A DNA stretch of 64,000 bases, from contig CAVUCU010000007.1 of assembly GCA_963740085.1 (NCBI GenBank), forward strand, positions 122,835 to 186,834. Reading direction: 5' to 3'. Below are positions 1 through 64,000 of this stretch, piece after piece. Under the pieces are notes generated by a model. It had not been told where the DNA came from, made no database searches, and worked only from the letters and a program-made list of their open reading frames with translations. Position 1 is the stretch's first letter. Each line of letters begins with the position of its first letter. The translations under genes were made by a program, and so were the position numbers. Origin of the DNA: Nitrospirota bacterium. Its GTDB lineage: Bacteria; Nitrospirota; UBA9217.

Positions 1-992
1 TCACGGTACTGAACAAAAGACCATATAACATCACCAATGCCTTCACAGACCCCATCGTGAGCGACAAACTCCGTGAAACGCTCAAAGTGAACAGCTTCGC
101 AACGGTCCCGCTTATTGCAAAGGACCGGGTCATCGGTGTCATCCTTGTGGACAATATGTTCACCCAGAGGCCGATCACCGATGGAGATATCCGTTTTCTC
201 ACCATGTTCGCGCACCAGGCCGCGCTCGCCATCGAAAACGCCATTTTCCACACAAATCTCGAGACCATGAACAAGGCCATGCGCGCAATGCACGAGCAGC
301 TTGTCCAGTCCGAGAAGATGGCGGCACTCGGCGCCATGATGGCCGAGATCACCCACGAGATCAGGAATCCGCTCGTCTCCATCGGCGGCTTCACCAGACG
401 GCTTGCGAAGAAGCTCAAGGACAACGAAGACAAAAAATATGTCGATATCATCCTGAGCGAGGTCACGAGGCTCGAGGGGATCATCCATGACAACCTTTCT
501 TACATCAAGGAGATGGCGCCGCAGCTCGCTGAAACCGACATCAACGGCCTCATCGAGGAGGTCCTGACCCTCTATGAAGACGAACTTGCCCAGCGGCACA
601 TCCGTGTCGAGCGGCATTTTACCGCTTCTCTGCCGCACCTTATGGTCGATACGCAGCAGCTCAAGCAGGGAGTGATCAACGTTCTCAAGAATGCCATGGA
701 GGCCATGGAGAACGGCGGCACGCTCTTCATCAGGACCTATGCGGTTCCTGACGATGAGGCGGCGGCAATCGAGATCGGGGACACGGGGCCCGGCATTTCA
801 GCCAAGGCCATGCATAATATTTTCAACCCCTACTACACGACGAAACCGCGGGGCACGGGGCTGGGACTGCCGATCACGAACAGGATCATTCAGTCCCACA
901 AGGGCAAGATCGAGCTGCGGAACCGGGACGGGGGAGGCGCCCTCTTTACGATCAAGCTGCCTCTCCCGGAGAAAAAGGACCCGCCATCCTGA
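1..992 (+). CDS. sensor histidine kinase, 5'-truncated at window edge (GAF-like region + HisKA + HATPase_c)
   Basis: The frame is open from nt 3 with no upstream stop. H-box 'AEITHEIRNPL' and G-box 'GLGLPITNRIIQSHKGKIEL' are present, with the N/G1 motifs of the HATPase domain. Confidence 0.85.
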   Translation, partial: TVLNKRPYNITNAFTDPIVSDKLRETLKVNSFATVPLIAKDRVIGVILVDNMFTQRPITDGDIRFLTMFAHQAALAIENAIFHTNLETMNKAMRAMHEQLVQSEKMAALGAMMAEITHEIRNPLVSIGGFTRRLAKKLKDNEDKKYVDIILSEVTRLEGIIHDNLSYIKEMAPQLAETDINGLIEEVLTLYEDELAQRHIRVERHFTASLPHLMVDTQQLKQGVINVLKNAMEAMENGGTLFIRTYAVPDDEAAAIEIGDTGPGISAKAMHNIFNPYYTTKPRGTGLGLPITNRIIQSHKGKIELRNRDGGGALFTIKLPLPEKKDPPS

Positions 993-1282
993 TCCATACA
1001 GTATGGTCCCTGGAAAATCAAAAGGTATGGGTCCTTTGCTGTTCTTTGTGCGCTTCGTGCCTTCGTGTGAGTATGTGCTTTAGGGTCTTGCGAGTTACGG
1101 TTCAACTTGCATTCATGCCGCGGAGCAGACAGAAAATCATAAGAGGAAGGGCATTTGCCTTTCACCCGTGATTGGATTCTCTCCGTTCACTCGGTCAACG
1201 CTGTGGCTAAAAATATTTTTCCGGTTTGTCAGGGTTACGTTTCAGAAATTCTGATTTCGAATTTACTGCCGAGGAGGTGCGA

Positions 1283-1633
1283 ATGAAAAAGATACTGGTT
1301 ATCGACGACGAGGAAAATATCCGGGAACTTTATAAAGAGGAGTTCATGGAGATGGGCTACGAAGTAATGACGGCTCACGACGGGGTTCAGGCGCTTGCGG
1401 CTATGGACACTACAAAGTTCGATCTGGCCACTCTGGACATGCGTATGGAAGAAATGGACGGCATAGAAACCCTTCGGAAGATGAAAGAGAAGGACAGCTC
1501 GCTTCCCGTCATTATCTGCACCGCTTACGAGGAATATAAGCACGACTTCGGAAGCTGGTGTTCCGATGCCTACGTAGTCAAGTCCTCAGACCTGTCTCTG
1601 CTCCGGGACACGGTGAAAAAGATCCTCGGATGA
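1283..1633 (+). CDS. single-domain response regulator (CheY-like receiver)
   Basis: 'MKKILVIDDEENIREL...LDMRMEEMDGIETLRKMK' carries the receiver acidic pocket and the phospho-acceptor Asp context. There is no output domain. The ORF-track start at 1226 is an N-terminal over-extension. Confidence 0.85.
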   Translation: MKKILVIDDEENIRELYKEEFMEMGYEVMTAHDGVQALAAMDTTKFDLATLDMRMEEMDGIETLRKMKEKDSSLPVIICTAYEEYKHDFGSWCSDAYVVKSSDLSLLRDTVKKILG

Positions 1634-2928
1634 GCGAAAAGACAGACACGCTCGAGGTGCTCATTGAAAAACTCGTCCACGGCGGCAGCGGGCTGGCGAG
1701 GCTGGACACAGGCCAGGCGGTCTTTGTTCCCGGTGTGCTGCCGGGAGAGCGGGTCTTCGTCACCATCAGGAAAAAGCGAAAAGGCGTTTTAGAAGCCGCC
1801 CTCGTCAAGGTCCTCACACCGTCGAAAGACCGCATCACGCCGCCCTGTAATGGAGAAATAGAATGTACCGGCGCAACCTGGGCGCACATCGCATACCCGT
1901 CCCAGCTTAGGCATAAGCAGGAGATCCTGCTCGACACGCTGAAAAAAATAGGTGGCATCGAGCCCGATCGCCTTCTTCCGATACTCCCCTCGCCCCACAC
2001 GGACCACTACCGGCTGCGGACTCAGTTCAATGTCCGGATGAAGGACAACCGGCAGCGCATCGGTTTTTTCCGCCAGGGTTCGTACGATCTCATTGAAGTG
2101 AACAATGCGTTCCTTATCCACCCCGTCATCGACGGGGTACTGAAGAACATCCGAACCCTTTCTGACAGGCTCCCGTTGCTCACCGAACTCCATATCAACG
2201 CCTCGCCGACGGGAGAGGTGCATCTCCTGCTCTTCAGCGAACAGCCGCTTTTCCCTGCAATGGACCCCTTTTTCGCTGACCTGAAAAGAATCTCACCCGA
2301 AGTGATCGGCATGACCGGATTCGCGGGCAGAAAAAAGGTCTCAGCCCTCGGCAGGAACCAGCTCACTCTCGAAATAGAAGGAATGACGCTCAAAGCCACT
2401 GAAGGGAATTTCTTTCAGGTAAACTGGGAGCAGAACAGGAACATGGTAAGGACAGTACTGGAATTTACCGAACTCACGGGGAACGAGACCGTGCTCGACC
2501 TTTACTGCGGCATCGGCAACTTCTCCCTGCCGCTCGCGAAGAAAGCAAAGGCCGTGATCGGCATCGAATCGGGTTATTCGGCGATCGAGGACGCGAAGGC
2601 GAACGCTGAGTTGAATGGTGTTCCAAATGCGGAATTCATTGCCGACGATATGCAGAAGGGATTAAAGGCCCTGATCCAGAGGAAGCTGCGCGCCCAAGTG
2701 ATCGTGCTCGACCCGCCGCGCGCCGGCGCTACAATCAAGACGCTCGAGCGCGTGCTCGCCTTTGTCCCTCAGAGGATCGTCTATGTCTCGTGCAATCCCT
2801 CGACGCTTGCACGGGACCTGAAATTCTTTCAACTCTTTGGCTTCCGCCTCGACCGTCTTCAGCCCGTGGACATGTTCCCCTATACCTATCATATTGAATG
2901 CGTGGCGGAAATGGTGAGGACGCAATAG
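1630..2928 (+). CDS. rlmD: 23S rRNA (uracil-5-)-methyltransferase RlmD/RumA family (TRAM + class I SAM MTase)
   Basis: N-terminal TRAM-like 'GQAVFVPGVLPGERVFV', SAM motif 'VLDLYCGIGNFSLPLA' and motif IV 'DPPRAGA' are present. The ATG at 1630 overlaps the regulator's stop (ATGA). Confidence 0.8.
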   Translation: MSEKTDTLEVLIEKLVHGGSGLARLDTGQAVFVPGVLPGERVFVTIRKKRKGVLEAALVKVLTPSKDRITPPCNGEIECTGATWAHIAYPSQLRHKQEILLDTLKKIGGIEPDRLLPILPSPHTDHYRLRTQFNVRMKDNRQRIGFFRQGSYDLIEVNNAFLIHPVIDGVLKNIRTLSDRLPLLTELHINASPTGEVHLLLFSEQPLFPAMDPFFADLKRISPEVIGMTGFAGRKKVSALGRNQLTLEIEGMTLKATEGNFFQVNWEQNRNMVRTVLEFTELTGNETVLDLYCGIGNFSLPLAKKAKAVIGIESGYSAIEDAKANAELNGVPNAEFIADDMQKGLKALIQRKLRAQVIVLDPPRAGATIKTLERVLAFVPQRIVYVSCNPSTLARDLKFFQLFGFRLDRLQPVDMFPYTYHIECVAEMVRTQ

Positions 2929-3493
2929 AAGCGGCAATTCTTTGAACCGACAGTCTTCCCCATCCGAGTAAAAAGTTAATATTGAACTTTGGTAATCACG
3001 AATAGATAAGGATGGGCGTAATTGTGGGTGTAGTAAGCCTAAAGTTATGGGTATATAACCCAACACGCACTTTGCTTTTTACTGAGGCATGATGAAATGG
3101 TTTCGTTTAAGGGATATAATGTTTATAAATATTACAAAAAAATTACCAATTTTCCATTTATTGACCGTTCACAAAGGCAAAGAGAGGAGCCGGGCATTTA
3201 GATTATCGTGTAATTGATTCTTCAAAATTCTTTGATGCTGATATTAACTTTTTGTTTTTATTATAATATTTATTCTCAGAAGTGGTTTCATTTATACACA
3301 CGCTGTTTTTTCTTTCACTCCCCCATAATCCCCACGAATCCATATGTACGATTGTCGAACAAACTTACACGAAAAAACATAATACTATTTTAGTACAAAA
3401 TTCAATCAGTTCTGTTTTGGCAATTCTTTTGCATTTTAATTCCATAGAGAAAGAGATTGAGCAGGTAATGTAACCAAAGTTCGGTGAGTATCC

Positions 3494-3700
3494 ATGAGCA
3501 AGCAAGAATTCATTAAAATTACCCGGGAACAGGAAAAAGAGATCAACCATATTTTGAACGACAGCTCTCTTTACCTGAGCATGTCTGCGGCAGAGAGACG
3601 AAAGCTCATACACTATCTCGTATCATCTTACTTTAACCTTCTACCTGTTGAAAACCGTCGGGCCCTTCCCACGGCAATGCGCACCGGATCGGCGATGTAA
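3494..3700 (+). CDS. hypothetical small protein (68 aa) in AT-rich region
   Basis: The ORF has a GGTGAG Shine-Dalgarno-like motif 7 nt upstream and sits in an approximately 35% GC segment. No recognisable domain. Confidence 0.3.
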   Translation: MSKQEFIKITREQEKEINHILNDSSLYLSMSAAERRKLIHYLVSSYFNLLPVENRRALPTAMRTGSAM

Positions 3701-3833
3701 ACCAGGATGCGTTACGTATTGCCCCTGGGAAATGAGTATATAATAAAGTGCCTTGTACCGTGAAAATGGTTTGGCCTAAATGGGCAATACGCCCCCTGCC
3801 ACACTCGCGGGCCCGAAACATTCGCCTCCCTTA

Positions 3834-3877
3834 ATGTCGGAAGCTTTGAGTATGATCGCTTCCGACATTTTTTTATT
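3834..3877 (+). terminator. rho-independent terminator (11-bp perfect stem ATGTCGGAAGC/GCTTCCGACAT, 13-nt loop, T7 tail)
   Basis: The hairpin plus T-run is directly visible in the sequence. Confidence 0.6.
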
Positions 3878-3928
3878 TCACCATCATCGCAAAGAACGAT
3901 CCACTCTTCTCTCGTCTGCATGCAACTC

Positions 3929-4357
3929 TTAAACAAACGAGACCATGCGGGTAGCCGCGGAGAAAACAAATACTCGATCCATATTGGATCCCGGATCGGC
4001 GGGAAAAACAAAGAATCCCGGCCGGCCCGGCTGATAGCCCTGCGTCGTTCCGACCAATTCCTCCCCGTCCTTGAATACCACCTTGATCTTTTTCCCCACA
4101 GCCGGCTTGACCGTGTCGAATGTTCTTTTCTCCTGGTATTGACTATCCCCGTCAAAGTCCTTCACAAAAAATACAGCCTTCAATACGTTGACGTAAACAT
4201 CAAGCGGCTTGGAACCGGCCGGGGCGTCATACGGCAGGAGATGGAAAATGTCCTTGTTGGGCATGAAATTGCTCGTATAACCCTTTGATATGCGGCCGTC
4301 CTGATAACGAACGACGATCTTATTTTGTATCATAACGATCCTTTCTTCAGCTTCCAA
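3929..4357 (-). CDS. uncharacterised conserved protein (142 aa), family A paralog 1
   Basis: It shares motifs with the 160-aa ORF at 30651-31133: 'VVRYQDGRISKGYTSNF', 'LKAVFFVKDFDGDS', 'GFFVFPADPGSNMDRVFVF'. It lies 36 nt downstream of the SRAP gene on the same strand. Confidence 0.6.
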   Translation of the reverse strand: MEAEERIVMIQNKIVVRYQDGRISKGYTSNFMPNKDIFHLLPYDAPAGSKPLDVYVNVLKAVFFVKDFDGDSQYQEKRTFDTVKPAVGKKIKVVFKDGEELVGTTQGYQPGRPGFFVFPADPGSNMDRVFVFSAATRMVSFV

Positions 4358-4393
4358 TAATGCATCGCCGGAATTCTGAAAAGAATGCCGTTT

Positions 4394-5062
4394 CTATCCG
4401 TCCAACGGTTCTATGCTTTCCGGCGAATCGTATTTAAAAGAGTTCACCTTTGGAGTAACAGGGAATAATTCCATCTCCTCTGATGGGTAAGGATTCAATA
4501 GCCCGGGAAGAACTGAACTATCCTGAACCCTGGGATCCAGCCATAGGTCATATTTGTCCGCCGGGGCAATGACCGGCATCCGCTCGTGAATGGGCATGAC
4601 CAACTGGTTCGCGCCGGTCGTTATGATCGTACTCATCGTGAGCAGTTCACCGTCCGGGGACCCCCAGGCGTTATACAGTCCGGCAAAGCCAAATGGCTTG
4701 TGTGACTTGAGCCTGACATAGAAAGGCTTCCTTGTCGTTCCTTCCTTTCGCCATTCGTAGAATCCATCAGCCACCACAAGACACCGCTGTTTCTCGAAGG
4801 CCGATTTGAACGCCTTGCTGCTTGCAACGGTCTCCGCACGAGCATTGATCATCCCGTAGCTGGCATCAAGGTCCTGGGACCAGGACGGCACAAAACCCCA
4901 TCGGGACTTGATAAGCCTCCGTTTACCATCGTTGACGACGATCAGAATGTCCTGACTGGGCGCGATGTTATAGTGGGGCGGATATTCAAGATCCCGGTCA
5001 GCGATCCCGAATATCTCCGCGATTACCTCAATGGCGCTATGTATCTCAAATCGTCCGCACAT
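4394..5062 (-). CDS. yedK: SOS response-associated peptidase (SRAP/YedK/HMCES family)
   Basis: The hallmark N-terminus 'MCGRF' (catalytic Cys2) is present along with conserved 'YNIAPSQ' and 'ADGFYEW' motifs. An extended -10 TGCTATACT and an AGGTGA RBS are visible upstream on the minus strand. Confidence 0.9.
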   Translation of the reverse strand: MCGRFEIHSAIEVIAEIFGIADRDLEYPPHYNIAPSQDILIVVNDGKRRLIKSRWGFVPSWSQDLDASYGMINARAETVASSKAFKSAFEKQRCLVVADGFYEWRKEGTTRKPFYVRLKSHKPFGFAGLYNAWGSPDGELLTMSTIITTGANQLVMPIHERMPVIAPADKYDLWLDPRVQDSSVLPGLLNPYPSEEMELFPVTPKVNSFKYDSPESIEPLDG

Positions 5063-5129
5063 AACCGGTCACCTAACCTGTTGTAAGTATAGCACGTTGC
5101 TGCAACCGCGCCCGGGATCCAGAAAACCC

Positions 5130-5159
5130 TTGACAGGTGAACGTTCGTTCACTTATACT
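5130..5159 (+). promoter_or_regulatory. lexA promoter: -35 TTGACA (5130-5135), -10 TATACT (5154-5159), LexA dyad GTGAACGTTCGTTCAC (5137-5152; Cheo-type GAAC-N4-GTTC at 5139-5150)
   Basis: The palindrome lies in the spacer of a sigma-70-like promoter. The ATG at 5166 sits 7 nt after the -10 element, so the lexA mRNA is probably leaderless. Confidence 0.55.
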
Positions 5160-5165
5160 ATCTTC

Positions 5166-5762
5166 ATGCCATCACCGATCGCTAAGGAAGAAAAGCACCG
5201 CTCCCGCATCCGGGACATTGCCCGTTTCCAGCAGAAAAACGGCAGGATGCCCAGTTTTTCAGAGCTCGGCGAGATAACCGGTCTGCGGTCAAAGAACGCG
5301 GTATTCAAGCTTGTAGGCAAGCTGGAAAAGCTCAAGGTCGTGGCGCGGGACAAGAAGGGCAGGCTTATTCCCGGTTCGATCGCCTGCCCTGTCAAGGTGC
5401 TGGGAACGGTCGAGGCAGGCTTCCCCTCTCCCGCGGAAGAAGAGCTGGTTGATACCCTTTCCCTTGATGATTTCCTGATCCAGAACCGGGAGGCAACCTT
5501 TTTGCTCAAGGTATCCGGCGATTCCATGTCCGGCGCGGGGATACTTGCGGGTGATATGGTCATCGTGGATAAGGGCCGGACGCCAAAGAGCGGCGATATT
5601 GTGATCGCCCAGGTGGACGGTGAGTGGACCATGAAGTACTTACGGAAGCGTGGTGACAACGTGACCCTCGTAGCCGCAAACCCCAAATACCAGCCCATCA
5701 AACCGAAGCGTGAACTCAAGATCTCGGGGGTCGTGACAGCCGTGGTGAGAAAATATAAATAG
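5166..5762 (+). CDS. lexA: LexA repressor (wHTH + S24 peptidase domain)
   Basis: The C-terminal 'VSGDSMSGAGILAGDMVIVD...KYLRKRGDNVTLVAANP' has the Ser/Lys dyad context. The N-terminal 'GRMPSFSELGEITGLRS' matches the DNA-binding region. The ORF-track start at 5031 is an over-extension. Confidence 0.85.
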   Translation: MPSPIAKEEKHRSRIRDIARFQQKNGRMPSFSELGEITGLRSKNAVFKLVGKLEKLKVVARDKKGRLIPGSIACPVKVLGTVEAGFPSPAEEELVDTLSLDDFLIQNREATFLLKVSGDSMSGAGILAGDMVIVDKGRTPKSGDIVIAQVDGEWTMKYLRKRGDNVTLVAANPKYQPIKPKRELKISGVVTAVVRKYK

Positions 5763-5783
5763 GGCAAGGCAAAAATGAATTAG

Positions 5784-6001
5784 TCTCACACGAAGCCACA
5801 AAGCCACGAAGAAAGGCGGAACTCGCAAATGTCCATACAACACAAGGATGGAATGACCGAGATGAATTTCGGTGAAGGTATGATGAAAGATGGCATATCC
5901 CGTATTCTGAACGGACAGGTAACATAGTACGAAAAATCATATCTCACACGAAGCTACAAAGAAAAAAGCTCCCCTTCGTGGCTTTGTGCCTTTGTGTGAG
6001 A
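5784..6001. repeat. MITE-like element with ~30-bp terminal inverted repeats (TCTCACACGAAGCCACAAAGCCACGAAG ... CTTCGTGGCTTTGTGCCTTTGTGTGAGA)
   Basis: The ends are reverse complements of each other. The internal 5942-5967 stretch repeats the left end. The motifs are related to the 12014/23135/53224 repeat family. Confidence 0.5.
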
Positions 6002-6190
6002 ACGATCTGTTTTTTACGAGGATCAAATTCCGTCTTGCGGAAAATTATGAACGATGTTAAGCTGAATGCGGATCGAAGCCGATGACATGCCGATACGGCT
6101 GCAGGCTAAAGCAGCACCTCTGGGAAAGCGCATACAGAGAGATGCTTCTTGTCCGAATAAATAAGTTAGGCTCTACTAAGGAGGAAATGA

Positions 6191-7270
6191 GTGGGCGTTG
6201 AGGAGAAAAACAGGAACGAAATCCTTTCCCGGGTAGTTGCCGCTCTCTTTGTGAAATCGAAGGGAGGGGAAGAGCTGTCATCCAATATCCATCGTCTCCG
6301 CGAGGAAATAAAGAAAGTGATCGAAGGTGAGGATACGATATTCGGAAAATTCCGTGGACTCGTGGAATCGTTCCGGGACATCATTCCTGAGGAGAAACAG
6401 CGTTATCATGCCGCTATCCAGGCATTGTCGACAACTTCGAAGCTAAGCCAGCAAGAGATCGTTAAGGCCGTCAACAATCAGTTCGAGGAGCTTAAAATAC
6501 TCGAGAAGGGTTTAATGCCTGCCCTCCCCGGTTGGCGCGACGAGCTTAAGGTCATGGAAACCAGATCGCGGGAGATGCGGGACGAGATATCGAAACTGCG
6601 TGAAAAAATAGGGCAGCTTGAGAGCGAAGAAAAAGGGATACTCACTGGCATGGCGGCACGGGAAAAGGAAATGGCGCTCGTCGAGAAGGCAGTGACCGAA
6701 CTTTTCACGGATTTGGGAGCGGAGATAACCTCTATCAAAAAAAAGGTTGAGGAATTTACTGCTGAAAGTGCGGCCTCTCAGCCAATCCCGGCCAAGGATT
6801 CTATGAAAAGTGATATTCCCCGCGAGGAAAAGGGAAGCGGCGAGCGGAAAAGCGAGATCCCCGAGTCTCCAGCACCGCAGGGTGCGGAATGGCAGAAAAA
6901 ATGCCCTATGTGCGGGGGGCGAATGGACTTCTACAGTCAGGAGGAAATGTGGCAGTGTTATTCCTGCGCATACGAAGAACTAAAAAAGGATGAAGCTCCG
7001 GGTGAAAGCGAAGAGAAAAGTGAGCCTGCGAACGCACCTCAACCCGCTCCGGCTTCGAAGCCGGGTTCCGGTCCATCTCCGCGCCGTGCCGTCCATATGG
7101 GATCCCTGTCTTCCGACGAAAACCAGGAACCAAGAGAGGAATCATCACTGTCCATTAACCAGCCATCGTCCAAAAAAAAGACCTGTCCGGTCTGCCGTAA
7201 AAAGATGGATTGGCACCAGAAGGAGAAGGCCTGGCGGTGCCCCTTCTGCGACTACGAGAGAAGTATCTAA
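6191..7270 (+). CDS. hypothetical coiled-coil protein with two C-terminal zinc ribbons (GTG start)
   Basis: AAGGAGG RBS sits 7 nt before the GTG start. The N-terminal approximately 200 aa is heptad-rich and charged. Zinc ribbons are 'CPMCGGRMD...CYSCAYEE' and 'CPVCRKKMD...CPFCDYE', separated by a Pro/Ser/Glu-rich linker. Confidence 0.6.
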   Translation: MGVEEKNRNEILSRVVAALFVKSKGGEELSSNIHRLREEIKKVIEGEDTIFGKFRGLVESFRDIIPEEKQRYHAAIQALSTTSKLSQQEIVKAVNNQFEELKILEKGLMPALPGWRDELKVMETRSREMRDEISKLREKIGQLESEEKGILTGMAAREKEMALVEKAVTELFTDLGAEITSIKKKVEEFTAESAASQPIPAKDSMKSDIPREEKGSGERKSEIPESPAPQGAEWQKKCPMCGGRMDFYSQEEMWQCYSCAYEELKKDEAPGESEEKSEPANAPQPAPASKPGSGPSPRRAVHMGSLSSDENQEPREESSLSINQPSSKKKTCPVCRKKMDWHQKEKAWRCPFCDYERSI

Positions 7271-7281
7271 GAGGGCGCATC

Positions 7282-8103
7282 ATGTCTGAAATCTTCGGTT
7301 TCGATGCATTCTCCCCTAAAGAAATCGCTGCGCGGGTCCAAACAATCGGCGTGGTCAAGGCTCGCCTGCCGCTAATTCCCATGCTGATGCTGAGTGTGCT
7401 GGCCGGAGCCTTTATCGCCCTGGGTGCGCTCTACTTTGTGATTGTCAAATCTGACCCCTCCTTGGGCTTTGCCGCCAAACAGGTGCTCGGCGGCGTGACC
7501 TTCTCTTTGGGGTTGATTCTCGTGGTCGTCGCAGGTGCGGAGTTATTCACGGGAAATAATCTGCTGGCGATGGCCTGGGCTGATGGAAAGATTTCCACCC
7601 TCGAGCTGCTGCAGAACTGGGCAATTGTTTGCGTCGGCAATTTTATTGGCGCAGCCGGACTTGCGCTCTTGGTTTTTCTCTCCCATCACCCTGAAATGAA
7701 CAATGGCGAAATTGCACAAGAGTATCTCAGGATTGCCTCAGCCAAGGTCGCCATGCCGTTCTGGACGGCCTTCTTTAAGGGCATCCTCTGTAATGTCCTG
7801 GTGTGCATAGCGGTATGGATGGCGCTTGCCGGACGAAGCGTTATCGATAAGGCTGTGGCAATTATATTTCCCGTGTCTGCTTTCGTTGCGGCAGGCTTCG
7901 AACATAGCGTCGCCAATATGTTCTTTATCCCGCTCGCGATGCTGCTGCAGAACTTCGACAACATAGGAGTGAACTCCAATACCATTACCTGGGTTGGTTT
8001 CTTCGGAAATCTGGTGCCGGTAATACTGGGTAATATTGTCGGCGGCAGCGTTCTGGTTGGATTAGTGTACCACCTCATCTACCGGCAAAAGCGGCATACA
8101 TAA
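7282..8103 (+). CDS. formate/nitrite transporter family protein (FocA/NirC-like)
   Basis: FNT signature regions 'LAGAFIALG', 'VVVAGAELFTGNNL' and 'GNFIGAAGLALLV' are present. Six TM helices are predicted by eye. Confidence 0.85.
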   Translation: MSEIFGFDAFSPKEIAARVQTIGVVKARLPLIPMLMLSVLAGAFIALGALYFVIVKSDPSLGFAAKQVLGGVTFSLGLILVVVAGAELFTGNNLLAMAWADGKISTLELLQNWAIVCVGNFIGAAGLALLVFLSHHPEMNNGEIAQEYLRIASAKVAMPFWTAFFKGILCNVLVCIAVWMALAGRSVIDKAVAIIFPVSAFVAAGFEHSVANMFFIPLAMLLQNFDNIGVNSNTITWVGFFGNLVPVILGNIVGGSVLVGLVYHLIYRQKRHT

Positions 8104-8244
8104 ACACATAAAATTCCCGACCCGAAGGAACCTATAGGGCCTTTCTCCCTGAGTATACCCTGTTTGAGTTGCTGGAGGAGGGAATGCAACGAAAAATACC
8201 CGGCCCCAAAGACTCCTGCTCGGATTGTTCTAAACTCTGGCGCA

Positions 8245-8901
8245 ATGATGAAAAATAAAGCGGTCATCTTTGATCTTGACGGTACACTGCTCGATACGCT
8301 TGAAGATATCGCATATGCGGCCAATCGGGTTCTGGCTTCGAGGGGTTTGCCTATCCGTCCGCTGGATGTCCACAGGGCCGCAATCGGAAACGGGGCCCGC
8401 CAGTTGATGGAACGTGTGTTGCCGGAAGGCAACCGCGATCCGAAGACGATCGAGGAATGTTTCGCGGCTTTCCGTAAAGAGTACGGAGAACATTGGAACG
8501 TCAAAACCAAACCCTATCCCGGCGTACCGGAAACGCTGGATGCCTTACAAGCACGCGGATTGAAGATGGCCGTCTTGTCCAACAAGCCGGCTGATTTTAC
8601 GCGTAAATGTGTATATGGAATTCTATCGAAATGGAAGTTCGATCCTGTGGTTGGTGCAGAGCGTGGAATTCCGAGCAAACCAGATCCTGCCGGGGCCCTT
8701 GATATCGCCAAACGCCTTGGTATTTCGCCGGAAGAATTCGTCTATCTTGGTGACAGCGGAGTTGACATGAAAACGGCAACCGCGGCAGGCATGTTCGCCG
8801 TAGGAGCATTGTGGGGGTTTCGAAGTCGTGAAGAGTTACAACAAGAAGGGGCAAAGGTATTGCTGGAACGTCCTCAGGATATTATAAATTTGTTCGAGTG
8901 A
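8245..8901 (+). CDS. HAD-superfamily hydrolase, phosphoglycolate phosphatase-like (subfamily IA)
   Basis: Motif I 'FDLDGTLLDT', motif II 'VLSNKP' and motif IV 'YLGDSGVDMKTATAAG' are present. Confidence 0.8.
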   Translation: MMKNKAVIFDLDGTLLDTLEDIAYAANRVLASRGLPIRPLDVHRAAIGNGARQLMERVLPEGNRDPKTIEECFAAFRKEYGEHWNVKTKPYPGVPETLDALQARGLKMAVLSNKPADFTRKCVYGILSKWKFDPVVGAERGIPSKPDPAGALDIAKRLGISPEEFVYLGDSGVDMKTATAAGMFAVGALWGFRSREELQQEGAKVLLERPQDIINLFE

Positions 8902-8995
8902 GGGTGAAAAGACCACGATCTATTGTACTTTTTTCGCCCTCCGTCTCCGCGTCCCCCCGTCACCGTGTCGGGTTTATCATCTATCGGAGTTGTTT

Positions 8996-10309
8996 ATGAC
9001 CGACCAATTCATATCCCTCTCCTCCTGGCCGCAGGCGATCATGCATATCGACGCCGACGCCTTTTTTGCCTCCTGTGAGCAGGCGATCCATCCGGAACTT
9101 AAAGGGAGGCCGGTGATCTGCGGCAAGGAGCGCGGCATTGTCGCCGCCGCGAGCTATGAGGCAAAGGCCCGGGGAGTCACTCGCGGGGTGCGGCTTTCGG
9201 ACGTGAAGAAGATCTGTCCCGATGCGGTCATTCTTCCGTCCGATTATGAGACCTACAGTCTCTTTTCCGTTCGCATGTTCGAGATCCTGCGGCGCTTTTC
9301 ACCTGATGTCGAGGAGTACTCTATTGATGAGGCCTTTGTCGATCTGACCGGCCTGAGACGAAGCTATCATGGCCCGTATGAAGTGATCGCCGAAAAAATG
9401 CGAACAGCGATCGAGACAGAGCTGGGGATCACCGTATCGGCCGGGGTAAGCCTTTCCAAGGTCCTGGCCAAGATCGGATCAAAGCACAATAAACCGAACG
9501 GTCTCACCATGATCCCGGGGAGAGATATTCATCGTTATCTGGAGAAACTGCCTGTCGAAAAGGTCTGGGGCATAGGGGCGAACACGGCGGCATTTCTGAG
9601 AAAGCACGGGATCACAACCGCTTTGCAGTTCACAAAAAAGGACGAGGGCTTCATAAAGAAGTTTCTGTCAAAACCCTACCAGGAGATCTGGCACGAGTTG
9701 AACGGCAGGAGCGTGTACCCGGTCACCACGGAGACAAAGAACAGCTACCAGTCGATAAGCAAGGCCAGGACCTTTACGCCGCCGTCCATGGATGAGGGTT
9801 TTGTATTTGCCCAGCTCTCCAAGAACCTGGAAAACGCATGCATCAAGGCAAGGAGGTACCGGCTGGCGGCCGCGCGGATCATTGTGTTCCTCAGGAAGCA
9901 GGATTTTACGAGCAGTGGAGTGGAAATTAAGCTGACCCGGCCTACCGCGTACCCGGTGGAACTGTTCGGGCTCCTGCGCCAGGGCTTTGAGCAGGTATTC
10001 GAATCCCGGGCCTTATACCGTCAGACAGGGGTCGTTCTTTCCGGCCTGGTCGCGGAGGGCGGGATCCAGTTCAGCCTTTTCGATGATACGACAAAGATAG
10101 AGAAGATGGCCAGGATCTACAGCGTCGTTGATGAGATCTCGGCGAAGTACGGAAAGCACACCATTCAGCACGCAGCGAGCCTGCCGACGAAGCTCCAGGC
10201 CCAGCACGAGGGAGAGCGGGGTGATGTCCCGGTAAGAAGAGCGGACCTGTTCAAAGGTGAGACCAGGCGACAGCGGCTGGGACTGCCCTTACTGCATATG
10301 AAGGTGTAA
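8996..10309 (+). CDS. Y-family DNA polymerase (DinB/UmuC-like translesion polymerase)
   Basis: 'MHIDADAFFASCEQ...GRPVICG...GIVAAASYEAKARGV...SIDEAFVDLTG' matches the Y-family catalytic core. GGAG RBS is 7 nt upstream of the ATG at 8996. Confidence 0.85.
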   Translation: MTDQFISLSSWPQAIMHIDADAFFASCEQAIHPELKGRPVICGKERGIVAAASYEAKARGVTRGVRLSDVKKICPDAVILPSDYETYSLFSVRMFEILRRFSPDVEEYSIDEAFVDLTGLRRSYHGPYEVIAEKMRTAIETELGITVSAGVSLSKVLAKIGSKHNKPNGLTMIPGRDIHRYLEKLPVEKVWGIGANTAAFLRKHGITTALQFTKKDEGFIKKFLSKPYQEIWHELNGRSVYPVTTETKNSYQSISKARTFTPPSMDEGFVFAQLSKNLENACIKARRYRLAAARIIVFLRKQDFTSSGVEIKLTRPTAYPVELFGLLRQGFEQVFESRALYRQTGVVLSGLVAEGGIQFSLFDDTTKIEKMARIYSVVDEISAKYGKHTIQHAASLPTKLQAQHEGERGDVPVRRADLFKGETRRQRLGLPLLHMKV

Positions 10310-10607
10310 CCGCTGCGCACGGCCGGTCCCCGGACATATCTGACACAGAAGCTGACACCCTTCACCCTGGAAAAGGCACTTGGACACGGAAGGGGCGGAT
10401 TAAGATATGATAAAAGCGGATGAAAATCAAAAGAAGGAATTCAACCGGGGGGTGAAATATAATCCAAAGAAAAAAATCCGATTCTATCCGGTCCTTATCC
10501 GATTTGATCCGTGGCACCTCTGTTGTCAGGTTCCCCCTCTCCCTGTCAGAGTGAATGCGTGGCTGAGATGAAAAGGCAAGGATAGATCAGCACAACAACT
10601 TCAGGCA

Positions 10608-11999
10608 TTATTTGTCGGGCCGGGTCTTTTTTTTCTTCTTTTTAACGAGGGTCGCTTTTTTTTCCGCCGGCGCGGCTCGCTTTTTATCCGGTTTAACTGC
10701 TCGCGGCGACGATGATGGTACGAACAGGGTCGTCGTGACCGAGGAGCTGACCAACGATGGTACGGGTACAGGAGAAGTCAAGCTCAACGATGAGCCGGCA
10801 GTGTCTTGCAGGAGCAGGGGCGCAGAATGAGTCAATCTAAGCGATGAACCCGGAGCATCCTGCTGGAGCGTTGTCTCCGGAGAGGTCGGTGTAATTGCCG
10901 TAGTTACAAGAGGCTGACTTACCAGGAAATTCGTCATCGATTGCTTTGCAGGAACAACGGTTTGACGAGGGAGGGTTTCTTTGGTCGATTTCGCCTGGTA
11001 GTGATAGAGCGTGGCTCCGGCAATAAGGAGAAGCACCGCCGAGGCAACGAGGGCACTCCTGAGCCATCCTCCACTCGTCGGCCTGCTGTTGATGATCCCG
11101 GCTTCCTGCTCCGGCATCGAGTCCAGGATATTCCGCGAGACGAGGTAGTCTGCAATGCGGCGAAGCGAGGCCGCCTTCGTGGTCCTGCCCGCAAGATATC
11201 TTCCCAGTTTTCTCTCGACCTCCAGCATTGAGCCGTAGCGCTGGTGTGGTTTTTTTCTGAGACACTTCTTGATGAGCCGCTGAAGTCGCCACGGAATTTC
11301 TTTGTTGACGCGGCGCGGAGCAAGGAACTTGTCTTTCAAGATCTTAACAGTGACCGAACGGGCATCCTCATCGCTAAAGGGCTTGACACCGGTAAACATC
11401 TCGTACAATACGACGCCGAAGGAAAAGATGTCCGATCGTACATCAAGCTGCTGACCGAGGATCTGCTCGGGTGACATATAGGCGGGCGTCCCGATGAGCG
11501 TGCCGGGCAAGGTCAGGGCCTCAAGGTTCCTGGTATGAGCGATGCCGAAATCCATGAGCTTGACCTCGCCGTTCCTCTTGATCATTATATTGCTCGGTTT
11601 GATGTCGCGGTGGATGAACCCGCGCATATGCGCATAATCCAGGGCATTGCTGACCTGAATGGCGATCATGATCCCCACATCGACCGGCAGGGCCCCGATC
11701 TTCCCGATCACGTCGGCAAAGTTGGCGCCGTCAACGTATTCCATAACGATGCTGTAGGTCGGTTTGTTCCAGTAATCGTAGATGTGAACGATATTCTCGT
11801 GCTGGAGCGAAGCAGCAACCCTGCTTTCGCGCTCGAACCGCTTGACGATCTGGACATCAGCATGATAGGCCTTCTTCAGTTCCTTGATGGCCACCGGCCG
11901 GCCAAGGGACTTCTGGACGGCCTTATACACTGTGGCCATGCCCCCGGCGCCGATCTCGCCCACGACTTCATATTCATCTTTTATCTGTTGTCTCGGCAT
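10608..11999 (-). CDS. Hanks-type Ser/Thr protein kinase with TM segment, Ser/Thr/Pro-rich linker and poly-Lys C-terminus
   Basis: Kinase motifs are 'GAGGMATVYKA', 'VAIK', 'HRDIKPSNIM', 'DFG' and 'APE'. The C-terminus is '...KKATLVKKKKKKTRPDK'. The ORF-track start at 12059 is an over-extension. Confidence 0.85.
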   Translation of the reverse strand: MPRQQIKDEYEVVGEIGAGGMATVYKAVQKSLGRPVAIKELKKAYHADVQIVKRFERESRVAASLQHENIVHIYDYWNKPTYSIVMEYVDGANFADVIGKIGALPVDVGIMIAIQVSNALDYAHMRGFIHRDIKPSNIMIKRNGEVKLMDFGIAHTRNLEALTLPGTLIGTPAYMSPEQILGQQLDVRSDIFSFGVVLYEMFTGVKPFSDEDARSVTVKILKDKFLAPRRVNKEIPWRLQRLIKKCLRKKPHQRYGSMLEVERKLGRYLAGRTTKAASLRRIADYLVSRNILDSMPEQEAGIINSRPTSGGWLRSALVASAVLLLIAGATLYHYQAKSTKETLPRQTVVPAKQSMTNFLVSQPLVTTAITPTSPETTLQQDAPGSSLRLTHSAPLLLQDTAGSSLSLTSPVPVPSLVSSSVTTTLFVPSSSPRAVKPDKKRAAPAEKKATLVKKKKKKTRPDK

Positions 12000-12013
12000 A
12001 ACGATATCCTTAT

Positions 12014-12150
12014 CCGGACAAGCCGGAACCAAATATGCCACAAAGACACGAAGGCACAAAGAAATTCATACAGAGGTTTGTGATTTACCGAGTCCCTAAT
12101 TCTTCGTGTTCTCTTTGAAGCTTGGAGCCTTCGCGGCTGAATTTTGTTTT
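12014..12150. repeat. intergenic repeat family copy A (CCGGACAAGCCGGAACCAAATATGCCACA...CACGAAG...TTCTTCGTG...GCCTTCGCGGCTGAATTTTGTTT)
   Basis: It aligns with copies at 23135-23332 and 53224-53390. It sits between the PP2C and kinase genes inside an operon. Confidence 0.5.
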
Positions 12151-12177
12151 ATTTTAAGAAGATTGATTTGTAACTGT

Positions 12178-12939
12178 CTAAACCTCCGTCACCCAAACCA
12201 CGACCGCCGTGATATTGTCAATGCCCCCGCCGTCGTTTGCCGCGGCCAGCAGCTTGTGTACAGCGTCGCGGGGTCCCGTTGTTGACAGGAGACCGATGAT
12301 CTCTGCATCATCAACCATTCCCGTCAGGCCGTCGGTGCACAGGAGCAGCCGGTCCTCCCGCTGCAGCGCGAGCGAGGTGATGTCCGCCTTCACCTCTTCA
12401 TCGATGCCCAGGGCCCGGGTGATCACATGTCGGTAAGGACTCGTCCTCGCCTGCTCGGGCGTAAGTGCGCCGGCGCGGAGCTGCTCTGCCACGAAAGAAT
12501 GGTCATTCGTCAGCTGCGTGAGCTTCCCGGACCGGAGGAGATAAGCACGGCTGTCACCGATATGAGCAATAAACATGCGGCCCTTCCGGAGCAGAAGTGC
12601 GGTAAGCGTGGTTGCCATACCTGCGAGCCCCGGATTGTGAGTGTGTACCGCGCGAATAGTACGGTTCGCGAGGTTGAGCGCATTCGTAAGCGCCATGGTT
12701 TCGGGATCTGCTCTGGACGTCACTCCTGCCGGAGGAGTCCTGTCCTTTTCTCCGAGCAGGTCCGGCATGGAAGCCGCGAGTGTCTCAACGGCCATGCGGC
12801 TCGCGACCTCTCCTCCCTCGTTCCCCCCCACCCCGTCCGCAACAGCATAGAGGCAGAATTCGTCGTTCAGCAGATACGCGTCTTCGTTATTGGTTCTCTT
12901 TTTACCGGTATCGGTCCCGCCGAAGGAGGCTATCTTCAT
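12178..12939 (-). CDS. PP2C-family Ser/Thr protein phosphatase
   Basis: 'GGTDTGKKRTNNEDAY', 'VADGVGGNEGGEVAS' and the C-terminal 'DGGGIDNITAVVV' are present. Confidence 0.85.
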   Translation of the reverse strand: MKIASFGGTDTGKKRTNNEDAYLLNDEFCLYAVADGVGGNEGGEVASRMAVETLAASMPDLLGEKDRTPPAGVTSRADPETMALTNALNLANRTIRAVHTHNPGLAGMATTLTALLLRKGRMFIAHIGDSRAYLLRSGKLTQLTNDHSFVAEQLRAGALTPEQARTSPYRHVITRALGIDEEVKADITSLALQREDRLLLCTDGLTGMVDDAEIIGLLSTTGPRDAVHKLLAAANDGGGIDNITAVVVWVTEV

Positions 12940-13353
12940 TTACCCGATCTCGTATGTCCGGCTCTTACCAATGTCTTCGAGTATAAACTGGAGAACAGTA
13001 TCTCCAACGCTGAATTTATCGCCATGGTGCAAGGTGGTCTCTTTGATGAGCGTCCCACTCATCCGCGTACCGTTCGTACTCTCCATGTCTCTGAGCCGGT
13101 AATTTCCTTCACCATACTCGATGGCCGCATGCTGACGCGAGACCTGGGCGTCCTTCAGGGCAATGTCGGCGCCCGCATCCCTGCCGATCACCGTGTTCTC
13201 CTTGGTGATCAGGAATTCCATGCCCTCCCCGTATCCCTTTATGATAACCACGGAGGCTTGAAACCTTTCTGGTATTTTTTTCAACGGCTGAGATTGCTTC
13301 TTTATTTGGGTCTTGTCATTCCCGGATCTCGATCCTGTCATCTTCCCCTCCAA
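12940..13353 (-). CDS. FHA domain protein
   Basis: 'TVIGRDAGADIALKDAQVSRQHAAIEY...YRLRDMESTNGTRM' is an FHA core. Its stop is immediately followed by the PP2C ATG (TAAATG). Confidence 0.8.
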   Translation of the reverse strand: MEGKMTGSRSGNDKTQIKKQSQPLKKIPERFQASVVIIKGYGEGMEFLITKENTVIGRDAGADIALKDAQVSRQHAAIEYGEGNYRLRDMESTNGTRMSGTLIKETTLHHGDKFSVGDTVLQFILEDIGKSRTYEIG

Positions 13354-13461
13354 CGTGACGTCATCAGCCTTCGAATATGATAGGGCAAACCCGGGAATAC
13401 GTCAAGACCAAACCCGGTTTTAAGGATTATCATTCCCTTCGCATTGTGATACAATGTCCCC

Positions 13462-14811
13462 ATGAAAAAGAAGGACCAGGAAAATTCACCATCGCGGCGG
13501 ACAACGAGCGACCAGACCAGGGCCCTGACCGGCCTGATCCGGAAGCCGCTTGTTCTGAAAAAAGCCCGCTTCGTGGTGAACCGTGGTCAGGACGAAGGCA
13601 AAGAGATGGTGCTCCAGGACCCCCGCGTCACGATCGGAACTCTCCGGGAGAACAATCTCGTGCTTACCGACACCACGGTTTCGCGCCAGCACGCCATCGT
13701 GGAGGAAACGGCGAAGGGCTACCTGCTCCGCGATCTCGACAGTACCAACGGCACCTTCCTCAACGGCGTGCGCGTCCGCGAGGGATATCTAGCAGCCGGC
13801 TCCCTCATCCGTCTGGGACAGACCGAGCTGACCTTCTCGCCCCTGGAAGAGCATCTCGAGAACCTTCGCAGCTCAGCGGACCGCTTCGGCGCGCTTATCG
13901 GTTCCTCTCCTCCCATGCAGGAGGTCTACGGTATTCTCGAGCGCATCGCACCGACGGACGTCACGGTCCTTCTGGAAGGCGAGACCGGCACCGGCAAGGA
14001 GCTTGCCGCCCGTGCAATCCACGCCAACAGCCGAAGGGCCGACAGCCCTTTTATCGTGTTCGACTGCGGCGCTGTAGCGCCGAACCTCATCGAGAGCGAA
14101 CTGTTCGGCCACGAGAAGGGCGCGTTCACCGATGCGGTCAAAGACCGTCAGGGTGCGTTCGAACTCGCGGACAAAGGCACCATCTTTCTTGACGAGATCG
14201 GGGAACTCTCCCTCGACCTCCAGCCGAAGCTCCTCCGCGCGCTGGACCAGCGCCAGACCAAGCGGGTGGGGGCCGACAAACCGGTCTCGATACACGTCCG
14301 GGTCATCTCCGCGACCAACAAGGACCTTGAAGAAGAAGTCAAGGCCGGACGATTCCGCGAGGACCTCTACTACCGCCTCTCGGTAGTGCGCGTAACCATG
14401 CCCCCGCTTCGGAAGAGGAAGGAAGACCTCGAAACCATCGCAGGGCTTTTGCTCGCGGAAATATCCGCGGAGATCAACAGGAAGATCACGGGCCTTTCTG
14501 CCGAGGCCTCTGCGGCGCTTGCCGCATATTCCTGGCCCGGCAATGTGCGCGAGCTCAAGAATGTCCTTGGGCGGGCCGCGGCGCTCTCCGACAGCGGGCG
14601 GATCGAGCCAAAGGACCTGTTCCTCTCCCAGGGGAAGAAGAACGTCACCCTCGAAGGTCTGAGCGGCAAAACACTGGAAGAGATCGAAAAGGCCGCTATC
14701 CATGCCACGCTCAAGTCAGTGAGCAACAATAAGACCGAGGCCGCCAGGGTGCTCGGCATCGCCTATTCAACGCTGTACGAAAAGATGAAGAAGTACAGGA
14801 TGAAGGAATAA
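13462..14811 (+). CDS. FHA-domain sigma-54-dependent transcriptional activator (FHA + AAA+ enhancer-binding domain + Fis-type HTH)
   Basis: FHA '[25 protein letters not shown]...[14 protein letters not shown]', Walker A 'GETGTGKE', 'GAFTDA' and a sigma-54 interaction module are present, plus a C-terminal HTH '[19 protein letters not shown]'. Confidence 0.85.
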
Positions 14812-15045
14812 CATTATAACAAGAGGTAAACTCCCAGGTCGGTTGCGGAGCGCAGCAGCGATAAGAGCGCGATTGCCGGATCAAATGGCGGTCCTCCGAT
14901 GCTCCAGGCGGCGCGGGCGAAGCGGAAGCGCCGCGAATGCTGTGCGTGTCCGGAAAATCGATGCCCCCTGCGCTCCTTGCGACTAAGCGAAGTAACTGAC
15001 CTGAGTAATTTCGAGAACAGTGTCTTTATCGAGGTAATCCAGAGA

Positions 15046-16248
15046 TCACCCTCCTATTCCCCGCTTCATCATCAGCACAGCGGCGATCGCACCGGCAATC
15101 ACGAGCGTCTCTATAAAAAGCCATGGCCACTTTTTCTTGAACGCGAGCTTCGGTTTCAAGGTCCCCTCTTCCGTCTTTATCGTGATCTGCGGCCGATACT
15201 CCCGGCCAAGTTTCAGCTTTCTGTTTTCCACGCGGAATAAAAGCCGCGCAGCATCCGGCCCGAACGACGCGGGCTTCGGCTTGATCCAGAGATCATCAGT
15301 TGACAAGGTCCCCGTTGATCCGCTGCACCCGAGAGCCATCACCGGAACGCTCACCCATGAGGTCTTTTTCCACCATGGTAGTCTTATCATTTTCCCCGGC
15401 TTGGCGTAAATGATCTTTCCCTTTCCCTTGACGGGCATGGACAGACCGAGCAAAACCTTCTGGATGGCAAGTTTCATAGCATTCGCGCTCTGGAAGCGCC
15501 TGTTCATGTCCGGTTCCAGTGCCTTCCTGATGATGGCAGCCGTCTCCCGGCTCAACCCCGGATTCAGCTGCCGCGGATCAGGAAAGTCAAGAGGATTTTC
15601 CGCAGGGTTCCGACCGGTGAGGCAATGATGCAGCGTGGCGCCGAGTGAAAAGATATCCGAGCGCACGTCGGTCTGGGCCGTGCCGTACTGTTCAGGCGCT
15701 GCATACCCCGGTGTCCCGTATACATAGGTGTCTTTGATCTTGTCATCCTTGAAGAACCGGGCGATGCCGAAGTCGATGAGCTTCACGCGTCCGTTGCGGT
15801 CGATCATGATGTTCGACGGTTTGAGGTCCCGGAACACGATCGGCTGCGGCTTTTGCACGCTCAGAAAGTGCATGGCCCTGCAGACCTGGAGCGCCCAGGA
15901 CAGCACCCGCAGCTCATCCATGGGTTTTCCTCTTTGCGCATCGAGCACCTGCTTCAGCGTATTGCCCCGGATGTATTCCATAACAATAGTGTAAGAGCCC
16001 AACCGGGAGAAGTAATCATACACTTTCGGAAGGTTCTGGTGCGTCAGACGCATGAGTATCCGGGCCTCGGTCTGGAACTGGGTGAGCGCTTCCCCGGGAT
16101 TTTCCGCGGACTGGTTGCCCGGCGTCAATTCCTTTGCAGCGAGCACCGTGCCTCTTTGGAGGCGGTCCGAGACCTTATATACGCATCCCATTCCGCCTCT
16201 GCCGAGGACACCGACGACTTCATATCTTTTTTTGAGAAGACGTTTCAT
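15046..16248 (-). CDS. Hanks-type Ser/Thr protein kinase with C-terminal TM anchor
   Basis: 'GRGGMGCVYK', 'AAKEL', 'FRDLKPSNIMI', 'DFGIA' and 'GTPGYAAPE' are present. The C-terminal hydrophobic stretch is 'WLFIETLVIAGAIAAVLMM'. Confidence 0.8.
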   Translation of the reverse strand: MKRLLKKRYEVVGVLGRGGMGCVYKVSDRLQRGTVLAAKELTPGNQSAENPGEALTQFQTEARILMRLTHQNLPKVYDYFSRLGSYTIVMEYIRGNTLKQVLDAQRGKPMDELRVLSWALQVCRAMHFLSVQKPQPIVFRDLKPSNIMIDRNGRVKLIDFGIARFFKDDKIKDTYVYGTPGYAAPEQYGTAQTDVRSDIFSLGATLHHCLTGRNPAENPLDFPDPRQLNPGLSRETAAIIRKALEPDMNRRFQSANAMKLAIQKVLLGLSMPVKGKGKIIYAKPGKMIRLPWWKKTSWVSVPVMALGCSGSTGTLSTDDLWIKPKPASFGPDAARLLFRVENRKLKLGREYRPQITIKTEEGTLKPKLAFKKKWPWLFIETLVIAGAIAAVLMMKRGIGG

Positions 16249-16329
16249 TGTAACCACCAGTAAGAAGTAATAGGTAATAGGTGAGATGTAACCCATCACC
16301 ATCACCCATTACTCATCACTCATTACTCA

Positions 16330-18612
16330 TTACGCTACTTTAACGCCGCACTTTGCGCAGAACTTCGCATTCGCTCTCATTGAAGAGCCGCAGCCGGCAC
16401 AGAGCCGGCCGGTTCCCTCGCTGAACACGATCGTCGACTGTCCCATGTCTATGACATCACCGTCCGCAAGCACCTGCCTGCCCGTGACCTTCTTTTTGTT
16501 CACATAGGTCCCGGCAATTGAGCCTTTGTCTTCAATGATATAGCGCCCGTTCTCCTGGATGACCTCCGCATGGTGCTGCGCAATATCTTTGTCCTTGAAC
16601 AGGCCGAGCATGTTCCGCTCGTCCCTGCCGATGGTCACGCTCGCGCCGATATCAATAGCCTTTTTCGTTCCCCTGCCCCGCACAAGGCTCAAGTGTCCGG
16701 TCTGATACTGCCGGTCCATCTTTCTGAGCGATATTGTCACGAACCCGGCGATGCTCATCAGGGGGATGACGAAGGCCCAGCCAGGCGTCATGCCGCCCGC
16801 GCCAAAGAGCGACGATTCAGGCTGAAAGTACGTACGCGCAGTACGTGGTCCAGTACCGACTGCAAGCGATACGTTCCTGAGATAGTCGGCCCGCTTCCCG
16901 GTCTGATACGTGATGACATATTCGTTGCGCATCCGGTTGCTGATGGTCAAATAAATCTCCGAGAGGCCGTCCGCCTCGGGAGTGAAAAAATAGGAGCCGC
17001 CGGTCTCTTGCGCTATCCGTTCGAGCCTTGCTTTCCGCACGTCCTTTCCGAGACCGATCACCGTGACCGAAACATAAGCCTTGGCGGCGGACTCGATCGC
17101 CTGGTCCATATCAAGCTCGCCGCGGTTTGCGATACCGTCGGTGAGGACGATCACGGCTTTTCTGCCAGAGACACCGCTGACCGCTTCAACTCCCCGGGCG
17201 ATGCCGTCAAAGAGCGCGGTATGGCCTCCGGGTTGAATGGTCAGAACGGCCTGTCTCAGAATGTTTCGGCTGCCGGTCAGGGACTCGAGCGCGTCCACCT
17301 CGTCACTGAAGGCGAAAAGGGCCGCCCGGTCGCCGGAATCCATGAGCGATATAAAACGCAGCACCGACTCTTTTGCGCGTTCAATTTTCTCTCCGGTCAT
17401 GGACTCGCTCCGGTCCAGCACGATGGCAAGGTTGAGCGGCTCGCGAAGTCCGTTCGCCCCGGCCATCTGCACACTGTCGATCAGGACAGGATAGTTGTTT
17501 TCCGTGATCGTTATATTTCCCCTGGTCAGCCCGAGCACCGGCTTGCCATGTTCATCAATACAGGACAGGTAGGCCTTGACCAGGGGAAAACCGCCCAGAT
17601 CAAACTGGGTGATCTGCACTGATGCCGGCTCGCCGGCCTGCGCCATCGTACCTCCTCCTGAAAAAATCCCAAGCAGAAGCATCACGATTGCCGCCGTGAC
17701 CGCTGCGGCTTTCGCAGGAACCTTGACCGTGGCTTTCTTCACCGCAGAGAACATGAGCAGGATACTGCCCACCCTGATGACATCGCCGTCGGCAAGCCTG
17801 CTGCTTCGCGTCATTTTCTGGTTGATGTATACGGCCTTGCCCTGTTCTTCGGTCTCAATGGAAAAGTGTCCGTTATTCCGCTTTATGACGGCATGCTGTA
17901 TGTTCACGCCTTCCGCACCCGAGAGACAGACATCGGAACGGTCGTCCCTGCCCACCATATTCAGGTCCTTCAGGAGTGAAAACTCTCTGCCGGCATGCCT
18001 TCCTTTGATGACCGTGACCGTTGCCGATATCAAGGCCTCTTCAACAAGACTTATGCAAGAACCTATGGACATTCCAAGCAGCGCAAGACCTGCAAGGGTG
18101 GACCATATCGATGTCACTGAAAGCGCGTTGAATATGCTCCCGCCGATCAGGCCGCCGAGCGAGCCGCCGATGAATCCATAGAGGGCCCGCTCGCGTGACC
18201 GGATCATCAGGCCGCCGCTCAGACCCACCGTGGCGCCGAGCATTGCCCATCCAAGGGCCACGGAAAGGGCTATGCCGACCGAAGCATTGAGTACCATGCC
18301 CTCGGCCACGATCAGTCCGAGCATGGTGAAGATCGTGTTGCCCAGGCCTGCTCCTGCTGCGCCTCCGAGCAGGCCGGCCATAGCGCCATAGAGAGAGCGC
18401 CTGAGCGCGGCCCTGAGCTGCCTGCCCGCTATCGCTTCGTGGCTCCAGATGAAGCCGCCGATGAACATCCCGGCGAGCGCCCCGCGCAAGATCTCCGCAA
18501 GCAATCCCGCTTCAGCAAAGTCCGAAGCCGAAAGGATGAAGAGCCAGGCAGCTGATCCACCGAGTGCGCCTGCCGCTCCGTACGAAAGGGTCTTATTTGA
18601 GAGCCTGATCAT
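16330..18612 (-). CDS. membrane protein with FHA - vWA (MIDAS) - TM - FHA - C-terminal zinc ribbon architecture (760 aa)
   Basis: N-terminal Gly-rich TM helices are followed by FHA1 'MVGRDDRSDVCL...QHAVIKRNNGHFSIE', a vWA with MIDAS 'VLDRSESMTGEKI...IVLTDGIANRG', a TM segment, FHA2 'VTIGRDERNMLG...HHAEVIQENGRYIIEDKGSIAGTYVN' and a zinc ribbon 'CAGCGSSMRANAKFCAKCG'. Confidence 0.8.
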   Translation of the reverse strand: MIRLSNKTLSYGAAGALGGSAAWLFILSASDFAEAGLLAEILRGALAGMFIGGFIWSHEAIAGRQLRAALRRSLYGAMAGLLGGAAGAGLGNTIFTMLGLIVAEGMVLNASVGIALSVALGWAMLGATVGLSGGLMIRSRERALYGFIGGSLGGLIGGSIFNALSVTSIWSTLAGLALLGMSIGSCISLVEEALISATVTVIKGRHAGREFSLLKDLNMVGRDDRSDVCLSGAEGVNIQHAVIKRNNGHFSIETEEQGKAVYINQKMTRSSRLADGDVIRVGSILLMFSAVKKATVKVPAKAAAVTAAIVMLLLGIFSGGGTMAQAGEPASVQITQFDLGGFPLVKAYLSCIDEHGKPVLGLTRGNITITENNYPVLIDSVQMAGANGLREPLNLAIVLDRSESMTGEKIERAKESVLRFISLMDSGDRAALFAFSDEVDALESLTGSRNILRQAVLTIQPGGHTALFDGIARGVEAVSGVSGRKAVIVLTDGIANRGELDMDQAIESAAKAYVSVTVIGLGKDVRKARLERIAQETGGSYFFTPEADGLSEIYLTISNRMRNEYVITYQTGKRADYLRNVSLAVGTGPRTARTYFQPESSLFGAGGMTPGWAFVIPLMSIAGFVTISLRKMDRQYQTGHLSLVRGRGTKKAIDIGASVTIGRDERNMLGLFKDKDIAQHHAEVIQENGRYIIEDKGSIAGTYVNKKKVTGRQVLADGDVIDMGQSTIVFSEGTGRLCAGCGSSMRANAKFCAKCGVKVA

Positions 18613-18725
18613 TTTAATCCTCCCTTAATCGATGGACGAGGGACGACCGCTCGCTTTCGCTCGCTCGGACGAAAGACGATTCTTTTGCGCGTCCGTCGTC
18701 CCTCGTCTCTCGTCCATCGTGATTG

Positions 18726-19169
18726 CTATGCCGCCTGGAGCGTCAATGCCAGCTTTCCGAATCTGAGCTCGTCGCCCGCTTTGACCATCTGTGGCGCATG
18801 GGGCTGGATCTTCTTCTTGTTGATATAGGTGCCGTTCGTGGAACCCATGTCCTCAACCGTGTAGTTTGCGCCCGACCGGTGAATGACCGCATGTTTGCGG
18901 GATACGCCCTTATCCATGCCGCCAAGATTGGTCAGGTCCAGATCCGGGAACACATCGCTGATGGGGTCCTCTCTGCCGATAATGATCTCGTCCTTAACAG
19001 GGATCTCGAGCGAGTTGCCATCGATGGACATGAGCACCAGACTTGTCCCTTCGCTGTCCATTTCAGCGGCCGTGTCCTTGCCTTCGATTACGGTTTCAAG
19101 CTTTGCTCCGCACTCTTCGCAGAAGAGCGCTCCTTCGATGTTTTCTATCTGACATGCTGTGCATTTCAT
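18726..19169 (-). CDS. zinc-ribbon + FHA domain protein (147 aa)
   Basis: 'CTACQIENIEGALFCEECG' is followed by FHA 'IIIGREDPI...SRKHAVIHRSGANYTVEDMGSTNGTYIN'. Confidence 0.8.
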   Translation of the reverse strand: MKCTACQIENIEGALFCEECGAKLETVIEGKDTAAEMDSEGTSLVLMSIDGNSLEIPVKDEIIIGREDPISDVFPDLDLTNLGGMDKGVSRKHAVIHRSGANYTVEDMGSTNGTYINKKKIQPHAPQMVKAGDELRFGKLALTLQAA

Positions 19170-19263
19170 GGTAATACCCTCCTTTTTTTAATTATGCATG
19201 GCGCATAGCGCATGGTGCATAGGGTTATGTCTCTCTGACTCCTGACTCCTGACTCCTCACGCC

Positions 19264-20529
19264 TCACTGCTTCATCGCCTGCGTCATTGCCTGGGTAAGC
19301 TTCCGTGTGCCGTACTCGAGTTTCTTGGTTCCTGCCGAGGTGAGCGCTCCGGTCTTCTTGAGCGAGAAGATCTCCCGCTCTGCTGCCTCAGCCAGGTCAT
19401 CCTCGCCCAGGTTCAGGAGCACGGTTGCCGCCGACTGGAGCTTCTGCGTGGCTGCCGCGATATTCCCCGCCTCCACCTCGGTGAGCGCCCTGGTCTGGAG
19501 CTTGAAGGCGCTCACCTTCTCTACCAGGTTCATCACCTCGGCGTTCACCTTCGCTGCGGCTGCAGCGTCCTTGGTAAAGGTGACGAACAAATCCGTCTTG
19601 ACGGAGCGGTCCTTGCTGTTCTGCGAGGGGAGGTCATAGCTGACCTCCACCTGCCCAAGTCGGAACTGACCCGCCTTTTGTGCGGGAATTCGCGCTTCTA
19701 TCAAAATTGACTGGCCTTTCCTGCCGTCAAGAGCACCGAGCTCGGTCATGACCGCGCCATTGCGCACGGCCCTCGTGCTCACATCGACGATCAGGGGAGA
19801 GGTGACATATACTTTGTACGGCTTCACACCCCGGCTCATGCGGGCCGTTACCCTGAGGTTCATCGCTGCAACGGCCTGCATGCCCTCCACTTCCTGTTGA
19901 AACGCATCAAGGATAGCGATGGGGTTCTGGATCCAGTGCGAGTTTCCCCGGGATTGCTCGGCAAGCCGGAGCAGGAGTTTCTCGTTCCATTCATTACCGA
20001 TGCCGATGCTCGTTATCGCGATGCCCTGCTTTCCTGCCTCTTCAGCAAGTTTGAGACACACGTCTTCGTCATCCCACGTCTGTCCGTCCGTAAGCAGAAG
20101 GATCCGGTTCACGCGGTCCTTTGCATGGCCCTTCTTCACCTCTGCCAGACCTGCCTTGAGCCCATCAGAGATCTGGGTGCCGCCGCGTGCGATCACGTTC
20201 GCGAGCTTGCCCTTGATCTCCTCGCGATTCTGCGCCGGTTGGCTCGGTATCAGCGTCTCGACCTGATCGTCAAAGATCGTGACGGAGATGAGGTCGTCAT
20301 CGCTCAAATGGTCCACCACGTATCCCACCGCTTCTTTTAAATTGTCCAGTTTCTCGCCATCCATGGAACCGCTCCGGTCGAGCACCAGGCTGAAGTTCGC
20401 CGGCATGTTGCCTGAAACCGGCCCGCTCCCGGCTTTGATGTCAACGAGAGCATAGATTGCCTGTTCCGTCTCTGTGGCCAGCACCGTGTCCTTGCTCATA
20501 ATGCATCGTACCTCTAATCCGTTCTTCAT
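19264..20529 (-). CDS. von Willebrand factor A domain protein (421 aa) with uncharacterised C-terminal helical region
   Basis: MIDAS 'LVLDRSGSMDGEKL' plus 'ISVTIFDDQV' and 'LLLTDGQTWDDE' are present. Confidence 0.8.
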   Translation of the reverse strand: MKNGLEVRCIMSKDTVLATETEQAIYALVDIKAGSGPVSGNMPANFSLVLDRSGSMDGEKLDNLKEAVGYVVDHLSDDDLISVTIFDDQVETLIPSQPAQNREEIKGKLANVIARGGTQISDGLKAGLAEVKKGHAKDRVNRILLLTDGQTWDDEDVCLKLAEEAGKQGIAITSIGIGNEWNEKLLLRLAEQSRGNSHWIQNPIAILDAFQQEVEGMQAVAAMNLRVTARMSRGVKPYKVYVTSPLIVDVSTRAVRNGAVMTELGALDGRKGQSILIEARIPAQKAGQFRLGQVEVSYDLPSQNSKDRSVKTDLFVTFTKDAAAAAKVNAEVMNLVEKVSAFKLQTRALTEVEAGNIAAATQKLQSAATVLLNLGEDDLAEAAEREIFSLKKTGALTSAGTKKLEYGTRKLTQAMTQAMKQ

Positions 20530-20597
20530 TGTCTATTCCTCCTTTGTCATTCGCATGGTGTCTAAGGCATGGAGCATAGGGTGCTGTCCTCCGCCCT

Positions 20598-21554
20598 CTA
20601 TCCCACCGTAACCACTACCGCGGTAATATTGTCCTTGCCGCCATGTGCGTTCGCCAACCGAACCAGTTCCTCACTCGCTGACCGTGCATCTTTTCCGGAT
20701 AAAACGGCCTGGTGAATGTCCTTATCTCTCACCTCTCCCCAGAGTCCATCCGTGCACAGCATGAGATGACCGCCCTTTTTCAGCTCCACCCGGAATGTAT
20801 CCACGGTGATATTCTCATCAGTCCCGATCGTGCGATAGAGCAGATTGGACTTGGGGTGGCCCCTTGCCTCTTCTTTCGTCATTTTCCCAATGGCAACCAG
20901 CTTTGCAACCAGGGAATGGTCCCGGGTGATCTGGGTGATGGACCGTTCTTCTATCCAGTAGACCCTGCTGTCCCCGACATTCGCGATATAGGCGGTATTG
21001 TCAATTACCAGCGCGAGACTGATCGTAGTCCCCATGTTCGATCCCCTGTGCGCGCCCTCTTTTTTCACTTCGCTGTTTGCCTTCCGCACGACATGCTCGA
21101 TGAGCTTGAGTGGGTTCTCGTTCTGCTCCAGATGTTCTTCTATTTCCCTGCAAGCGGTCTCCACCGCGATCCTGCTTGCAACTTCTCCTGCGTCGTGTCC
21201 GCCCATACCGTCAGCCACGACATACAAAGACGCTTTCCCGAAAGAAACACAGGAGAAGCTGTCCTCGTTCTGGGGCCTGACCATGCCCGTGTTCGTCAGA
21301 CCATGCCAGGCATCGGACACTGGTACGGGCACAGGACATCCGGCGTCAAGATCAGCCGCTGCACCTGTCTCAGGCCTCAGCCTCCGCGTATAGGCCGGTT
21401 GGAGCACCTGAGTCATTGATCTGGGTGTCTCTACGAAGGGAAATATTGCCCTTGCTTCAAGAACCTCGTCTGTCAATGTATGCTTTGCAGTTGCCTCCAT
21501 CTTCTCGCCCCTTGTAAACATATTTTTCATCCAGTTTATCCAACCATGTGCCAT
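20598..21554 (-). CDS. PP2C-family Ser/Thr protein phosphatase with N-terminal extension
   Basis: 'VRPQNEDSF', 'VVADGMGGHDAGEVASRIAVE' and 'HGGKDNITAVVV' are present. Confidence 0.8.
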   Translation of the reverse strand: MAHGWINWMKNMFTRGEKMEATAKHTLTDEVLEARAIFPFVETPRSMTQVLQPAYTRRLRPETGAAADLDAGCPVPVPVSDAWHGLTNTGMVRPQNEDSFSCVSFGKASLYVVADGMGGHDAGEVASRIAVETACREIEEHLEQNENPLKLIEHVVRKANSEVKKEGAHRGSNMGTTISLALVIDNTAYIANVGDSRVYWIEERSITQITRDHSLVAKLVAIGKMTKEEARGHPKSNLLYRTIGTDENITVDTFRVELKKGGHLMLCTDGLWGEVRDKDIHQAVLSGKDARSASEELVRLANAHGGKDNITAVVVTVG

Positions 21555-21609
21555 GGTCAGCTCCTGTTCTTTTCATCCGATTCTCAGCTCGCCATCTTGG
21601 TCTACTCAT

Positions 21610-21626
21610 TTGCATCTGCCATGCCA
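21610..21626 (-). promoter_or_regulatory. putative sigma-54 promoter (minus strand reads TGGCATGGCAGATGCAA; GG-N10-GC spacing correct) about 45 nt upstream of the PP2C/vWA/FHA/kinase operon
   Basis: The reverse complement of 21610-21626 matches TGGCAC-N5-TTGCA at 13/16 positions with invariant GG and GC. It is near-identical to the second site at 33919-33934. Confidence 0.5.
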
Positions 21627-22076
21627 GAATTGAAATGAACGATCGCGACGGCACACGGGCAGACAGAAGTCTTTACGATACAGACGGTTGTGGGTATTGA
21701 TGCTGCGGGTGTATTGCTCGGGTGGGGGGGATGATTCGCTGGAAATTATATGGTTATCGAAAGGGGGTATTCGATTTTCGAAGACTAGTGCACGGTAAAA
21801 CTAATTCTTGATTATATTGCACACATATTTATCGTTTATTACCTTGGCATGATTTTAGTTACAGCTAAGTCAATGCATACCTAAAAGGGAAGAATATTTA
21901 ACCGCGAAGGCGCCAAGTACGCGAAGAAAATCTATGGGCTTTTGTTTTAAACACGAAAGCTTTTTTGACGTCCTTTGCGACCCTGGCGCCTTTGCGGTTC
22001 AAAGACTTTGGTTTCGGCTTTTCCGGGTTAGGTAACATGACGGTTCGGAACCATCAACAATTAATTTTATGAGGTA

Positions 22077-22580
22077 CTAGTGTTCTTTGAGAAGGACTTC
22101 GGTGACAGCCTTGCGGCTCGATGCATGTTTCTGTGCCTTGGGATGACCGACGGCAACGACTGCCATGAGCTCCATCTCTTTTGGCAAACCGAGAAGCGTG
22201 CGCACCGCCTCGGCATTCTTGAGGATCTCCCCAAGCCAGACCGCACCCAACCCCATCGCGTGAGCCGCGAGAAGCATGTTCTGGATGCAGGCACCCATGG
22301 CCTGGTGATCCTTTACGTCGTTATACATTACCGTCCTGTCAACGAAAACGGCAATGCAGGCCGGCGCCCGTTCGATAACAAAGCCGTAGTTTGTCTGCTT
22401 GCCAAGCTCCTTCTTGACGTCTGTCTTCTGAACGATCACGAACCGCCACGGCTGGTTGTTCAACCCCGACGGCGCCCATGTCCCGGCCTTGATGATCTCG
22501 AGCAACCGATCCCGCTCAACAGTCTGTTCAGTAAATTCCCGAACGCTCCGGCGCGTATATATTCCTTCGAGAATATCCAT
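22077..22580 (-). CDS. nitroreductase family protein
   Basis: 'RRSVREF', 'AGTWAPSGLNNQPWRFVIV' and 'AMGLGAVWLG' are present. Confidence 0.8.
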   Translation of the reverse strand: MDILEGIYTRRSVREFTEQTVERDRLLEIIKAGTWAPSGLNNQPWRFVIVQKTDVKKELGKQTNYGFVIERAPACIAVFVDRTVMYNDVKDHQAMGACIQNMLLAAHAMGLGAVWLGEILKNAEAVRTLLGLPKEMELMAVVAVGHPKAQKHASSRKAVTEVLLKEH

Positions 22581-22583
22581 TCG

Positions 22584-23102
22584 TTATGGCTTCACCTGCT
22601 CGACAAATCTTCCCCGATAGGTGGCATGACCATCGCATTTTTCAAATACGAACTGGCAGATCCTGGTGCCCGGATAGAGCGCTAACGGACCATGTCCCAA
22701 ATTCACCATTTCCAGGACCTGATGGTTGGCAATGCCGGGATGCATAAAACCAGCGGTCACATGAACTGCCAGTCCAAAACGCGCAAATCTGCTTCTTCCT
22801 TCAAGACGGCCGGATATGTTGTCGGCAAGCGTGATCTTTTCTTTCGTGATACCCAGGATCATCTCATCCGGCTTGATAACGATATAATCGCCGTCTTTCA
22901 CGTGGACACCCCTGGTTATGTCCTGAAAATGAGAATCGTTTTTTATGTGATAGATCTTTGATCGCTTTTTAAAGATCCTGAAATCATTGCCGAGGGAAAG
23001 ATCGATTGAACCCGGTCCGATCTGCGATCTGTCGAGCGGTTCAACAATTATCGATCTCTTCTTTAAAGCCTTCTCTATTTCTTTTCCGATCAAGACGCTC
23101 AT
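22584..23102 (-). CDS. dcd: dCTP deaminase
   Basis: 'IGPGSIDLSLGN' and 'LEMVNLGHGPLALYPG' are dUTPase/dCTP deaminase-fold motifs. Confidence 0.85.
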   Translation of the reverse strand: MSVLIGKEIEKALKKRSIIVEPLDRSQIGPGSIDLSLGNDFRIFKKRSKIYHIKNDSHFQDITRGVHVKDGDYIVIKPDEMILGITKEKITLADNISGRLEGRSRFARFGLAVHVTAGFMHPGIANHQVLEMVNLGHGPLALYPGTRICQFVFEKCDGHATYRGRFVEQVKP

Positions 23103-23134
23103 GGTATGTTAGCCCCTTTGGTCATTATTTTTTC

Positions 23135-23332
23135 CTGACCCGGACAGGCTTGAACCAAATATGCCACAATGGCCAAAAAGAGGGCCACACTGAGACACCC
23201 TCGACAGATTCGTTCGAGGGCAGGCTTCGGCACGAAGAAGTTCAAATATAGGTTTGTGATTTAAACTCCTTAATTCTTCGTGTTTTCTTTGTGCCTTAGA
23301 GCCGTCGTGGCTGAATTTTGTTTCCATTGAGT
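23135..23332. repeat. intergenic repeat family copy B (contains an extra internal hairpin CCCTCGACAGATTCGTTCGAGGG)
   Basis: It aligns with copies A and C and lies between the C-N hydrolase and dcd genes on the same strand. Confidence 0.5.
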
Positions 23333-23419
23333 TGCCCGGGTAATCAGGTTGTCGCAGCCACGGGAAGGAAGATAGGCCGGGATGTATTTTTGTTTGAAAA
23401 GCCGGCGCACCCGGCAGAA

Positions 23420-24226
23420 CTACTTCACCAGTTCGCCGTACTCGCCGGGCTTGCGATTCCTGAGGAACCCCCAGGTCTCCGTGGCAGCTGCGCGCTCCGC
23501 AATGTCGATATCGGCAAGAACGATCGCCTCCTTGCTGCCGGCAAGCTCGGATGCCATCTCGCCCCAGGGGTCCACACAGAAGCTCCTGCCGTAGAACGAG
23601 ACGCCATCCTCCTGACCCACACGGTTGACCCGGAAGATGTACATATTGTTGGCGAAGGCGTTGGCGCATATGGCCCGCTCCCAGAGGCTGTGCGTATTGA
23701 GCGACGCGGCAGTCGGCGCGAACACGATCTCGGCGCCCTTGAGAGCGAGGACCCGGCTGCCCTCGGGGAAAAGGTTGTCCCAGCAGATCTGGACACCGAT
23801 CCTGCCCTGCGACGTCTCGAACACGGGGATCCCGGAATCTCCGGGAGAAAAGTAGAATTGTTCGCGGTACAGGGGGAGATCGGGAATGTGCAATTTGCGA
23901 TAGACGCCGAGCAGCTTGCCGCGATCAAAGACCGCCGCGCTGTTATAATACGTGCCGCTGACGGACTCGAAGAACGGGACGATGAGCACGGTCCCGGTCT
24001 TCTCGGAAACCTTCTGAAACCGGCCGAGCGTCTCGCCGAGAGAGCTGATCGCCCAGGAAAAGAGCGACTTGTTTTCCTGTTTCGGGAACCAGGTTGTAAG
24101 GAACAGCTCGGGATAACAGATGACACTGGCATCCTTTTCAGCCGCCACTTCGGCCATTTCCACGGCGCGCTGGATATTCCTTCCGACATCCTGACCAGCG
24201 CTGATTTGTATTCCGGCTATTCGCAT
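23420..24226 (-). CDS. carbon-nitrogen hydrolase (nitrilase superfamily) protein
   Basis: 'MRIAGIQISAG', the Glu context 'CYPELF', the Lys context 'YRKLHIP' and the Cys context 'GVQICWDNLFPE' are present. Confidence 0.8.
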   Translation of the reverse strand: MRIAGIQISAGQDVGRNIQRAVEMAEVAAEKDASVICYPELFLTTWFPKQENKSLFSWAISSLGETLGRFQKVSEKTGTVLIVPFFESVSGTYYNSAAVFDRGKLLGVYRKLHIPDLPLYREQFYFSPGDSGIPVFETSQGRIGVQICWDNLFPEGSRVLALKGAEIVFAPTAASLNTHSLWERAICANAFANNMYIFRVNRVGQEDGVSFYGRSFCVDPWGEMASELAGSKEAIVLADIDIAERAAATETWGFLRNRKPGEYGELVK

Positions 24227-24332
24227 GGAGATCTCATTTGCCTTGATGCACCAGATTCAGGGTTGGTCGCCTTGGAAGACAGGCCCTTCCTTCATGCTGT
24301 CAGACCCTTCAGACAACGTGCGGCTGCGGTAT

Positions 24333-24965
24333 CTACAGAATCAGTTCCATAATCTCATCAAGCGGTTTTCTATTCCGTGCAGGAGGGTCCTCATCCGGCA
24401 CGCCGATGGGCAACAGCGCAGCAATGAAGGTATCCTTGCCGTAACCCAATAATTTTTCGAAAGTTTCCTGCGCCACGAGCGGTCCGGTCATCCAGCAGGA
24501 ACCATAACCGAGCGCGTGGACCGCGAGCAGCATGTTCTGGATCGCGGCGGAAACGCTCTGCAAACCGGGCTGGGGCCGGAGCCGCATGATATCACCGGCT
24601 GAATAGCCCATCCTGGCAAGCAGACGGTCAGTTCCCGCGCTGTATTTTGCCATGAACACGGCGATCACGAGCGGGGCATTCTCAAAAAAAGTATAAAAGC
24701 TGCTCTTGTACGCGGCAAGCCGCTGCGCCTGCTTCTCGTTCTCGGCATAAGGGAGCATCCGGTCGACCATCTCCCGCGCCGCATCAGCCATCCTCTTGAG
24801 AAGCGCCTTGTCCCTGATGATGACGAACCTCCACGGCTGGGAGTTATTCGCGCTCGGCGCAAATCTCCCTGCATCGAGAATTTTGTTCAGGTCCTCATCA
24901 GGAACCAACGTCTGCTTGAACCGGCGGATGCTTTTTCTTCCCTGAATTGCGTCGAAGAGATCCAT
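24333..24965 (-). CDS. nitroreductase family protein (second paralog)
   Basis: 'RKSIRRF' and 'SANNSQPWRFVII' are present. Confidence 0.75.
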   Translation of the reverse strand: MDLFDAIQGRKSIRRFKQTLVPDEDLNKILDAGRFAPSANNSQPWRFVIIRDKALLKRMADAAREMVDRMLPYAENEKQAQRLAAYKSSFYTFFENAPLVIAVFMAKYSAGTDRLLARMGYSAGDIMRLRPQPGLQSVSAAIQNMLLAVHALGYGSCWMTGPLVAQETFEKLLGYGKDTFIAALLPIGVPDEDPPARNRKPLDEIMELIL

Positions 24966-25068
24966 AAGTTAGTACGGTTCACCGTTCAGAGTTCAAAGTT
25001 CAGAGTAGTTTTCAATTGATGGTGTTAGAACTACGAACTTTGAACTATGTACTCTGAACTCGGCTTTT

Positions 25069-26097
25069 CTACACCATCCCCGCCAGGTCCCGGATCAGCT
25101 TTTCCGAATCCTTCCATCCAAGGCACGGATCGGTGATGGACTTGCCATACACGTTCTCCGTTACCTTCTGCGTACCTTCTTCGATAAAACTCTCGATCAT
25201 GAAACCCCTGACCATGTTCTTGAGCAGCGAAGAATGGCGGCGGCTCTGCATCACTTCCATTGCGATCCGGGGCTGTTCGGCGAACTTTTTGTCGGAATTC
25301 GCATGGTTCGTGTCAACGATGATCGCCGGGTTTGTGAGTCCGCGCTTCTGGTAGGACTCGGCGAATAGCTTGAGGTCCTCATAGTGATAATTGGGGACCG
25401 CGAGGCCATGATAGTCAACTGCGCCACGAAGGACGGCGTGCGTGAGCGGATTGCCGGGGGTCTTCACTTCCCACCGGTTGTAGCTGAAAACATGGGGCGC
25501 CTGGGCTGCCTGGATGGAATTAAGCGTCACTTCCATGTCGCCCGATGTCGGGTTCTTCATGCCCACGGGAATATCGAGACCGCTGCACGTCAGCCGGTGC
25601 GCCTGATTCTCAACCGAGCGTGCGCCCACGGCAACATAGCTCAGGACATCCTCGAGGTAGGGATAGTTTCCGGGGTAGAGCATCTCGTCGGCTGCGGGAA
25701 TATGGGATTCCCTGAGCGCCCGGATATGCATCTTCCTGATCGCCTTGATCCCTTCGACGATGTTCGGCTTTTCCTGGAGTTTCGGCTGATGGGCCATGCC
25801 CTTGTACCCGATCCCGGTTGTGCGCGGCTTGTTGGTGTAGATGCGCGGGATGATGATGATCCTGTCCTTCACCTCGGCCTGGACCTTTGCCAGCCGCGCG
25901 ATGTAATCGCACACCGCCTCTTCATCGTGGGCCGAGCACGGCCCGATGATCAGGATGAACTTGTTGTTCTCGCCGCTGAACGCCGCCTTGATGTCCTGGT
26001 CGCGCTTTTTCTTGATTTCCACCAGCTCCGGGGAAAGTGGCATCGCTGCAAGGACCTCCTGGGGCGGAGGAATTTCTTGAACATATTCAAAGCTCAT
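25069..26097 (-). CDS. 3-deoxy-7-phosphoheptulonate (DAHP) synthase, class I
   Basis: 'IIGPCSAHDEE' and 'KPRTTGIGYKGM' are class I DAHP synthase hallmarks. The length (approximately 342 aa) fits. Confidence 0.8.
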   Translation of the reverse strand: MSFEYVQEIPPPQEVLAAMPLSPELVEIKKKRDQDIKAAFSGENNKFILIIGPCSAHDEEAVCDYIARLAKVQAEVKDRIIIIPRIYTNKPRTTGIGYKGMAHQPKLQEKPNIVEGIKAIRKMHIRALRESHIPAADEMLYPGNYPYLEDVLSYVAVGARSVENQAHRLTCSGLDIPVGMKNPTSGDMEVTLNSIQAAQAPHVFSYNRWEVKTPGNPLTHAVLRGAVDYHGLAVPNYHYEDLKLFAESYQKRGLTNPAIIVDTNHANSDKKFAEQPRIAMEVMQSRRHSSLLKNMVRGFMIESFIEEGTQKVTENVYGKSITDPCLGWKDSEKLIRDLAGMV

Positions 26098-26287
26098 ATC
26101 CGGTTCATCCCTTCTCTGCTCAGTTCGTTATGAGTGTGAGCGCGTGGCATGCAGTATAAAATCCAACCCCGAGTAAGTCAAGCCAAAAAACATAAAAAGG
26201 CCCCTCCTTCGGCACGAACATCCCTTGCCGGCGTGATCGACAAAAAACATCTGGCCTTTTTTGCCGTAATATTGTATAAATCTTGCC

Positions 26288-27214
26288 ATGGCAAAGAAAT
26301 TCTGGGCAAAATTCAAAGGCGGCAAGTTCGACCGCTCCGTCATCATCGGGATCATCATTGCCGTGCTCGTGATAGCGCTCACGCTCTGGGGCCCGCTCCG
26401 CAAATTCCGTGTGGCGGAGGAACGGAAACCCGCTGCACAGGCGCAGAAACAGGAATTGATCAAGAAAAAATCCGGGAAGAAAGTCAAGAAAGAAGCCCAA
26501 GCATTAAAAAATCAGGCTGAAAGTCTCGTTGCAGGGTCTTATGAAAGAACGGTCCCCGTCGCCATTGTGATCGACGATCTGGGGCAGGACGTAAAACTGG
26601 CGAAAGAGGTCCTCGCGCTGCCCGGAAAGCTCACCCTTGCTGTTATGCCGGGACTTGCGCAGTCAACTGCTATTGCCGAACTGGCAAAGCAGTCCGGCCG
26701 GGAGGTCCTTCTCCACCTGCCCATGGAACCCTTGAAGAACCATGAAAAAACACGATCTCCAGGCACCTTGAGCGTGGATATGACCCCCATGGCGTTCCTG
26801 AATACCGTGAACGACGATGTGGCGTCGGTACCCGGAGCTGTCGGCGTGAACAACCATGAAGGCTCGGCGCTGACGGAGAACCTTGAGGCCATGAAATTCC
26901 TGATGGCGGAGCTCAAATCACGCAATCTTTTTTTCCTCGACAGCATGACCACCCCGAAAAGCGTTGCCTATGCGACGGCCATCGAGTTTGGCATGAACGC
27001 CGCCAGGCGCGACGTATTTCTGGACAATGAAGGCGACAACCCGTTATATATCCGCGGACAGCTTGAAAAGCTGATAGAAATTGCCCGCAATCATGGCAAG
27101 GCCATCGGCATCGGGCATCCGCATCCGGCAACGCTCAGCGAACTCAGAAAGTGGCTTGCTGAGACCGGCGCCGAGGGGATCGAGATCGTGCCGGTATCAA
27201 GATTGATGCAGTAG
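26288..27214 (+). CDS. divergent polysaccharide deacetylase family protein (YibQ-like) with N-terminal TM anchor
   Basis: An N-terminal hydrophobic helix and Lys-rich linker are followed by 'VAIVIDDLG', 'GVNNHEGS' and 'IGHPHPATL'. Confidence 0.7.
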   Translation: MAKKFWAKFKGGKFDRSVIIGIIIAVLVIALTLWGPLRKFRVAEERKPAAQAQKQELIKKKSGKKVKKEAQALKNQAESLVAGSYERTVPVAIVIDDLGQDVKLAKEVLALPGKLTLAVMPGLAQSTAIAELAKQSGREVLLHLPMEPLKNHEKTRSPGTLSVDMTPMAFLNTVNDDVASVPGAVGVNNHEGSALTENLEAMKFLMAELKSRNLFFLDSMTTPKSVAYATAIEFGMNAARRDVFLDNEGDNPLYIRGQLEKLIEIARNHGKAIGIGHPHPATLSELRKWLAETGAEGIEIVPVSRLMQ

Positions 27215-27315
27215 AAGAACAGGGTCATGGGACATGGGTCATGGGTCAAAAAGCACTTATGCTTTCCTTGATCTTCGCCCCCTGACCCCTGCCCCGTGCC
27301 CCTTTCTTTAAACCC

Positions 27316-28320
27316 ATGTATACCCTCGGAATAGAAACCTCATGCGATGAAACCGCGGCTGCGGTGCTGCAGGACGAAAAGGTACTGTCAAACATAGTAT
27401 CCTCGCAGATCGACATCCACAAAAAATTCGGCGGCGTGGTCCCCGAACTCGCATCACGTGAGCACCTTAAGAACCTGATGCCTGTTATCCGCGAGGCGCT
27501 TACCTCCGCATCGGTTACACTCAAGGACATCAACCTCATCGCGGTCACGTACACGCCCGGCCTGATCGGCGCGCTGCTCGTGGGAGTGTCCGCTGCCAAG
27601 GCCATTGCGTATGCGAGCGGCATCCCCTTCATCGGCGTGCACCACGGTGAAGGGCACATCCTCGCGGCGCATATCGAGTATCCGGGTATCGGTTATCCTT
27701 ACATTGCCCTCCTCGTGTCGGGTGGACATACAGCGATCTACCACGTCAAGGGCCTCGGCGAATACCGTCTCCTTGGCCAGACGCGGGACGACGCAGCGGG
27801 CGAAGCCTATGATAAGGTAGCTAAGCTGCTTGGTCTCGAATACCCCGGCGGTCCGGTGCTCGACAAACTCGCCCAGGAGGGCAATCCAGGGACAGTCAAA
27901 TTTCCACGAGGCCATCTGGAGGGCTGCGACTTCAGCTTCAGCGGGCTCAAGACCGCGGTCAGAAACCACCTTGCCCTCTTCAGGAGCAAAGACAAGGGAC
28001 TCGACCCGGGCCTGAACATCAAGGACATTGCGGCCAGTTTTCAGGCTGCGGTCGTGGACACGCTCGTTAACAAGACCATGCAGGCGGCAAGCGGAACGGG
28101 CGTGGACAAGATCGTGGTTGCCGGCGGCGTGGCTGCGAACAGTCTGCTCCGGAAAAGAATGCTGGATGAAGCGGGGAAGCACGGCGCCACACTCTATCTC
28201 CCGGCTATGGGCCTCTGCATCGACAACGCCGCCATGATCGCCCTCGCGGGATATCTCCACCATCAACGCGGCGAGAACTCAAACCTTGACCTGAATCCCC
28301 GACCCGGCATGCCGCTGTGA
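27316..28320 (+). CDS. tsaD: tRNA N6-adenosine threonylcarbamoyltransferase TsaD
   Basis: 'MYTLGIETSCDETAAAVL', 'GVHHGEGH' and 'VAGGVAAN' are present. Confidence 0.9.
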   Translation: MYTLGIETSCDETAAAVLQDEKVLSNIVSSQIDIHKKFGGVVPELASREHLKNLMPVIREALTSASVTLKDINLIAVTYTPGLIGALLVGVSAAKAIAYASGIPFIGVHHGEGHILAAHIEYPGIGYPYIALLVSGGHTAIYHVKGLGEYRLLGQTRDDAAGEAYDKVAKLLGLEYPGGPVLDKLAQEGNPGTVKFPRGHLEGCDFSFSGLKTAVRNHLALFRSKDKGLDPGLNIKDIAASFQAAVVDTLVNKTMQAASGTGVDKIVVAGGVAANSLLRKRMLDEAGKHGATLYLPAMGLCIDNAAMIALAGYLHHQRGENSNLDLNPRPGMPL

Positions 28321-28330
28321 ATTATTCTCA
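28284..28330. repeat. direct repeat L (attL-like): last 37 nt of tsaD plus 10 nt downstream
   Basis: 43 of 47 nt match 31882-31928. Confidence 0.6.
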
Positions 28331-28685
28331 CATAGGCTGTTTGAAAACACCTAATTTATTCGCGCACTGCCACAATGCCATTTTCTTGTCGTGCGGTGCT
28401 GAGATTTTACCAACTTCACCTACTAGTCCGCAATTGCAGATAGACGAAACTATCGTTAAATACGGATTGTAAAGTGCACACATCGCCCGTAAATTTTTTT
28501 CATCTTTTGCGTCGAATGCCGTCCGCCGTATTGGCGCTAGTCGCGGTATCCTTCCGATGTCTGGTCTGTTCGAAGCTTGTCAGATCCGAAGAGCGGAAGT
28601 CGGTAGGATAGCACGTATACAACTATTCAAGCTCTCTGTTTGATACAACAAGGGAAGTCGCCCAGCCGCCGGGCAACCGAGGTTG

Positions 28686-29555
28686 TTAAGAGGTGGTTGA
28701 TGACAAATTCAAGATCTTGGATTTCACTACATTTTTACCGGTTTCCCTGGCCGAATTCATAAGATCTTCGGCCATAGCGATCAGTTCATCTAATGTGCAT
28801 GTCGGGCCGTCGCAGGTAACGACACCTGTACTGAATGCTACCGGCCAGCCCTTTTTTTTCACCATATCCAGAAGACGTTCCTGAACTTTATAAATGATAA
28901 CCGTGGCGTTCTCATTATTTGTTTCCGGCATAAGAACAGCGAATTTGGAACCCCCAAGTCTCGAAATTATATCTGTGAGCCGCAATGTTGACCCCATGAT
29001 CTGGGCTAATTCATGGAGGAGGTAATCGCCTGCAATATGGCCGAGGGTGTCATTTACCTGTCGTAAATTATCTATATCGATATATGCTAGAGTGAGAGGT
29101 AGTTTAGATATAGTCGATCTGCTGATTTCAATACGTGCCTGCTCATAAAAGAATTTGATATTAGCTACGCCCGTCAAATCGTCGGTGTCGGCATGTTCAT
29201 GTTCCTTTATCAATGATTTTTTTAAGGTTGCAATGGAATAGGCAACGATTAAAAACATACTTAGCACCAGTGTGGCGTTCCAAATGCGAACAGTGATATG
29301 AGAATAATTATGTCCAGACATCAGGTCAGACGTTGCCCAGGTGATAGCACTGAAAATTGATACCAGGACGGTAGGCATTCCTCCCACGTACCAAGCGATC
29401 AGTATGATGGGAAGAAGATAGAGCACATCTAGGGAAATATCATAGCTCGCTATAGTATCAAGACCGCCGATTGCCAATACGAGGAGCAATCCGAAAATCG
29501 TAAGAATTGATTTTGGGAGTTTTTCAGGGAATTCTATGATTTTCTTTATCCGCAT
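28686..29555 (-). CDS. membrane-anchored GGDEF-domain protein with degenerate active site (GGSKF) and intact RxxD I-site
   Basis: Four to five N-terminal TM helices are present. The GGDEF fold has 'RLTDIISRLGGSKFAVLM' (RxxD-xxx-RLGG then S-K-F in place of D/E-E-F). GC content is lower than the flanks. Confidence 0.8.
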   Translation of the reverse strand: MRIKKIIEFPEKLPKSILTIFGLLLVLAIGGLDTIASYDISLDVLYLLPIILIAWYVGGMPTVLVSIFSAITWATSDLMSGHNYSHITVRIWNATLVLSMFLIVAYSIATLKKSLIKEHEHADTDDLTGVANIKFFYEQARIEISRSTISKLPLTLAYIDIDNLRQVNDTLGHIAGDYLLHELAQIMGSTLRLTDIISRLGGSKFAVLMPETNNENATVIIYKVQERLLDMVKKKGWPVAFSTGVVTCDGPTCTLDELIAMAEDLMNSARETGKNVVKSKILNLSSTTS

Positions 29556-29792
29556 AACAGCCGATGCTTGCAGTGGTAGATAATATTAAATGATCTTCTT
29601 TGGCCCGCCCTGTAAGCTAGACCTCGGGTAACGGGATGAGCATTTTCTGTAAAATAGCACTCATCCTTATAGCTATTATTTCTTTGCAGATAATAGCTTA
29701 TGCCTATAAAAATTACTAGTTGAACTATGTACATGAATAGCGTGTTGAAAAAGTACAGGTTACAGGACGTTATATATGCTGCACTCTTCACG

Positions 29793-30593
29793 TTAGGTTC
29801 GACCCTCTGGTTGTTCACCTTCTCGTGCGACGCTGTTTTTCATTCTTACCCACTGGTCTATGAACGTTTGGAGCAACGTTTTATCCTTGTCCGTCAGATC
29901 GACAAACTCCGACCCTATATCATAGTGTGTTTGCCCCTTGTTTTCCTTCATGTGGCATGAAGCAATTCGTCCGATAAAATTGACCGCGGTGCCATCATTC
30001 AGAGACAATTCCATGGGGACCTTGCTTTCTATTGCCAGAGCCTGATCAGTCTGGATGAGCATGCCGCTGAGACTGATTGTTTTCACATTAAAATTCGCGG
30101 GATAGCTCAAAACATGCTCATTCAGACCGGTAATTTGAAATCTGACATTGAGCCTCCGCTCCTCCGGTAATGGCGCTTTTTCTTTTTGGTTTTGCACTAT
30201 TGATTTAAGAAAATCGGCGACCTGATCCGCTGAGCTCTCTTTAAACTGCATGCCTACAGCGTATATGGAGACACTTTCCCCGTTGTCTCTTGCCTCTATT
30301 CCCTTGAGCTCGGAACGGACTATAATGCCCGTTACATTGAGAGTCTTCCCTTTATCCTGGAGCTTGATCGTATATTCCCTGCCGGGATTCAGTCTCCGGT
30401 CCGATTTCAAGGCAACTCCGCCGAGACCGATATCAAGGATCTCCACTTTATCGGATAAACTCATCTTGCCCTTTAAGTCATTTAACTCCAGGTAGTATCT
30501 TTTATGTCGTCTCGTGTTGTTCATGATAGGTTTCTTCTCAATTGACAAGTTGTCAGAATACTCATTCTGAGAGCTCATGTCTACAAAAGCCAT
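29793..30593 (-). CDS. tandem PilZ-domain protein
   Basis: PilZ 1 has 'RRHKR' (RxxxR) and 'DIGLGGVAL'. PilZ 2 has 'RRLNVR' and 'ISLSGML' (partly degenerate). Confidence 0.75.
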   Translation of the reverse strand: MAFVDMSSQNEYSDNLSIEKKPIMNNTRRHKRYYLELNDLKGKMSLSDKVEILDIGLGGVALKSDRRLNPGREYTIKLQDKGKTLNVTGIIVRSELKGIEARDNGESVSIYAVGMQFKESSADQVADFLKSIVQNQKEKAPLPEERRLNVRFQITGLNEHVLSYPANFNVKTISLSGMLIQTDQALAIESKVPMELSLNDGTAVNFIGRIASCHMKENKGQTHYDIGSEFVDLTDKDKTLLQTFIDQWVRMKNSVAREGEQPEGRT

Positions 30594-30650
30594 GGATTAC
30601 TCCTGGCTTAATCAGTCTTGACCTGCGCAATCTATTCATGGTTCCATCCC

Positions 30651-31133
30651 TTACGTCATGATCGTGACGTTTTCGATCGCGCTCCCCACGACAAAGACCC
30701 TTTTGTTATTGCTATCTTCGTCAACGGGGATGAGGAAAAACCCCTTGGCCCCCTTGCCCAGCTTGGATAGGGAAAACCCCTTGTCCCAGGGGATCTCACC
30801 CTCGATGAACCCGACCAGCGATTCTTTATCGATGAACTTAACAAAAACCTTTCGGCCAAGGTTCTTCCTGCTCCCGAAAACCTTCCGTTCGACATATCGA
30901 CTGGAGCCCTCAAAGCTCTTGACGAAAAAAATCGCCTTCAGCTCTTCCATCGGGACGCGGTTTTCCTTGTTTGTCTGGTCACTCATGATGAGCGTGTCCG
31001 ATTCTATACTGAAATTTCTCACGAAGCCCTTCAAAAGTCTTCCGTCCCTGAACCTGGCGACGATCTTTTCTCCTTCATTATTTTTCAAACAGTCACCTCC
31101 GGAGCACCGATTAATTGTTCCCAGGATACTCAA
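30651..31133 (-). CDS. uncharacterised conserved protein (160 aa), family A paralog 2
   Basis: It shares motif blocks with the 3929-4357 product ('VARFRDGRLLKGFVRNF', 'LKAIFFVKSFEGSS', 'GFFLIPVDEDSNNKRVFVV'). Confidence 0.6.
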   Translation of the reverse strand: MSILGTINRCSGGDCLKNNEGEKIVARFRDGRLLKGFVRNFSIESDTLIMSDQTNKENRVPMEELKAIFFVKSFEGSSRYVERKVFGSRKNLGRKVFVKFIDKESLVGFIEGEIPWDKGFSLSKLGKGAKGFFLIPVDEDSNNKRVFVVGSAIENVTIMT

Positions 31134-31145
31134 TCTGGGAATAAT

Positions 31146-31481
31146 TCAACCAACAAACCGGCCAAGCAGTATATCCTCAAGATTGCGTCTTGCATCGAGG
31201 ACGGCGAGAACATATACAGTTTGGCCGGATATTCTGCAAATCATTCTCCAGGGGGCAATGATTATTTCCCGATAGAGAATAATGCCCTGTTCCTTCAACT
31301 CAGGCACAACAACGCGGCCTCTTTCCGGCAGGACATGCAAGCCAACCGCCTTCTTGCGCATTCTTTCCACTATCTTCAGCGCCTCATCGATACTGTCTTC
31401 GGCGATAAATCCGATGATTGAATCCAAATCATACTCAGCGGTGGCCGTCCATTTGACGGTAAAGTTACGACTCATCGGCAT
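31146..31481 (-). CDS. ParE/RelE-family type II toxin
   Basis: The approximately 110-aa product has a ParE-like composition ('WTATAEYDLDSI', 'ERGRVVVPELKEQGII'). It overlaps the upstream Phd/YefM gene by 17 nt. Confidence 0.65.
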   Translation of the reverse strand: MPMSRNFTVKWTATAEYDLDSIIGFIAEDSIDEALKIVERMRKKAVGLHVLPERGRVVVPELKEQGIILYREIIIAPWRMICRISGQTVYVLAVLDARRNLEDILLGRFVG

Positions 31482-31764
31482 TTCGCTGTTTCCTGGCCTT
31501 CAGCTTGTGCTCAAGACGTTTGAAAATATCCTCCTGTTCACTGGTCCTTCCAAGACGAATATCCTCTTCTCCCTGAGCAAGGACCTTCATCAAACCTATT
31601 GCGGACTTCATGCGCTCATACGATTCAGGGTCTTGCAGAACGGCGCGTGGTTCCCCGTTTTGCGTGATAATGACCGGCCTGTGCGTTTCATTGATCTGCA
31701 GCAATATATCCGCGGCCTTTGATTTGAGATACGTCACGGGTCGAATGTCTTCACTGATTTTCAT
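31465..31764 (-). CDS. Phd/YefM-family antitoxin
   Basis: 'MKISEDIRPVTYLKSKAADILLQINETHRPVIITQNGEPRAVL' is the Phd/YefM fold signature. The ORF-track start at 31833 is an over-extension. Confidence 0.75.
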   Translation of the reverse strand: MKISEDIRPVTYLKSKAADILLQINETHRPVIITQNGEPRAVLQDPESYERMKSAIGLMKVLAQGEEDIRLGRTSEQEDIFKRLEHKLKARKQRNADES

Positions 31765-31881
31765 TCTCCACCTCCTGTCCGAATAACGTACCATAAAAGG
31801 TCCTTTAACGCAAGCGGCTTTTTCGGTCATCAAATGACTTTACGCCCATGGGTTAAACTTTAAGCGTGGCGATATCTCCAG

Positions 31882-31928
31882 CCTTGACCTGAACCCCCGC
31901 CCCAGCATGCCGCTGTGAGTTATTCTCA
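31882..31928. repeat. direct repeat R (attR-like): diverged copy of the tsaD 3' end
   Basis: 91% identical to 28284-28330. It would encode ...LDLNPRPSMPL* in the tsaD frame. Confidence 0.6.
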
Positions 31929-32273
31929 ATTAATGCAAAATAGTTCTTGCTATTCCCTCATAATACTGTATTATGCACGTCGACTGTTTAACATTGCGGC
32001 AGGATTTGACTGAAGTACACACACACGTCATCATCTCTCTGCCCTTCATATCATCGATCTCTAACCCCCCTTGTTTTCAGCCCCCGCTCTGAAATCACAG
32101 CAGCACGTATGGTTGGCGAACGATGTAGTTATGCCGGTCATATTTGTGCTGGCGTCGTCTTCGCTCTCAGGGATACCTTTGTGCCCCTGCGGCCCGCACG
32201 CAAACCCTTAACGGGATTTCTGTTTCCGGAATGAATATATCTTCATTTCGGCGTAAGAGATCAAAGGAGTCGT

Positions 32274-33665
32274 ATGTCTTTTTCAAAATTGCAGCTCATC
32301 GAACCGATCCTGAAAGCAATAAAACTGTGCGGCTACACCACGCCCACGCCCATCCAGGAGCAGGCTATTCCCAAGGCACTGGCGGGTCAAGACCTGATCG
32401 CAACAGCCCAGACCGGGACCGGCAAAACCGCGGCCTTCGTGTTGCCGGCGCTCCAGCGTTTGAGCGTACCCTCCATAGCAGCGGGACGGTCCAAAGGACC
32501 CCGCGTACTCGTACTGACACCCACGCGCGAACTGGCCAATCAGATAACCGAGGCGGTCAGAACCTACGGCAAGTTCATGCGCATCCGGAGCGGCGCGATC
32601 CTCGGCGGCATGCCCTACTTCGAACAGCAGCGTCTTCTGTCCCAGCCGGTGGATCTGATCGTAGCCACACCCGGACGTCTCATGGACCATATGGAGCGGG
32701 GACAGATCAATTTCTCGCGCCTCGAACTGCTCGTGCTCGATGAGGCTGATCGCATGCTCGACATGGGATTCAGCGAGGCAGTGGACACCATCGCGGCCGC
32801 GACCCCGGCCACGCGCCAGACCATGATGTTCACCGCAACCATGGACAATTCGATGGCTAGGCTTGCCCAGCGTCTGCTCAAGGACCCGGTACGGGTCGAG
32901 ATCGCCGGCAAGAAGACCACCCTTGAAACGATCGAACAGCGCCTTCACGCGGCCGACGACATGCAGCATAAGAACCGCATGCTCAAACACCTGATCTCGG
33001 ACAGCGGCATGACCAGGGCGATCATCTTCTCGGGCACCAAACGAAACGCCGACCAGCTGGCGAACGAACTGCACGCCCAGGGCCACTCAGCCGCGGCGCT
33101 GCACGGCGACATGAGCCAGAACGCCCGCAACCGCACCATCATGAACATGAAGCGCGGCAAGATCCGGCTGCTCGTTGCAACAGACGTGGCCGCACGCGGG
33201 CTTGACGTCATCGGCATCACCCATATCATCAATTACGACCTTCCGAAGAATGCCGAGGACTACGTACATCGCATCGGTCGCACCGGGCGTGCAGGTGCAA
33301 CAGGCATCGCCATCTCCTTCGCGTCGTCCAGGGAAGTGGACTCCCTGCGCAGTATCGAACGCTATATCGGACAAAGCATTCCCCAGCAGATCATTGCGGG
33401 ACTGGAACCGGCGCGCCCCTTACGCCGGTCAAGCAGCGGGGGCAGTCCGACGCCGTCATCGGGGAAACGATGGCAGGGCGCCTCGACCGGCAAACGGTAT
33501 GGCCAGAACGCCGCACCCCGAAGTCCCTTTGGTTCGAAAACCACCCGTCGCTCGGATTCTGATGGCCGATTCTTCAGAGACGAGAAGAAGAGTGTCAAGC
33601 AGGATGGCGGGAAGTTTGGGGATTTCCGCAAGCCAAAGCAATACAGTCAGAGCCGGTGGACCTAG
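32274..33665 (+). CDS. DEAD-box ATP-dependent RNA helicase (RhlE-like) with basic C-terminal tail
   Basis: Q-motif, 'AQTGTGKT', 'PTRELA', 'DEAD', 'SAT' and 'HRIGRTGRAG' are present. Confidence 0.9.
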   Translation: MSFSKLQLIEPILKAIKLCGYTTPTPIQEQAIPKALAGQDLIATAQTGTGKTAAFVLPALQRLSVPSIAAGRSKGPRVLVLTPTRELANQITEAVRTYGKFMRIRSGAILGGMPYFEQQRLLSQPVDLIVATPGRLMDHMERGQINFSRLELLVLDEADRMLDMGFSEAVDTIAAATPATRQTMMFTATMDNSMARLAQRLLKDPVRVEIAGKKTTLETIEQRLHAADDMQHKNRMLKHLISDSGMTRAIIFSGTKRNADQLANELHAQGHSAAALHGDMSQNARNRTIMNMKRGKIRLLVATDVAARGLDVIGITHIINYDLPKNAEDYVHRIGRTGRAGATGIAISFASSREVDSLRSIERYIGQSIPQQIIAGLEPARPLRRSSSGGSPTPSSGKRWQGASTGKRYGQNAAPRSPFGSKTTRRSDSDGRFFRDEKKSVKQDGGKFGDFRKPKQYSQSRWT

Positions 33666-33692
33666 TCAAGATCAGGATATATCATTGCTCGG

Positions 33693-33725
33693 AAGGCGCC
33701 TCACCTTGAGGCGCCTTTTTTTTTA
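33693..33725 (+). terminator. rho-independent terminator (AGGCGCCTCA / TGAGGCGCCT stem + T9)
   Basis: The hairpin and T-run are visible 28 nt after the helicase stop. Confidence 0.6.
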
Positions 33726-33918
33726 CGATCATCTCCCTTTATTATTGTAGTGAGCGCCGTAAGCCTTCGGGTCGCCTCTCGATGCCTCTCCCTTTATTTC
33801 AGTAGAAACCTGGCGCACAGAACATTTTTTTGCATTCTTTAAAATTCGATCCGATATTTTCTCATCTTTGCAAAGCAACTTACTCCCCGCTTCTAAATAA
33901 ATTCAACCAGTTGCGTTT

Positions 33919-33934
33919 TGGCATGCTAGATGCA
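33919..33934 (+). promoter_or_regulatory. putative sigma-54 promoter TGGCATGCTAGATGCA (GG-N10-GC)
   Basis: It lies 40 nt upstream of the AAGGAGG-ATG of the first small membrane protein gene. It is near-identical to the minus-strand site at 21610-21626. Confidence 0.5.
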
Positions 33935-33973
33935 ATAACCAAAGCAAGACACTGCGAAAAGGAGGAAACGAAA

Positions 33974-34297
33974 ATGAAAAACACACTTGCAAGAAAAACA
34001 GCGTACATCGGGGCCGGTGCGGGTTTGGTGCTCTTCGCGATCTTCGGACTTCTCCCGGGCAGTTTGATTGGCGGAGCGGCCGGACTAAAATTAGTTGGTA
34101 TGCTCTTCAACCAGACTCTTGAGGCGGGGATCATCTCGCGGGGCATCGTACTGGCATCCATGCTCATGGGCGTCGTGGTCTCAGGTATCGCCGTCGTGAC
34201 GGCTACGTCAACCACAGGATGGCTTCTGGGAAGAGTGATAGAGGCATCGGTACACCAAGCCGATCCGGAAGCAGCAGTTGTCGTCAGAAATCAATAA
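33974..34297 (+). CDS. small glycine-zipper membrane protein (107 aa), paralog 1 of tandem pair
   Basis: AAGGAGG RBS is present. Two hydrophobic Gly-rich helices are predicted. It is similar to the downstream ORF. Confidence 0.6.
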   Translation: MKNTLARKTAYIGAGAGLVLFAIFGLLPGSLIGGAAGLKLVGMLFNQTLEAGIISRGIVLASMLMGVVVSGIAVVTATSTTGWLLGRVIEASVHQADPEAAVVVRNQ

Positions 34298-34351
34298 TCG
34301 GTCAAGAAGATCGAGATTAAACTAAACAGCTGAGGCTGGAAGGAGATTATC

Positions 34352-34669
34352 ATGAAGAACGAAACGGTAAAAGCGGGTATGAAGATCGGTGCAACGGTAG
34401 GTGGTTTGGTTTTCCTGGTGTTTGGCATCATGCCGGGGTTCTATTTCGGCAGCTTCGGAACTCTGGTCCTGCTCCAGAAGTTGATGGGAGGCCCGGTTGA
34501 GCCGACCCTCTTCGTCAGGGCCGCCGTGGTGATGGGAATCGTGGTTGGGATCGCCTGTGCAGCGACAGTGAGCGTTGTGATAGGAGGACTCGCCGGCACG
34601 GTCGCCGGGTATGTGGTATCGGCGCCTGCTGCATTGCGGGGGAAACAAGCTGCTGAGGAAAAAGCCTAA
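34352..34669 (+). CDS. small glycine-zipper membrane protein (105 aa), paralog 2
   Basis: GGAGA RBS is present. The helix layout and motifs match the 33974-34297 product. Confidence 0.6.
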   Translation: MKNETVKAGMKIGATVGGLVFLVFGIMPGFYFGSFGTLVLLQKLMGGPVEPTLFVRAAVVMGIVVGIACAATVSVVIGGLAGTVAGYVVSAPAALRGKQAAEEKA

Positions 34670-34812
34670 GTGCGACAGGGGAATCAATCGCCAGGAGTCA
34701 TGAGGACACCGGGAAACGAGCGCAGCACAGTAAACAACCAATAGCTATCAGCTATGAAGCTGAAACAGAAGGCGGTGAGCAATCACCGCCTTTTTATTTT
34801 TAGAGAGACCAC

Positions 34813-36159
34813 TTAGCGACCGGTAACACGCGGACGGCTCGGTTTAAACGTTCGCGTACCGGAGGGACGGGACGTACCAAAAGAACGCGGGGAAGCATCA
34901 TGCGGTCTTGCCCCGGCGTGTGCCGGTTTGTGGGTTTCCGCAACCTTACCCCTTGCAGGCTTTGTAACGGGACGCTCCCGGCGGCGCTGCGGTTCGCGCG
35001 GCGGGCGGGCAAACTCGGAATCCCGTGTCGGCGCGGCTTTTCTGTAATCAAAGTCTTTCAGGAACCGGCGCTCGACCTTCTCGCCGAGCACGCGCTCGAT
35101 GCTCCTGACCAGGGGCTCGTCTTCACGGGTAACAAAGGTGAATGCGTCGCCGGTTTTCGCGGCCCGGCCGGTCCGGCCGATACGGTGCGTATAAGCATCC
35201 GTGGTGTCGGGAATGTCGTAGTTGATGACATGGGATATGCTCGAAACATCGATTCCGCGGGCCGCGATATCGGTTGCCACAAGGATCTGATACGATCCGT
35301 CTCTGAACCCGTCGAGCGCCGCCTGGCGCTTGTTCTGCGACAAGTTGCCCTGGAGCGATGCGGCCCTGAAACCCGCCTTTTCCAGCTGTTGTCCAATGCG
35401 CTTGGCCCGGTGCTTCGTCCGCGTAAAGATCAGGATGGATTCCGTATCCGTATGTTTGAGGAGTTCCATGAGAAGCGCTGTCTTAAGATGCTGTTCGACC
35501 GGATAGAGCGCGTGCGATACCGTGTTCGCCGGTGCCGCATGGCCGATCTGCACCGTGACCGGGTCGTGCTGTACTTCGCGCACCAGTTTCCGGATGTCAT
35601 CGGGCATCGTGGCCGAGAACAACAGGGTCTGTCTTTTTGCCGGTACCTGCTTGATGATCTTCCGGATATCGGGCAGGAAACCCATATCGAACATGCGATC
35701 CGCCTCGTCCAACACAAGCACCTCCACATGCGACAAGTCGATCGTTTTCTGATTGAGGTGGTCGAGCAAACGGCCCGGGCAGGCCACGACGATCTCGACA
35801 CCGGCACGCAGTTTCTGTATCTGGGGGTTTACGCCTACGCCGCCGTAAATGGTCGCGCTGCGCAATTTCGTGTCGCGGCCGAGCGCGACAATGGCCACGT
35901 GCGTCTGCTCGGCAAGTTCCCGAGTCGGAGCTATGATCAGTGCGCGGACACGGCCGCGCGGTCCCTTCAACAGGTGTTCAAGGATCGGCAGAACAAAAGC
36001 GGCCGTCTTCCCGGTCCCCGTCTGCGCCAGACCCATGACATCGCGCCCCTGCAGGACCGGCGGGATCGCCTCGTTCTGAATTGGCGTCGGGGTGGTATAG
36101 CCGAGCGCCTTAATGCCGGCTGAGATGCTCGGATGGAACTTGAATGGCTCGAATTTCAA
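34813..36159 (-). CDS. DEAD-box ATP-dependent RNA helicase (second, RhlE-like) with Arg-rich C-terminus
   Basis: 'AQTGTGKTAAF', 'DEAD', 'SAT' and 'HRIGRTGRA' are present. Confidence 0.9.
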   Translation of the reverse strand: MKFEPFKFHPSISAGIKALGYTTPTPIQNEAIPPVLQGRDVMGLAQTGTGKTAAFVLPILEHLLKGPRGRVRALIIAPTRELAEQTHVAIVALGRDTKLRSATIYGGVGVNPQIQKLRAGVEIVVACPGRLLDHLNQKTIDLSHVEVLVLDEADRMFDMGFLPDIRKIIKQVPAKRQTLLFSATMPDDIRKLVREVQHDPVTVQIGHAAPANTVSHALYPVEQHLKTALLMELLKHTDTESILIFTRTKHRAKRIGQQLEKAGFRAASLQGNLSQNKRQAALDGFRDGSYQILVATDIAARGIDVSSISHVINYDIPDTTDAYTHRIGRTGRAAKTGDAFTFVTREDEPLVRSIERVLGEKVERRFLKDFDYRKAAPTRDSEFARPPREPQRRRERPVTKPARGKVAETHKPAHAGARPHDASPRSFGTSRPSGTRTFKPSRPRVTGR

Positions 36160-36250
36160 TGTGGCTCCTTACGATAAATGCTACAACATACTTCCGGGAA
36201 CACAAAACCGCCTGACAGCAGATAGCTTAATGTACACTCGTGTAGCTGGT

Positions 36251-36282
36251 TAATAAAAAAGGCCCCGGATCGCTCCGGGGCC
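36251..36282 (-). terminator. rho-independent terminator for the csp gene (GGCCCCGGA / TCCGGGGCC stem + T-run on minus strand)
   Basis: The hairpin sits 40 nt downstream of the csp stop and is followed by A7 on the plus strand (T7 on minus). Confidence 0.55.
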
Positions 36283-36321
36283 TTTGGAGTGGTTATATAA
36301 ATATTTTTTTTAGAGTCGCTC

Positions 36322-36522
36322 TTAGGCTTTGGCTACATTCGCCGCCTGAAGACCCTTGGGACCCTTTACGACTTCGAAGGTCACCTTGTCACCCTCGTTC
36401 AGGGACTTGAAACCGTCGCCCGAAATTGCCGAAAAGTGCACAAACACATCCTCACCGTTCTCCTGCGTGATAAAACCGAACCCCTTGCTGTTGTTGAACC
36501 ACTTCACTACACCGTTTGCCAT
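36322..36522 (-). CDS. cold-shock protein, CspA family
   Basis: '[15 protein letters not shown]' (RNP1) and 'VFVHFSAI' (RNP2) are present. The product is 66 aa. Confidence 0.9.
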
Positions 36523-36580
36523 TTCTGTTTCTCCTCTGTTTCTAAATTGAAATTGTCCGGGAATTTTCCGCGGATAGGTA

Positions 36581-36609
36581 AGAATACCGTTTTCCCCGTA
36601 CTATGTCAA
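36581..36609 (-). promoter_or_regulatory. putative sigma-70 promoter of csp (minus strand TTGACA-17 nt-TATTCT), giving an approximately 75-nt 5' UTR
   Basis: The hexamers were read directly. A long leader is typical for csp genes. Confidence 0.4.
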
Positions 36610-36668
36610 GCTGATAATTGCAAAAAACGACCCCTATAAAAAAGTTACCAGAACGGTGAACGTGCAAT

Positions 36669-39600
36669 TCAGCTTGCCGTTTTTTTTCTAGGCGTACCTC
36701 GCGACGTCCTGGCCTCCTTATATGACTTTGCCTGATGCATGAATGCCTCGATCCGGGTCAGTGTCTGGGAGTCGCCCTGTCCTTCGTAGGCGATATTCAG
36801 GAGGGGGATGTTATTGTGATCTTCGCGCACACGCTTCAACACGGCGCTCGCAATGGTGCCGGGCATGCACGTGAAAGGCATCACGTTCACAATGCCCGAA
36901 ACGCCGCGGTTGATGTAGTCGATGGCCTTTCCCACGGACAGCACGGCCTCCCCCTCGAATGAATAGTGGATGTAGGGTGCTGCAGTACGCAGGGTCTGTT
37001 CTATGCTCGGCTCGTGCAGGCTCCGGAGGTTGCCATTGAAACCGCTCAGGAGCCGGCGCTCGTCCTTGCTCTGAATCATACCGGTCATATATGCCTTGAG
37101 CAATGCATTCCATGACCGGTTCATCTTTGCCGACACCTTGGCCGTTGCGTTCACGTACAGGAGCCACTCGGAGATCGGCGCGACCCAGGCCTCGCCGCCA
37201 AGCCTCTCGATCTGCCGTACCACGTCCTCATTGCTGAACCGGTTGGAGCGGATATAGATCTCGCCCACCACGCCGATCACCGGCCTGGTACGCTCGGCGA
37301 TCTCGATGGCGGAGAAGTCCTCATAGACGTTACGCAGCACGGGAAGGAGGTCCGCCCTTCGCTCGATGGCAACGCTCACCGTATTCAGCGCGGTCTGATA
37401 GACCCGGTCCGTCTGACCCTTCCGCTTTTCGTAAGGCCGATATTCCCAAAGCGCCTTCTGGAGCATGTCCACGGCGAACACACCCCGCCAGCACATAAGC
37501 ACAAAATCCTTATCAAGCACCCGGACGTCATTATGGAGCGACTCATCCTGCATGGGAGAGAGGACCTCCACGCGGTCGAGCCCCAGGTTGTCGAGTACCT
37601 GGCGGTGGTAGCGGTTATATTGTCCGAAGCGGCAGGGTCCTTTTCCCGAAGGCATGAAGAAGGCGCTCCTGTCAGGATCGAAGCCGGGCCTGCGTGTTGC
37701 CTTGATCATATCGCCGGTCGTGAGGGCAAGGGGATAGCACTCGCGGCCCGAGCTGTGTTTTCTGCCGATCCGCACCGTCTCGTCGTCCGACTCGGGCAGC
37801 ACCTCGGTATCCACGCCGCAGGCACGGAACGCGGCAGAGAGCGCATGCGCGTGATCGGTCATCGGAGGGAAATAGACCTTTTTCGTGCGAAGCGTTCCCT
37901 TGCTCCGACTTTGGACCGAGAAGGGCCCGCGCGGTTTGCCCTGTCCCGCATTCTTGAGGCTGTCCAGGAACGCCTCGATCCTCGTGATCGCCCCGGCATC
38001 TGCGCTGTGCTCATCGATCTCGAGTTGGAGAAAGGGCTTGCCTGACATCTCATGCCTGAAGAAGTGAGTGATGAATGAATCCGGTCCGCACCCGAAGTTC
38101 GTGATATAGAGCGGGTAGAGGTTTGGATGTTCCCGGATGATCCTCCCCGCAGCCATGATCTTCTGCCCGGACAACCAGTACATGTTCTCAAGGCCAATAC
38201 TGTCCACGCTGTGGAGGGGCAGAAAATCCATGGGAATGGCCTGGATACCCAGATCGCGGATCTTGGAAGGCAGGTTCATGTTCACACCGGGGTCGCAGGT
38301 GTTATAGCTCCGGCCAATGAGCACGACTGCCTTTTCTCCGGGCTTGATCGCTGAAAGGACGGCACGACCATGCTCCTCAACGGCATGCAGAAATTTTTCC
38401 TGTGCCTGATGGGCGACCTGCTGCGCCCTCTTCACCGCCGCCCTGCCCTTGCCGAGCGATGCACCCAGCATCTGCATGCTCTTGTTGAAATGACGCTCGT
38501 CCTGCAGATAGAGAACCGGCTCGACCGTCTTGATGTCGCCGACGAGGACCGATGACCTGGCAATATACGGTAAAGCCTGGGCATAGGGACAGGCCTGTGC
38601 GTTCTTGTCCTGGTCCCCGGAGGCGGGAACACGGATAAAGCTCGGCAGGAACAAGATGTCCACTTTTTTATCGATAAGATCCTGAATATGCCCGAGCGCG
38701 ACCTTGGCGGGAAAGCAGGTCTCGGCCACAGTGACCTCGAGCGCCCGGTTGATCAGCGTCCGGTTCGTGCGATCCGACAGCACCACGCGGTAACCAAGCT
38801 CGGCAAAGAAGGTCTGAAAGAACGGCATGAAATCGTTCACATACAGCATGCGTGGAATGCCGATGCTCGGTGCATTCAGAGCCGGCTGCCGGTGTGCTGT
38901 TGCAGTGATGAGGAGGTCCTCGCGCTGCGCGAAAAGGTCCGTTGCCGCGCCGGAAGACGCCGTCTTTTTCTTTACGTCATACTTCTCGCACCGGCTGCCG
39001 TAAAAGAGCGGCTTCTCTCCGTCAAAGAGCACCCTGCGGATATTACAACGGTTCGGGCACTCGGCGCACTCGAAGGTCGTGACACGGTAATCACGCTTGC
39101 TCAGGTCAAAACCCTTAAAGGTACTTGCCCCCGAGCGTTCGCGCATGGCCAGGATAGCTACGCCGATCGCGCCGGTGACCTCATAATGCGGCGGAACCGT
39201 GATGGGCTTGTTCGTGATCGTCTCAAAGGCGGATACGACGGCCCTGTTCGCGGCAACGCCTCCCTGGAAGAAGATGCGGTCCCCAACGCGCTTGCCGGCC
39301 ACCACTTTATTGAGATAGTTGTAGACAATCGAGTACGCGAGTCCGGCGGTTAGCTCTTCCACACCCGAGCCGGTGTTCATGGAGTGTACCAGGTCGGACT
39401 CCATGAACACGGTGCAGCGCTCCCCGAACCTGCAGGGCGACTCTGCCTGGAACGCCCTGTTCTCAAACTCCTTCTTGATGTTTATGCCGAGCCGCTCTGC
39501 CTGCTCTTCCAGGAACGAACCCGTGCCCGCGGCGCAGGCCTTGTTCATTTCGAAGTCGACCACCGCTCCATCACGGAGGCTGATAAACTTCGAGTCCTGT

Positions 39601-40877
39601 CCTCCGATCTCGAAGATGGTGTCCACCGCAGGATCAATGGCAGCAGCGGCGGTTGCCTGGGCGGTGATCTCGTTCCTGACCACGTCGGCGCCTATCATAT
39701 CGCCCGTTAAATACCGTCCGGAACCCGTGGTGCCTGCCCCGAGGATCTTGACCCGTGAACCTATCTCCTCACCCACTTCTGCTAGGCCCAGCTTAACCGC
39801 TTCGATCGGCCTGCCTGCCGTAGGAAGATATCGTTTGGACAGCACCCGCATGTTCTTGTCGATCACGACCACATTGGTCGAGACGGACCCCACGTCCACT
39901 CCCAGATAGACCTCGATCAGACCATCCACGTCCGGTGAAGCATCGCAGTCCGGATTCGGCATGATGCCACGGGGCCTGGCAAGGGGTCTTACGCCGGAGT
40001 GGGCAATCTTTTCTCCCGAGGAGAGGTAGGCGTCAAGCGCGGACAAGCCGCGGTACTTAACATGATGACCGGACGGCTCCATGACCATGAGCCCCGCGCC
40101 TATCGCGCCCGAGGTGGTGAAGTGGCCGGGTACACGGATATCGGATTCCGACAGGGCAAGTACTTCGCGGAAGGCCCTGCGCATGCCGAGGTTCGCGGCA
40201 ACACCGCCCAGGAACAAGAGAGGCGTAAGGAACTTTTTGCCCTTGCCCACGGTGGCCTTGAAGTTCCTGGCCATGGCAAAACAGAGCCCCGCCACAATAT
40301 CGTAGTCCGGAGTGGCGCTCTGCTGGAGGTGGATCATGTCGCTCTTGGCGAAAACGCTGCACCGACCCGCGACACGCGGCGGCGACTTGGATTCGAGGGC
40401 GATGGCGCTGAACTCTTCGATGGTGAGGTGGAGACGTGAAGCCTGCTGATCGAGAAATGATCCGGTGCCCGCTGCGCAGGCTGCGTTCATGGAGAAGTCT
40501 TCGATCCTGACCCCCTGAGTGACCGCATCGCGGGCGAGGGTGATGAGCTTCGCGTCCTCACCGCCCATCTCGATGATGGTGCGCGCATCAGGATGATAAC
40601 GGCCGGCGAAGGCGGACTGAGCAAGGATCTCATTGATGAACAAAGCCCCCAGGGTTCCGGCAACCTGCTTCCCGCCGCTCCCGGTAATACCGGCAGCGAT
40701 GATTCCGTTCTCGGGAAATTGTGACGTCAGCGCCTGAAGCTCGTTCTTGAGAGAATTGAGCGGGTCCCCCTTGATGCGGGTGTACGTCTCGGAGAGCAGC
40801 GTCTTGTCCGCACGAAGGAGCGCGGTCTTGATGGTCACCGAACCGATATCGATACCGAGGAAGAGGTCTTTTTGCAT
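36669..40877 (-). CDS. 1402-aa fusion protein: two BadF/BadG/BcrA/BcrD (HgdC-like) ATPase modules plus two 2-hydroxyacyl-CoA dehydratase (HgdB/D-like) modules (CoA-substrate-specific enzyme activase family)
   Basis: Repeated acetate/sugar-kinase-fold 'GIDIGS(V)T' and 'AGTGS' motifs appear twice. Multiple Cys clusters are present. The Lys-rich C-terminus is encoded by a T8 tract. Confidence 0.75.
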   Translation of the reverse strand: MQKDLFLGIDIGSVTIKTALLRADKTLLSETYTRIKGDPLNSLKNELQALTSQFPENGIIAAGITGSGGKQVAGTLGALFINEILAQSAFAGRYHPDARTIIEMGGEDAKLITLARDAVTQGVRIEDFSMNAACAAGTGSFLDQQASRLHLTIEEFSAIALESKSPPRVAGRCSVFAKSDMIHLQQSATPDYDIVAGLCFAMARNFKATVGKGKKFLTPLLFLGGVAANLGMRRAFREVLALSESDIRVPGHFTTSGAIGAGLMVMEPSGHHVKYRGLSALDAYLSSGEKIAHSGVRPLARPRGIMPNPDCDASPDVDGLIEVYLGVDVGSVSTNVVVIDKNMRVLSKRYLPTAGRPIEAVKLGLAEVGEEIGSRVKILGAGTTGSGRYLTGDMIGADVVRNEITAQATAAAAIDPAVDTIFEIGGQDSKFISLRDGAVVDFEMNKACAAGTGSFLEEQAERLGINIKKEFENRAFQAESPCRFGERCTVFMESDLVHSMNTGSGVEELTAGLAYSIVYNYLNKVVAGKRVGDRIFFQGGVAANRAVVSAFETITNKPITVPPHYEVTGAIGVAILAMRERSGASTFKGFDLSKRDYRVTTFECAECPNRCNIRRVLFDGEKPLFYGSRCEKYDVKKKTASSGAATDLFAQREDLLITATAHRQPALNAPSIGIPRMLYVNDFMPFFQTFFAELGYRVVLSDRTNRTLINRALEVTVAETCFPAKVALGHIQDLIDKKVDILFLPSFIRVPASGDQDKNAQACPYAQALPYIARSSVLVGDIKTVEPVLYLQDERHFNKSMQMLGASLGKGRAAVKRAQQVAHQAQEKFLHAVEEHGRAVLSAIKPGEKAVVLIGRSYNTCDPGVNMNLPSKIRDLGIQAIPMDFLPLHSVDSIGLENMYWLSGQKIMAAGRIIREHPNLYPLYITNFGCGPDSFITHFFRHEMSGKPFLQLEIDEHSADAGAITRIEAFLDSLKNAGQGKPRGPFSVQSRSKGTLRTKKVYFPPMTDHAHALSAAFRACGVDTEVLPESDDETVRIGRKHSSGRECYPLALTTGDMIKATRRPGFDPDRSAFFMPSGKGPCRFGQYNRYHRQVLDNLGLDRVEVLSPMQDESLHNDVRVLDKDFVLMCWRGVFAVDMLQKALWEYRPYEKRKGQTDRVYQTALNTVSVAIERRADLLPVLRNVYEDFSAIEIAERTRPVIGVVGEIYIRSNRFSNEDVVRQIERLGGEAWVAPISEWLLYVNATAKVSAKMNRSWNALLKAYMTGMIQSKDERRLLSGFNGNLRSLHEPSIEQTLRTAAPYIHYSFEGEAVLSVGKAIDYINRGVSGIVNVMPFTCMPGTIASAVLKRVREDHNNIPLLNIAYEGQGDSQTLTRIEAFMHQAKSYKEARTSRGTPRKKTAS

Positions 40878-41212
40878 GAGCCTTTCCTTATGACGAACTT
40901 CAGGATTTGCGTGTTACGGCAATAAATAATTTACCACCCTGCCCGAAGAGATCGAAGATCAGGCTTGATGACGACCATGGATATTCTGAGAACCATCTCT
41001 GGTGTTCCATCGAGTGAACGGCAGACGATCTCGAACGGGGCAAAACCGGGATAGTATACTTTTATTATAGAAAGAACCGGGACGTTAGTCAATGCCCTGT
41101 GAGTAAAAGTCGGGTACTTTAATTGCGTCCGCATATTTGAGACATAAAAAGTAAATAGTAATGTGCCCGCGGTTAAAATAATGCTATAATATCTCGTTAT
41201 TTTACCGGGAAA

Positions 41213-41572
41213 GTGCACGTGTCTGCCCGCGCTCAGTACAACGAGGGAATGAAGCAGTTTAGCCAGAGAAACTTTTGGGGCGCAGAAGAGGCCTTCGAGT
41301 GGGCAATTCGCCTTGACCCCGGGAATGCGGAATACGTTTTTCGCAGGAGAATGACGCTCGCACGCATTCCGCGCAGGGGGCACGAAGCAGAAGAGCACCT
41401 GGTGGCGGCGATCGAGCAACAGCCGAAAAGAAGCGAGTACCATCTGGAACTTGGGCACTTCTACGCGAGAAGCGGACTGAAAGTGAAGGCGATCACCGCA
41501 TACCAGAATGCTCTGCAACTCGACCCGGATTCTGACAAGATCACCAAGGCCATTCAGAAAATCAGCGGATAG
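41213..41572 (+). CDS. TPR-repeat protein (GTG start)
   Basis: Two or three 34-aa TPR-like units are present ('AEEAFEWAIRLDPGNAEY', 'AITAYQNALQLDPDS'). Confidence 0.55.
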   Translation: MHVSARAQYNEGMKQFSQRNFWGAEEAFEWAIRLDPGNAEYVFRRRMTLARIPRRGHEAEEHLVAAIEQQPKRSEYHLELGHFYARSGLKVKAITAYQNALQLDPDSDKITKAIQKISG

Positions 41573-41593
41573 AAAATCCCCACCTCCGTCATA

Positions 41594-42355
41594 TCATCCC
41601 CTCGCGGACATCCTCACCATCCCGACGGGATTCGGAGAAGGACGCTTGTAACCTTTTTCCTGGACCACGACGTCCAGGGGCAGGCTCATCAGGTCGGCAA
41701 GATCCGGCGTCATGCGGCCGAGCAGTTTCCCGTCCACCGTCTTGACATATGATTTGCACGAATCACAGGCACGGACCGTAAATCCTTTTTCATTCCTGAC
41801 AAAGAAGGTGTTCAACAGTTTCGTATCCTTGTTGTGACAAACAGCACAACCGCCGGCATCACCCCGTCCTTTCGTACCGCAAAAAGAACAGTGCAGCTGG
41901 TGCAGGCCTTCCCTTGAGACGGACAACAGAGATGGCCGCGCGGCGCACACAGGACACCTTCCTTCTTCCCAAAAGCGGCCATCGCGCTGCAGGACCTCAT
42001 GCATCCCGAGAAAGTACGGCCTGCTTAAGAGAAAGAGAAGCATCATGAGATCGTCCTCGGGATAGGGGAGCGAGAAGGCCGGCACTTCGAGCAACGGGAG
42101 TCTCGTAAAATCGACCTCGCCAAGCTCCAGGGCCTGTTTCAGGGGGGACAGGCTGCCTTCGGGCAGATCAATGACAGGCTGGAAGCGCTCAACGATCCTG
42201 CCAACGAACTCCGGCGGATAAGCTTTCAGACCCGGTCTCGAAGGCATACCGAGTGTTTTCACCGCCTCCGCGAATTGGACGGACCTTTCATAGAACCTCA
42301 GTGTGTCCTCGAGATGCGGCTTTTTCGCGATAATTGATTCGATGATTGGGTCCAC
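41594..42355 (-). CDS. FdhE-like protein (four CxxC pairs)
   Basis: 'CPVCAARP', 'CSFCG', 'CAVCHNKD' and 'CDSCKSY' are present. The size is approximately 253 aa. No formate dehydrogenase structural genes are in the window. Confidence 0.5.
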   Translation of the reverse strand: MDPIIESIIAKKPHLEDTLRFYERSVQFAEAVKTLGMPSRPGLKAYPPEFVGRIVERFQPVIDLPEGSLSPLKQALELGEVDFTRLPLLEVPAFSLPYPEDDLMMLLFLLSRPYFLGMHEVLQRDGRFWEEGRCPVCAARPSLLSVSREGLHQLHCSFCGTKGRGDAGGCAVCHNKDTKLLNTFFVRNEKGFTVRACDSCKSYVKTVDGKLLGRMTPDLADLMSLPLDVVVQEKGYKRPSPNPVGMVRMSARG

Positions 42356-42521
42356 AGACGTCCTTCTTACAAGAATAAACTTGTTGAGAATTGCGGCGGT
42401 CCGGACCAGGAAAAAGACAAGACCGAGATACGTGCGCGGACTTATACGCCCGTAAATTTGTTCTCCGTCTCCTTGTCAGGGCTCATAAGGGATACAAGTA
42501 ACAGCCTATCTCCGAGAGGGG

Positions 42522-43787
42522 TCAATGCAGGAGGATGTACGAAATCGCACCACCTATATAGCCTATGAGGGCAAGAAAACTGATCCTTCGAACATACCAG
42601 AAAAACTCAATCTTTTCTATTCCCATGGCGGCAACACCGGCTGCTGATCCGATTATCAGGATCGAACCGCCTGTCCCTGCCGCGTAGGCAAGGAACTCCC
42701 AAAGGAACGAATCCGGTGGGAACTGCGTCATAGAATACATCCCCATGGAAGCGGCAACAAGCGGCACGTTGTCCACAATAGCGCTGACAAGTCCAAAAAT
42801 GGAAACAATAATCGCCTGGTTGCCCACCATCTTGTCGAGCCATTGGGCAAGCGAAGCCAGGATGTGCGAATGCTCGAGCGCCGCCACGGCGAGCAAGATC
42901 CCGATAAAGAACACCAGTGATGCCATGTCGATCCTTTGAAGTGCCGCCACCAGCGTCAAGTGCTGCTTCTCAAAGGCATTTTTACTGCGGTGAATCAGCT
43001 CTCCAGCCAGCCAGAGCAGGCCAAGACCGAACAAAATGCCCATAAACGGAGGTAAATGCGTCAGGGTCTTGAAGACAGGAACGGCGCATAATATGCCGAT
43101 GCCTGCGAAGAACATAAATCTCCTTTCAAATGAGGTTGTCTCATATTTGCCGCGGTTTTCCTCTGTCTTCGTAGGGATGACAATAGGTTTTCCACGAAGG
43201 AGATAACTGATTACAACCAACGGTACCATCAAATTGACCGTTGAGGGGATAAAAACGCCTTTTATGATCGCGAGAGCGGTAATCTGTCCTCCTATCCAGA
43301 GCATGGTAGTGGTCACGTCTCCTATGGGCGACCACGCACCACCGGCATTGGCAGCGATGACAATGATCCCCCCGAAGAACAACCTGTCTTCTCTCCGACC
43401 AAGCAGCTTCCGGTTTAAAGACATCATCACGATGGTGGTCGTCAGGTTGTCGAGCACGGCGCTGAGGAAGAACGTGACGAATCCTATCAGCCACAGGAGG
43501 GTAGTCATCCTGGTCGTCTTTATTTTTTCCGTAATGACGTTAAAGCCGTCATGGGCATCAACCACCTCAACGATCGTCATTGCTCCCATGAGGAAAAAAA
43601 CGATCTGCGCGGTCGCGGAAAGGGACTCATTCAATTGTTCGGTAACATGGCCGGTGAAGACTGCATAGATCGTCCATAACAGGCCGGCGCCTACCAGGGC
43701 AGGCGCGCTCTTATTGACCTTGAGCGGATGCTCGAGCGCGATTGCTGCATAGGCTATCACAAAAACAATAATCAGTACTGCGTTCAT
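42522..43787 (-). CDS. ArsB/NhaD-superfamily permease (NhaD-type Na+/H+ antiporter-like)
   Basis: Approximately 12 TM helices are predicted and the product is 421 aa, fitting the ion transporter (IT) superfamily. Confidence 0.7.
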   Translation of the reverse strand: MNAVLIIVFVIAYAAIALEHPLKVNKSAPALVGAGLLWTIYAVFTGHVTEQLNESLSATAQIVFFLMGAMTIVEVVDAHDGFNVITEKIKTTRMTTLLWLIGFVTFFLSAVLDNLTTTIVMMSLNRKLLGRREDRLFFGGIIVIAANAGGAWSPIGDVTTTMLWIGGQITALAIIKGVFIPSTVNLMVPLVVISYLLRGKPIVIPTKTEENRGKYETTSFERRFMFFAGIGILCAVPVFKTLTHLPPFMGILFGLGLLWLAGELIHRSKNAFEKQHLTLVAALQRIDMASLVFFIGILLAVAALEHSHILASLAQWLDKMVGNQAIIVSIFGLVSAIVDNVPLVAASMGMYSMTQFPPDSFLWEFLAYAAGTGGSILIIGSAAGVAAMGIEKIEFFWYVRRISFLALIGYIGGAISYILLH

Positions 43788-44370
43788 GGTGTAAAACCCT
43801 TTTCACGGTAGACAGAGATCGTTTACGTTCAGCGTTCTCACCGAGCGAATTATCCAGTGCGTCAGCATGAGACAATGGAGCAATAAAAAACTATATCAAG
43901 AAGAAACAATCATGAAGCATGGAGGGCTGATCAGACCGCTCGGACATTCTCCGGAACAGATCGGACGATCTGGCATTTGCAGGTAGATCGCCGGTAAGAG
44001 GAGTGAGCGCATACCGCGAGAAGAAACCACCATGAAAAGTTTTCGGATCCGTTGTCTCTTCATCAATGCCTCCTCATTTACTATAACAGCAAAAGTCAGT
44101 CGACTACAATGTCATGAACCAGCTCGCGCACAAAGGTAGTGATCCCTTTGGAAAACCGATCTGTCACAGGAGTACACTCCCTTCCCCGAAAAAAGGAGTT
44201 TCTTCACAACTGCCGGCCATATTCCCGCATGGGCATTTCGACTTGTTGCTTGATGACGCAGCTAGTGATCCGGGTCGTCTGCGTCTCAGGAATCTGTTAA
44301 AAAATAAGGAGCCGCCATTACTGACCGGCCCCCCTGAGGAGAGCGTTCAGAATATTTATTGAGAAGGACC

Positions 44371-46347
44371 TTACAGTTTTCCCTTCACCAGGTTATTCAC
44401 CACCGATGGATCAGCCAGCGTCGAGGTATCGCCGAGTTCATCTATCTGGCCGTGCGCGATCTTCCGCAGGATGCGGCGCATGATCTTGCCGCTCCGCGTC
44501 TTCGGGAGTCCGGGCGCGAACTGCAGCTTGTCCGGAGTGGCGATCGGCCCGATGACCGAACGGACATGACCGGTGAGTATCTTCTTGAGCTCATCGGTCG
44601 GCTTGAATCCGTCCTTGAGTGTCACGTAAACATAGATCCCTTCGCCCTTGATGTCATGCGGATAGCCGACCACTGCGGCCTCGGCGACCGCTTCGTGGCT
44701 GACGAGCGCGGACTCGACCTCGGCCGTGCCGAGCCGGTGTCCGGACACGTTGATCACATCATCTACGCGGCCCATGAGCCAGTAATCGCCGCTCTCGTCC
44801 ACCCGCGCGCCGTCACCGGTAAAGTACTTGCCCGGGAACCTGCTGAAGTAGACCTCTTTGATGCGCTTGTTCTCGGGATCGCCGTAGGTGCCGCGTAGCA
44901 TGCCGGGCCAGGGCTTATTGATGCATAGGTATCCGCCCTCGTTTGCACCGGCCGGCGAACCGTCTTCTTTTACTACCTGGGGTACGACCCCGGGGAACGG
45001 TCTCGTTGCCGAACCTGGCTTAGCCGTGATCGCGCCGGGAAGCCCGGTGATCAGGATTCCGCCGGTCTCGGTCTGCCACCACGTGTCAACGATCGGTACT
45101 TTTTCCCTGCCCACAAACTTATGGTACCACATCCACGCCTCGGGATTGATGGGCTCGCCCACGCTTCCAAGGACCTTCAGGGACGACAACTCGTGGCTGG
45201 TCACCCACTTATCCCCTTCTTTCATCAGGGCGCGGATCGCCGTGGGTGCGGTATAGAAGATATTCACCCGATGTTTGTCCACAATGTCCCAGAACCTGCC
45301 CGGATCGGGATAGCTCGGGATGCCCTCGAACATGAGCGACGTCGCTCCGTTCGAAAGCGGTCCGTAGAGGATATAGCTGTGGCCCGTGACCCATCCGATG
45401 TCGGCGGTGCAGAAGTGGATGTCCTCATCATGGTAGTCGAAGATCCACCGGAAGCTCAAATTGGTATAGAGCATGTAACCAGCCGTGGTGTGCAGCACTC
45501 CCTTGGGTTTTCCCGTGGAGCCGGAGGTGTAGAGGATGAAGAGCGGGTCCTCAGCGTCCATCTTCTCGGGCTCGCAATAATTGGCGATGTCCTTCCCTGC
45601 CATCTCCTCATGCCACCAGGTGTCCCTGCCCGGTTCCATGTTTATCTTGCCCGTGCCTGCCCGCTGAACCACGATCATGTCCTTGACCGTCGGGCATTCA
45701 AGGATCGCCTCATCGGCGTTCGCCTTCAAAGGCACGTACCGGCCGCCACGGACCCCTTCGTCCGCGGTGATGACCATGGATGACTGGCAATCCTGGATGC
45801 GGTCACGCATTGCCTTCGCGGAAAAACCGCCAAACACCACGCTGTGTATCGCGCCCACCCGGGCGCAGGCCAGCATGGAGATGGCAAGCTCCGGGATCAT
45901 CGGCAAATAGATGGTGACCCGGTCTCCCTTCTTGATGCCCTTCTTCTTGAGAACGTTGGCGAAGCGGTTCACCTCGGTGTAAAGCTGCTGGTAGGTGAAG
46001 GTCTTGTATTCCCCGCCATCTGACTCCCAGATGAGCGCCGCCTTGTTGCGCGTCGTAGTATTGATGAACCGGTCAAGGCAGTTCACCGAGGCATTCAACT
46101 TACCACCGCTGAACCACTTGATATACGGCTTGTGAAAATCATAGTCCAGGACCTTGTCCCACTTTTTGTACCACGTGAGGTTCTTCTCAGCCATCTCGGC
46201 CCAGAACTTGTCGGGCTCGTCTATGGACCTCTTGTAGATCTTTTCGTACTCCTTCATGCTCTTGATATGAGCTTTTGCGCTGAACTCCTTTGATGGGGGA
46301 AACTCTCTTTTTTCCGTTGATAGGACCTGGATGCTTTCATCAGCCAT
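44371..46347 (-). CDS. acs: acetyl-CoA synthetase
   Basis: 'MADESIQ...', AMP-binding '[13 protein letters not shown]', 'YWLMGRVDD' and the C-terminal Lys context are present. The true start at 46347 follows an AGGAG RBS. Confidence 0.9.
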
Positions 46348-46515
46348 GAAGAATTCTCCTTTCAAAATGGGGGGAATAAATAAAAAGCGGTGAAGCGGGA
46401 GATTGAATGGTCCTGTTCCCCGTTCACCGATACACCGATGCAAGTATAGCAATATTTTCCGCAGTTGTCCTGAAAAAACCGGACACCCTGTTTCCAGGGC
46501 ATCCGGTTGAACTGA

Positions 46516-48327
46516 TCATTTAAAATGTTCGATCTCTCTGGGATACCGGAGGTTCTGCACCATCTCCTGAACCTGCTGCGGCGGTTCCTTCGTCACCATC
46601 GAGATGACGAACATGACAATGAAGTTGATGCACATACCGATGGTGCCGATGCCTTCAGGCGAGATGCCCCAAAGCCAGTTGCTGGCATTGTTCGCCCCAG
46701 GATTGACGAACTTGAAGTAAATGATATACGCGGCGGTAAAGGCAATCCCGCTCAGCATGCCGAGCATGGCGCCTTCCTTGGTTGCCCGCTTCCAGAAGAT
46801 GCCCATGATGATCACCGGGAAGAAGGATGATGCCGCAAGACCGAAGGCAAAGGCCACGACCTGCGCCACGAATCCCGGAGGGTGGATGCCGAAATAACCG
46901 GCGATAACGACTGCCCCACCGGCCGAGGCCCTGGCCCAGATCAGTTCGCCTTTCTCCGAAATGTCCTTCTTTGCTATGGACTTGACAAGGTCATGTGAAA
47001 TGGCCGCAGCGATAACGAGAAGCAGTCCGGCGGCAGTCGAAAGAGCAGCGGCCAGACCTCCCGCAGCAACAAGGGCGATGACCCATGCGGGGAGCTTCGC
47101 AATCTCAGGGTTGGCAAGCACCATGATATCATTATCGATATACAACTCGTTCGTACTTTTATCGTCTAGGGGCGTCGTAACAATGTTCTCGCCGTACTGG
47201 CCGACCTTAAATGCGCCAGCCGCGTCCTTCTCAAATGCGACCTTGCCCTTGAAGGCATTGCCTTTTGCATACTGGATCTTGCCGTCGTTGTTCTTGTCCT
47301 TCCAGGCGACCAAACCGGTTTTCTCCCAGTTCTTGAACCAGGACGGGGCCTCAGCATAGGTCTTGTTGTTCAACGTGTTTATCATGTTGATCCGGGCAAA
47401 GGAAGCAACTGCCGGTGCCGTGGTGTACAGGATTGCGATGAAAAGCAGTGCCCAGCCGGCCGAAGCGCGGGCGCCCTTGATCGTCGGTGTCGTGAAGAAG
47501 CGGATGATGATGTGAGGAAGACCGGCGGTTCCGACCATGAGCGCGAAGGTGATCATGAACACGTCGATCGTGCTCTTCGCGCCTCCCGCAGTATAGGCCC
47601 TGAAACCGAGATCTATCTGGATCTGGTTAAGCTTTTCAAGCAGATAGCCACTGCCGGTCCCCAGAATCTTCATGCCGTTCTCGCTCAGACTGCTGCCGTA
47701 GCCGAACTGTGGGATCGGGTTGCCGGTGAGCATGATCGAAATGAAGATCGCCGGGATCATGTATGCCATGATCAGCACGCAGTACTGCGCCACCTGTGTA
47801 TAGGTAATGCCCTTCATGCCTCCCAGCACGGCATAGAAGAAGACGATGGCCATACCGATCAGAACGCCGGTGTTGATGTCCACTTCGAGGAAGCGCGAGA
47901 ACACCACGCCCACGCCGCGCATCTGACCGGCGACATAGGTGAATGAAACGAAGATCGCACAGACCAAGGCTACGACTCTCGCGGACTGCGAATAATATCG
48001 TTCACCCACGAACATGGGGACCGTGTATTTCCCGTATTTGCGCAGGTAGGGGGCCAGGAGCATGGCAAGCAGCACGTAGCCGCCTGTCCAGCCCATGAGA
48101 TACATGGAGCCGTCCCTGCCCATGAACGAGATAAGGCCCGCCATGGAAATAAAGGAAGCCGCCGACATCCAGTCGGCGCCGGTGGCCATACCGTTCAGTA
48201 CCGGATGTATCTGCTTGGCAGCAACATAGAACTCACCCGTCGTCTTGGCCTTCGCCCAGAAAGCGATGCCGATATAGAGGGCAAAGGATGCCCCCACAAT
48301 AATCCACGTCCATGTTAATATATTCAT
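46516..48327 (-). CDS. sodium:solute symporter family cation/acetate symporter (ActP-like)
   Basis: This is an SSS-family topology of approximately 14 TM helices ('GMATGADWMSAASFISMAG'). It is adjacent to acs. Confidence 0.85.
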   Translation of the reverse strand: MNILTWTWIIVGASFALYIGIAFWAKAKTTGEFYVAAKQIHPVLNGMATGADWMSAASFISMAGLISFMGRDGSMYLMGWTGGYVLLAMLLAPYLRKYGKYTVPMFVGERYYSQSARVVALVCAIFVSFTYVAGQMRGVGVVFSRFLEVDINTGVLIGMAIVFFYAVLGGMKGITYTQVAQYCVLIMAYMIPAIFISIMLTGNPIPQFGYGSSLSENGMKILGTGSGYLLEKLNQIQIDLGFRAYTAGGAKSTIDVFMITFALMVGTAGLPHIIIRFFTTPTIKGARASAGWALLFIAILYTTAPAVASFARINMINTLNNKTYAEAPSWFKNWEKTGLVAWKDKNNDGKIQYAKGNAFKGKVAFEKDAAGAFKVGQYGENIVTTPLDDKSTNELYIDNDIMVLANPEIAKLPAWVIALVAAGGLAAALSTAAGLLLVIAAAISHDLVKSIAKKDISEKGELIWARASAGGAVVIAGYFGIHPPGFVAQVVAFAFGLAASSFFPVIIMGIFWKRATKEGAMLGMLSGIAFTAAYIIYFKFVNPGANNASNWLWGISPEGIGTIGMCINFIVMFVISMVTKEPPQQVQEMVQNLRYPREIEHFK

Positions 48328-48417
48328 TCAATTCTCCTTTCAAGATACAGTGTCATCCACTGAGAAGGGCAGAAAGCTCTGCCGTATTCCGGCGGACACG
48401 GCCGCCGGGCGCCCACC

Positions 48418-48678
48418 CTACTTTTCGTGTACGTCGTATTTGATATCCAGATGGTTCATGAGCTTCACATAGACGAGGATGAGGATCACGAAGATGACCT
48501 CTGATCCCTGGTTCGCGAACCAGAACCCCAGCGGGAAGCCGGCAATCTTGATAGTGTCCAGCGCGTCGGCAAAAATAATACCGCAGAGATAGGAAACAGT
48601 GAACCAGATGCTGAGCAGGATCACAATGTACGTCAGATTCTCCTTCCAGTACGCTGCTTGATTCAATTTTGTAGCCAT
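48418..48678 (-). CDS. DUF4212-family protein, putative solute symporter small subunit
   Basis: The 86-aa two-TM protein carries 'GFPLGFWFANQGS' and sits immediately upstream of the SSS symporter. Confidence 0.6.
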   Translation of the reverse strand: MATKLNQAAYWKENLTYIVILLSIWFTVSYLCGIIFADALDTIKIAGFPLGFWFANQGSEVIFVILILVYVKLMNHLDIKYDVHEK

Positions 48679-48818
48679 ACGATTCCTCCTTTATACTCGC
48701 TTAGATTATGATCTTGCATATAGTCGCTGATAGTTCATACCTTGCTGATGCAATATCGTTTCTTCCCGTCACCCCCCTCCTGAAGAAAAAACATCCTATA
48801 CAAGCTTCATGGACACTC

Positions 48819-49544
48819 TCACGGGCTTCCTATTCTGAGCAGATCGTCCACGGTCCTTATGCCCCACTGCGGCAGTTCGCCGAGCATGCGCTGCAAGAGC
48901 TGAGCGGTAATGAACGCATCGCTCAGAGCATTGTGTGCATTCTGCACGGTTATATTATATTCTGCGGCGATCGAGAAGAGATCGCCCCTGTCCGGAGAAC
49001 CGCCGTGATAGGCGCAACGGTCTTCTTTCCTGGCAGCGATCCAATTGTAGAGTTTGTACGTATCAACCACCCGGTTCCTCAACGGCTTCCCGTACAGTTC
49101 CTTCATCTCCCGGTTCAGGAACTGGAGATCGATGGACACGACATGGCCTGCCATAAGCGAGTCATCGCAGAACTCAAGGAACTGCGGGAGCAGGGTGTCG
49201 ATCCGGGGCGATCCAGCCGCTTCCGTGGGCGTGATCCCGTGGATGATCACGCTCCCCGCGGTCAGTGCCGTGCGGGGATCGACCTGGCCGTAGAACGTTT
49301 CTCCCAGGAGTATCCTCCCGCCGCGTACCTTCACGGCTCCGATCGAGACAATGGAATCCTTTTTTGCCTTGAGTCCGGTGAGCTCCGTATCGAAGACCAC
49401 AAAGTTCGCGTTACGCAGGTCTTCAGCTTTATCTCCGGAGCGAAGCCCTGCGGACGACGTCCCTTGCCGCTGATCGGACTGACCTGCACCCGCCCCGTCC
49501 CTGCCGAAGAATGTGCTCGTATAGTGGATGAATGAACTTATCAT
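48819..49544 (-). CDS. DEDD-family 3'-5' exonuclease (DnaQ/Pol III epsilon-like)
   Basis: Exo I 'FVVFDTELTGL', Exo II 'MAGHVVSIDLQFL' and Exo III 'YHGG...HNALSDAFITAQL' are present. Confidence 0.8.
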   Translation of the reverse strand: MISSFIHYTSTFFGRDGAGAGQSDQRQGTSSAGLRSGDKAEDLRNANFVVFDTELTGLKAKKDSIVSIGAVKVRGGRILLGETFYGQVDPRTALTAGSVIIHGITPTEAAGSPRIDTLLPQFLEFCDDSLMAGHVVSIDLQFLNREMKELYGKPLRNRVVDTYKLYNWIAARKEDRCAYHGGSPDRGDLFSIAAEYNITVQNAHNALSDAFITAQLLQRMLGELPQWGIRTVDDLLRIGSP

Positions 49545-51556
49545 TACATCACGGTCCCGGGACTATACTGCTTCGTAACAGCGTCCTGCATGCGGCTGAG
49601 GAACTGGCATGTTTCTTTCAGCGTTCTCTTCTCGAGGTTGGACAAGGCATCGGGATTGATGAAGTTATCGGGTTCCTTGCCGTTCTCGATCTGTTCATAC
49701 TGGTGATGGATCCTGAGGAGTATCAGAAAATCGAAGGCCTGCTTCATTTCTTCGCCGAACTCCTTCACGACGGGATGGTTTTCCATGAGCGCGTCGATGC
49801 GCTCAAGCGTGGACGTTTGCGGCACTCCCTTCTCAAGACTATAAAGCCGGACAATGTCGAGGAAGGGGGCGATGCATTTGAACTTGAGGTTCAATTCATC
49901 CTTGTGCTCTCCCGTCTTTTCCACCACAAAGGTCTTGAAGAACCCGAGGGGCGGGTGAAGCATCACCGCCATGTCCGCCATGCGCTTCAGGAAAATGTCA
50001 TGCCCCTTCAGCGTCTCGCTCAAATGGCCCCGCAATGTTTCCGAAAGTACGGTATCGCCGTGGAGCCCCCGGAAATCGAACAGGATGGCAGAAAGCAAAA
50101 TGGCCTCTGACGTGGGGGTGTAGATCCATTCCCGGAAATACTCCTTCCAGACGCTGAGCGGTTTCCTCCATTTGGGGTTGCTCGCCATGTAGCCGCCCGG
50201 GCAGGGGGGAAATCCGCACTGGACGAGCGATTCGATCACGAGGGCGGAAAATTTCTCAAAATACTCCTCAGCAGCCCGGGCCTCATCATCGGTTCCCGGG
50301 TCCGCATAAATGAGCCCGTTGTCCTGGTCCGTTTTGAATGTCTGTTCCTTACGACCCTCGCTGCCGTACACCAGCCAGCAGTAGGCGAGCGGCGGCGGTC
50401 CCAGTTTCCTCTCGGCGAGTTCGAGCACTTTCCGAACCAGCCGGTCATTTATTTCCGTAAAGACCTTGGAGATATTGCTCGCCTTGGCCCCTTCCTTCAG
50501 CAGGAGTCCCACGATGCCGTTGATCTTCTTCGAAACCGGGACCAGTCCCTCGATGGTCTGCTGGCTCTCAATGTCCTTGGTGAGCGAGAGCGGAGAGGTG
50601 CCCTGGAGCATCATCAGATCGTGGTTCGTGATCACACCCATAAGCCGGCCGTCCTTGATCACGAGGATGTGGTGAATGTTATATTTGATCATTTTAAGGA
50701 CTGCCTCAAAACAGTAGTCCTGCGCATCCACCCGGATGAGGGTAGTGCTCATGATGTTCTTCACCTTTTCTCCAATGTCCCTGCCTTTCGCGACGATCTT
50801 CTCCCGCAAATCACGGTCGGTCAAAACTCCCAATGGCAATTTGTTTCTGTCCATGATAATAATGGAACTTATCCGGTTCTCGGACATGATGGCGGCCGCC
50901 TCCTGAACCGTCGTGTCCTCCTGCGTGGAAACCACGTTCTTGATCGCCAGGTCCCCCACCCGCGTCGTGAACAGAATGCGGTCGCTGCTGCTGTAAAACA
51001 TGCTCTTGTCCTGCATTTCGCGGTAGGTTTTGTCGAGGTAACGGGTGATATGGGATTGAAGGAAGAATTCAGTGAAGGAGAGATGCTGATCGAGCAGTTT
51101 CAAAACCATTTCCTGCCCCAGGAGGTAGCAGATCGTGTCATCGACAGCCACGACGTTGGTGCGCACCCGGTCTTTGCCGACCATGGACAGGAAACCGAAG
51201 GTGTCCCCCTCCCCCCGATAATCGATGATAATCTCTCCGCCGTCTTCCGAAACCAGGACGATCTTCACGCCTCCCTTTTTGATGATACGGAGCGCATCGC
51301 TCGGTGATCCGTCCTGTTTCAGAATCACCATGTACCTGGGGTAGAACTCCATGGACAGGTTTCGGGCAACGGCCTGGAGATCCGCATCGTCGAGGAACTG
51401 GAATGGCGGGACCTTCTTCAGGAAGGCAATCGCATCTTCAAGGATAATATTGTTTCCATGATTCGACGTTGCGTGGGATTTCATGTTCTCTACGTAAGCA
51501 AAATAAAGACCATATTTATGAATTGTAGAAAACTGTTTCCATTTCATTAGTTCCAA
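49544..51556 (-). CDS. cNMP-binding + CBS-pair + DUF294 (predicted nucleotidyltransferase) signalling protein
   Basis: An N-terminal cyclic-nucleotide-binding fold and two CBS motifs are followed by a pol-beta-like nucleotidyltransferase region with a C-terminal DUF294_C-like part. The stop overlaps the exonuclease ATG (TAATG). Confidence 0.8.
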   Translation of the reverse strand: MELMKWKQFSTIHKYGLYFAYVENMKSHATSNHGNNIILEDAIAFLKKVPPFQFLDDADLQAVARNLSMEFYPRYMVILKQDGSPSDALRIIKKGGVKIVLVSEDGGEIIIDYRGEGDTFGFLSMVGKDRVRTNVVAVDDTICYLLGQEMVLKLLDQHLSFTEFFLQSHITRYLDKTYREMQDKSMFYSSSDRILFTTRVGDLAIKNVVSTQEDTTVQEAAAIMSENRISSIIIMDRNKLPLGVLTDRDLREKIVAKGRDIGEKVKNIMSTTLIRVDAQDYCFEAVLKMIKYNIHHILVIKDGRLMGVITNHDLMMLQGTSPLSLTKDIESQQTIEGLVPVSKKINGIVGLLLKEGAKASNISKVFTEINDRLVRKVLELAERKLGPPPLAYCWLVYGSEGRKEQTFKTDQDNGLIYADPGTDDEARAAEEYFEKFSALVIESLVQCGFPPCPGGYMASNPKWRKPLSVWKEYFREWIYTPTSEAILLSAILFDFRGLHGDTVLSETLRGHLSETLKGHDIFLKRMADMAVMLHPPLGFFKTFVVEKTGEHKDELNLKFKCIAPFLDIVRLYSLEKGVPQTSTLERIDALMENHPVVKEFGEEMKQAFDFLILLRIHHQYEQIENGKEPDNFINPDALSNLEKRTLKETCQFLSRMQDAVTKQYSPGTVM

Positions 51557-52014
51557 TTATGCATGCTCACTGACTTACGGAAATTACAAGAAAATGCTGT
51601 TATTTACCTTTTCACGTTTTACTCGGCGACAATGCGATAAATTACATAAAATCAATATGTTTTGTTGTCTTCTCTGTAGCCTGTGACAAAAATAGCAGTA
51701 GAATGCATTATGGTGCATAATGGGAATTTATAGAGGTTCACACTTTATAAATATGGACTAAAAAAAATTCTTCACCGCGAATTCATATGATGAAGTCATA
51801 TACTTTAAGGCAGCCATCTCATCCGTAACTAATAGTAATATGCGCCGTGCAGGCAGGCTACTAAAGGTAACCGGGATGGCCGCCAGTAATTTCACACAGT
51901 ATACTTAAACTATGCTTATAATAAATCATCGTGATCACGCATCTGTCCAATTCACTTAACAACGGCTCGATCATTTGTTAGTATTGAACGAACCAATTAT
52001 TTGGGAAAGGTCAT

Positions 52015-52626
52015 ATGGCGGGAATAAACAAGTCTGGTGAAGACAAGGCGTGGGAGATACTTTCGACGCTGAAGCCGGCGGATGTCTGTAAAGCAGCATC
52101 AGTTGTCTATGATGCGACGTCCATAAGTTACCAGGTGACGTCATTCGGCATGAACTTTATCGTTTCCGAGCGAGACAAAAGGTTCTCAAGCCCGGCTTCG
52201 GAGAGCGATGTGCTGCTCGGAAGGCTCGGTTCCTTCTTCCGGCTCTCTGTCCTTTGGTATCTGGTTAGTGCCAAGGACATTGCCTGCACCAACAGGACCG
52301 TGAAACTCGAACACATCAGGGGCGGCGAGATATTCACCAGGGGATCACATGTCCTGCCGCTCGACAGTGTCGCGAACAAGTATGGGAACAACCGGGAAGG
52401 ATTTTTTGCAAAAGGGAAAGATCTTGGTGGTGAGATCATGACTTACGGGGACGCTTCGCTCCGGCTTGCGCCTTTGCCACGAATACCCGTCACCCTGGTG
52501 CTCTGGCTGGAGAACAACGAATTTCCCGCCCGTCTTGACCTGCTGTTCGATTCAACCTGTGTTATGCAATTGCCCACGGACATCATCTGGTCCATTGCCA
52601 TGATGAGCGTACTGATCATGCTCTGA
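52015..52626 (+). CDS. hypothetical protein (possibly DUF3786-like)
   Basis: The 203-aa product has no recognised catalytic motif. An RBS-like GGAAAGG precedes the ATG. Confidence 0.45.
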   Translation: MAGINKSGEDKAWEILSTLKPADVCKAASVVYDATSISYQVTSFGMNFIVSERDKRFSSPASESDVLLGRLGSFFRLSVLWYLVSAKDIACTNRTVKLEHIRGGEIFTRGSHVLPLDSVANKYGNNREGFFAKGKDLGGEIMTYGDASLRLAPLPRIPVTLVLWLENNEFPARLDLLFDSTCVMQLPTDIIWSIAMMSVLIML

Positions 52627-52738
52627 TCCGGTCCGGTTTGAACTTACCCCCGTGAAGATCCGGATGGAAAACGCTGATGGACTTCCCGTACATCCTCCTC
52701 TGGTTTTTTGCGTGCACGCACCGGCCGGTCCGATACCG

Positions 52739-53209
52739 TCATCGATTGTTGTTCTTTTCAATTATCTGCTTCGCCATGGACGCGAGTACACCATCCGGGC
52801 TCACGGTAAATGGCTCGACGGCCTGAATCGCCCTCGGTCCGCCTATCTGTCCCAAGCTGCGGATCGCGCTCTTCATCACGACGGGCGACTGATCAACAGC
52901 AAGCAACTGTATGAGAGGCGAGATCGCCTCGCGGGAACCGATCATGCCCAGCGCTTTTACCGCGCTCTTCCGCACCCGCTCTTCCGGGTCGCTGAACATG
53001 GCGATAAGCCGCGGCACAGCCTCATGCGAACCAAGCTCCCCGAGGGAATAGGCGGCGTTGTTCCTGACCGCCATGATTTTGTCGTCGAGCGCCTCTATCA
53101 AAGCCTTCTCGGCCCCCTTGCCCTTAAGCTTCCCGAGTTCGGCGGCGGCGTTCACCCGGACCATCCCGAGACCGTTCTTCAGATCATTGATCAAACGCTC
53201 AAGACTCAT
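52739..53209 (-). CDS. HEAT-repeat (PBS-lyase-like) protein
   Basis: Repeated approximately 30-aa units 'AVRNNAAYSLGELGSHEAVPRLIAM / VRKSAVKALGMIGSREAISPLIQLL / VMKSAIRSLGQIGGPRAIQAV' are present. Confidence 0.7.
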   Translation of the reverse strand: MSLERLINDLKNGLGMVRVNAAAELGKLKGKGAEKALIEALDDKIMAVRNNAAYSLGELGSHEAVPRLIAMFSDPEERVRKSAVKALGMIGSREAISPLIQLLAVDQSPVVMKSAIRSLGQIGGPRAIQAVEPFTVSPDGVLASMAKQIIEKNNNR

Positions 53210-53223
53210 CGCCTCCTCCTAAT

Positions 53224-53390
53224 CCGGACAAACCGGAACCAAATATGCCACACTGGCCAAGAAGAGGGCCACACTGAGACACGAAGACGCGAAGAAATTC
53301 ATGCGGAGGTTGTAATTCAATAATTCCTTAATTCTTCGTGTTTTCTTTGAGTCTTGGAGCCTTCGTGGCTGAATTTTGTTTCCATTTTGA
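53224..53390. repeat. intergenic repeat family copy C
   Basis: It aligns with copies A and B. It ends at the AGGAGG RBS of the HEAT-repeat gene and lies between two same-strand genes. Confidence 0.5.
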
Positions 53391-53418
53391 GAAGTTTTTT
53401 TATGTGCGGCGCGCATCC

Positions 53419-54768
53419 CTACCGTTCCCTCGGGATCCCCCACTTCTTTCTCTTCTCCCAGAGCGATTTCCGGGTGATCCAGAGCATGTCCGCAAGCTGC
53501 TGTTCGTTGAACTGGCCCTGGTATCTCTGGATGAATGCCTTGGTGTATTCCTCGATGGAAAGCTTTTTGTCAAAGACCTCCGCCTCGAACGATGCCGCCG
53601 CCGTGAGCCCCGCGGGCAGATGTGCGGGGGCGATGACGTCGCCGTCGGAAACAAGGATGGCGCGCTCGATGACGTTCTGGAGCTCACGGACGTTCCCCGC
53701 CCACTCGTAGTTCATCATGAGCTCCAGGGAATCGGGCGCGAGCTCTTTGACGGGTCTCCCCATCTCGTGAGAGTATTTCTCCAGATAGTGCGTTACCAGC
53801 GCCTTGATGTCTTCTTTCCGTTCCCGGAGCGGCGGGATCTGGAGCGAGATGACATTGATCCGGTAATAGAGGTCCTCGCGGAAGGCGTTCTGCTTTACCG
53901 CTGTCTTCAGGTCCTTGTTCGTCGCGGTGATGAACCGGATGTCGACCTTGCTGCCTTTGGTGCTGCCGACGGGGCGGATCACCTGGTCTTCGATGACCCG
54001 GAGCAGTTTGGCCTGGAGCGAGAGGCTCATGTCGCCGATCTCGTCGAGGAACACGGTGCCGCCCTCGGCTTCTTCGAGGATGCCTTTCTTGGTGGCGACC
54101 GCGCCGGTAAAGGCCCCGCGCACGTGGCCGAAAAGCTCGGTCTCGAGCAGGTTCTCGGGGATCGCGGAGCAGTTGATGGGGACAAAGGGCATGTCGCGGC
54201 GGGAGCTGTTGTGGTGGATGACCCGGGCAAAGAGCTCCTTGCCGGTGCCGGTCTCGCCGAGCAGCAGGACGCTGCTCTTGGCGTCCGTGACCTTCCGGAC
54301 CTCGTCGAGGATGGCCCGAAGCGCCGGGCTCTCGCCGATGATGCTGCTGAAGTCGTGCTCCTTCCCGATCTCGCGCTTGAGCAGCACGTTCTCGGCCTGG
54401 AGGCTCTTCTGACGGAGGGCGTTCCGGACGACCTGCTTGATCTCTTCGTGGATGACCGGCTTCATGATGTAGTCGTAGGCGCCCGCGCGGAGCGCTTTGA
54501 TGGAGGTGTCGAGCGACGCATAGGCGGTGACGACGATGACGATCTGGTCCGGGTCCTGTTCCCGCACCCGGGTGAGCATCTCGATGCCGTCCATGCCCGG
54601 CAGGATGATGTCCGTCAGGATGACGTCGTACACGCCGGTTTCAAGGAGGGCAAGGCCCTTCTCCGCCGACTCGGCCCCGTCCACCGTGTACCCTTCCTTG
54701 ACAAAGATGCGCTTGATGGACTCACGCAGCGTCTCTTCGTCTTCTACGATCAAGATGTTCCTGGACAT
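53419..54768 (-). CDS. sigma-54-dependent response regulator (NtrC/CbrB-like: REC + AAA+ enhancer-binding domain + HTH)
   Basis: 'ILIVEDEETLRESI...DVILTDIILPGMDG', 'GETGTGKE', 'GAFTGA' and the ESFELFGHVRGAF context are present, with a C-terminal HTH. Confidence 0.85.
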   Translation of the reverse strand: MSRNILIVEDEETLRESIKRIFVKEGYTVDGAESAEKGLALLETGVYDVILTDIILPGMDGIEMLTRVREQDPDQIVIVVTAYASLDTSIKALRAGAYDYIMKPVIHEEIKQVVRNALRQKSLQAENVLLKREIGKEHDFSSIIGESPALRAILDEVRKVTDAKSSVLLLGETGTGKELFARVIHHNSSRRDMPFVPINCSAIPENLLETELFGHVRGAFTGAVATKKGILEEAEGGTVFLDEIGDMSLSLQAKLLRVIEDQVIRPVGSTKGSKVDIRFITATNKDLKTAVKQNAFREDLYYRINVISLQIPPLRERKEDIKALVTHYLEKYSHEMGRPVKELAPDSLELMMNYEWAGNVRELQNVIERAILVSDGDVIAPAHLPAGLTAAASFEAEVFDKKLSIEEYTKAFIQRYQGQFNEQQLADMLWITRKSLWEKRKKWGIPRER

Positions 54769-54917
54769 CGAAGCCTCAATCAGAATAAAATGCAAAAGTC
54801 AAAATGCGAAAGGTAAAGTGCACCACCACATGAGACGCGGATGACAGGATTTCGTTCGGAGAAATCTTTTTGAGTTTCCTAAGCGGCCCTTTTCCTATAA
54901 GGCATGTGCCTCAGCGG

Positions 54918-57875
54918 TTAATTCTGATCATTAGTTTCAATGGGTATTTTAATAATAAACCGCGTCCCCTTGTCCTTTTCCGAATCGATCTCTATCGTCC
55001 CGCCGTGGTCCTTGATAATGCTATAACAGATGCTGAGTCCCAGACCCGTACCCTTCGTCGGCCCTTTGGTGCTGAAGAAGGGATCAAAAACCGCGTCCCT
55101 CGCCTCCGCGTCTATACCGTGTCCCGTGTCGGCAAAGCGCACCTCAACATGACTGTCCAGCTGTTTAATTGAGATATCGAGGTCCCCGCCGTCAGGCATT
55201 GCATCGCGCGCGTTCAGGATCAGGTTCAGGAAGACCTGCTGGATCTGGTCGGGGTCGATCTTGAGCTTCGGGGTATCCTGCACTTCCGTGCGAATCATCA
55301 CCTTCCGGAAGTTTTTGTCGTAGCGAACGAGGTTCAGCGTGTTCTCAAGGATGTCCTGAAGGCTCGTCGGCAATTTCTGGCGCGGGTAAAGCCGGGCGAA
55401 ATCGCCGAGGTTCCGCACGATCCGCGCGATCCGGTGTACGTGCTGATTGATCGTGCCGAGCGAATCCTTCTCAAAGGACGACAGGTCCTCGGTCAACAGC
55501 TCCTGAACCAGGGACGAGATGGACGCAAGCGGGTTGCCGACCTCATGGGCCACGCCCGCAGCAAGCCTGCCCACGCTTGCGTGCTTGGTGGCGCGGAACA
55601 GTTCCTCTTCGATCTTCTTCTTCTCGGTGATGTCCTCAAGAACGAGAACGTATCCCTTTTGCGCTCCCGTTAGCCTGCTGAGGTAGCCCTTCAGAGTGAT
55701 CTGGGGATCGAAGTTCCGACTGCAGGTAATTTCGCCCTCATGTACGTCAGGGTTGAATAGCCGCGGCTCCAGACACTTCAGCAGGTCTTTGGCCTGTTTG
55801 TTCAAAGCGTCGGACCTCTCCACGTCCGTTATCATGGTCATGCCGCTGTTCCAGTAGGTAACCTGCAGCGCCTCATCGAGGGTCGCCACGCCGAGCGGAA
55901 GACTTTCGATGATGTTCTCGCTGAACTCCTTGAGCATGGCAAGCTGCCGGTTCGCCTCGGCGAGTTCCTGTCGCGACAGCCGCAGGCTCCGGGATATCTG
56001 CCGAATAGAGTCCGAGACGCGGAGTGCGTCATCGTGCGTCAGGACCGTCTGGTCCTGGAAGACCAGGGTGCTGATGGACGGGCCGAGAGCGCCTGACAGG
56101 ATGCGTTCGGCCTCTTCCCTGAGCTTCAAAAGCCACTCGTTCGATATCGATTTGCGAGCTATGCTGTTCTTTTTCAAAAAACCGTCCACAGCTTCGCTCG
56201 CTTCGTGCTTGCCGATGTACTGACCCAGGATGTCCTCGATCTTTGCAATATCAGCGGGCCGGTGGGCCTGAGAGAACTGGAGCGGCGAATAGGAGTCAAC
56301 GAAGATTATGGCCTGGCGGGTCTCGGCATCGGACTGACGGGTGAAGATCGATACACCCACGAAGGAGAGGAGGTTCAGCAGCAGGCCCCAGAACAGTGAG
56401 TGGGTCCATCGGTCGAGGCCTGTGAGGCCGAAGAGAGCCGTGGGGTTCAGGAGCCTTGATCTGAAGATCTCTCCCATGACGCCTCCGGGTTCGATGATCC
56501 CGGCGCGCATGAGCGCAGGGATGAGAAGCGTGTATATCCAGACGCTGAAGCCGGCAATGATCCCGGCGATAGCGCCCTTCTTGTTGCCGCCTTTCCAGTA
56601 AAGGCCGAGCAGGATCGATGGGGCAAAGATCGTGACCGCCTCGAAGGACTTGAGCCCGATGTCCACAAGGGTGTAGTACTCACCGATGTAGACGGCAAAA
56701 GTATACCCGAGGAACACCAACCCCAGGATGACGGCCCGCTTGATGTTCAGCATCACCGCCGAAAAGTTCTTGAACGCCCTCAAATTCCATAACGTGGGCA
56801 TCACAAAACTGTTCATGACCATGGTGGACAGCGCCACGGACTCCACAATGATCATGGCCGTGGCAGCCGAGAATCCGCCGATGAACACAAAGATCGCCAG
56901 CAGCGGTTGGCCGTGGTGCAGGGGGATGCTCAGTACGAAATAGTCCGCTGTGGATTGGATATCCCCGAGCAGCAGCCCGCCGTAGGCGATGGGCAGCACG
57001 AAAATATTTATCAGGAACAGATAGAGGGGAAAGAGCCACATCGCCTTTTTGATGTGGTCAGCCGAATAATTTTCCACAACAGCCACGTGGAATTGTCGCG
57101 GCAGGAACATGATGGCCATCATGGACAGGAAGGTGAGGGATGTCCATTCAAGGAAGCTGACCGGCGATCCCTCGCCGATCTTCGTCAGTGAAGCATACTG
57201 CGTATGTGCAATTTTCTGGAAAATATCTCCGAAGCCGTTAAAGATCCCATACGTCACAAAAAATCCGACGCTCATGAATGCTACCAGCTTGATCGCCGAT
57301 TCAAAAGCCACGGCGAAGACCAGACCGCCGTGGCGCTCACTTGCATCGAGCTTTCGCGCACCGAAGATAACGGCAAACACGCCAAGGAGCAGCGAGATGA
57401 ACCAGCCCATAAAGTGGATGTCTTCGGGCCTGCCCGAGAGCAGGGAGAACGTCGATGTGATGGCCTTGAGCTGGAGCCCGAGATAGGGGGTGATGCCGAT
57501 AACTGCCACGATCGTGACCAGGACGGAGAGACCGACGGATTTGCCGTAGCGCGACGAAATGAAATCAGAGATCGTGGTGATCCGATTTTCCTTGGAAAGG
57601 TACACGATCTTCCTGAGCACGATCCACCAGAGCGCGGCCATGAGCGTGGGACCGATGTAGGTCGTGAGAAAGCTCAAACCCGAATTCGCCGCCCTGCCCA
57701 CGCTGCCGTAAAAGGTCCAGGAGGTGCAGTAAACAGCGAGGGAGAGCGAATAGATATAGGGGTTTGAAACCAGGCTCCTCCCCTGCTCTTCCTTTAGTTC
57801 CGCAAAATAGGCAACGGAAAAGAGGAGCAGGAGGTAGCCAAAGATGATGGTGAGCAGGATCCAGGGCGAGAACAC
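54918..57875 (-). CDS. hybrid sensor: N-terminal sodium:solute symporter (SLC5/SSS) domain fused to PAS + HisKA + HATPase histidine kinase (CbrA/CrbS-like; GTG start)
   Basis: Approximately 13 TM helices are predicted in the first approximately 500 aa. The H-box is 'AGVAHEVGNPL', and N/G boxes 'NLILNARDAM' and 'GTGLGLSI' are present. Confidence 0.85.
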   Translation of the reverse strand: MFSPWILLTIIFGYLLLLFSVAYFAELKEEQGRSLVSNPYIYSLSLAVYCTSWTFYGSVGRAANSGLSFLTTYIGPTLMAALWWIVLRKIVYLSKENRITTISDFISSRYGKSVGLSVLVTIVAVIGITPYLGLQLKAITSTFSLLSGRPEDIHFMGWFISLLLGVFAVIFGARKLDASERHGGLVFAVAFESAIKLVAFMSVGFFVTYGIFNGFGDIFQKIAHTQYASLTKIGEGSPVSFLEWTSLTFLSMMAIMFLPRQFHVAVVENYSADHIKKAMWLFPLYLFLINIFVLPIAYGGLLLGDIQSTADYFVLSIPLHHGQPLLAIFVFIGGFSAATAMIIVESVALSTMVMNSFVMPTLWNLRAFKNFSAVMLNIKRAVILGLVFLGYTFAVYIGEYYTLVDIGLKSFEAVTIFAPSILLGLYWKGGNKKGAIAGIIAGFSVWIYTLLIPALMRAGIIEPGGVMGEIFRSRLLNPTALFGLTGLDRWTHSLFWGLLLNLLSFVGVSIFTRQSDAETRQAIIFVDSYSPLQFSQAHRPADIAKIEDILGQYIGKHEASEAVDGFLKKNSIARKSISNEWLLKLREEAERILSGALGPSISTLVFQDQTVLTHDDALRVSDSIRQISRSLRLSRQELAEANRQLAMLKEFSENIIESLPLGVATLDEALQVTYWNSGMTMITDVERSDALNKQAKDLLKCLEPRLFNPDVHEGEITCSRNFDPQITLKGYLSRLTGAQKGYVLVLEDITEKKKIEEELFRATKHASVGRLAAGVAHEVGNPLASISSLVQELLTEDLSSFEKDSLGTINQHVHRIARIVRNLGDFARLYPRQKLPTSLQDILENTLNLVRYDKNFRKVMIRTEVQDTPKLKIDPDQIQQVFLNLILNARDAMPDGGDLDISIKQLDSHVEVRFADTGHGIDAEARDAVFDPFFSTKGPTKGTGLGLSICYSIIKDHGGTIEIDSEKDKGTRFIIKIPIETNDQN

Positions 57876-58052
57876 TTAACCTCCTCCGTCCTCTCGTTTT
57901 GAATATGTAGACGCAAGGAAAATGAGCCCGATAAAAACGAGCCAGATTATAAAGAGGTAGTAGGACAGGCTGTCGCGGAAGATAGAGAGGAAGGGCCCGC
58001 CGAAGAGCAAGACCCCTAGGCTGAACAAAAAGACCCAGATATCACGTTTCAT
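57876..58052 (-). CDS. possible small membrane protein (59 aa) immediately upstream of the SSS-domain kinase
   Basis: The hydrophobic 'WVFLFSLGVLLFGGPF...YLFIIWLVFIGLIFL' region suggests a membrane protein. Its C-terminal codons coincide with the kinase RBS. Small ORFs upstream of SSS genes are common. Confidence 0.4.
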   Translation of the reverse strand: MKRDIWVFLFSLGVLLFGGPFLSIFRDSLSYYLFIIWLVFIGLIFLASTYSKREDGGG

Positions 58053-58262
58053 CCCTTCACGTTCCTTTCCCTGATCGGCACTCGATATACTATCACAAAT
58101 TATCGTCAAATTCCATACGGGAAACAGGTCATTCATGACGGCGCAGGCTATCAACCGCCTTGATTTTGTAATGCACATCTGATAAGGTTGTGAGACTGCA
58201 TGTCACTATCCTTTTGTGCACGACCGCAGATAATCTACAGAGACACGAGGGGGTAACAAGCC

Positions 58263-58850
58263 ATGGCTGAAACAGACCTTCCCGATCCTGAAGACCTCGA
58301 AAAATTGGGCGCAAAGACCTTCACCAGACGTATTGCGTTGACCACGGCGGTCTTTGCCGTGCTTCTCGCCATCGCCTCCCTTGGCGGCAACAACGCCGCC
58401 AGGGAGATGATGCTCGCCCAGCAGCAGGCATCCGACCAATGGGCGCTCTACCAGGCAAAGACCATGCGTGAAAATCTGTACAAAATGAACGGCCTTCGCA
58501 TGGAGGCGGACCTCCTTGACCGGGGCCCGGCCATGAAACCGAACAGCAGGAAACTGTATGCATCCATGCTGAAGGACAGTAAAGTTGAAGAGGCAGGGTA
58601 CCGGGAGGGAAAAAAGAAGATCGAGGAGGAGGCGAGGCACCTTGAAGCGGAGCGGGACAAGAACCGCGCCAAAGACGCTTACTTCGATTATGCCGGGGTC
58701 CTCCTGCAGATATCCATCGTCATGGCATCTATCTCGATCCTCGCCGCCTCGCGTCAGATCTTCTCTTTCGCCATAGGCAGCGCTGCCCTCGGCACGCTCT
58801 TCATGCTGAACGGCTTTTTCCTGATATTTAAGCTCCCGTTTTTTCATTAA
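58263..58850 (+). CDS. hypothetical membrane protein (possibly DUF4337-like)
   Basis: It has a GAGGGGG RBS and N- and C-terminal TM segments flanking a charged helical region. Confidence 0.5.
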   Translation: MAETDLPDPEDLEKLGAKTFTRRIALTTAVFAVLLAIASLGGNNAAREMMLAQQQASDQWALYQAKTMRENLYKMNGLRMEADLLDRGPAMKPNSRKLYASMLKDSKVEEAGYREGKKKIEEEARHLEAERDKNRAKDAYFDYAGVLLQISIVMASISILAASRQIFSFAIGSAALGTLFMLNGFFLIFKLPFFH

Positions 58851-59070
58851 GTGATGCTGCGACGAGAGACGTCATCCAGCGTATCGCCGCCATGCGGTGC
58901 GCTTCACCCTAACACATCCCTTTCAGGTCTTCGTACTGTAATAGTGCTATACTTATAAAGGTAAAGGCGGAATTTAATCTTTCGTTCAAGTCTAATTCGC
59001 TATCGCTCATGGCTTAATGCCCTGTTAGACCTGTGCGGAGGGGAAAATAATAAACAGGGAGGAAACGGAT

Positions 59071-59532
59071 ATGAAAGCACAGATGGCAATCAACGGGATT
59101 CTAGTCAGTTTTTCATTTGTAGTATTATTGTCAGGATTCAACAGTGTAGCTTTGGGAAAATCACCGGCGGATAATTTAGCCATAAAGGGGTACGATACCG
59201 TAGCATATTTCCAGGCCGGCCAGGCACTAAAAGGCAATGGGTCATTTACCGTCCAGTGGCATGACATGACCTGGTATTTCTCAACCAAAGAGAACAGGGA
59301 TCTGTTTGCGGCCAGTCCGGAGAAATACGCCCCGCAATATGACGGTTACTGTGCCTGGGCCATGACGGAGTCACGGAAGGCCATAACCGATCCTGAAGTA
59401 TGGAAGATCGTTGACGGAAAGCTTTACCTGAATTGCAGCAAGTCGGCGTTTGAAAAATGGAGCAGGGATATTCCCGGCAACATCAAAAAGGCCGATATGA
59501 TCTGGTCAAAAATTGAGGGCGGAAAAAATTGA
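59071..59532 (+). CDS. secreted YHS-domain protein
   Basis: A signal peptide is followed by 'KGYDTVAYF...WYFSTKENRDLF...PQYDGYCAWAM'. Confidence 0.7.
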   Translation: MKAQMAINGILVSFSFVVLLSGFNSVALGKSPADNLAIKGYDTVAYFQAGQALKGNGSFTVQWHDMTWYFSTKENRDLFAASPEKYAPQYDGYCAWAMTESRKAITDPEVWKIVDGKLYLNCSKSAFEKWSRDIPGNIKKADMIWSKIEGGKN

Positions 59533-59559
59533 TCGCATGCCTTCTCAGATGAAAGCGGC

Positions 59560-60000
59560 ATGAATACGCGAAGCGAGGTATGGCCAAACGGAATTCCGGT
59601 GGTCAGCCAAAAAGCGCAACGGTCAAGAACAGTCACCGCCCGCGACATCGAGTTATTCACTGAGATAAGCGGCGACCACAATCCTTTGCATTATGATGAA
59701 GAGGTTGCCCGAACCACCCGCTTTGGAAGCATTGTTGTCCAGGGCGGCGTTACCAGCGCAATACTCAATGCGGTCGTGGCGGAGGACCTCCCCGGCCCGG
59801 GCACCGTATTCTTGCACGTTAACTGGGAATTCAAGGCGCCCGTTCGGCCCGGCGACACCCTCACCGGTGAAGTGACAATTAACAAGGTGCGTGAAGACAA
59901 GCCGATAACAGAGCTGGAGACCCGCGTAGTTCTCGCCGACGGCACCGTTGTCCTGGAAGGAACTGCTGTCTGTTACACGTTCCCCATTAAAAAGAAATAG
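59560..60000 (+). CDS. MaoC-like (hotdog-fold) dehydratase
   Basis: 'FTEISGDHNPLHYDEE' and 'GSIVVQGGVTSA' are present. Confidence 0.8.
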   Translation: MNTRSEVWPNGIPVVSQKAQRSRTVTARDIELFTEISGDHNPLHYDEEVARTTRFGSIVVQGGVTSAILNAVVAEDLPGPGTVFLHVNWEFKAPVRPGDTLTGEVTINKVREDKPITELETRVVLADGTVVLEGTAVCYTFPIKKK

Positions 60001-60103
60001 GTACTATGAACCACAACCGGACATGCGATGTCGCTGTGCGATTTGCCCACCTGCTCATCGGTTCTTTCTTTACATTCTTGCCCTGTTGTGATAAAAATCC
60101 CTC

Positions 60104-62854
60104 ATGAAATCACTACACTGGCTGGCAGGTTGCGCCTTCGTTCTGCTGCTCCTCTCCCCTGCCTACTCATCCTCTTCCTCCTTTTCCGGGATGACGATAA
60201 CCCGGATCGATTTCAAGGACGATCTCGGCCAGCCCTGGCCCAATCCCGGACAAGTGTTGCCGCTCATCCTGTTGAAGCCCGGGGACCGGTTCGCCGGTTC
60301 TACGATCCGCGACGGGATCGCGACGCTTTATCTGAAAAGGATCTTCAAGGATATCCGGGTCGAGGCCTTCCCTGACAACGGCGGTGTGCGGCTTGAATAT
60401 ATCGTGACGCCGATATCGATCGTGGATGAGATAGACATCCACGGCAACAGTACGGTCCCCTCGGGTACGATCCTGGACGCGCTCGCCGGTATCGAAGGGA
60501 AAGAACCGCGCGACGAGAAGCTTTTCTCGCTCAGGTCAGACATCCTCGCCCTCTACCAGGTAGAGGGATTTTATCATGCGACCGTGGCCTTCCGCACCAC
60601 GCCTCTCAAAGAACCGCATCGTGTTGCCCTCCATGTCTATATCCAGGAGTCAAGACCGACGCTGATCGCAGATATCGCCTTTTCCGGCAATGTCGTGTTC
60701 ACGGACAAACAACTCATCAGGGTCATGAAAAGCAAAAAAGGGTCGCGGCTGCGGCGAGATATCCTTCTGGACTCGGATATGAAAGCGATCATCAATAAAT
60801 ATACCGACAAAGGATATCCCGCGGCAAAGGCCGGACCTGTTGAATTGAGTTTCACGGAAAACAAGGTCATGGTGCATGTCCCGGTGAGCGAGGGCCCGCT
60901 CGTAACGGTCAGTTTCATCGGCAACCGCGAGTTCGGATCCAAAAAGCTGAAGCAAACCCTCCTGATCTGGACGGAACATGACATCTCGGACTCCGTTGTC
61001 GACAGCAGCATGGACAAGATAAAGGGCCTGTACCGTGAAAAGGGTTATGCCGATGTGGCCATGGAAGTTAAAAAATCCGGGCAGCCGGGCCGGCTCGACC
61101 TTGAGTTCACGGTCCATGAGGGGCCGCGGGTGATGGTGAAGGAGATCACGATCCGCGGAAATACCCTGTTTTCTGCCAAAGAGATCAAGAAGCAAATGGC
61201 CCTGCGGGAGCCGGGCTGGTTCACCTCACCTCCCTTTCAGGAGGACCTTCTGGACAGGGATGTTGAAGACCTCCGCAATCGATATCTTGATGCCGGCTAC
61301 TTGTCCGCAACCGTGAACCAGAACACGGTCAGAAACAAGGACCAGAGCGAGGCAACAGTAACCATCGAGATCATTGAAGGACCGCAGACAAGAACGGGCA
61401 GTGTCTCCTTCGACGGGAACACCGCCTTCACCACGGCGGAGCTTCAGAAAAACACCTATCTGAAACAGGGCGCGCCATTCAACGAACGTCTCATCGACGA
61501 GGACAAATACCGGATACTGATGATGTACTCTAACAAAGCCTACCTTTATGCCAGGGTGGAAGTGGAAAAAACCCCTCATGACGGGACCGTGGATGTTCGC
61601 TTCCGGATCACCGAGGATAGGCCGGTCAAGATCGGCAAGATCATTCTGCGGGGGAACATACGGACCAGGGATGACGTGATCATGCGCGAACTGCTCGTGA
61701 AACCGGGGGACCCTTACAACTACAGCGCCATTCTCAAGAGCCAGCAGCAGATCTACCGCTTCGGCTATTTCCGGGTTGCCCGGTTCGACCCCGTCCATCC
61801 GGGCGAAAAAGAATATATCATAGACTTGTTGTTCACGGTCGAGGAAAGGCCTGCGGGAGCTGTGGAGGTCAGCGTGGGTTACGGCGACCTGGACCGGCTC
61901 CGGGGTTCCGTGGAGGTCTCGTATCGGAACCTCTGGGGTACGGCACGGTACTCGAGCCTTCGGTACGAGCAAAGCGACATACTCAAGCGCGCGATCTTTA
62001 ATTTTCAGGAACCCTGGATCCTGGGCTATAAACTTGAGAACAAGTTCAGCCTCGTGTGGTCGGATTCAGAGAAACTGAACTCCGATACCCGCGAGATCTA
62101 TTATAAAACGCGCAAAACCGTGGCCTCCTTCGGCGTTGAAAAGACCTACGAGCATCTGAAGCCTTCGCTGACATACCAGTTCGAGAATGTCGTCAATTAT
62201 GACGTGCTGCAGGCGGCTCAGCTCACCCCGGAAGACAGCGGCCGCGTTCTGGTGAGCAGTCTCAGCCCGGCCGTAGTCCTGGACCTGCGCGATGATGTGT
62301 TCAATCCGAGAAAGGGTGCGCTCTACGGCATCGTCCTGAAAGAGGCGCTCCGGGAACTGTGGTCGCAGGCGGACTTCTCAAAGCTTACGGTCCAGGGCAG
62401 CTGGTTCTTTCCGCTTGGCACTGCCGTCGTGGCCCTGTCCGCTCGGGCGGGCATGGCCTGGCCGTTCCGCGATACCGCCGAGGTCCCGATCCATGAGCGG
62501 TTCTACGTGGGCGGAAGCACCACGGTTCGGGGCTACAAACAGGACGCCGTGGGGCCGAGCGTGGTGGGGCCGGACGGTCAACCGATCCCGACGGGAGGCT
62601 CGAGCATGATGGTGCTGAATCTCGAACTTCGATTGAACCCCGGGGAGGGATTCGGCGTCGTCTTCTTTACCGACGCAGGCAATGTGTGGCAAGGTCAGGA
62701 GATCAACGTAAAAGACCTCCGGTCCTCCTACGGCGCCGGGATCCGGTACGGAACTCCCGTAGGCCCCCTCAGGATCGATTACGGACAAAAGATACACCGG
62801 CTTCCCGGGGAAAGTCCGGGAGAACTTCATTTCAATATTGGCAATACCTTCTGA
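60104..62854 (+). CDS. bamA: outer membrane protein assembly factor BamA (POTRA repeats + Omp85 beta-barrel)
   Basis: A signal peptide and repeated POTRA units ('IRGN', 'FSGN', 'FIGN', 'FDGN') are present. The C-terminal barrel ends '...NIGNTF'. Confidence 0.9.
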   Translation: MKSLHWLAGCAFVLLLLSPAYSSSSSFSGMTITRIDFKDDLGQPWPNPGQVLPLILLKPGDRFAGSTIRDGIATLYLKRIFKDIRVEAFPDNGGVRLEYIVTPISIVDEIDIHGNSTVPSGTILDALAGIEGKEPRDEKLFSLRSDILALYQVEGFYHATVAFRTTPLKEPHRVALHVYIQESRPTLIADIAFSGNVVFTDKQLIRVMKSKKGSRLRRDILLDSDMKAIINKYTDKGYPAAKAGPVELSFTENKVMVHVPVSEGPLVTVSFIGNREFGSKKLKQTLLIWTEHDISDSVVDSSMDKIKGLYREKGYADVAMEVKKSGQPGRLDLEFTVHEGPRVMVKEITIRGNTLFSAKEIKKQMALREPGWFTSPPFQEDLLDRDVEDLRNRYLDAGYLSATVNQNTVRNKDQSEATVTIEIIEGPQTRTGSVSFDGNTAFTTAELQKNTYLKQGAPFNERLIDEDKYRILMMYSNKAYLYARVEVEKTPHDGTVDVRFRITEDRPVKIGKIILRGNIRTRDDVIMRELLVKPGDPYNYSAILKSQQQIYRFGYFRVARFDPVHPGEKEYIIDLLFTVEERPAGAVEVSVGYGDLDRLRGSVEVSYRNLWGTARYSSLRYEQSDILKRAIFNFQEPWILGYKLENKFSLVWSDSEKLNSDTREIYYKTRKTVASFGVEKTYEHLKPSLTYQFENVVNYDVLQAAQLTPEDSGRVLVSSLSPAVVLDLRDDVFNPRKGALYGIVLKEALRELWSQADFSKLTVQGSWFFPLGTAVVALSARAGMAWPFRDTAEVPIHERFYVGGSTTVRGYKQDAVGPSVVGPDGQPIPTGGSSMMVLNLELRLNPGEGFGVVFFTDAGNVWQGQEINVKDLRSSYGAGIRYGTPVGPLRIDYGQKIHRLPGESPGELHFNIGNTF

Positions 62855-63009
62855 TGAACAGGCCCCGGCAAAGCCTCTCCGTGATCTGTTGTCCGGACAT
62901 GGCACTCTGTACTTCCCTTCGTGCCGTCCGCTGTGGTATTATTCCCGCAGAAAACAGAGCGGCCCGGTATTATATATACGCCGAGCGCACGGAAAACCCG
63001 GACAACACA

Positions 63010-64000
63010 TGAAAAAACACAAAAAGAGCGGCGCCCGGTCTGAGGCGCAATTTACGGAGAGCGCCGTCAAGCTTAAACGCTCATCCCCTGAGCTGGAGCA
63101 AAAGCCGTTCGAGGGCACGAATGAATTAGCCGCCATTGACGCGGTCGCCCTCACGTTGAGCGAGGCCGGCAACCTCACGGACGTCCTTGCCAGGTCGCTT
63201 GACAGGATCATCACCAGCCTGTCCGGCCTGAAGCCCCGGGGAGGCGTGTTCCTGTGCGATCCCGACGGCGAGGTCCTGCGCCTGGTGACGCACAAGGGTC
63301 TCCCGCCGGAATTTGCGCGGCACGAGGAGACGATCAGGATGGGGGAATGTCTGTGCGGCATGGTTGCCCGGACCGGAGAGTTGCTGTTTACGCGGGATGG
63401 ATGCTCGGACCCTCGTCATGTGCGCAACAGGGGCGCAGAGGACCATGGCCACATCATCATTCCCATGAAATCGAGGGGTATTGTCCTGGGGGTCATGTTC
63501 CTCTACACGACCATGGATTTTGAGCTCAAGCCGACGGATATCCAGATGCTCGATGCGATCGGGGCACAACTCGGCCTGGCAGTCGAGAACTTCCGTTTTT
63601 ATACTGAGGTGAAGCAGTCAAGCGAGAAATACTGGGACCTCTTTGAGAACGCCCGGGATATCCTTTTTACCATGGACACCGGCTGCAGGTTTACCGCGGT
63701 GAACCGGACAGCGGAATTGTTTTCCGGTTATTCGAAGATGGAACTCATCGGGATGAATGTCAAGGATTTTCTCACTCCGTCGGCGGCCGCGATGGGGAAG
63801 GAACTGCTTGGCGGAGAAGAGATCAAATCGCGCCGGTTGATCGAGTTCGAGGTCATCAAGCGGGATACGAACCACGCGTTCCTTGAGGTGAGCCTCCGAA
63901 AGCTGTTTGTGAACCAGGTTCTGACGGGTTTCCAGGTTTCCGCGCGCGACATAACCGAGCAGAAGAACATGAGGGCAATGATCGTCAAGGCCGAACGCCT
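63010..64000 (+). CDS. GAF + PAS sensor protein, 3'-truncated at window edge (not in ORF track because there is no in-window stop)
   Basis: The frame is open from the ATG at 63010 to the window end. The GAF region is 'GECLCGMVARTGELL...GHIIIPMKSRGIVLGVMFLYT' and the PAS region is 'YWDLFENARDILFTMD...'. Confidence 0.7.

Follow-up and report, generated by a model that had tools for sequence, protein, structure and literature searches.

The roughly 3.6 kb of DNA between tsaD and a DEAD-box helicase gene in this Nitrospirota contig are best read as a patchwork in a variable hotspot of an already known type, and not as a discrete mobile element. We consider it probable (about 0.6) that they form a composite islet in a hypervariable hotspot of one Nitrospirota lineage that extends from the tsaD stop codon to the helicase promoter, in which an old toxin-antitoxin layer has been followed by later accretion. 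The DNA is inserted and composite, its sequence identities are mosaic, one of its junctions is common to other loci, and no recombinase has been detected in the window or the loci scanned. The window is the whole stretch of 64 kb that was analysed, and all positions refer to it (Table 1).

Table 1. Features of the tsaD-helicase region in the window
Feature	Position	Strand	Evidence
tsaD (tRNA t6A37 threonylcarbamoyltransferase), complete, 334 aa	27316..28320	+	Pfam TsaD E=2.7e-100
Left direct repeat: last 54 nt of tsaD including stop, plus 10 nt downstream	28267..28330	+	Alignment, shuffles
Conserved non-coding tsaD 3' flank, core about 28413-28490	28321..28490	.	Identity to relatives
Membrane protein, degenerate GGDEF domain, weak DUF4118-like N-terminus	28686..29555	-	Pfam GGDEF 1.1e-30; DUF4118 below cut-off
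Tandem PilZ protein, two PilZ stretches	29793..30593	-	Pfam PilZ
DUF6982 protein, 145 aa	30651..31088	-	Pfam DUF6982 3.7e-26
ParE-family toxin, 111 aa	31146..31481	-	Pfam ParE_toxin 1e-13
Phd/YefM antitoxin, 99 aa	31465..31764	-	Pfam PhdYeFM 2.1e-16
Right direct repeat: putative displaced original tsaD 3' end (tsaD') plus 10 nt native spacer	31865..31928	+	Colinear with empty sites L002, L003
Promoter-like site (TTGCTA-16-TATTAT) and long leader of the DEAD-box helicase	31937..32207	+	86-93% nt identity across loci
DEAD-box RNA helicase, conserved right flank	32274..33665	+	Pfam DEAD + Helicase_C; synteny

Orthologues of tsaD with 70-92% identity have been found in >100 Nitrospirota loci; all compared genomes are metagenome assemblies, and each locus was viewed 10 kb to either side. 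At about 38 related loci the distance from tsaD to the helicase promoter is 9-193 nt. A sequence-only reading of the window had proposed a search for such empty sites, and their presence confirms the insertion; the same content contiguous with tsaD and free of a repeat was not seen in related genomes. At least 17 related loci are occupied, by 854-9319 nt and with at least 9 different contents, among them Phd-ParE alone, VapBC, MNT/HepT with a histidine kinase, TOTE, a BcsA cluster, a sulfatase, a Big_2 protein and small ORFs. The cargo differs from that of the window in every other occupied locus. Between L082 and L001 the flanks show 98% and 96.5% identity, yet one of these loci is occupied and the other is empty.

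The boundaries of the hotspot can be placed by conservation. The promoter-like site ahead of the helicase (31947-31974) and the leader that follows it are, by their identity across loci, the right-hand anchor. On the left, the first ~170 nt past tsaD are probably native flank and not inserted DNA. This stretch is 82% identical to L082 and 78% identical to L108, and its core is also present 68-135 nt past the tsaD stop in the distant loci L153, L156 and L179. No conserved ORF, supported fold or Rfam match was found in it.

The repeats that bound the insert were first described as 47-bp copies of the tsaD terminus. This description stands, with 43/47 identical positions and 4 mismatches (28284-28330 and 31882-31928), and the repeat can be extended to 64 nt at 86% identity. 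No direct repeat in 26000-34000 is longer than the extended pair, whose copies share at most 14 nt in a perfect run. The ENA version of the contig has AAC in place of AAT in the left copy, which raises the core match to 44/47. The similarity is well above the chance level, since the expected count for the 47-mer at up to 3 mismatches is 0 (100 shuffles) and the local alignment of the tsaD end with the insert reaches a score of 41.5, whereas shuffles give 12.5 at most. The downstream copy also remains coding in frame, as had been claimed, and its translation ends in RGDISSLDLNPRPSMPL followed by a stop. The empty sites are colinear with the right repeat and the DNA downstream of it (for L002, 89% identity across 418 nt), and the right copy would therefore be the displaced original tsaD end, with the tsaD' part at 31865-31918. 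The sequence that follows the two copies differs, with a type A flank behind tsaD and a short L002-type spacer behind tsaD'.

An intact antitoxin gene comes first and overlaps an intact parE by 17 nt, both with Pfam matches above the cut-off, and in these gene features the pair fits a type II toxin-antitoxin system. The same Phd/YefM protein occurs in L082, and at least 10 further loci have relatives of 84-92% identity at this position. Between the window and L082, nucleotide identity is 99.3% for Phd and 97.0% for ParE, compared with 88.7% for tsaD and 92.9% for the helicase. Phd-ParE and the displaced tsaD fragment are the only recurring part of the 3.6 kb, other loci having other cargo or none. 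A single 3.6-kb unit was rejected on this ground and because its left ~170 nt are probably native flank. The junction between tsaD' and the DNA upstream of Phd (...TTTAAGC/GCG..GCGAG..., with the slash at the join) is identical in L087/L088 and in L090, three loci that represent at least two other genomes. The tsaD' fragment left there measures 40 nt in L087/L088 and 52 nt in L090, and the junction is degenerate in L082. A duplicate of the locus's own tsaD end scoring above shuffles was found in none of 12 other occupied loci tested, and the toxin-antitoxin-only loci L084, L109 and L112 have no tsaD' scar. The best reading of these junctions is that the duplicated tsaD end would be an old scar, part of the toxin-antitoxin layer and older than most of the cargo. 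The pair probably penalises loss of the islet and would have a stabilising role.

In a tsaD tree, the loci occupied by toxin-antitoxin genes belong to at least 7 different clades, and several of these loci stand beside sisters with empty sites. Such a patchy distribution is compatible with repeated gain as well as with repeated loss.

The recurrence of this layer also bears on the quality of the assembly. A chimeric metagenome join that made both the apparent insertion and the repeat is extremely improbable. All of the data are metagenome assemblies, and a comparison of the window with the ENA contig shows 33 differences in 21 kb, one of them inside the left repeat, which would suit an artefact. 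Against it, at least 10 independent assemblies (ENA, JGI, NCBI, Logan) have Phd-ParE at the tsaD locus, the tsaD' junction is seen again in L087, L088 and L090, and both flanks lie on one continuous 201-kb contig.

In the remaining cargo, the segment 29763-30588 shares about 91% identity with a core-locus PilZ gene in L183, L185 and L186, while the DUF6982 gene shows 79-86% amino acid and 83-87% nucleotide identity to L099-L101, where the gene adjoins hemE. In relatives the counterparts of the PilZ and DUF6982 genes stand at separate core loci, and by these alignments the islet has gene-sized copies of them. No homologue of the GGDEF gene was found in the other hotspot loci, and it is so far confined to this genome. 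The GGDEF, PilZ and DUF6982 genes were not found together in other genomes, the block being limited to this contig and its near-identical ENA version. The cargo had been taken for a self-contained c-di-GMP module, which is not borne out, as the block does not recur and the nearest relatives of the PilZ and DUF6982 genes occupy two distinct core loci that lack a GGDEF neighbour.

GC content averages 54.2% over the window (sd 2.8%, 3.5-kb windows) and falls to 45.5% in the segment 28331-31864. The DNA between the repeats is the lowest-GC 3.5-kb stretch of the 64-kb window, so the GC drop noted by the sequence-only reading is real. The PilZ and DUF6982 genes have low GC at the core loci of relatives as well; low GC is thus intrinsic to these genes and is no marker of foreign origin. 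The earlier calls on the five cargo domains were all correct by Pfam, and all five genes are on the minus strand, as had been stated.

In the history that we favour, layer 1 would be a Phd/YefM-ParE cassette that arrived with DNA bearing its own tsaD terminus and 3' flank, presumably chromosomal DNA from a relative. Recombination within the last ~54 nt of tsaD would have left the gene intact and shifted the original terminus (31865-31918) to the far side. The route may have been a single homologous crossover of a circle, or one-sided homology combined with an illegitimate join; a site-specific recombinase that was later lost would yield the identical product. In layer 2, which is later and limited to this genome, the DUF6982, tandem PilZ and degenerate GGDEF genes would have accrued between the tsaD flank and parE. 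The present islet would hold nothing able to move it, and turnover may proceed via homologous recombination in the conserved flanks. We have also considered whether Phd-ParE with its attached tsaD terminus could act as a recombinase-free "homing" addiction cassette, which would use its copy of the last ~54 nt of this conserved gene to insert into relatives by host recombination alone, keep the essential gene intact and leave the displaced terminus as a landing pad for further cargo, as in L090, where a second toxin-antitoxin-like pair is inserted directly behind the tsaD' copy. This idea is speculative, and we regard it as doubtful. As a counterpoint to the favoured history, attP x attB integration classically produces such a 64-nt duplication of a gene terminus as well.

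The same scar could have arisen locally, with no imported terminus: an ancestor with Phd-ParE already in the spacer would have undergone tandem duplication in situ or unequal exchange in the 3' region of tsaD. The native-type flank at the left end, the confinement of the scar to one lineage of loci and the failure to find mobility genes in the window or the loci scanned are all in keeping with this explanation, which is nevertheless unlikely. The type A flank behind tsaD and the L002-type spacer behind tsaD' are different sequences, so a simple tandem duplication would need extra deletions, and the toxin-antitoxin-only loci without a scar (L084, L109, L112) also speak against it.

The sequence-only reading had interpreted the repeats as attL/attR, and the islet as an integrative element without its integrase or as a satellite mobilised by a recombinase encoded elsewhere, with the copies of the tsaD end as attachment sites. 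The insertion, the repeats of the gene terminus and the empty sites uphold part of this interpretation; the DNA does not behave as one unit, however, and no cognate recombinase was found. The reported absence of an integrase agrees with Pfam scans of the window, in which no integrase or transposase match was obtained among the called genes at 17.3-38.3 kb, or among the submitted ORFs of at least 180 aa in the rest of the window, a few of which lack any Pfam match. No integrase was found in any occupied locus checked (a subset of ORFs, 10 kb either side), and ten ORFs from ten more distant tsaD loci yielded no recombinase, 4/10 of them being without a Pfam match.

We therefore consider such an element quite unlikely, although its direct repeats duplicate a gene terminus and restore the gene, the closest relatives hold empty sites, the distribution is patchy and the second toxin-antitoxin-like pair of L090 might reflect repeated use of an att-like site. 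Identity between the repeats is only 86%, with no perfect run above 14 nt, the bounded DNA is composite and begins with ~170 nt of probably native flank, and the other occupied loci differ in content, those tested having no duplicate of the tsaD end. Searches of plasmid, phage and IMG/VR collections gave no match to the islet, no relative and no attP-like single copy, and the literature searched contains no paper that ties tsaD to an integrase and attB as an attachment site. For a satellite mobilised in trans, no evidence in favour was found. If the tsaD terminus were an attachment site after all, it would be a new target gene for integrative elements. An integron cassette array, or an attC cluster without an integrase, was rejected, as no RYYYAAC...GTTRRRY pair was found in any spacer on either strand and no IntI was found.

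A composite islet of this kind has precedents. Many hotspots lack mobile elements and diversify through recombination at flanking core genes (2017, PMC5635113), including the "minimal mobile elements" of Neisseria (PMC3787668) and the core defence hotspots of Pseudomonas aeruginosa (PMC10250203). As in these, a conserved pair of flanking genes (tsaD and the helicase) encloses many alternative contents, defence and toxin-antitoxin genes among them, with no integrase or transposase found in the ORFs scanned, mosaic identities and presence or absence between near-identical genomes. Unlike these, the host lineage is uncultured Nitrospirota, and one layer of the tsaD spacer contains a 64-nt duplicate of the flanking gene terminus, which is not made by a double crossover in the flanks.

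Recombinase-integrated islands at the 3' ends of protein-coding genes, including recombinase-less remnants, are known from SGI1 in trmE and from SCCmec and pseudo-SCC in rlmH. Tycheposon-derived islands of Prochlorococcus, described in a preprint, are reportedly a further example. The tsaD islet resembles such islands in its repeats from a duplicated terminus, the intact gene, the displaced original end and the accretion of unrelated cargo at one site. It differs from them in that no recombinase was found in about 17 occupied sites, the repeats have diverged, the bounded DNA is composite and in part native flank, and no element-specific ends recur. Type II toxin-antitoxin cassettes also stabilise variable chromosomal regions, for example chromosomal integron arrays. 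Phd/YefM-ParE likewise stands at the edge of a variable same-strand array and is its most persistent part, but the tsaD spacers have neither attC-like sites nor IntI, and the stabilising effect is here putative.

The gene-flux hotspot beside tsaD in an uncultured Nitrospirota lineage is a place to seek strain-specific toxin-antitoxin, defence and signalling genes. It also shows, as a worked example, that a GC dip and a repeated gene end are by themselves no proof of a discrete mobile element. Here the repeat would predate the bulk of the cargo, and at least two cargo genes are intrinsically low in GC.

The signalling-type proteins have features of their own. The GGDEF active site had been called degenerate, and its catalytic motif does read GGSKF, while the RxxD site (RLTD), five residues upstream, is intact; the protein may thus be a c-di-GMP receptor rather than a cyclase. 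The true start of the PilZ gene is likely to be 30524, which would give 243 aa, the length of the PilZ homologues. Both PilZ domains have RxxxR, and the D/NxSxxG motif is off by one residue in each (DIGLGG, TISLSG). The GGDEF and PilZ proteins may bind c-di-GMP. The DUF6982 protein is predicted to fold into two small beta-barrels (pLDDT 75), and the model gives weak Sm/Hfq/Tudor-like matches.

The islet of about 3.6 kb between tsaD and the DEAD-box helicase gene is best read as a recombination hotspot that carries a toxin-antitoxin layer and a relic target duplication, a kind of locus that is already known. The sequence-only reading had proposed an insertion bounded by a 47-nt direct repeat of the tsaD end, with four mismatches between the copies. 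This repeat can be read directly from the sequence, and a repeat search extends it to a 64-nt pair of 86% identity, the longest direct repeat within 26000-34000. The 47-mer finds no match with three or fewer mismatches in shuffles of the window, and the tsaD end, aligned locally to the insert, reaches a score of 41.5, compared with a shuffle maximum of 12.5. Chance does not explain the repeat. The right copy, tsaD', also codes in frame, as had been claimed, and translates as RGDISSLDLNPRPSMPL followed by a stop.

The window and the public ENA version of the contig are 99.83% identical over 21 kb (17317-38321; 33 mismatches and two gaps). The left repeat reads AAT in the window and AAC in the ENA version, and one of the four repeat mismatches is therefore unstable between contig versions. 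Polarizing the repeat differences does not identify the foreign copy, since both copies are about equally near to the tsaD ends of relatives (best match L104, a related tsaD locus, at 50/54 and 49/54).

The tsaD loci compared comprise 32 from genomes, 80 from JGI metagenomes, and further ones obtained through exact-protein look-ups. The TsaD protein of the window occurs exactly on a 201-kb ENA metagenome contig, and among genome records the nearest are metagenome-assembled genomes of Nitrospirota. In the collected loci tsaD is followed by the DEAD-box helicase gene, whose upstream region of ~270 nt is 86–93% identical across loci and opens with a promoter-like TTGCTA-16-TATTAT. This block, used as the right-hand anchor for the locus comparison, is probably a long regulatory leader of the helicase gene, based on its conservation and its promoter-like start. 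The sole Rfam hit in the island and spacers is a sub-threshold chance match to mir-15, and neither contains a tRNA or tmRNA. A pair of small paralogous membrane proteins rich in glycine (107 and 105 aa), without a Pfam family, is encoded between two DEAD-box helicase genes and is kept in many relatives.

Empty sites, sought in relatives as a check on the proposed insertion, have been found at ~38 loci, in which the tsaD stop lies only 9–193 nt from the helicase promoter block. The right repeat and everything downstream of it align unbroken to one empty locus, L002 (89% over 418 nt), and to a second, L003; the right copy is therefore the displaced native tsaD terminus. The insertion thus stands: the same gene content contiguous with tsaD but lacking the repeat has not been seen in relatives, and the repeat is not at chance level. 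No relic tsaD fragments scoring above shuffles, as excision scars would be, have been found in the empty spacers.

The same reading had suggested that the islet may be an integrated element without an integrase. The lack of an integrase holds for the 64-kb window, whose scanned ORFs gave no hit to an integrase or transposase, but the single unit does not. Four lines of evidence agree that the islet is not one element: the varied contents of the spacer in relatives, a scar tied to the Phd-ParE layer, a native left flank, and cargo from separate loci. At least 17 related loci are occupied between tsaD and the helicase gene, with at least nine different contents (see table), including VapBC, MNT/HepT and DUF4258 pairs, all of toxin-antitoxin type. 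Among the occupied loci tested, the window is alone in having its own tsaD end duplicated at a significant score. A tsaD fragment lies at exactly the same junction with Phd-upstream DNA in L087 and L088 (40 nt each) and in L090 (52 nt), and as a degenerate trace in L082. Members of this toxin-antitoxin family that lie in an unrelated context (L091-98) lack such a fragment. Because this junction is common to L087, L088 and L090, the scar is part of the Phd-ParE layer and older than the window genome.

Features of the islet, its surroundings and the corresponding spacer in related loci
Sequence	Feature	Coordinates	Strand	Basis
Window	Left repeat, 47 nt	28284-28330
Window	Left repeat, 64 nt	28267-28330
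Window	Right repeat, 47 nt	31882-31928
Window	Right repeat, 64 nt	31865-31928
Window	Left flank	28321 to ~28490
Window	Core of left flank	28413-28490
L153	Core of left flank	11073-11140
L156	Core of left flank	8120-8162
L179	Core of left flank	932-981
Window	GGDEF	28686-29555	-	Pfam
Window	Two PilZ domains	29793-30593	-	Pfam
Window	PilZ segment matching core locus	29763-30588
Window	DUF6982	30651-31088	-	Pfam
Window	DUF6982 segment matching core locus	30644-31116
L099, L100	DUF6982 beside hemE	8001-8444
Window	ParE	31146-31481	-	Pfam
Window	Phd/YefM	31465-31764	-	Pfam
Window	Helicase upstream block	31937-32207
Window	mir-15 chance hit	32101-32151		Rfam
Window	Glycine-rich protein pair	33974-34669
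L084-86, L109, L112	Phd-ParE alone
L082	Phd-ParE, 1.6 kb decayed zinc-ribbon ORFs
L089 (same contig as L111)	Phd-ParE, MNT/HepT, PAS histidine kinase	11124-13885 (MNT/HepT with kinase)
L090	DUF4258 pair (directly after tsaD fragment), Phd-ParE	9105-9640 (DUF4258 pair)
L030	Phd, inverted ParE fragment, TOTE conflict system (AEP-TOTE primase-helicase fusion, MauJ-like, TPR protein)	11006-18600
L103	VapBC (PIN, RHH)	11048-11706
L008	Cytochrome, Mo-enzyme, phosphoesterase, BcsC-like, BcsA cluster
L133, L148	Sulfatase-family membrane protein
L127	Big_2 protein
L019, L032	Small ORFs

Over the first ~170 nt after tsaD, identity to the tsaD flank is 82% for L082 and 78% for L108. The core of this flank is present in both and recurs 68–135 nt past the tsaD stop in the distant loci L153, L156 and L179. 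Judging from these matches, the segment is probably not element DNA. It contains a conserved non-coding block, with the core sequence AACTTCACCTAC..GCAATTGCAG..ACGAAAC, that is common even to relatives at 76–77% TsaD identity. A small gene is ruled out here by stops in all frames across relatives, and a structured RNA is rejected on the grounds that neither strand gives a supported consensus fold or an Rfam hit. A metagenome scan for the left-end junction pattern returned no match.

The one-strand arrangement of the cargo and its domain calls are confirmed for all five genes, and so is the low GC content (45.5% between the repeats vs 54.2% for the window, the lowest of any 3.5-kb stretch in the 64 kb). 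The GC dip is no marker of a foreign donor, because the PilZ and DUF6982 genes have the same low GC at core loci of relatives (45–51%, in loci of 54–55% overall). The PilZ segment shares ~91% nucleotide identity with a PilZ gene whose core locus has the order DUF3786, unknown gene, PilZ, PilZ, FtsJ, dxs. The DUF6982 segment is 83–87% identical to a conserved single gene adjoining hemE (URO-D) in several Nitrospirota (L099-L101). By these matches, the cargo consists of gene-sized copies that come from separate sites. The idea of a self-contained c-di-GMP module is not supported, since its three supposed c-di-GMP genes have not been found together elsewhere. DUF6982 is also rejected as a c-di-GMP protein: it is predicted to form two small five-stranded beta-barrels (pLDDT 75) with only weak Sm/Hfq/Tudor-like matches, its native gene adjoins hemE, and nothing ties it to c-di-GMP. 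It is not mentioned in the literature searched.

The degenerate active site reported for the GGDEF protein is present: the motif is GGSKF, preceded five residues upstream by RLTD, and the catalytic motif is therefore predicted to be dead and the RxxD site intact. With this site and its membrane-type N-terminus, the protein most likely acts as a c-di-GMP receptor. Both domains of the tandem PilZ protein retain RxxxR, and each D/NxSxxG motif deviates once. The Phd-ParE pair, which is intact, persists more than any other part of the islet, and this fits a role as an addiction module.

The islet content appears to turn over through conserved flanks. The two flanks of L082 and L001 match at 98% and 96.5%, but in the spacer L082 holds 2.6 kb and L001 an unrelated stretch of 86 nt. 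For the window against L082, nucleotide identity is 99.3% for Phd and 97.0% for ParE vs 88.7% for tsaD and 92.9% for the helicase gene. In the tsaD tree, loci occupied by toxin-antitoxin genes are scattered over at least seven clades, and several of these loci have sisters with an empty site.

The order of parts in the window (tsaD, terminus, type A flank as found after tsaD, cargo, ParE-Phd, displaced terminus, short L002-type spacer, helicase promoter) appears to require incoming DNA with a tsaD terminus of its own, which would have recombined within the last ~54 nt of tsaD. Such a product could arise through one homologous crossover involving a circular fragment, or through one-sided homologous recombination with an illegitimate join. 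Integration between attP and attB by a recombinase now absent would give the same product, but what adjoins the new terminus is the usual tsaD flank of relatives, and genomes, phages, plasmids and IMG/VR yielded neither a recombinase nor an attP-like copy. For these reasons the two homologous routes are favoured and the recombinase route is less likely. BLAST of the island against plasmids and phages gave no match, neither a tsaD-end mimic nor Phd relatives turned up in scans of IMG/VR, and the occupied related loci checked contain no integrase or transposase. The literature searched for tsaD, integrase and attB offers no support for tsaD as an attachment site. Beside tsaD in more distant Nitrospirota, none of ten ORFs submitted gave an integrase hit (those with a Pfam hit are PGK, a solute-binding protein and a PALP enzyme; four have none). 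An integron or attC cluster is likewise rejected, as no spacer holds attC-like inverted repeats. It is unlikely that Phd-ParE with its tsaD terminus is a recombinase-free homing addiction cassette that captured an essential-gene terminus as its homology arm.

Elsewhere in the window, an SRAP-family gene and an S24 (LexA/UmuD-like) peptidase gene run in opposite directions with overlapping 5' ends, and a gene for a Y-family polymerase (IMS) is located 3 kb from this pair. Together, the three (4394-5762 and 8990-10309) look like an SOS-type damage-tolerance cluster.

What the first reader, a model, noticed from the sequence alone, without database searches (positions are those of the whole stretch)
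28686..29555. GGDEF protein with dead A-site (GGSKF) but intact I-site (RLTD): likely c-di-GMP receptor rather than cyclase
In the sequence R-L-T-D-I-I-S-R-L-G-G-S-K-F, the catalytic GG(D/E)EF is replaced by GGSKF. The acidic metal/substrate residues are lost. The inhibitory-site RxxD sits exactly 3 residues upstream of RLGG, as in canonical diguanylate cyclases. By analogy with PopA/PelD-type degenerate GGDEFs, this membrane protein probably binds c-di-GMP. It is encoded beside a tandem-PilZ protein on the island, giving a possible two-receptor relay.
Basis: partly seen in the sequence, partly recalled or inferred. Interest (0 to 1): 0.6.

Follow-up and report, generated by a model that had tools for sequence, protein, structure and literature searches.

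The report
Dead membrane GGDEF, probable c-di-GMP sensor
This gene encodes a membrane protein descended from enzymes that make the bacterial signal c-di-GMP; it has lost the catalytic residues but kept the signal-binding pocket, so it is probably a sensor, a known kind of protein, here carried on a small inserted gene islet.

Summary
ORF 28686-29555 (-) encodes a 289-aa protein with a 4-helix membrane module (weak DUF4118 match) joined by one continuous helix to a full-length GGDEF domain. Alignments to solved cyclases place GGSKF on GG(D/E)EF and RLTD on the RxxD inhibitory site at canonical spacing.

More than 100 Nitrospirota homologues (55-100% identity) all lack the first acidic residue (GG[A/S][K/E/R/Q]F). 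Relatives with the same membrane module, as close as 53% identity, have intact GGDEF plus RxxD. The clade is therefore a pseudo-cyclase offshoot, under purifying selection (dN/dS about 0.3).

"Not a cyclase" is well supported. "c-di-GMP receptor through the I-site" is plausible but untested:
- RxxD is 95-96% conserved in the gene's own K-type subclade.
- It is half lost in a GGAEF subclade.
- The bridging arginine (WspR R198 equivalent) has become the domain's most variable position.
- The guanine-pocket residues (N168, D177) are more conserved than the I-site.

The "island" is real: a 3.6-kb low-GC insertion at the tsaD 3' end, bracketed by 64-nt direct repeats and absent from sister genomes. 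The tandem-PilZ neighbour recurs in only 3 of about 41 loci, so a relay is weakly supported. This is a new member of a known kind, of modest interest.

The parts
28686..29555 (-). Whole ORF, 289 aa: 4-TM module, stalk helix and degenerate GGDEF domain
   Evidence: ORF list. The same gene is called on ENA/NCBI contigs. 120 homologues were retrieved.
29202..29507 (-). N-terminal membrane module (about residues 17-118), four helices, DUF4118-like. Motifs conserved within this clade are WYEGG, SGHxYSH and WN; W55, W92, N93, D33, D77, Y46, P49 and Y84 are also shared with the active-cyclase relatives.
   Evidence: Pfam DUF4118 scores 26.3 bits, below the 28.4 cut-off. AF2 helices are 15-35, 43-56, 60-79 and 87-125. 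The module search found 3021 representative proteins.
28731..29192 (-). GGDEF domain (residues 122-275), canonical fold
   Evidence: Pfam and NCBIfam. PDB phmmer. AF2 mean pLDDT 80.5, and Foldseek matches to GcbC, PleD, WspR and DosC with rmsd 2.0-2.7 A over about 150-160 columns.
28941..28955 (-). Degenerate A-site motif G201-G202-S203-K204-F205, in place of GG(D/E)EF
   Evidence: Gapless alignments. Clade-wide, position 203 is A67/S39/D2 and position 204 is K76/E18/R7/Q6. Active relatives have 100% D and 100% E.
28971..28982 (-). Primary I-site motif R192-L-T-D195 (RxxD), five residues before GG
   Evidence: alignments. Across the 108 full-length members R is 88% and D is 85%. In the K-type subclade (76 sequences) they are 95% and 96%. 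Four synonymous Arg codons are used.
28887..28889 (-). K223, equivalent of PleD R390 (third residue of the primary I-site)
   Evidence: Alignment to PleD numbering. K is 72% clade-wide and 80% in the K-type subclade. Active relatives have R 51%, with most of the remainder K.
29025..29054 (-). Guanine-pocket residues of the former A-site: N168 (PleD N335, nt 29052-29054) and D177 (PleD D344, nt 29025-29027)
   Evidence: N168 is kept in 108 of 108 and D177 in 107 of 108 members.
29109..29111 (-). I149, position of WspR R198 (the trans-acting I-site arginine), lost
   Evidence: Mapped through the 9t28 WspR alignment. R is 95% in active relatives. In the degenerate clade this is the most variable domain position, rank 154 of 154. 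Role of R198: PMC2270323.
29562..29767 (-). Conserved non-coding leader upstream of the gene, including 'GCATCGAA-N4/5-ATG' and 'CCGGAGGTCTAACTTACAGGGCGGGC'
   Evidence: blastn identity of 72-89% to the leaders of L007, L013 and L014, which have different neighbours. No conserved ORF. No Rfam hit.
28480..28685 (-). Conserved non-coding trailer downstream of the stop codon
   Evidence: 70-73% identity to L007, L008, L009 and L010 in three different contexts. No conserved ORF. Only a weak consensus structure. It starts at the breakpoint with sister genome L054.
29793..30593 (-). Tandem-PilZ protein, 266 aa, upstream on the same strand with a 237-nt gap
   Evidence: Pfam PilZ, 2 stretches. The N-terminal domain has RRHKR plus DIGLGG (DISLGG in homologues). 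The C-terminal domain has RLNVR plus TISLSG (read). Homologues sit upstream of the family gene in L023 and L053.
30651..31133 (-). DUF6982 protein (160 aa from TTG; the ENA gene call starts at 31088, giving 145 aa)
   Evidence: Pfam PF22478, E=3.7e-26. Gene call. It lies beside the family gene only in this genome.
31146..31833 (-). phd/yefM-parE type II toxin-antitoxin pair (parE 31146-31481; phd 31465-31833, or from 31764 in the ENA call)
   Evidence: Pfam. Shared with sister genome L054 at 95-100% protein identity.
28267..28330 (+). Direct repeat copy 1, which is the 3' end of tsaD (stop codon ends at 28320); left boundary of the islet
   Evidence: the repeat finder family D1, 64 nt, 86% identity, spacing 3598 nt. 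The breakpoint with L055 is at 28313/28314.
31865..31928 (+). Direct repeat copy 2, a displaced pseudo-3' end of tsaD (reads RGDISSLDLNPRPSMPL*); right boundary of the islet
   Evidence: Homology with L055 resumes at 31936.

Best explanation
The gene encodes a catalytically dead, membrane-anchored GGDEF pseudo-cyclase. It belongs to a Nitrospirota clade that evolved from active 4-TM diguanylate cyclases by replacing the two metal-binding or catalytic acidic residues (GGDEF to GG[S/A]K F).

The most likely mechanism is as follows. The protein sits in the inner membrane, probably as a dimer like its cyclase relatives (inferred). The GGDEF domain lies in the cytoplasm, on a stalk helix continuous with TM4. 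It can no longer make c-di-GMP. It retains the primary inhibitory-site pocket (R192, D195, K223) and uses it to bind c-di-GMP made by other enzymes. Occupancy would change the packing of the GGDEF domains on the stalk, and hence the state or partnerships of the conserved 4-TM module. That would make it a PelD- or PopA-style effector.

In this genome it is an accessory gene on a 3.6-kb islet inserted at the 3' end of tsaD. It is probably co-expressed with, and possibly acts with, the adjacent tandem-PilZ c-di-GMP receptor.

Shown here: domain architecture, motif positions, loss of catalytic residues across the clade, purifying selection, the islet boundaries and its absence from sister genomes.

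Inferred: c-di-GMP binding, the direction of signalling, and any PilZ partnership.
For: Motif positions come from gapless alignments to solved cyclases and HMMs. The fold is canonical and TM4 is continuous with the stalk helix (H87-125).

No clade member has the canonical acidic pair: position 203 is A/S in 106 of 108. Relatives with the same membrane module have GGDEF in 44 of 49 and RxxD in 47 of 49. The nearest, P0130, is 53% identical and reads 'RSTDIISRLGGDEFAVLMP'.

Other catalytic positions are relaxed only in the clade: D160 falls from 100% to 68%, and K165, Y267 and K270 also relax. GGAEF point mutants are dead (PMC3229569).

The domain is still constrained: dN/dS is 0.33 for the GGDEF part against 0.28 for the TM part.

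In the GG(S/A)KF subclade, RxxD is 95-96% conserved, K223 is 80% and D160 is 86%. R192 is kept through four different Arg codons. A GGAAF WspR mutant still binds c-di-GMP at the I-site (PMC2270323). Degenerate GGDEF I-site receptors are an established class (papers listed; PelD).

For the islet: a GC dip to 39-50%, 64-nt direct repeats, and sister genomes lacking the block. Tandem PilZ recurs upstream in L023 and L053, in otherwise unrelated contexts.
Against: No binding data exist and no ligand modelling was possible. RxxD is inherited from active ancestors. It is only in the upper third of conserved positions (ranks 37-44 of 154). It is lost in about half of the GGAEF subclade, which otherwise keeps the membrane module and the domain, so the family's core function may not need it.

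The WspR R198-equivalent is the most variable site. WspR R198A purifies nucleotide-free, so affinity may be reduced. K223 replaces the usual Arg.

The former A-site's guanine pocket (N168 100%, D177 99%, R199 99%) is more conserved than the I-site, which points to a ligand at the A-site instead.

No conserved operon partner identifies an output. The window protein has V57 where 96% of the clade has E.
Confidence: 0.5

Rival explanations
1. The former A-site, not the I-site, is the ligand sensor. The guanine pocket (N168, D177, R199) still binds a guanine nucleotide: GTP, GDP, pGpG or one half of c-di-GMP. K204 replaces Mg2+ in neutralising the phosphates. The protein would then report GTP or nucleotide status to the membrane module, like the GTP-sensing degenerate GGDEF of PdeA/CC3396 (from my own knowledge of that system).
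For: N168 is kept in 108 of 108, D177 in 107 of 108 and R199 in 107 of 108 members, more conserved than RxxD, and they persist in the GGAEF subclade that lost RxxD. Position 204 is a positive residue (K or R) in 83 of 108. The K442/R446 equivalents remain basic, as R270 and K274 in the window protein.
Against: N, D and R may be kept for folding of the alpha1-alpha2/beta2 core. Metal ligands are lost: D160 is only 68% conserved clade-wide and E370 is gone. GTP binding in GGDEF domains normally needs Mg2+. WspR data indicate low affinity of c-di-GMP for the active site. No precedent was found for a Lys-substituted A-site binding nucleotide; a search for GGSKF and GGAKF found nothing relevant.
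Confidence: 0.17
2. It is a ligand-independent regulatory subunit. Through the shared 4-TM module and stalk it forms heterodimers with active paralogous cyclases of the same family. A dead half-site would poison or gate their activity, as a dominant-negative or scaffold.
For: Active relatives share the same membrane module with many invariant residues: D33, Y46, P49, W55, W73, D77, Y84, W92, N93 and F101. GGDEF catalysis requires two competent protomers (established mechanism, from my own knowledge). The TM module is at least as conserved as the GGDEF domain. The module also exists as a stand-alone protein in L015.
Against: No active paralogue lies in this 64-kb window, and co-occurrence in the same genomes was not tested. 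A pure decoy would not need 95% RxxD conservation or an invariant guanine pocket.
Confidence: 0.15
3. It is still an enzyme, either a diguanylate cyclase with a non-canonical motif or a catalyst of different chemistry.
For: Some degenerate motifs are active: AGDEF in VCA0965 (PMC3974145). D160, D162 and the nucleotide-contacting residues are present in the window protein.
Against: The tolerated case changes motif position 1, not the acidic pair. A single D/E-to-A change at position 3 abolishes activity. Here both acidic residues are gone, and the K332, Y439 and K442 equivalents are relaxed across the clade.
Confidence: 0.05
4. It is a decaying remnant, an islet passenger with no function.
For: It sits on a variable islet with a toxin-antitoxin pair. 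dN/dS of about 0.3 is rather high for a bacterial gene. L013 carries a frameshifted copy.
Against: More than 100 intact homologues of constant length (283-291 aa) were found down to 55% identity. Many columns are invariant. dN/dS is well below 1 in both halves. The leader and trailer are conserved.
Confidence: 0.03

Closest known systems
PelD (Pseudomonas aeruginosa / Bacillus cereus Pel polysaccharide c-di-GMP receptor)
   Same: [quoted passage not shown] It is also an inner-membrane effector rather than an enzyme.
   Different: PelD has a GAF domain between the two modules, where this protein has only a stalk helix. There is no PelD-type GGDEF Pfam hit and no PelD among the PDB sequence hits. 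No pel genes are nearby. The nearest relatives of this protein are active cyclases, not PelD.
PopA (Caulobacter), SgmT (Myxococcus), CdgA/Bd3125 (Bdellovibrio), PssE (Listeria): degenerate-GGDEF I-site receptors
   Same: All have a dead A-site and a retained RxxD that is used as the c-di-GMP receptor site (papers retrieved; details from my own knowledge).
   Different: They differ in input domains (REC, histidine kinase, or none) and are mostly soluble. Each has a defined partner or pathway, whereas here no output is known.
Active membrane diguanylate cyclases with the same 4-TM module (e.g. P0130, P0241, P0173; uncharacterised)
   Same: They share the length (about 280-300 aa), the membrane module, the stalk, the RxxD and a near-identical beta-hairpin around the motif. 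P0130 is 53% identical.
   Different: They keep GGDEF, D327-equivalent, K332-equivalent, Y439-equivalent, K442-equivalent and the R198-equivalent arginine. The window protein's clade has lost or relaxed all of these.
FimX-PilZ-PilB module of Xanthomonas (degenerate GGDEF-EAL receptor working with a PilZ protein)
   Same: It is a precedent for a degenerate c-di-GMP-turnover-domain receptor acting physically together with a PilZ protein (from my own knowledge). It bears on the GGDEF-PilZ adjacency seen in the window, L023 and L053.
   Different: FimX binds c-di-GMP through its EAL domain, and its PilZ partner does not bind c-di-GMP. Here there is no EAL domain, and the N-terminal PilZ domain has a near-canonical binding motif.

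Membership tests
GGDEF domain superfamily (PF00990 / TIGR00254) | Full-length HMM match above the curated cut-off | tested here: met
   Pfam scores 107 bits against a cut-off of 23.8, covering profile positions 1-160 of 161. TIGR00254 scores 112 bits against 37.4.
GGDEF domain superfamily (PF00990 / TIGR00254) | Palm-like alpha/beta fold of diguanylate cyclases | tested here: met
   The AF2 model has pLDDT 80.5. Foldseek matches GcbC 5euh (rmsd 2.0 A over 151 columns) and PleD 2wb4 (2.4 A over 161).
Catalytically active diguanylate cyclase | GG(D/E)EF with both acidic residues (PleD E370, E371) | tested here: not met
   S203 and K204 occupy these positions. No clade member has the canonical motif. 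GGAEF mutants are inactive (PMC3229569).
Catalytically active diguanylate cyclase | Metal-binding and phosphate-binding residues (PleD D327, K332, K442, R446) | tested here: inconclusive
   D160 is present. K332 is replaced by R165, K442 by R270 and R446 by K274 in the window protein. These positions are relaxed clade-wide, while they are 97-100% conserved in active relatives, except the R446 equivalent, which is K in 92% of them.
Catalytically active diguanylate cyclase | Guanine-specifying residues (PleD N335, D344) | tested here: met
   N168 and D177 are invariant or nearly so.
I-site (RxxD) c-di-GMP receptors with degenerate GGDEF (PelD/PopA type) | RxxD five residues upstream of the (degenerate) GGDEF motif | tested here: met
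   R192-L-T-D195, then IISRL, then GGSKF. It is 95-96% conserved in the K-type subclade.
I-site (RxxD) c-di-GMP receptors with degenerate GGDEF (PelD/PopA type) | Additional basic residue completing the primary I-site (PleD R390 / PelD R402 equivalent) | tested here: inconclusive
   K223 is Lys rather than Arg. It is 72-80% conserved.
I-site (RxxD) c-di-GMP receptors with degenerate GGDEF (PelD/PopA type) | Measured c-di-GMP binding that depends on RxxD | not testable with these tools
   This needs DRaCALA, ITC or MST on purified protein, or ligand-aware structure modelling.
PelD family | Central GAF domain between the membrane module and GGDEF | tested here: not met
   Only about 10 residues of helix link TM4 to the domain. 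There is no GAF hit.
PelD family | Location in a pel (pelA-G) operon | tested here: not met
   The neighbours are PilZ, DUF6982, parE/phd and tsaD. Other loci have unrelated neighbours.
PelD family | DUF4118-type 4-TM N-terminal module | tested here: inconclusive
   PF13493 scores 26.3 bits, just below its 28.4 cut-off. It is listed as a precomputed hit for many clade members. Four helices are predicted.
PilZ c-di-GMP receptor (the neighbour, 29793-30593) | RxxxR and (D/N)xSxxG motifs | tested here: inconclusive
   Two PilZ stretches are found. The N-terminal domain has RRHKR plus DIGLGG, with S replaced by G here and canonical DISLGG in L023 and L053. The C-terminal domain has RLNVR plus TISLSG, lacking the D/N.
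Integrated genomic islet | Flanking direct repeats duplicating the target, deviant composition, and an empty or alternative site in relatives | tested here: met
   64-nt direct repeats at 28267-28330 and 31865-31928. GC is 39-50% against 57-62% in the flanks. L055 has vapBC at this site, and L054 lacks the GGDEF-PilZ-DUF6982 block. No integrase lies inside.

The most novel reading that the evidence does not exclude
The GG(S/A)KF clade may be a new type of membrane pseudo-cyclase. In it a lysine would replace the catalytic Mg2+ site, so that the invariant guanine pocket binds a guanine nucleotide without metal. The signal would be coupled to a conserved 4-TM module bearing a His/Asp/Tyr-rich outer-face motif (SGHxYSH, D33, D77). 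The gene also travels between Nitrospirota genomes as a cassette with its own conserved leader and trailer of about 200 nt each. These could be a new cis-regulatory RNA, sometimes accompanied by a tandem-PilZ partner.
Probability: 0.12. Interest if true: 0.6.

Novelty: new member of a known kind. Interest (0 to 1): 0.3.

Why it matters
Degenerate GGDEF proteins are common, and several are proven c-di-GMP receptors, so the basic idea is not surprising.

What this case adds is a clean natural experiment. A whole clade (more than 100 sequences) of membrane cyclases has switched off catalysis by the same two substitutions. Close active relatives (53% identity) are available as controls, and a sister subclade has additionally lost the I-site. 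That set could show which residues a GGDEF domain needs to act as a receptor rather than an enzyme.

It also shows c-di-GMP signalling parts (a pseudo-cyclase and a tandem PilZ protein) moving as accessory cargo on small toxin-antitoxin islets in uncultured Nitrospirota. Almost nothing is known about second-messenger signalling in that group.

Tried and rejected
- **Intact GGDEF motif elsewhere in the protein:** none found.
- **Known riboswitch or RNA family in the leader or trailer:** no Rfam hit at gathering threshold over the whole window. Only a spurious mir-15 hit appeared at E<=1 in 28200-32300.
- **Small conserved ORFs in the leader or trailer:** stop codons fall in every frame in different loci. 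The 90-aa ORF 29546-29818 is not conserved.
- **Consensus RNA structure:** RNAalifold gives no consensus for the leader. For the trailer it gives only a weak one with no covariation bonus. The single-sequence fold has z=-1.8. A possible CUUACAG/CUGUAAG pairing, with some compensatory changes (CCUACAG/CUGUAGG in L008 and L024), was seen by eye only.
- **Universally conserved operon partner:** none found.
- **Anti-phage defence system:** no PADLOC hits for any of the five islet proteins.
- **tRNA as integration target:** none found. The target is the tsaD 3' end.
- **Sigma-70 promoter or terminator in the PilZ-GGDEF gap:** the consensus scan was uninformative.
- **PelD membership:** rejected (no GAF domain, no pel genes).
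- **ImcA (8wcn), the top Foldseek hit:** the match is carried by the GGDEF domain and generic helices (TM-score 0.49, rmsd 8.9 A). It is not evidence of a shared sensor module.
- **DUF6982:** no literature. The second paralogue in the window lies next to SRAP and LexA rather than PilZ or GGDEF genes, so no DUF6982-c-di-GMP link could be made.
Full report
**1. The observation.**
An ATG-initiated ORF of 289 codons occupies exactly 28686-29555 on the minus strand. The same gene is called on the public contigs that carry this sequence (ENA ERZ25039463 contig_79659). Pfam and NCBIfam place a full-length GGDEF domain at residues 122-275 (E=1e-30 and 2e-32). A sub-threshold DUF4118 match covers residues 19-120 (26.3 bits against a cut-off of 28.4).

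phmmer alignments to solved diguanylate cyclases run without gaps through the motif region. DgcR reads 'RKSDIISRFGGEEF', and GcbC and WspR agree, against the query 'RLTDIISRLGGSKF'. GGSKF (residues 201-205) therefore sits on GG(D/E)EF. RLTD (192-195) sits on the RxxD inhibitory site at the canonical five-residue spacing. There is no second GG..F motif.

**2. The protein.**
An AlphaFold2 model built on 108 homologues has mean pLDDT 80.5. It shows an amphipathic N-terminal helix, then four membrane helices (15-35, 43-56, 60-79, 87-...). The last helix continues unbroken to residue 125 as a stalk that enters a canonical GGDEF fold. Foldseek finds GcbC, PleD, WspR and DosC at 2.0-2.7 A rmsd.

With the basic N-terminus inside, the GGDEF domain is cytoplasmic. 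The two short outer loops carry the conserved D33/D39/S41 and D77/SGHxYSH residues (the topology is inferred).

**3. The family.**
A search of 5.8 billion proteins returned 120 homologues at 55-100% identity. Nearly all are 283-291 aa, and almost all that carry a name come from Nitrospirota MAGs, with one labelled Alphaproteobacteria and one Betaproteobacteria.

In the 108 full-length members:
- Motif position 3 is Ala (67) or Ser (39), and Asp only twice (both in aberrant TADEF motifs).
- Position 4 is Lys 76, Glu 18, Arg 7 or Gln 6.

I then searched 1.84 billion cluster representatives with the membrane module alone (residues 1-120). There were 3021 hits at E<=1e-3. Among the best 150, 60 carry a GGDEF domain. 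Of those with a complete domain, 44 read GGDEF, 2 read AGDEF and only 2 are degenerate. RxxD is present in 47 of 49.

The nearest such relative, P0130, is 53% identical over 269 residues. It reads 'RSTDIISRLGGDEFAVLMPDTN' against the window's 'RLTDIISRLGGSKFAVLMPETN'. The window protein therefore belongs to a pseudo-enzyme clade that arose inside a family of apparently ordinary, product-inhibited membrane cyclases.

**4. What was lost and what was kept.**
I compared 108 clade members with 39 active relatives column by column.

Positions 95-100% conserved in the more diverse active set but relaxed in the narrower degenerate clade (PleD numbering recalled from memory and checked against the known residue identities):
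- D160 (PleD D327), falling from 100% to 68%
- F164 and K165 (K332)
- D203 and E204 (E370, E371)
- D263, Y267 and K270 (K442)
- Position 149

Position 149 aligns with WspR R198 (mapped through the 9t28 alignment). It is Arg in 95% of active relatives. In the clade it is the single most variable position of the domain, rank 154 of 154. In WspR this arginine completes the I-site in trans, and R198A purifies nucleotide-free (PMC2270323).

Kept: N168 (108 of 108), D177 (107), R199 (107), both glycines and F205.

RxxD falls from 100% to 88% (R) and 85% (D) overall, but the loss is concentrated:
- In the 76 sequences with Lys at motif position 4, which include the window protein, R is 95% and D is 96%, ranks 44 and 37 of 154.
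- In the GGAEF subclade they are 50% and 44%, and D160 is 33%.

At the DNA level, R192 is encoded by four different Arg codons in 26 distinct genes. Pairwise dN/dS is about 0.33 for the GGDEF part and 0.28 for the membrane part. The dead domain is therefore still under selection, to the same degree as the sensor module.

**5. Reading of the function.**
Loss of cyclase activity is the safest inference. A single GG(D/E)EF-to-GGAEF change abolishes activity in Salmonella STM4551 (PMC3229569). Here both acidic residues are replaced, and further catalytic residues have drifted.

The receptor idea is reasonable for three reasons:
- A GGAAF WspR mutant still binds c-di-GMP at its I-site.
- The primary I-site trio (R192, D195, K223) is present and well kept in the protein's own subclade.
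- Degenerate GGDEF I-site receptors are an established class. PelD even shares a DUF4118 four-helix membrane module (PMC7890745).

The evidence is not decisive. RxxD is ancestral and only moderately conserved. One subclade dispenses with it while keeping everything else. The trans arginine is gone. The most strictly conserved polar residues are those of the former A-site's guanine pocket.

My probabilities:
- About 0.5 for an I-site c-di-GMP effector
- About 0.17 for an A-site guanine-nucleotide sensor, in which K204 substitutes for the metal
- About 0.15 for a ligand-independent partner or decoy of active paralogues that share the membrane module
- About 0.05 for residual enzymatic activity
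- About 0.03 for a functionless remnant

**6. Genomic setting.**
The five minus-strand genes are the GGDEF gene, tandem PilZ, DUF6982, parE and phd. They form a low-GC block (39-50% against 57-62% in the flanks).

The block is bracketed by a 64-nt direct repeat of 86% identity. One copy is the 3' end of tsaD (28267-28330). The other (31865-31928) is a displaced copy that still reads RGDISSLDLNPRPSMPL*.

Three sister genomes have TsaD 90-93% identical and the same upstream synteny. Between tsaD and the DEAD-box helicase, or beyond tsaD, they differ:
- L055 has only a vapBC-type pair. Homology breaks at 28313/28314 and resumes at 31936.
- L054 has the same parE-phd pair (95-100% protein identity) but a different 1.6-kb segment in place of 28464-31140, the GGDEF-PilZ-DUF6982 block.
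- L056 has an ABC transporter and a PIN/MazE pair.

It is a nested, strain-specific insertion at a tsaD-3' hotspot, with no integrase of its own.

**7. The PilZ neighbour and the 'relay'.**
Across about 41 loci with the family gene, falling into roughly 13 neighbourhood groups, no neighbour is general. Examples include SelB/MFS, Opp permease/YceG, a spermidine-synthase fusion and an NtrC-type regulator.

The tandem-PilZ protein is the one neighbour that recurs in otherwise unrelated contexts:
- In L023 it lies directly upstream (PilZ 51% identical, 180-nt gap, with a tyrosine-recombinase-like gene nearby).
- In L053 it lies 1.4 kb upstream (75% identical).

Its N-terminal domain has RxxxR plus DxSxxG (DIGLGG in the window, DISLGG in the two homologues). 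The C-terminal domain lacks the D/N. This gives weak support for a functional link in a minority of genomes. It is no evidence for a relay mechanism.

**8. Conserved flanks.**
The gene carries conserved non-coding sequence on both sides wherever it sits:
- About 205 nt upstream (29562-29767), 72-89% identical to L007, L013 and L014. A 'GCATCGAA-N4/5-ATG' box is kept even in loci whose farther leader differs.
- About 205 nt downstream (28480-28685), 70-73% identical to L007-L010.

Neither flank encodes a conserved peptide, matches Rfam or gives a convincing consensus fold. The gene is 42-45% GC in hosts of 48-55%. The trailer begins at the L054 breakpoint. Together this suggests that the gene moves as a cassette with its own regulatory RNA or DNA. 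I could not resolve what these elements do.

**9. Verdict.**
The protein is dead as a cyclase (strong). It is a c-di-GMP receptor via the I-site (plausible, about 0.5). The PilZ relay is weak.
- It is a new, uncharacterised member of a known kind: degenerate GGDEF pseudo-cyclases or effectors. It is closest in architecture to PelD without the GAF domain, and closest in descent to active 4-TM cyclases.
- Interest is modest. The clade-level natural experiment, the mobile-islet context and the unexplained conserved flanks are the parts worth following up.

Noticed in passing
window 28267-28330 and 31865-31928 (+); L054, L055, L056: A 64-nt direct repeat (86% identity) duplicates the 3' end of tsaD and brackets the 3.6-kb five-gene islet. 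Sister genomes carry different toxin-antitoxin cargo at the same spot: vapBC in L055, parE-phd without the GGDEF/PilZ/DUF6982 block in L054, and ABC plus PIN in L056. The tsaD 3' end is therefore an integration hotspot in this Nitrospirota lineage. No integrase lies within the islet.
   Followed up: yes
window 29562-29767 (-) and 28480-28685 (-); leaders and trailers of L007-L014 and L017-L053: Non-coding blocks of about 205 nt on each side of the gene are conserved (70-89%) between loci with unrelated neighbours. They include a near-universal 'GCATCGAA' box 4-5 nt before the ATG, with no obvious Shine-Dalgarno sequence at the normal distance, and a GGAGG-containing block about 70 nt upstream. 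There is no conserved ORF, no Rfam family and no clear consensus fold.
   Followed up: partly
L008, L009, L010 upstream of position 8001: The leader of the family gene carries an internal tandem duplication of about 130-180 nt in this synteny group (blastn self-offset hits).
   Followed up: no
L015 8001-8384: The 4-TM module occurs as a stand-alone 127-aa protein, 50% identical to the window's N-terminal half. It lies just downstream of a LytS-like histidine kinase and a LytTR response regulator. About a third of the best module hits are short (under 200 aa) proteins without a GGDEF domain.
   Followed up: no
window 29385-29387 (-), residue 57: The window protein has Val where 96% of the degenerate clade has Glu (WYEGG motif at the cytoplasmic end of TM2). 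This Glu is specific to the degenerate clade and is variable in active relatives.
   Followed up: no
window 3929-4357 (-): A second DUF6982 paralogue (37% identical to the islet copy) lies next to an SOS-response-associated peptidase-like ORF and a LexA-like ORF (my reading of the translations; not HMM-tested), with no PilZ or GGDEF gene nearby. DUF6982 has no literature.
   Followed up: partly
L013 8001-8871 and its leader: The closest genomic homologue (87% identity over residues 71-289) is frameshifted near codon 71. Its leader carries a 90-nt insertion with CRISPR-repeat-like or REP-like GC-rich palindromes. This may be a long-read assembly error or a real pseudogene.
   Followed up: no
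family gene in WIN and L007-L014: The gene is 42-45% GC in every host (hosts 48-55%). Pairwise dS is low (median 0.49) for the amount of amino-acid change (dN 0.155), giving dN/dS of about 0.3. This is consistent with repeated lateral spread among Nitrospirota or with constraint on synonymous sites.
   Followed up: partly
L023 709-1335 (-): A tyrosine-recombinase-like ORF (my reading of the translation; not HMM-tested) lies 2.8 kb upstream of the PilZ-GGDEF pair in this metagenome contig. This hints that the pair is on a mobile element there too.
   Followed up: no
window 32101-32151 (+): A sub-threshold Rfam mir-15 hit (25.5 bits against a gathering score of 57.3) lies upstream of the DEAD-box helicase gene. 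It is almost certainly chance.
   Followed up: no

Follow-up and report, generated by a model that had tools for sequence, protein, structure and literature searches.

A probable stand-alone sigma-54 cassette for paired glycine-zipper membrane proteins between two RNA helicase genes of a Nitrospirota bacterium

A probable sigma-54 cassette from enhancer to terminator

The best overall explanation of our data, which we consider probable, is that positions 33829-34794 of the 64-kb window (the whole stretch of DNA analyzed, 64,000 nucleotides) form a self-contained sigma-54 expression cassette, ~0.97 kb long from enhancer to terminator, which lies between two ordinary RNA helicase genes, helA and helB. 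The cassette would encode two small membrane proteins, sp1 and sp2, and it appears to belong to a redox or energy response and not to one to cold. Its features are, in order:

33829-33844, + strand: UAS1, candidate enhancer site 1, TTTGCATTCTTTAAAA, a dyad of type TTYGCA-N4-T[AG]nnAA
33859-33874, + strand: UAS2, candidate enhancer site 2, TTCTCATCTTTGCAAA, of type TTCTCA-N4-TGCAAA
33901-33913, + strand: IHF-like site, ATTCAACCAGTTG, one mismatch from the consensus WATCAANNNNTTR
33919-33934, + strand: sigma-54 -24/-12 promoter, TGGCATGCTAGATGCA, predicted transcription start near 33945
33974-34297, + strand: sp1, 107-aa membrane protein whose two long hydrophobic helices carry glycine zippers
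34352-34669, + strand: sp2, 105 aa, paralogous to sp1 and 54 nt 3' of it, with a ribosome-binding site of its own
34767-34794, + strand: cassette terminator from a terminator scan, hairpin core GGCGGTGAGCAATCACCGCC at 34771-34790

All elements named in the first-pass annotation were recovered from the sequence; its interpretation is borne out in part. Judging from dN/dS ratios of 0.13-0.28 for sp1 and 0.07-0.18 for sp2 (0.07-0.28 overall), both are evidently real, protein-coding genes under purifying selection, and their products are paralogues with 32% identity (E = 3e-8). The true start of sp1 is the ATG that follows an AAGGAGG site; a TTG at 33830 was rejected as its start. Hydropathy analysis located two hydrophobic stretches of 36-39 residues in each protein, together with GxxxGxxxG motifs. 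We found 1383 homologue clusters for sp1, none of them with a Pfam domain, and 1074 for sp2; the family has no Pfam or NCBIfam model and is an undescribed one, present in several copies per genome in Nitrospirota. Among 83 related loci that we compared, many of which are mutually related so that counts are not fully independent, an sp2 homologue followed 3' of sp1 in ~75, and the remainder were truncated contigs or degenerate copies. Natural twofold and threefold fusions of sp proteins exist, two loci (L108 and L110) carry four tandem paralogues, and fusions of PilZ and nucleotidyltransferase domains to the C terminus of sp proteins indicate that this terminus is cytoplasmic.

An AF2 model of sp1 displayed two helices (residues 4-44 and 54-96; pLDDT 67) and a fused form was modeled as four long helices (pTM 0.54); confidence is low for both models (pLDDT 64-67), and a search for fold matches to them found none. 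Each protein would thus be made up of a pair of hydrophobic glycine-zipper helices, each ~40 residues long, with its N and C termini on the cytoplasmic side. Because of the near-constant tandem pairing, the natural fusions, and the arrays of up to four paralogues, sp1 and sp2 most likely co-assemble in the cytoplasmic membrane as a hetero-oligomeric bundle of helices. Channel-forming helices often contain glycine zippers, and one could imagine that the pair builds a heteromeric channel or pore, i.e., a small ion-conducting or holin-like assembly, given the GxxxGxxxG ladders in both long helices and a weak, sub-threshold similarity to Gly-zipper, Romo1, and holin families. The sp proteins indeed share with the Pfam families Gly-zipper_YMGG, Gly-zipper_Omp, and Romo1 a similar size and the GxxxGxxxG pattern in hydrophobic helices, but the matches fall far below the curated cut-offs (e.g., 13.9 bits versus 28.9), so that this similarity is one of composition and not of membership. 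With lysis-gene or transporter context absent, and conserved charged or polar pore-lining residues not evident, we consider a pore very unlikely.

Conservation of the promoter and its upstream sites

A sigma-54 motif scan, which the first-pass annotation had proposed as a check, gave a different answer for the window alone than for the related loci. Within the window, the strict pattern matched twice versus 0.61 expected (8 of 100 shuffled sequences reached 2) and a looser pattern matched 10 times versus 9.5 expected; by itself, the motif is thus not beyond chance, and it becomes compelling only through the comparative data. TGGCAY-N6-TGCA was found in 79 of 83 loci, mostly 37-42 nt 5' of the sp1 ATG, which bears out the near-consensus promoter first noticed at this position. 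Across 77 distinct upstream regions from several genomic contexts, the -24 and -12 elements were invariant and the intervening spacer varied (2.0 bits at core positions, 0.1-0.5 bits in the spacer). These data very strongly support the reading, likewise put forward at first pass, of sp1-sp2 as a sigma-54-driven pair of paralogous glycine-zipper membrane proteins, as far as comparative sequence can tell. The window encodes two sigma-54 activator genes, and hence the organism uses sigma-54.

Upstream of the promoter, the two candidate enhancer sites recurred at fixed distances. UAS2 was present at -60/-59 in 76 of the 77 distinct loci, nine of its bases being invariant, and 54 of 77 had UAS1 at -90/-89 (counted from the T of TGGCA), in some loci as a perfect palindrome; the control region gave 3 of 77. 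The sites are 29-31 bp apart and have a joint dyad consensus of TTYKCA-N4-TGCAAA. UAS1 is one of only two matches (with at most 2 mismatches) to TTTGCA-N4-TGCAAA in the 64 kb, and the sp1 enhancer motif was absent elsewhere in the window. The composite pattern of UAS2 plus promoter occurred 81 times in 1.07 Mb of sequence, each time immediately 5' of sp1. The IHF-like site was found at a fixed position (-18), exactly in 19 and with at most one mismatch in 59 of 77 loci, at a background rate of 0.0005 per position. An activator gene was located within 7 kb of the cassette in only 1 of 83 loci.

From these elements we infer how the cassette may be expressed. An NtrC-family enhancer-binding protein encoded elsewhere would bind both dyad sites, whose centers lie some 110 and 80 nt 5' of the predicted transcription start, a DNA-bending protein of the IHF type would bind beside the -24 element, and the activator would then remodel the sigma-54 RNA polymerase held at TGGCAT-N6-TGCA, yielding a bicistronic sp1-sp2 mRNA that ends at the conserved hairpin terminator. 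The dyads resemble the LuxO and SypG enhancer sites of Vibrio qrr1, TTGCAWWWTGCAA and TTCTCANNNTGMDWN (PMC10162802): half-sites TTGCA/TGCAA and TTCTCA match UAS1/UAS2, and there, too, two sites per promoter lie upstream of a sigma-54 promoter. The half-site spacer is, however, 3 nt in qrr1 versus 4 nt in the cassette, and organism and targets are unrelated.

The cassette recurs at unrelated genomic positions

Comparison of the related loci placed the cassette at no fewer than three unrelated conserved genomic positions: flanked by rpsB-tsf-pyrH-frr and rplM-rpsI (16 loci), adjoining opp-type ABC genes (15-17 loci), and in the helicase and csp neighborhood seen here (~19 loci, among which sp1 identity falls to as little as 55%); further positions were also seen. 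Several assembled genomes contain 3-5 copies. Copies within a genome are 95-99.9% identical, and this identity is limited to 0.7-0.95 kb, from the enhancer through the terminator. The hairpin GGCGGTGAGCAATCACCGCC, which forms the 3' boundary of these near-identical tracts, stands 3' of sp2 in 28 of 72 distinct cassettes, and 28 of its 31 occurrences in 1 Mb are those cassette copies. As the cassette is found with unrelated neighbors at several positions, the helicases and csp are mere neighbors. The helicase/csp site would be one of several conserved insertion positions, flanked by these genes by happenstance. The neighboring features are:

32274-33665, + strand: helA, DEAD-box RNA helicase, 463 aa, basic C-terminal tail, outside the cassette
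33691-33719, + strand: helA intrinsic terminator, 13-pair stem followed by a T run
34813-36159, - strand: helB, DEAD-box RNA helicase, 448 aa, TTG start, basic tail
36258-36609, - strand: autonomous csp unit with sigma-70 promoter (36609-36581), leader of ~52 nt, csp (36522-36322), and terminator (36285-36258)

The two helicases agree with their first description in coordinates, domains, and basic tails: Both carry Pfam DEAD and Helicase_C domains (E from 1e-52 to 1e-32), and the tails contain 21 K+R versus 7 D+E in 88 aa (helA) and 19 K+R versus 6 D+E in 73 aa (helB). Their best NCBIfam matches are CsdA, SrmB, and RhlE, all below the equivalog cut-offs. The csp product is a CSD protein (Pfam, E = 5.5e-30) that reached no NCBIfam equivalog cut-off for any named Csp. 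Among helA, helB, and csp, a sigma-70 promoter was identified for csp only; this TTGACA-17-TATTCT promoter, annotated from the start along with the gene's own terminator (a hairpin with a 12-pair stem), is conserved together with the leader in 16 orthologous loci. The long 5' UTR that had been ascribed to csp is not supported. In E. coli, the cspA leader measures ~160 nt, versus the ~52 nt predicted here, and the match to the Rfam cspA thermoregulator model (59.5 bits, below the gathering score of 78) covers the coding region, the terminator, and a leader much shorter than that of the model.

These neighbors had led to the initial reading of the region as a cold-adaptation block, in which helicases, CspA, and small membrane proteins would act as one unit and the pair would adapt the membrane to cold. 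In E. coli, the classic cold-shock factors include DEAD-box helicases and proteins of the CspA family, and the window neighbors belong to the same broad families as the cold-shock set of that species (CspA, DeaD/CsdA, SrmB, and RhlE), albeit without reaching the equivalog cut-off of any named member. The order helA-pair-helB-csp is kept in the ~19 related loci, which could be taken as a weak sign that they are functionally tied, and the records of many source genomes name temperate or cold soils, groundwater, and glacier-fed streams as their origin. However, the occurrence of the cassette at the rpsB/rplM, opp, and other positions without helicases or csp speaks against such a functional unit, as do five otherwise syntenic loci that lack helB (L030, L069, L075, L078, and L080), the separate signals of each unit (terminators of helA and csp, the sigma-70 promoter of csp, and the ribosome-binding site of helB), and the absence of the enhancer and sigma-54 motif from every helicase and csp gene. 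Adding the short csp leader with its sub-threshold Rfam score, and distant sp relatives that reside in respiratory operons and not in cold-shock contexts, we find a cold-shock island improbable.

Distant relatives head respiratory operons

Distant members of the sp family occur as 1-4 tandem genes or fused repeats that come first in sigma-54 operons. In five loci (L085, L087, L090, L064, and L074), they lie immediately 5' of genes for a seven-haem cytochrome c and a cytochrome b/DUF4405 protein, and in L090 this operon directly follows a histidine kinase and a response-regulator activator. A further locus, L107, has an sp gene 5' of a fused cytochrome b/c, a histidine kinase, and a response regulator, while in L108-L110 four sp genes precede Fer4, NrfD, molybdopterin oxidoreductase, and cytochrome genes. 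A sigma-54 promoter was present in all of these loci wherever the upstream sequence was readable, and the upstream regions of L108 and L110 display the same TTTGCA-N4-TGCAAA enhancer. Because distant relatives thus come first in sigma-54 operons that encode quinone-linked electron-transfer complexes, the most likely role of the cassette, which we propose with low to moderate confidence, is in a redox or energy-limitation respiratory programme, with which it would be induced as a stand-alone, dosage-amplified small membrane component. No cytochrome homologue was detected in the 64-kb window, and no respiratory gene lies near its sp1-sp2.

A known operon with this layout is cbcBA of Geobacter sulfurreducens (GSU0597-GSU0593), in which a sigma-54 promoter precedes, in this order, two small hypothetical ORFs, a seven-haem cytochrome c anchored in the membrane by its C terminus, and a di-haem cytochrome b; the operon depends on sigma-54 and BccR, a response-regulator-type sigma-54 activator, and low redox potential induces it (bioRxiv 10.1101/2021.04.15.440034). 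It is alike in gene layout to the five cytochrome loci and L107, and additionally holds a receiver-domain gene, GSU0596. The window's sp1-sp2, by contrast, stand alone without cytochrome genes nearby, in a type of cassette that is multicopy in several related genomes.

Small membrane proteins under sigma-54 control also bring to mind envelope stress. In E. coli, sigma-54, PspF, and IHF drive pspABCDE and pspG, and by analogy with PspG and PspBC the sp pair might stabilize a damaged or de-energized membrane. The regulatory logic is equal, with a sigma-54 promoter, two tandem enhancer sites, and a promoter-near IHF-like site, the products are small integral membrane proteins, and the multiple copies suggest that product is needed in bulk. 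Yet sp1 and sp2 lack sequence similarity to PspB, PspC, and PspG, no Pfam match to PspB, PspC, or any Psp family was found, and no PspA or PspF gene recurs beside the cassette; the recurrent partners of the distant relatives are cytochromes and NrfCD-type complexes and not Psp proteins. A Psp-like module is on balance unlikely, and we favor the respiratory reading.

A second sigma-54-type promoter with a different upstream dyad

The window contains another sigma-54-type promoter, unlinked to the cassette:

21611-21626, - strand: second sigma-54-type promoter, TGGCATGGCAGATGCA
21770-21782, - strand: candidate enhancer of this promoter, palindrome TTCGAAAATCGAA, conserved in L091-L094

The motif had been reported at 21610-21626; it is present, but on the minus strand and at 21611-21626. 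Behind it lies an operon of PP2C (21554-20598), VWA, FHA/VWA, and Ser/Thr kinase genes, and the promoter core is conserved in four orthologous loci. The palindrome is unique in the window (0.01 expected by chance).

It had further been suggested that the same activator drives both promoters. The two cores share TGGCATG-N4-AGATGCAA, and both have [A/C]TGCA at -12, where 12 other sigma-54-like sites of related loci have TTGCT. The shared 16-mer, however, is the recognition element of sigma-54 itself and not an activator site. Only this core is common to the two promoters, and their conserved upstream dyads differ: TTCGA-N3-TCGAA about 156 nt upstream for the PP2C promoter versus TTYKCA-N4-TGCAAA at about -90/-60 for sp1, with the latter motif nowhere else in the window. 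A single activator for both is hence highly improbable, and the adjoining FHA-domain activator at 13462-14811 is the more plausible one for the PP2C/FHA/kinase operon.

The sp cassette and its control region

The five genes that the first-pass annotation had grouped together were all recovered from the ORF list and the sequence: two convergent DEAD-box helicase genes (hereafter helA and helB) whose products have basic C-terminal tails, a cold-shock-domain gene (csp) with its promoter and terminator, and, between the helicases, two genes for small paralogous membrane proteins with glycine-zipper motifs (sp1 and sp2; 32% identity, E 3e-8). The helicases and csp are ordinary. The sp pair forms a conserved, multi-copy, tightly specified sigma-54 cassette, and its products belong to an undescribed family of membrane proteins with links to respiratory operons. 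The features are as follows.

32274-33665, plus strand: helA, DEAD and Helicase_C domains, basic C-terminal tail
33829-33844, plus strand: UAS1, candidate enhancer, TTYGCA-N4-T[AG]nnAA, at -90/-89 in 54 of 77 distinct sequences
33859-33874, plus strand: UAS2, candidate enhancer, TTCTCA-N4-TGCAAA, at -60/-59 in 76 of 77 distinct sequences (nine bases invariant)
33901-33913, plus strand: IHF-like site, at -18 in relatives, consensus WATCAANNNNTTR
33919-33934, plus strand: sigma-54 promoter TGGCATGCTAGATGCA, 39 nt 5' of the sp1 ATG, GG and GC doublets exactly 10 nt apart as in the consensus TGGCAC-N5-TTGCW
33974-34297, plus strand: sp1, 107 aa
34352-34669, plus strand: sp2, 105 aa
34771-34790: terminator hairpin core GGCGGTGAG-AATCACCGCC, 3' of sp2
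34813-36159, minus strand: helB, DEAD and Helicase_C domains, basic C-terminal tail
36322-36522, minus strand: csp, CSD protein of the ~70 aa class, E 5.5e-30

Judged from the window sequence alone, the sigma-54 match lies within what chance could produce: The strict pattern yielded 2 matches against 0.61 expected, with two or more in 8 of 100 shuffles, and a looser scan yielded 10 against 9.5 expected. We scanned one genome per species and obtained 80 related loci, nearly all from Nitrospirota metagenome-assembled genomes and often several per genome, and the analysis set comprised 83 loci. The core TGGCAY-N6-TGCA was found in 79 of these 83, mostly 37-42 nt 5' of the sp1 ATG, and upon aligning the loci on the motif, the -24 and -12 bases carried 2.0 bits while the spacer carried 0.1-0.5 bits. 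The two upstream dyads lie 29-31 bp apart, and both are perfect palindromes (TTTGCA-N4-TGCAAA) in several loci; an equal-sized control region contained the dyad in only 3 of 77 sequences. The IHF core consensus at -18 was exact in 19 of 77 sequences and within one mismatch in 59 of 77, for a background of 0.0005 per position. With this conserved core, its dyads, and the IHF-like site, the sigma-54 promoter that had been proposed upstream of the small-protein pair is upheld. The region has the textbook layout of an activator-dependent sigma-54 promoter, and we regard this regulatory mechanism as well supported, with activator binding and sigma-54 dependence predicted from the sequence. A candidate sigma-70 promoter for sp1 (TTGCAT-17-GATATT, inside/after UAS1) was rejected, as its -10 part varies among relatives.

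UAS1 and UAS2 were the sole dyad matches in the 64 kb, and the composite of UAS2 plus promoter occurred 81 times in 1.07 Mb of related loci, each time directly 5' of sp1, with no further target of the sp1 enhancer found in either. An activator gene was present within 7 kb of the cassette in only 1 of 83 loci; sigma-54 activator genes are present in the window, and no rpoN was seen in the 64 kb. The sp1 half-sites resemble the Vibrio enhancers bound by LuxO (TTGCAWWWTGCAA) and SypG (TTCTCANNNTGMDWN), with a spacer of 4 nt in the sp1 sites versus 3 nt in Vibrio (PMC10162802), and this resemblance suggests an NtrC-family response regulator as the putative cassette activator. Our literature search found no description of the sp family or its enhancer. 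For this family, the enhancer motif, the IHF-like site, and the sigma-54 core together make up a full control region that can be put to the test, a handle on an otherwise hidden regulon in uncultured Nitrospirota.

Copies at fixed chromosomal positions

By clustering the neighboring ORFs, we could assign the cassettes to three or more conserved genomic positions. Position A (helA, sp pair, helB, csp, and a BcrAD-type activase) comprised ~19 loci including the window, five of which lack helB. Position B (16 loci) lies between the divergent rpsB-tsf-pyrH-frr and rplM-rpsI-argC-argJ groups, and position C (15-17 loci) adjoins opp-type ABC ATPase and TPR genes, while ~30 cassette loci fell outside A, B, and C. 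The sp cassette is thus an autonomous unit. Copies within the same genome shared 95-99.9% identity over just 0.7-0.95 kb, with unrelated flanks (locus sets L029/L032, L036/L037/L041, L046/L048, L042/L044, L047/L050, and L064/L066), at different chromosomal positions that are conserved between species. This tract of identity runs from UAS1, or from a point between UAS2 and the IHF-like site, as far as the terminator hairpin. Position A stands apart, its copy being 72-81% identical to those at B and C.

Such near-identical copies could stem from recent transposition or from gene conversion between fixed sites. Transposition is the less favored source: No inverted or terminal repeats or target duplications were visible at the edges of the identical tracts, and positions B and C are common to many species. 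For the latter reason we prefer gene conversion, i.e., a concerted evolution of the promoter-plus-operon unit. The hairpin GGCGGTGAG-AATCACCGCC followed sp2 in 28 of 72 cassettes, which accounts for 28 of its 31 occurrences in 1 Mb; being kept in sequence as well as structure, it may have an extra role, for example in RNA stability or protein binding.

Two side observations concern these loci. A 2.3-kb contig labeled Gallionella sp. (L006, JBARHM010000435.1) carries sp1, sp2, and helB at 78-90% identity to Nitrospirota loci, and it is probably a mis-binned Nitrospirota contig and not evidence of the sp family in Gallionella. The position-C neighborhood contains a further conserved sigma-54 promoter, whose -12 element is the canonical TTGCT, 5' of a conserved gene whose product starts M..R(Y/F)QRTIK (loci L011, L020, L042, L050, L061, and L079; minus strand, 3-4 kb upstream of the pair).

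Helicase and cold-shock genes as separate units

Both helicases, which had been called RhlE-like, contain DEAD and Helicase_C domains, but the name itself did not hold: The RhlE equivalog (NCBIfam) has a cut-off of 743 bits, and they scored 414 and 417, with similar scores for CsdA, SrmB, and CshA. As every score is below its equivalog cut-off, "DEAD-box RNA helicase" is the limit of naming. For csp, a long 5' UTR had been claimed, whereas the predicted leader downstream of its TTGACA-17-TATTCT promoter is ~52 nt, and the match to the cspA thermosensor model (Rfam RF01766; gathering score 78) reached 59.5 bits; an Rfam scan of the whole window gave nothing at gathering scores. Almost no variation was seen among 16 orthologous loci at 36523-36609 (minus strand), which holds the csp promoter, the 52-nt leader, and an A/T-rich tract upstream, and the leader has a small hairpin, UCCGCGGA...UCCCGGA, within an unexceptional predicted fold (z = -1.3).

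Because helA and csp each have their own terminator, helB its own ribosome-binding site, and csp a conserved promoter and leader, the helA-sp-helB-csp "block" is four separate transcription units. With the cassette occurring at unrelated positions and its relatives residing in respiratory clusters (see below), the cold-adaptation reading is not supported; a "cold-shock island" read from gene names alone, though plausible, would be misleading. Immediately upstream of helA, we noted a Phd/YefM antitoxin and ParE toxin pair (31146-31833, minus strand), and beyond it DUF6982, PilZ, and GGDEF genes (28686-31133).

The second sigma-54 promoter

A second sigma-54 promoter in the window precedes a phosphatase operon, hereafter the PP2C operon.

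21611-21626, minus strand: second sigma-54 site, 57 nt 5' of the PP2C phosphatase gene
21554-15046, minus strand: PP2C operon, sigma-54-promoted (by motif), in the order PP2C, VWA, FHA/VWA, Ser/Thr kinase
13462-14811, plus strand: FHA-domain sigma-54 activator, just past the operon end and convergent with it

It had been proposed that the same activator may drive both promoters, on the grounds of their common TGGCATG-N4-AGATGCAA. This shared stretch is the part read by sigma-54 and therefore carries no information on the activator. Sharing is limited to this core, and the upstream dyads differ: The PP2C core promoter is kept in four orthologous loci along with a palindrome, TTCGA-N3-TCGAA, ~156 nt upstream (21770-21782), and both the sp1 dyads and the IHF-like site were absent at the PP2C promoter loci. 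The proposal of a common activator finds no support. The FHA-domain activator, whose loop reads GAFTDA in place of GAFTGA, is the obvious candidate regulator of the PP2C operon. These genes are part of a Ser/Thr-phosphorylation signaling island (10608-21800) that includes a kinase at 10608-12059 (minus strand).

Elsewhere in the window, an acetyl-CoA synthetase, an SSF-family transporter, and a cNMP/CBS/DUF294 nucleotidyltransferase adjoin a CbrA-like "transceptor" histidine kinase (SSF + PAS + HisKA, 54918-57875) and, beside this kinase, a response-regulator sigma-54 activator (53419-54795). Together, the genes at 44371-57875 resemble a CbrAB-type module for carbon control, here in a Nitrospirota genome.

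A family of small membrane proteins

In both sp1 and sp2, GxxxGxxxG ladders are found in two hydrophobic stretches, each 36-39 residues long. Their homologues fell into 1383 (sp1) and 1074 (sp2) clusters, none with a Pfam domain. Both genes are under purifying selection (dN/dS of 0.07-0.28), and an sp2 homologue follows sp1 in ~75 of 83 loci; where it does not, the contig is truncated or the copy degenerate. A profile search of 1.84 billion representative proteins recovered 361 clusters at 50% identity (E ≤ 1e-3), i.e., a widespread unannotated membrane-protein family without a Pfam or NCBIfam model. Among these clusters, we observed twofold and threefold repeats in one polypeptide as well as C-terminal fusions to PilZ and others to a nucleotidyltransferase domain.

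Searches of Pfam, NCBIfam, and PDB sequences with sp1, sp2, and 89 diverse relatives gave no significant match, with sub-threshold compositional matches to Oleosin, DUF456, Gly-zipper, and Romo1. For the Pfam glycine-zipper families (Gly-zipper_YMGG and others), the score was 13.9 bits against a gathering score of 28.9, with even weak matches in just 7 of the 89 members. No member matched Multi_Drug_Res (SMR) or CRCB (Fluc-type) at E ≤ 1. For the phage-shock-type proteins PspB, PspC, and PspG, Pfam likewise gave no match to the sp family, and neither PspA nor PspF was a recurrent neighbor of the cassette. AlphaFold2 predicted, at low confidence, two long helices for sp1 (residues 4-44 and 54-96; pLDDT 67) and four for a natural twofold fusion (pLDDT 64, pTM 0.54); Foldseek searches of the PDB with these low-confidence models returned nothing above TM 0.22 and no related fold.

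The sp N-terminus is positively charged and the fused C-terminal domains are cytoplasmic. Along with the near-constant tandem pairs, the fusions, and arrays of up to four paralogues, this points to a hetero-oligomeric assembly in the cytoplasmic membrane as the most likely form of sp1/sp2, the pairing of the two products being reasonably supported. Regarding the fusions, a C-terminal nucleotidyltransferase (NTP_transf_2, ~300 aa) or PilZ c-di-GMP-binding domain is carried on single sp domains (family proteins P0311, P0336, P0351, P0378, P0379 (L084); P0327, P0352, P0363 (L085)), and upstream of the L084 fusion lie a sigma-54-like promoter, a perfect IHF core, and TTCGCA dyads.

Distant relatives head electron-transfer clusters

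In every distant locus with readable neighbors, sp-family genes head an electron-transfer gene cluster, and sigma-54 promoters were found at all those with readable upstream sequence. In L085, a PilZ-sp fusion, an sp1-like gene, and an sp2-like gene are followed 20 nt on by a seven-haem cytochrome c with a C-terminal membrane helix, then by cytochrome b/DUF4405. In L087 and L090, the stop of a twofold-fused sp gene overlaps the start of the seven-haem cytochrome, with DUF4405/Ni_hydr_CYTB next; directly upstream of the fused gene, L090 encodes a periplasmic binding protein, a histidine kinase, and a response-regulator sigma-54 activator. The pair adjoins a seven-haem cytochrome c and cytochrome b/DUF4405 in L064 and L074. 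In L107 (Deltaproteobacteria), an sp gene is followed by a fused cytochrome b/multihaem c and a cytochrome c, and then by a histidine kinase and a response regulator, while L108-L110 (Nitrospirae) present a cytochrome c, four tandem sp genes, Fer4_11, NrfD, molybdopterin oxidoreductase, and a cytochrome c. The enhancer TTTGCA/TTCTCA-N4-TGCAAA recurs in L108 and L110 as at sp1, whereas L087 and L090 have another dyad, TGTAG-N8-CTACA.

This arrangement resembles the cbcBA operon of Geobacter sulfurreducens, a highly induced operon that is headed by two "hypothetical proteins," has a sigma-54 promoter upstream of GSU0597, requires the activator BccR, and is induced only at low redox potential, to >12,000 RPKM (bioRxiv 10.1101/2021.04.15.440034). 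The Cbc-type layout (GSU0597/GSU3489 type), in which sp genes come first in a sigma-54 operon for a seven-haem cytochrome c plus cytochrome b, occurs in L085, L087, L090, L064, L074, and L107; the likeness is one of position and regulation. Unlike the cbcBA head ORFs, the window copy stands alone without cytochrome neighbors, and the 64 kb yielded no cytochrome homologue.

From this guilt by association in distant relatives, we infer that the sp pair is a small membrane component of a sigma-54-controlled respiratory program for redox or energy limitation, here detached and amplified. A more specific proposal, which we put forward tentatively and consider rather doubtful, is that the sp proteins form an unrecognized class of small hairpin membrane subunits whose partners are quinone-linked electron-transfer complexes of the cytochrome bc (Cbc) and NrfD types, which they would serve as subunits, assembly factors, or sensors. 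On this proposal, one Nitrospirota clade detached the sp genes from those operons and amplified them, so that each genome has 3-5 or more stand-alone sigma-54 cassettes that gene conversion keeps near-identical; sp product would then be needed in bulk when a single redox/energy-sensing activator fires. Should the Cbc link hold, the two "hypothetical proteins" at the head of Geobacter cbcBA would gain a partner role, and a low-redox-potential response shared across phyla would be indicated. Finally, L107 contains an exact tandem duplication of ~60 bp (~4025-4145) that includes the sigma-54 promoter TGGCCATCCTCTTGCA, yielding two promoter copies before the sp gene.
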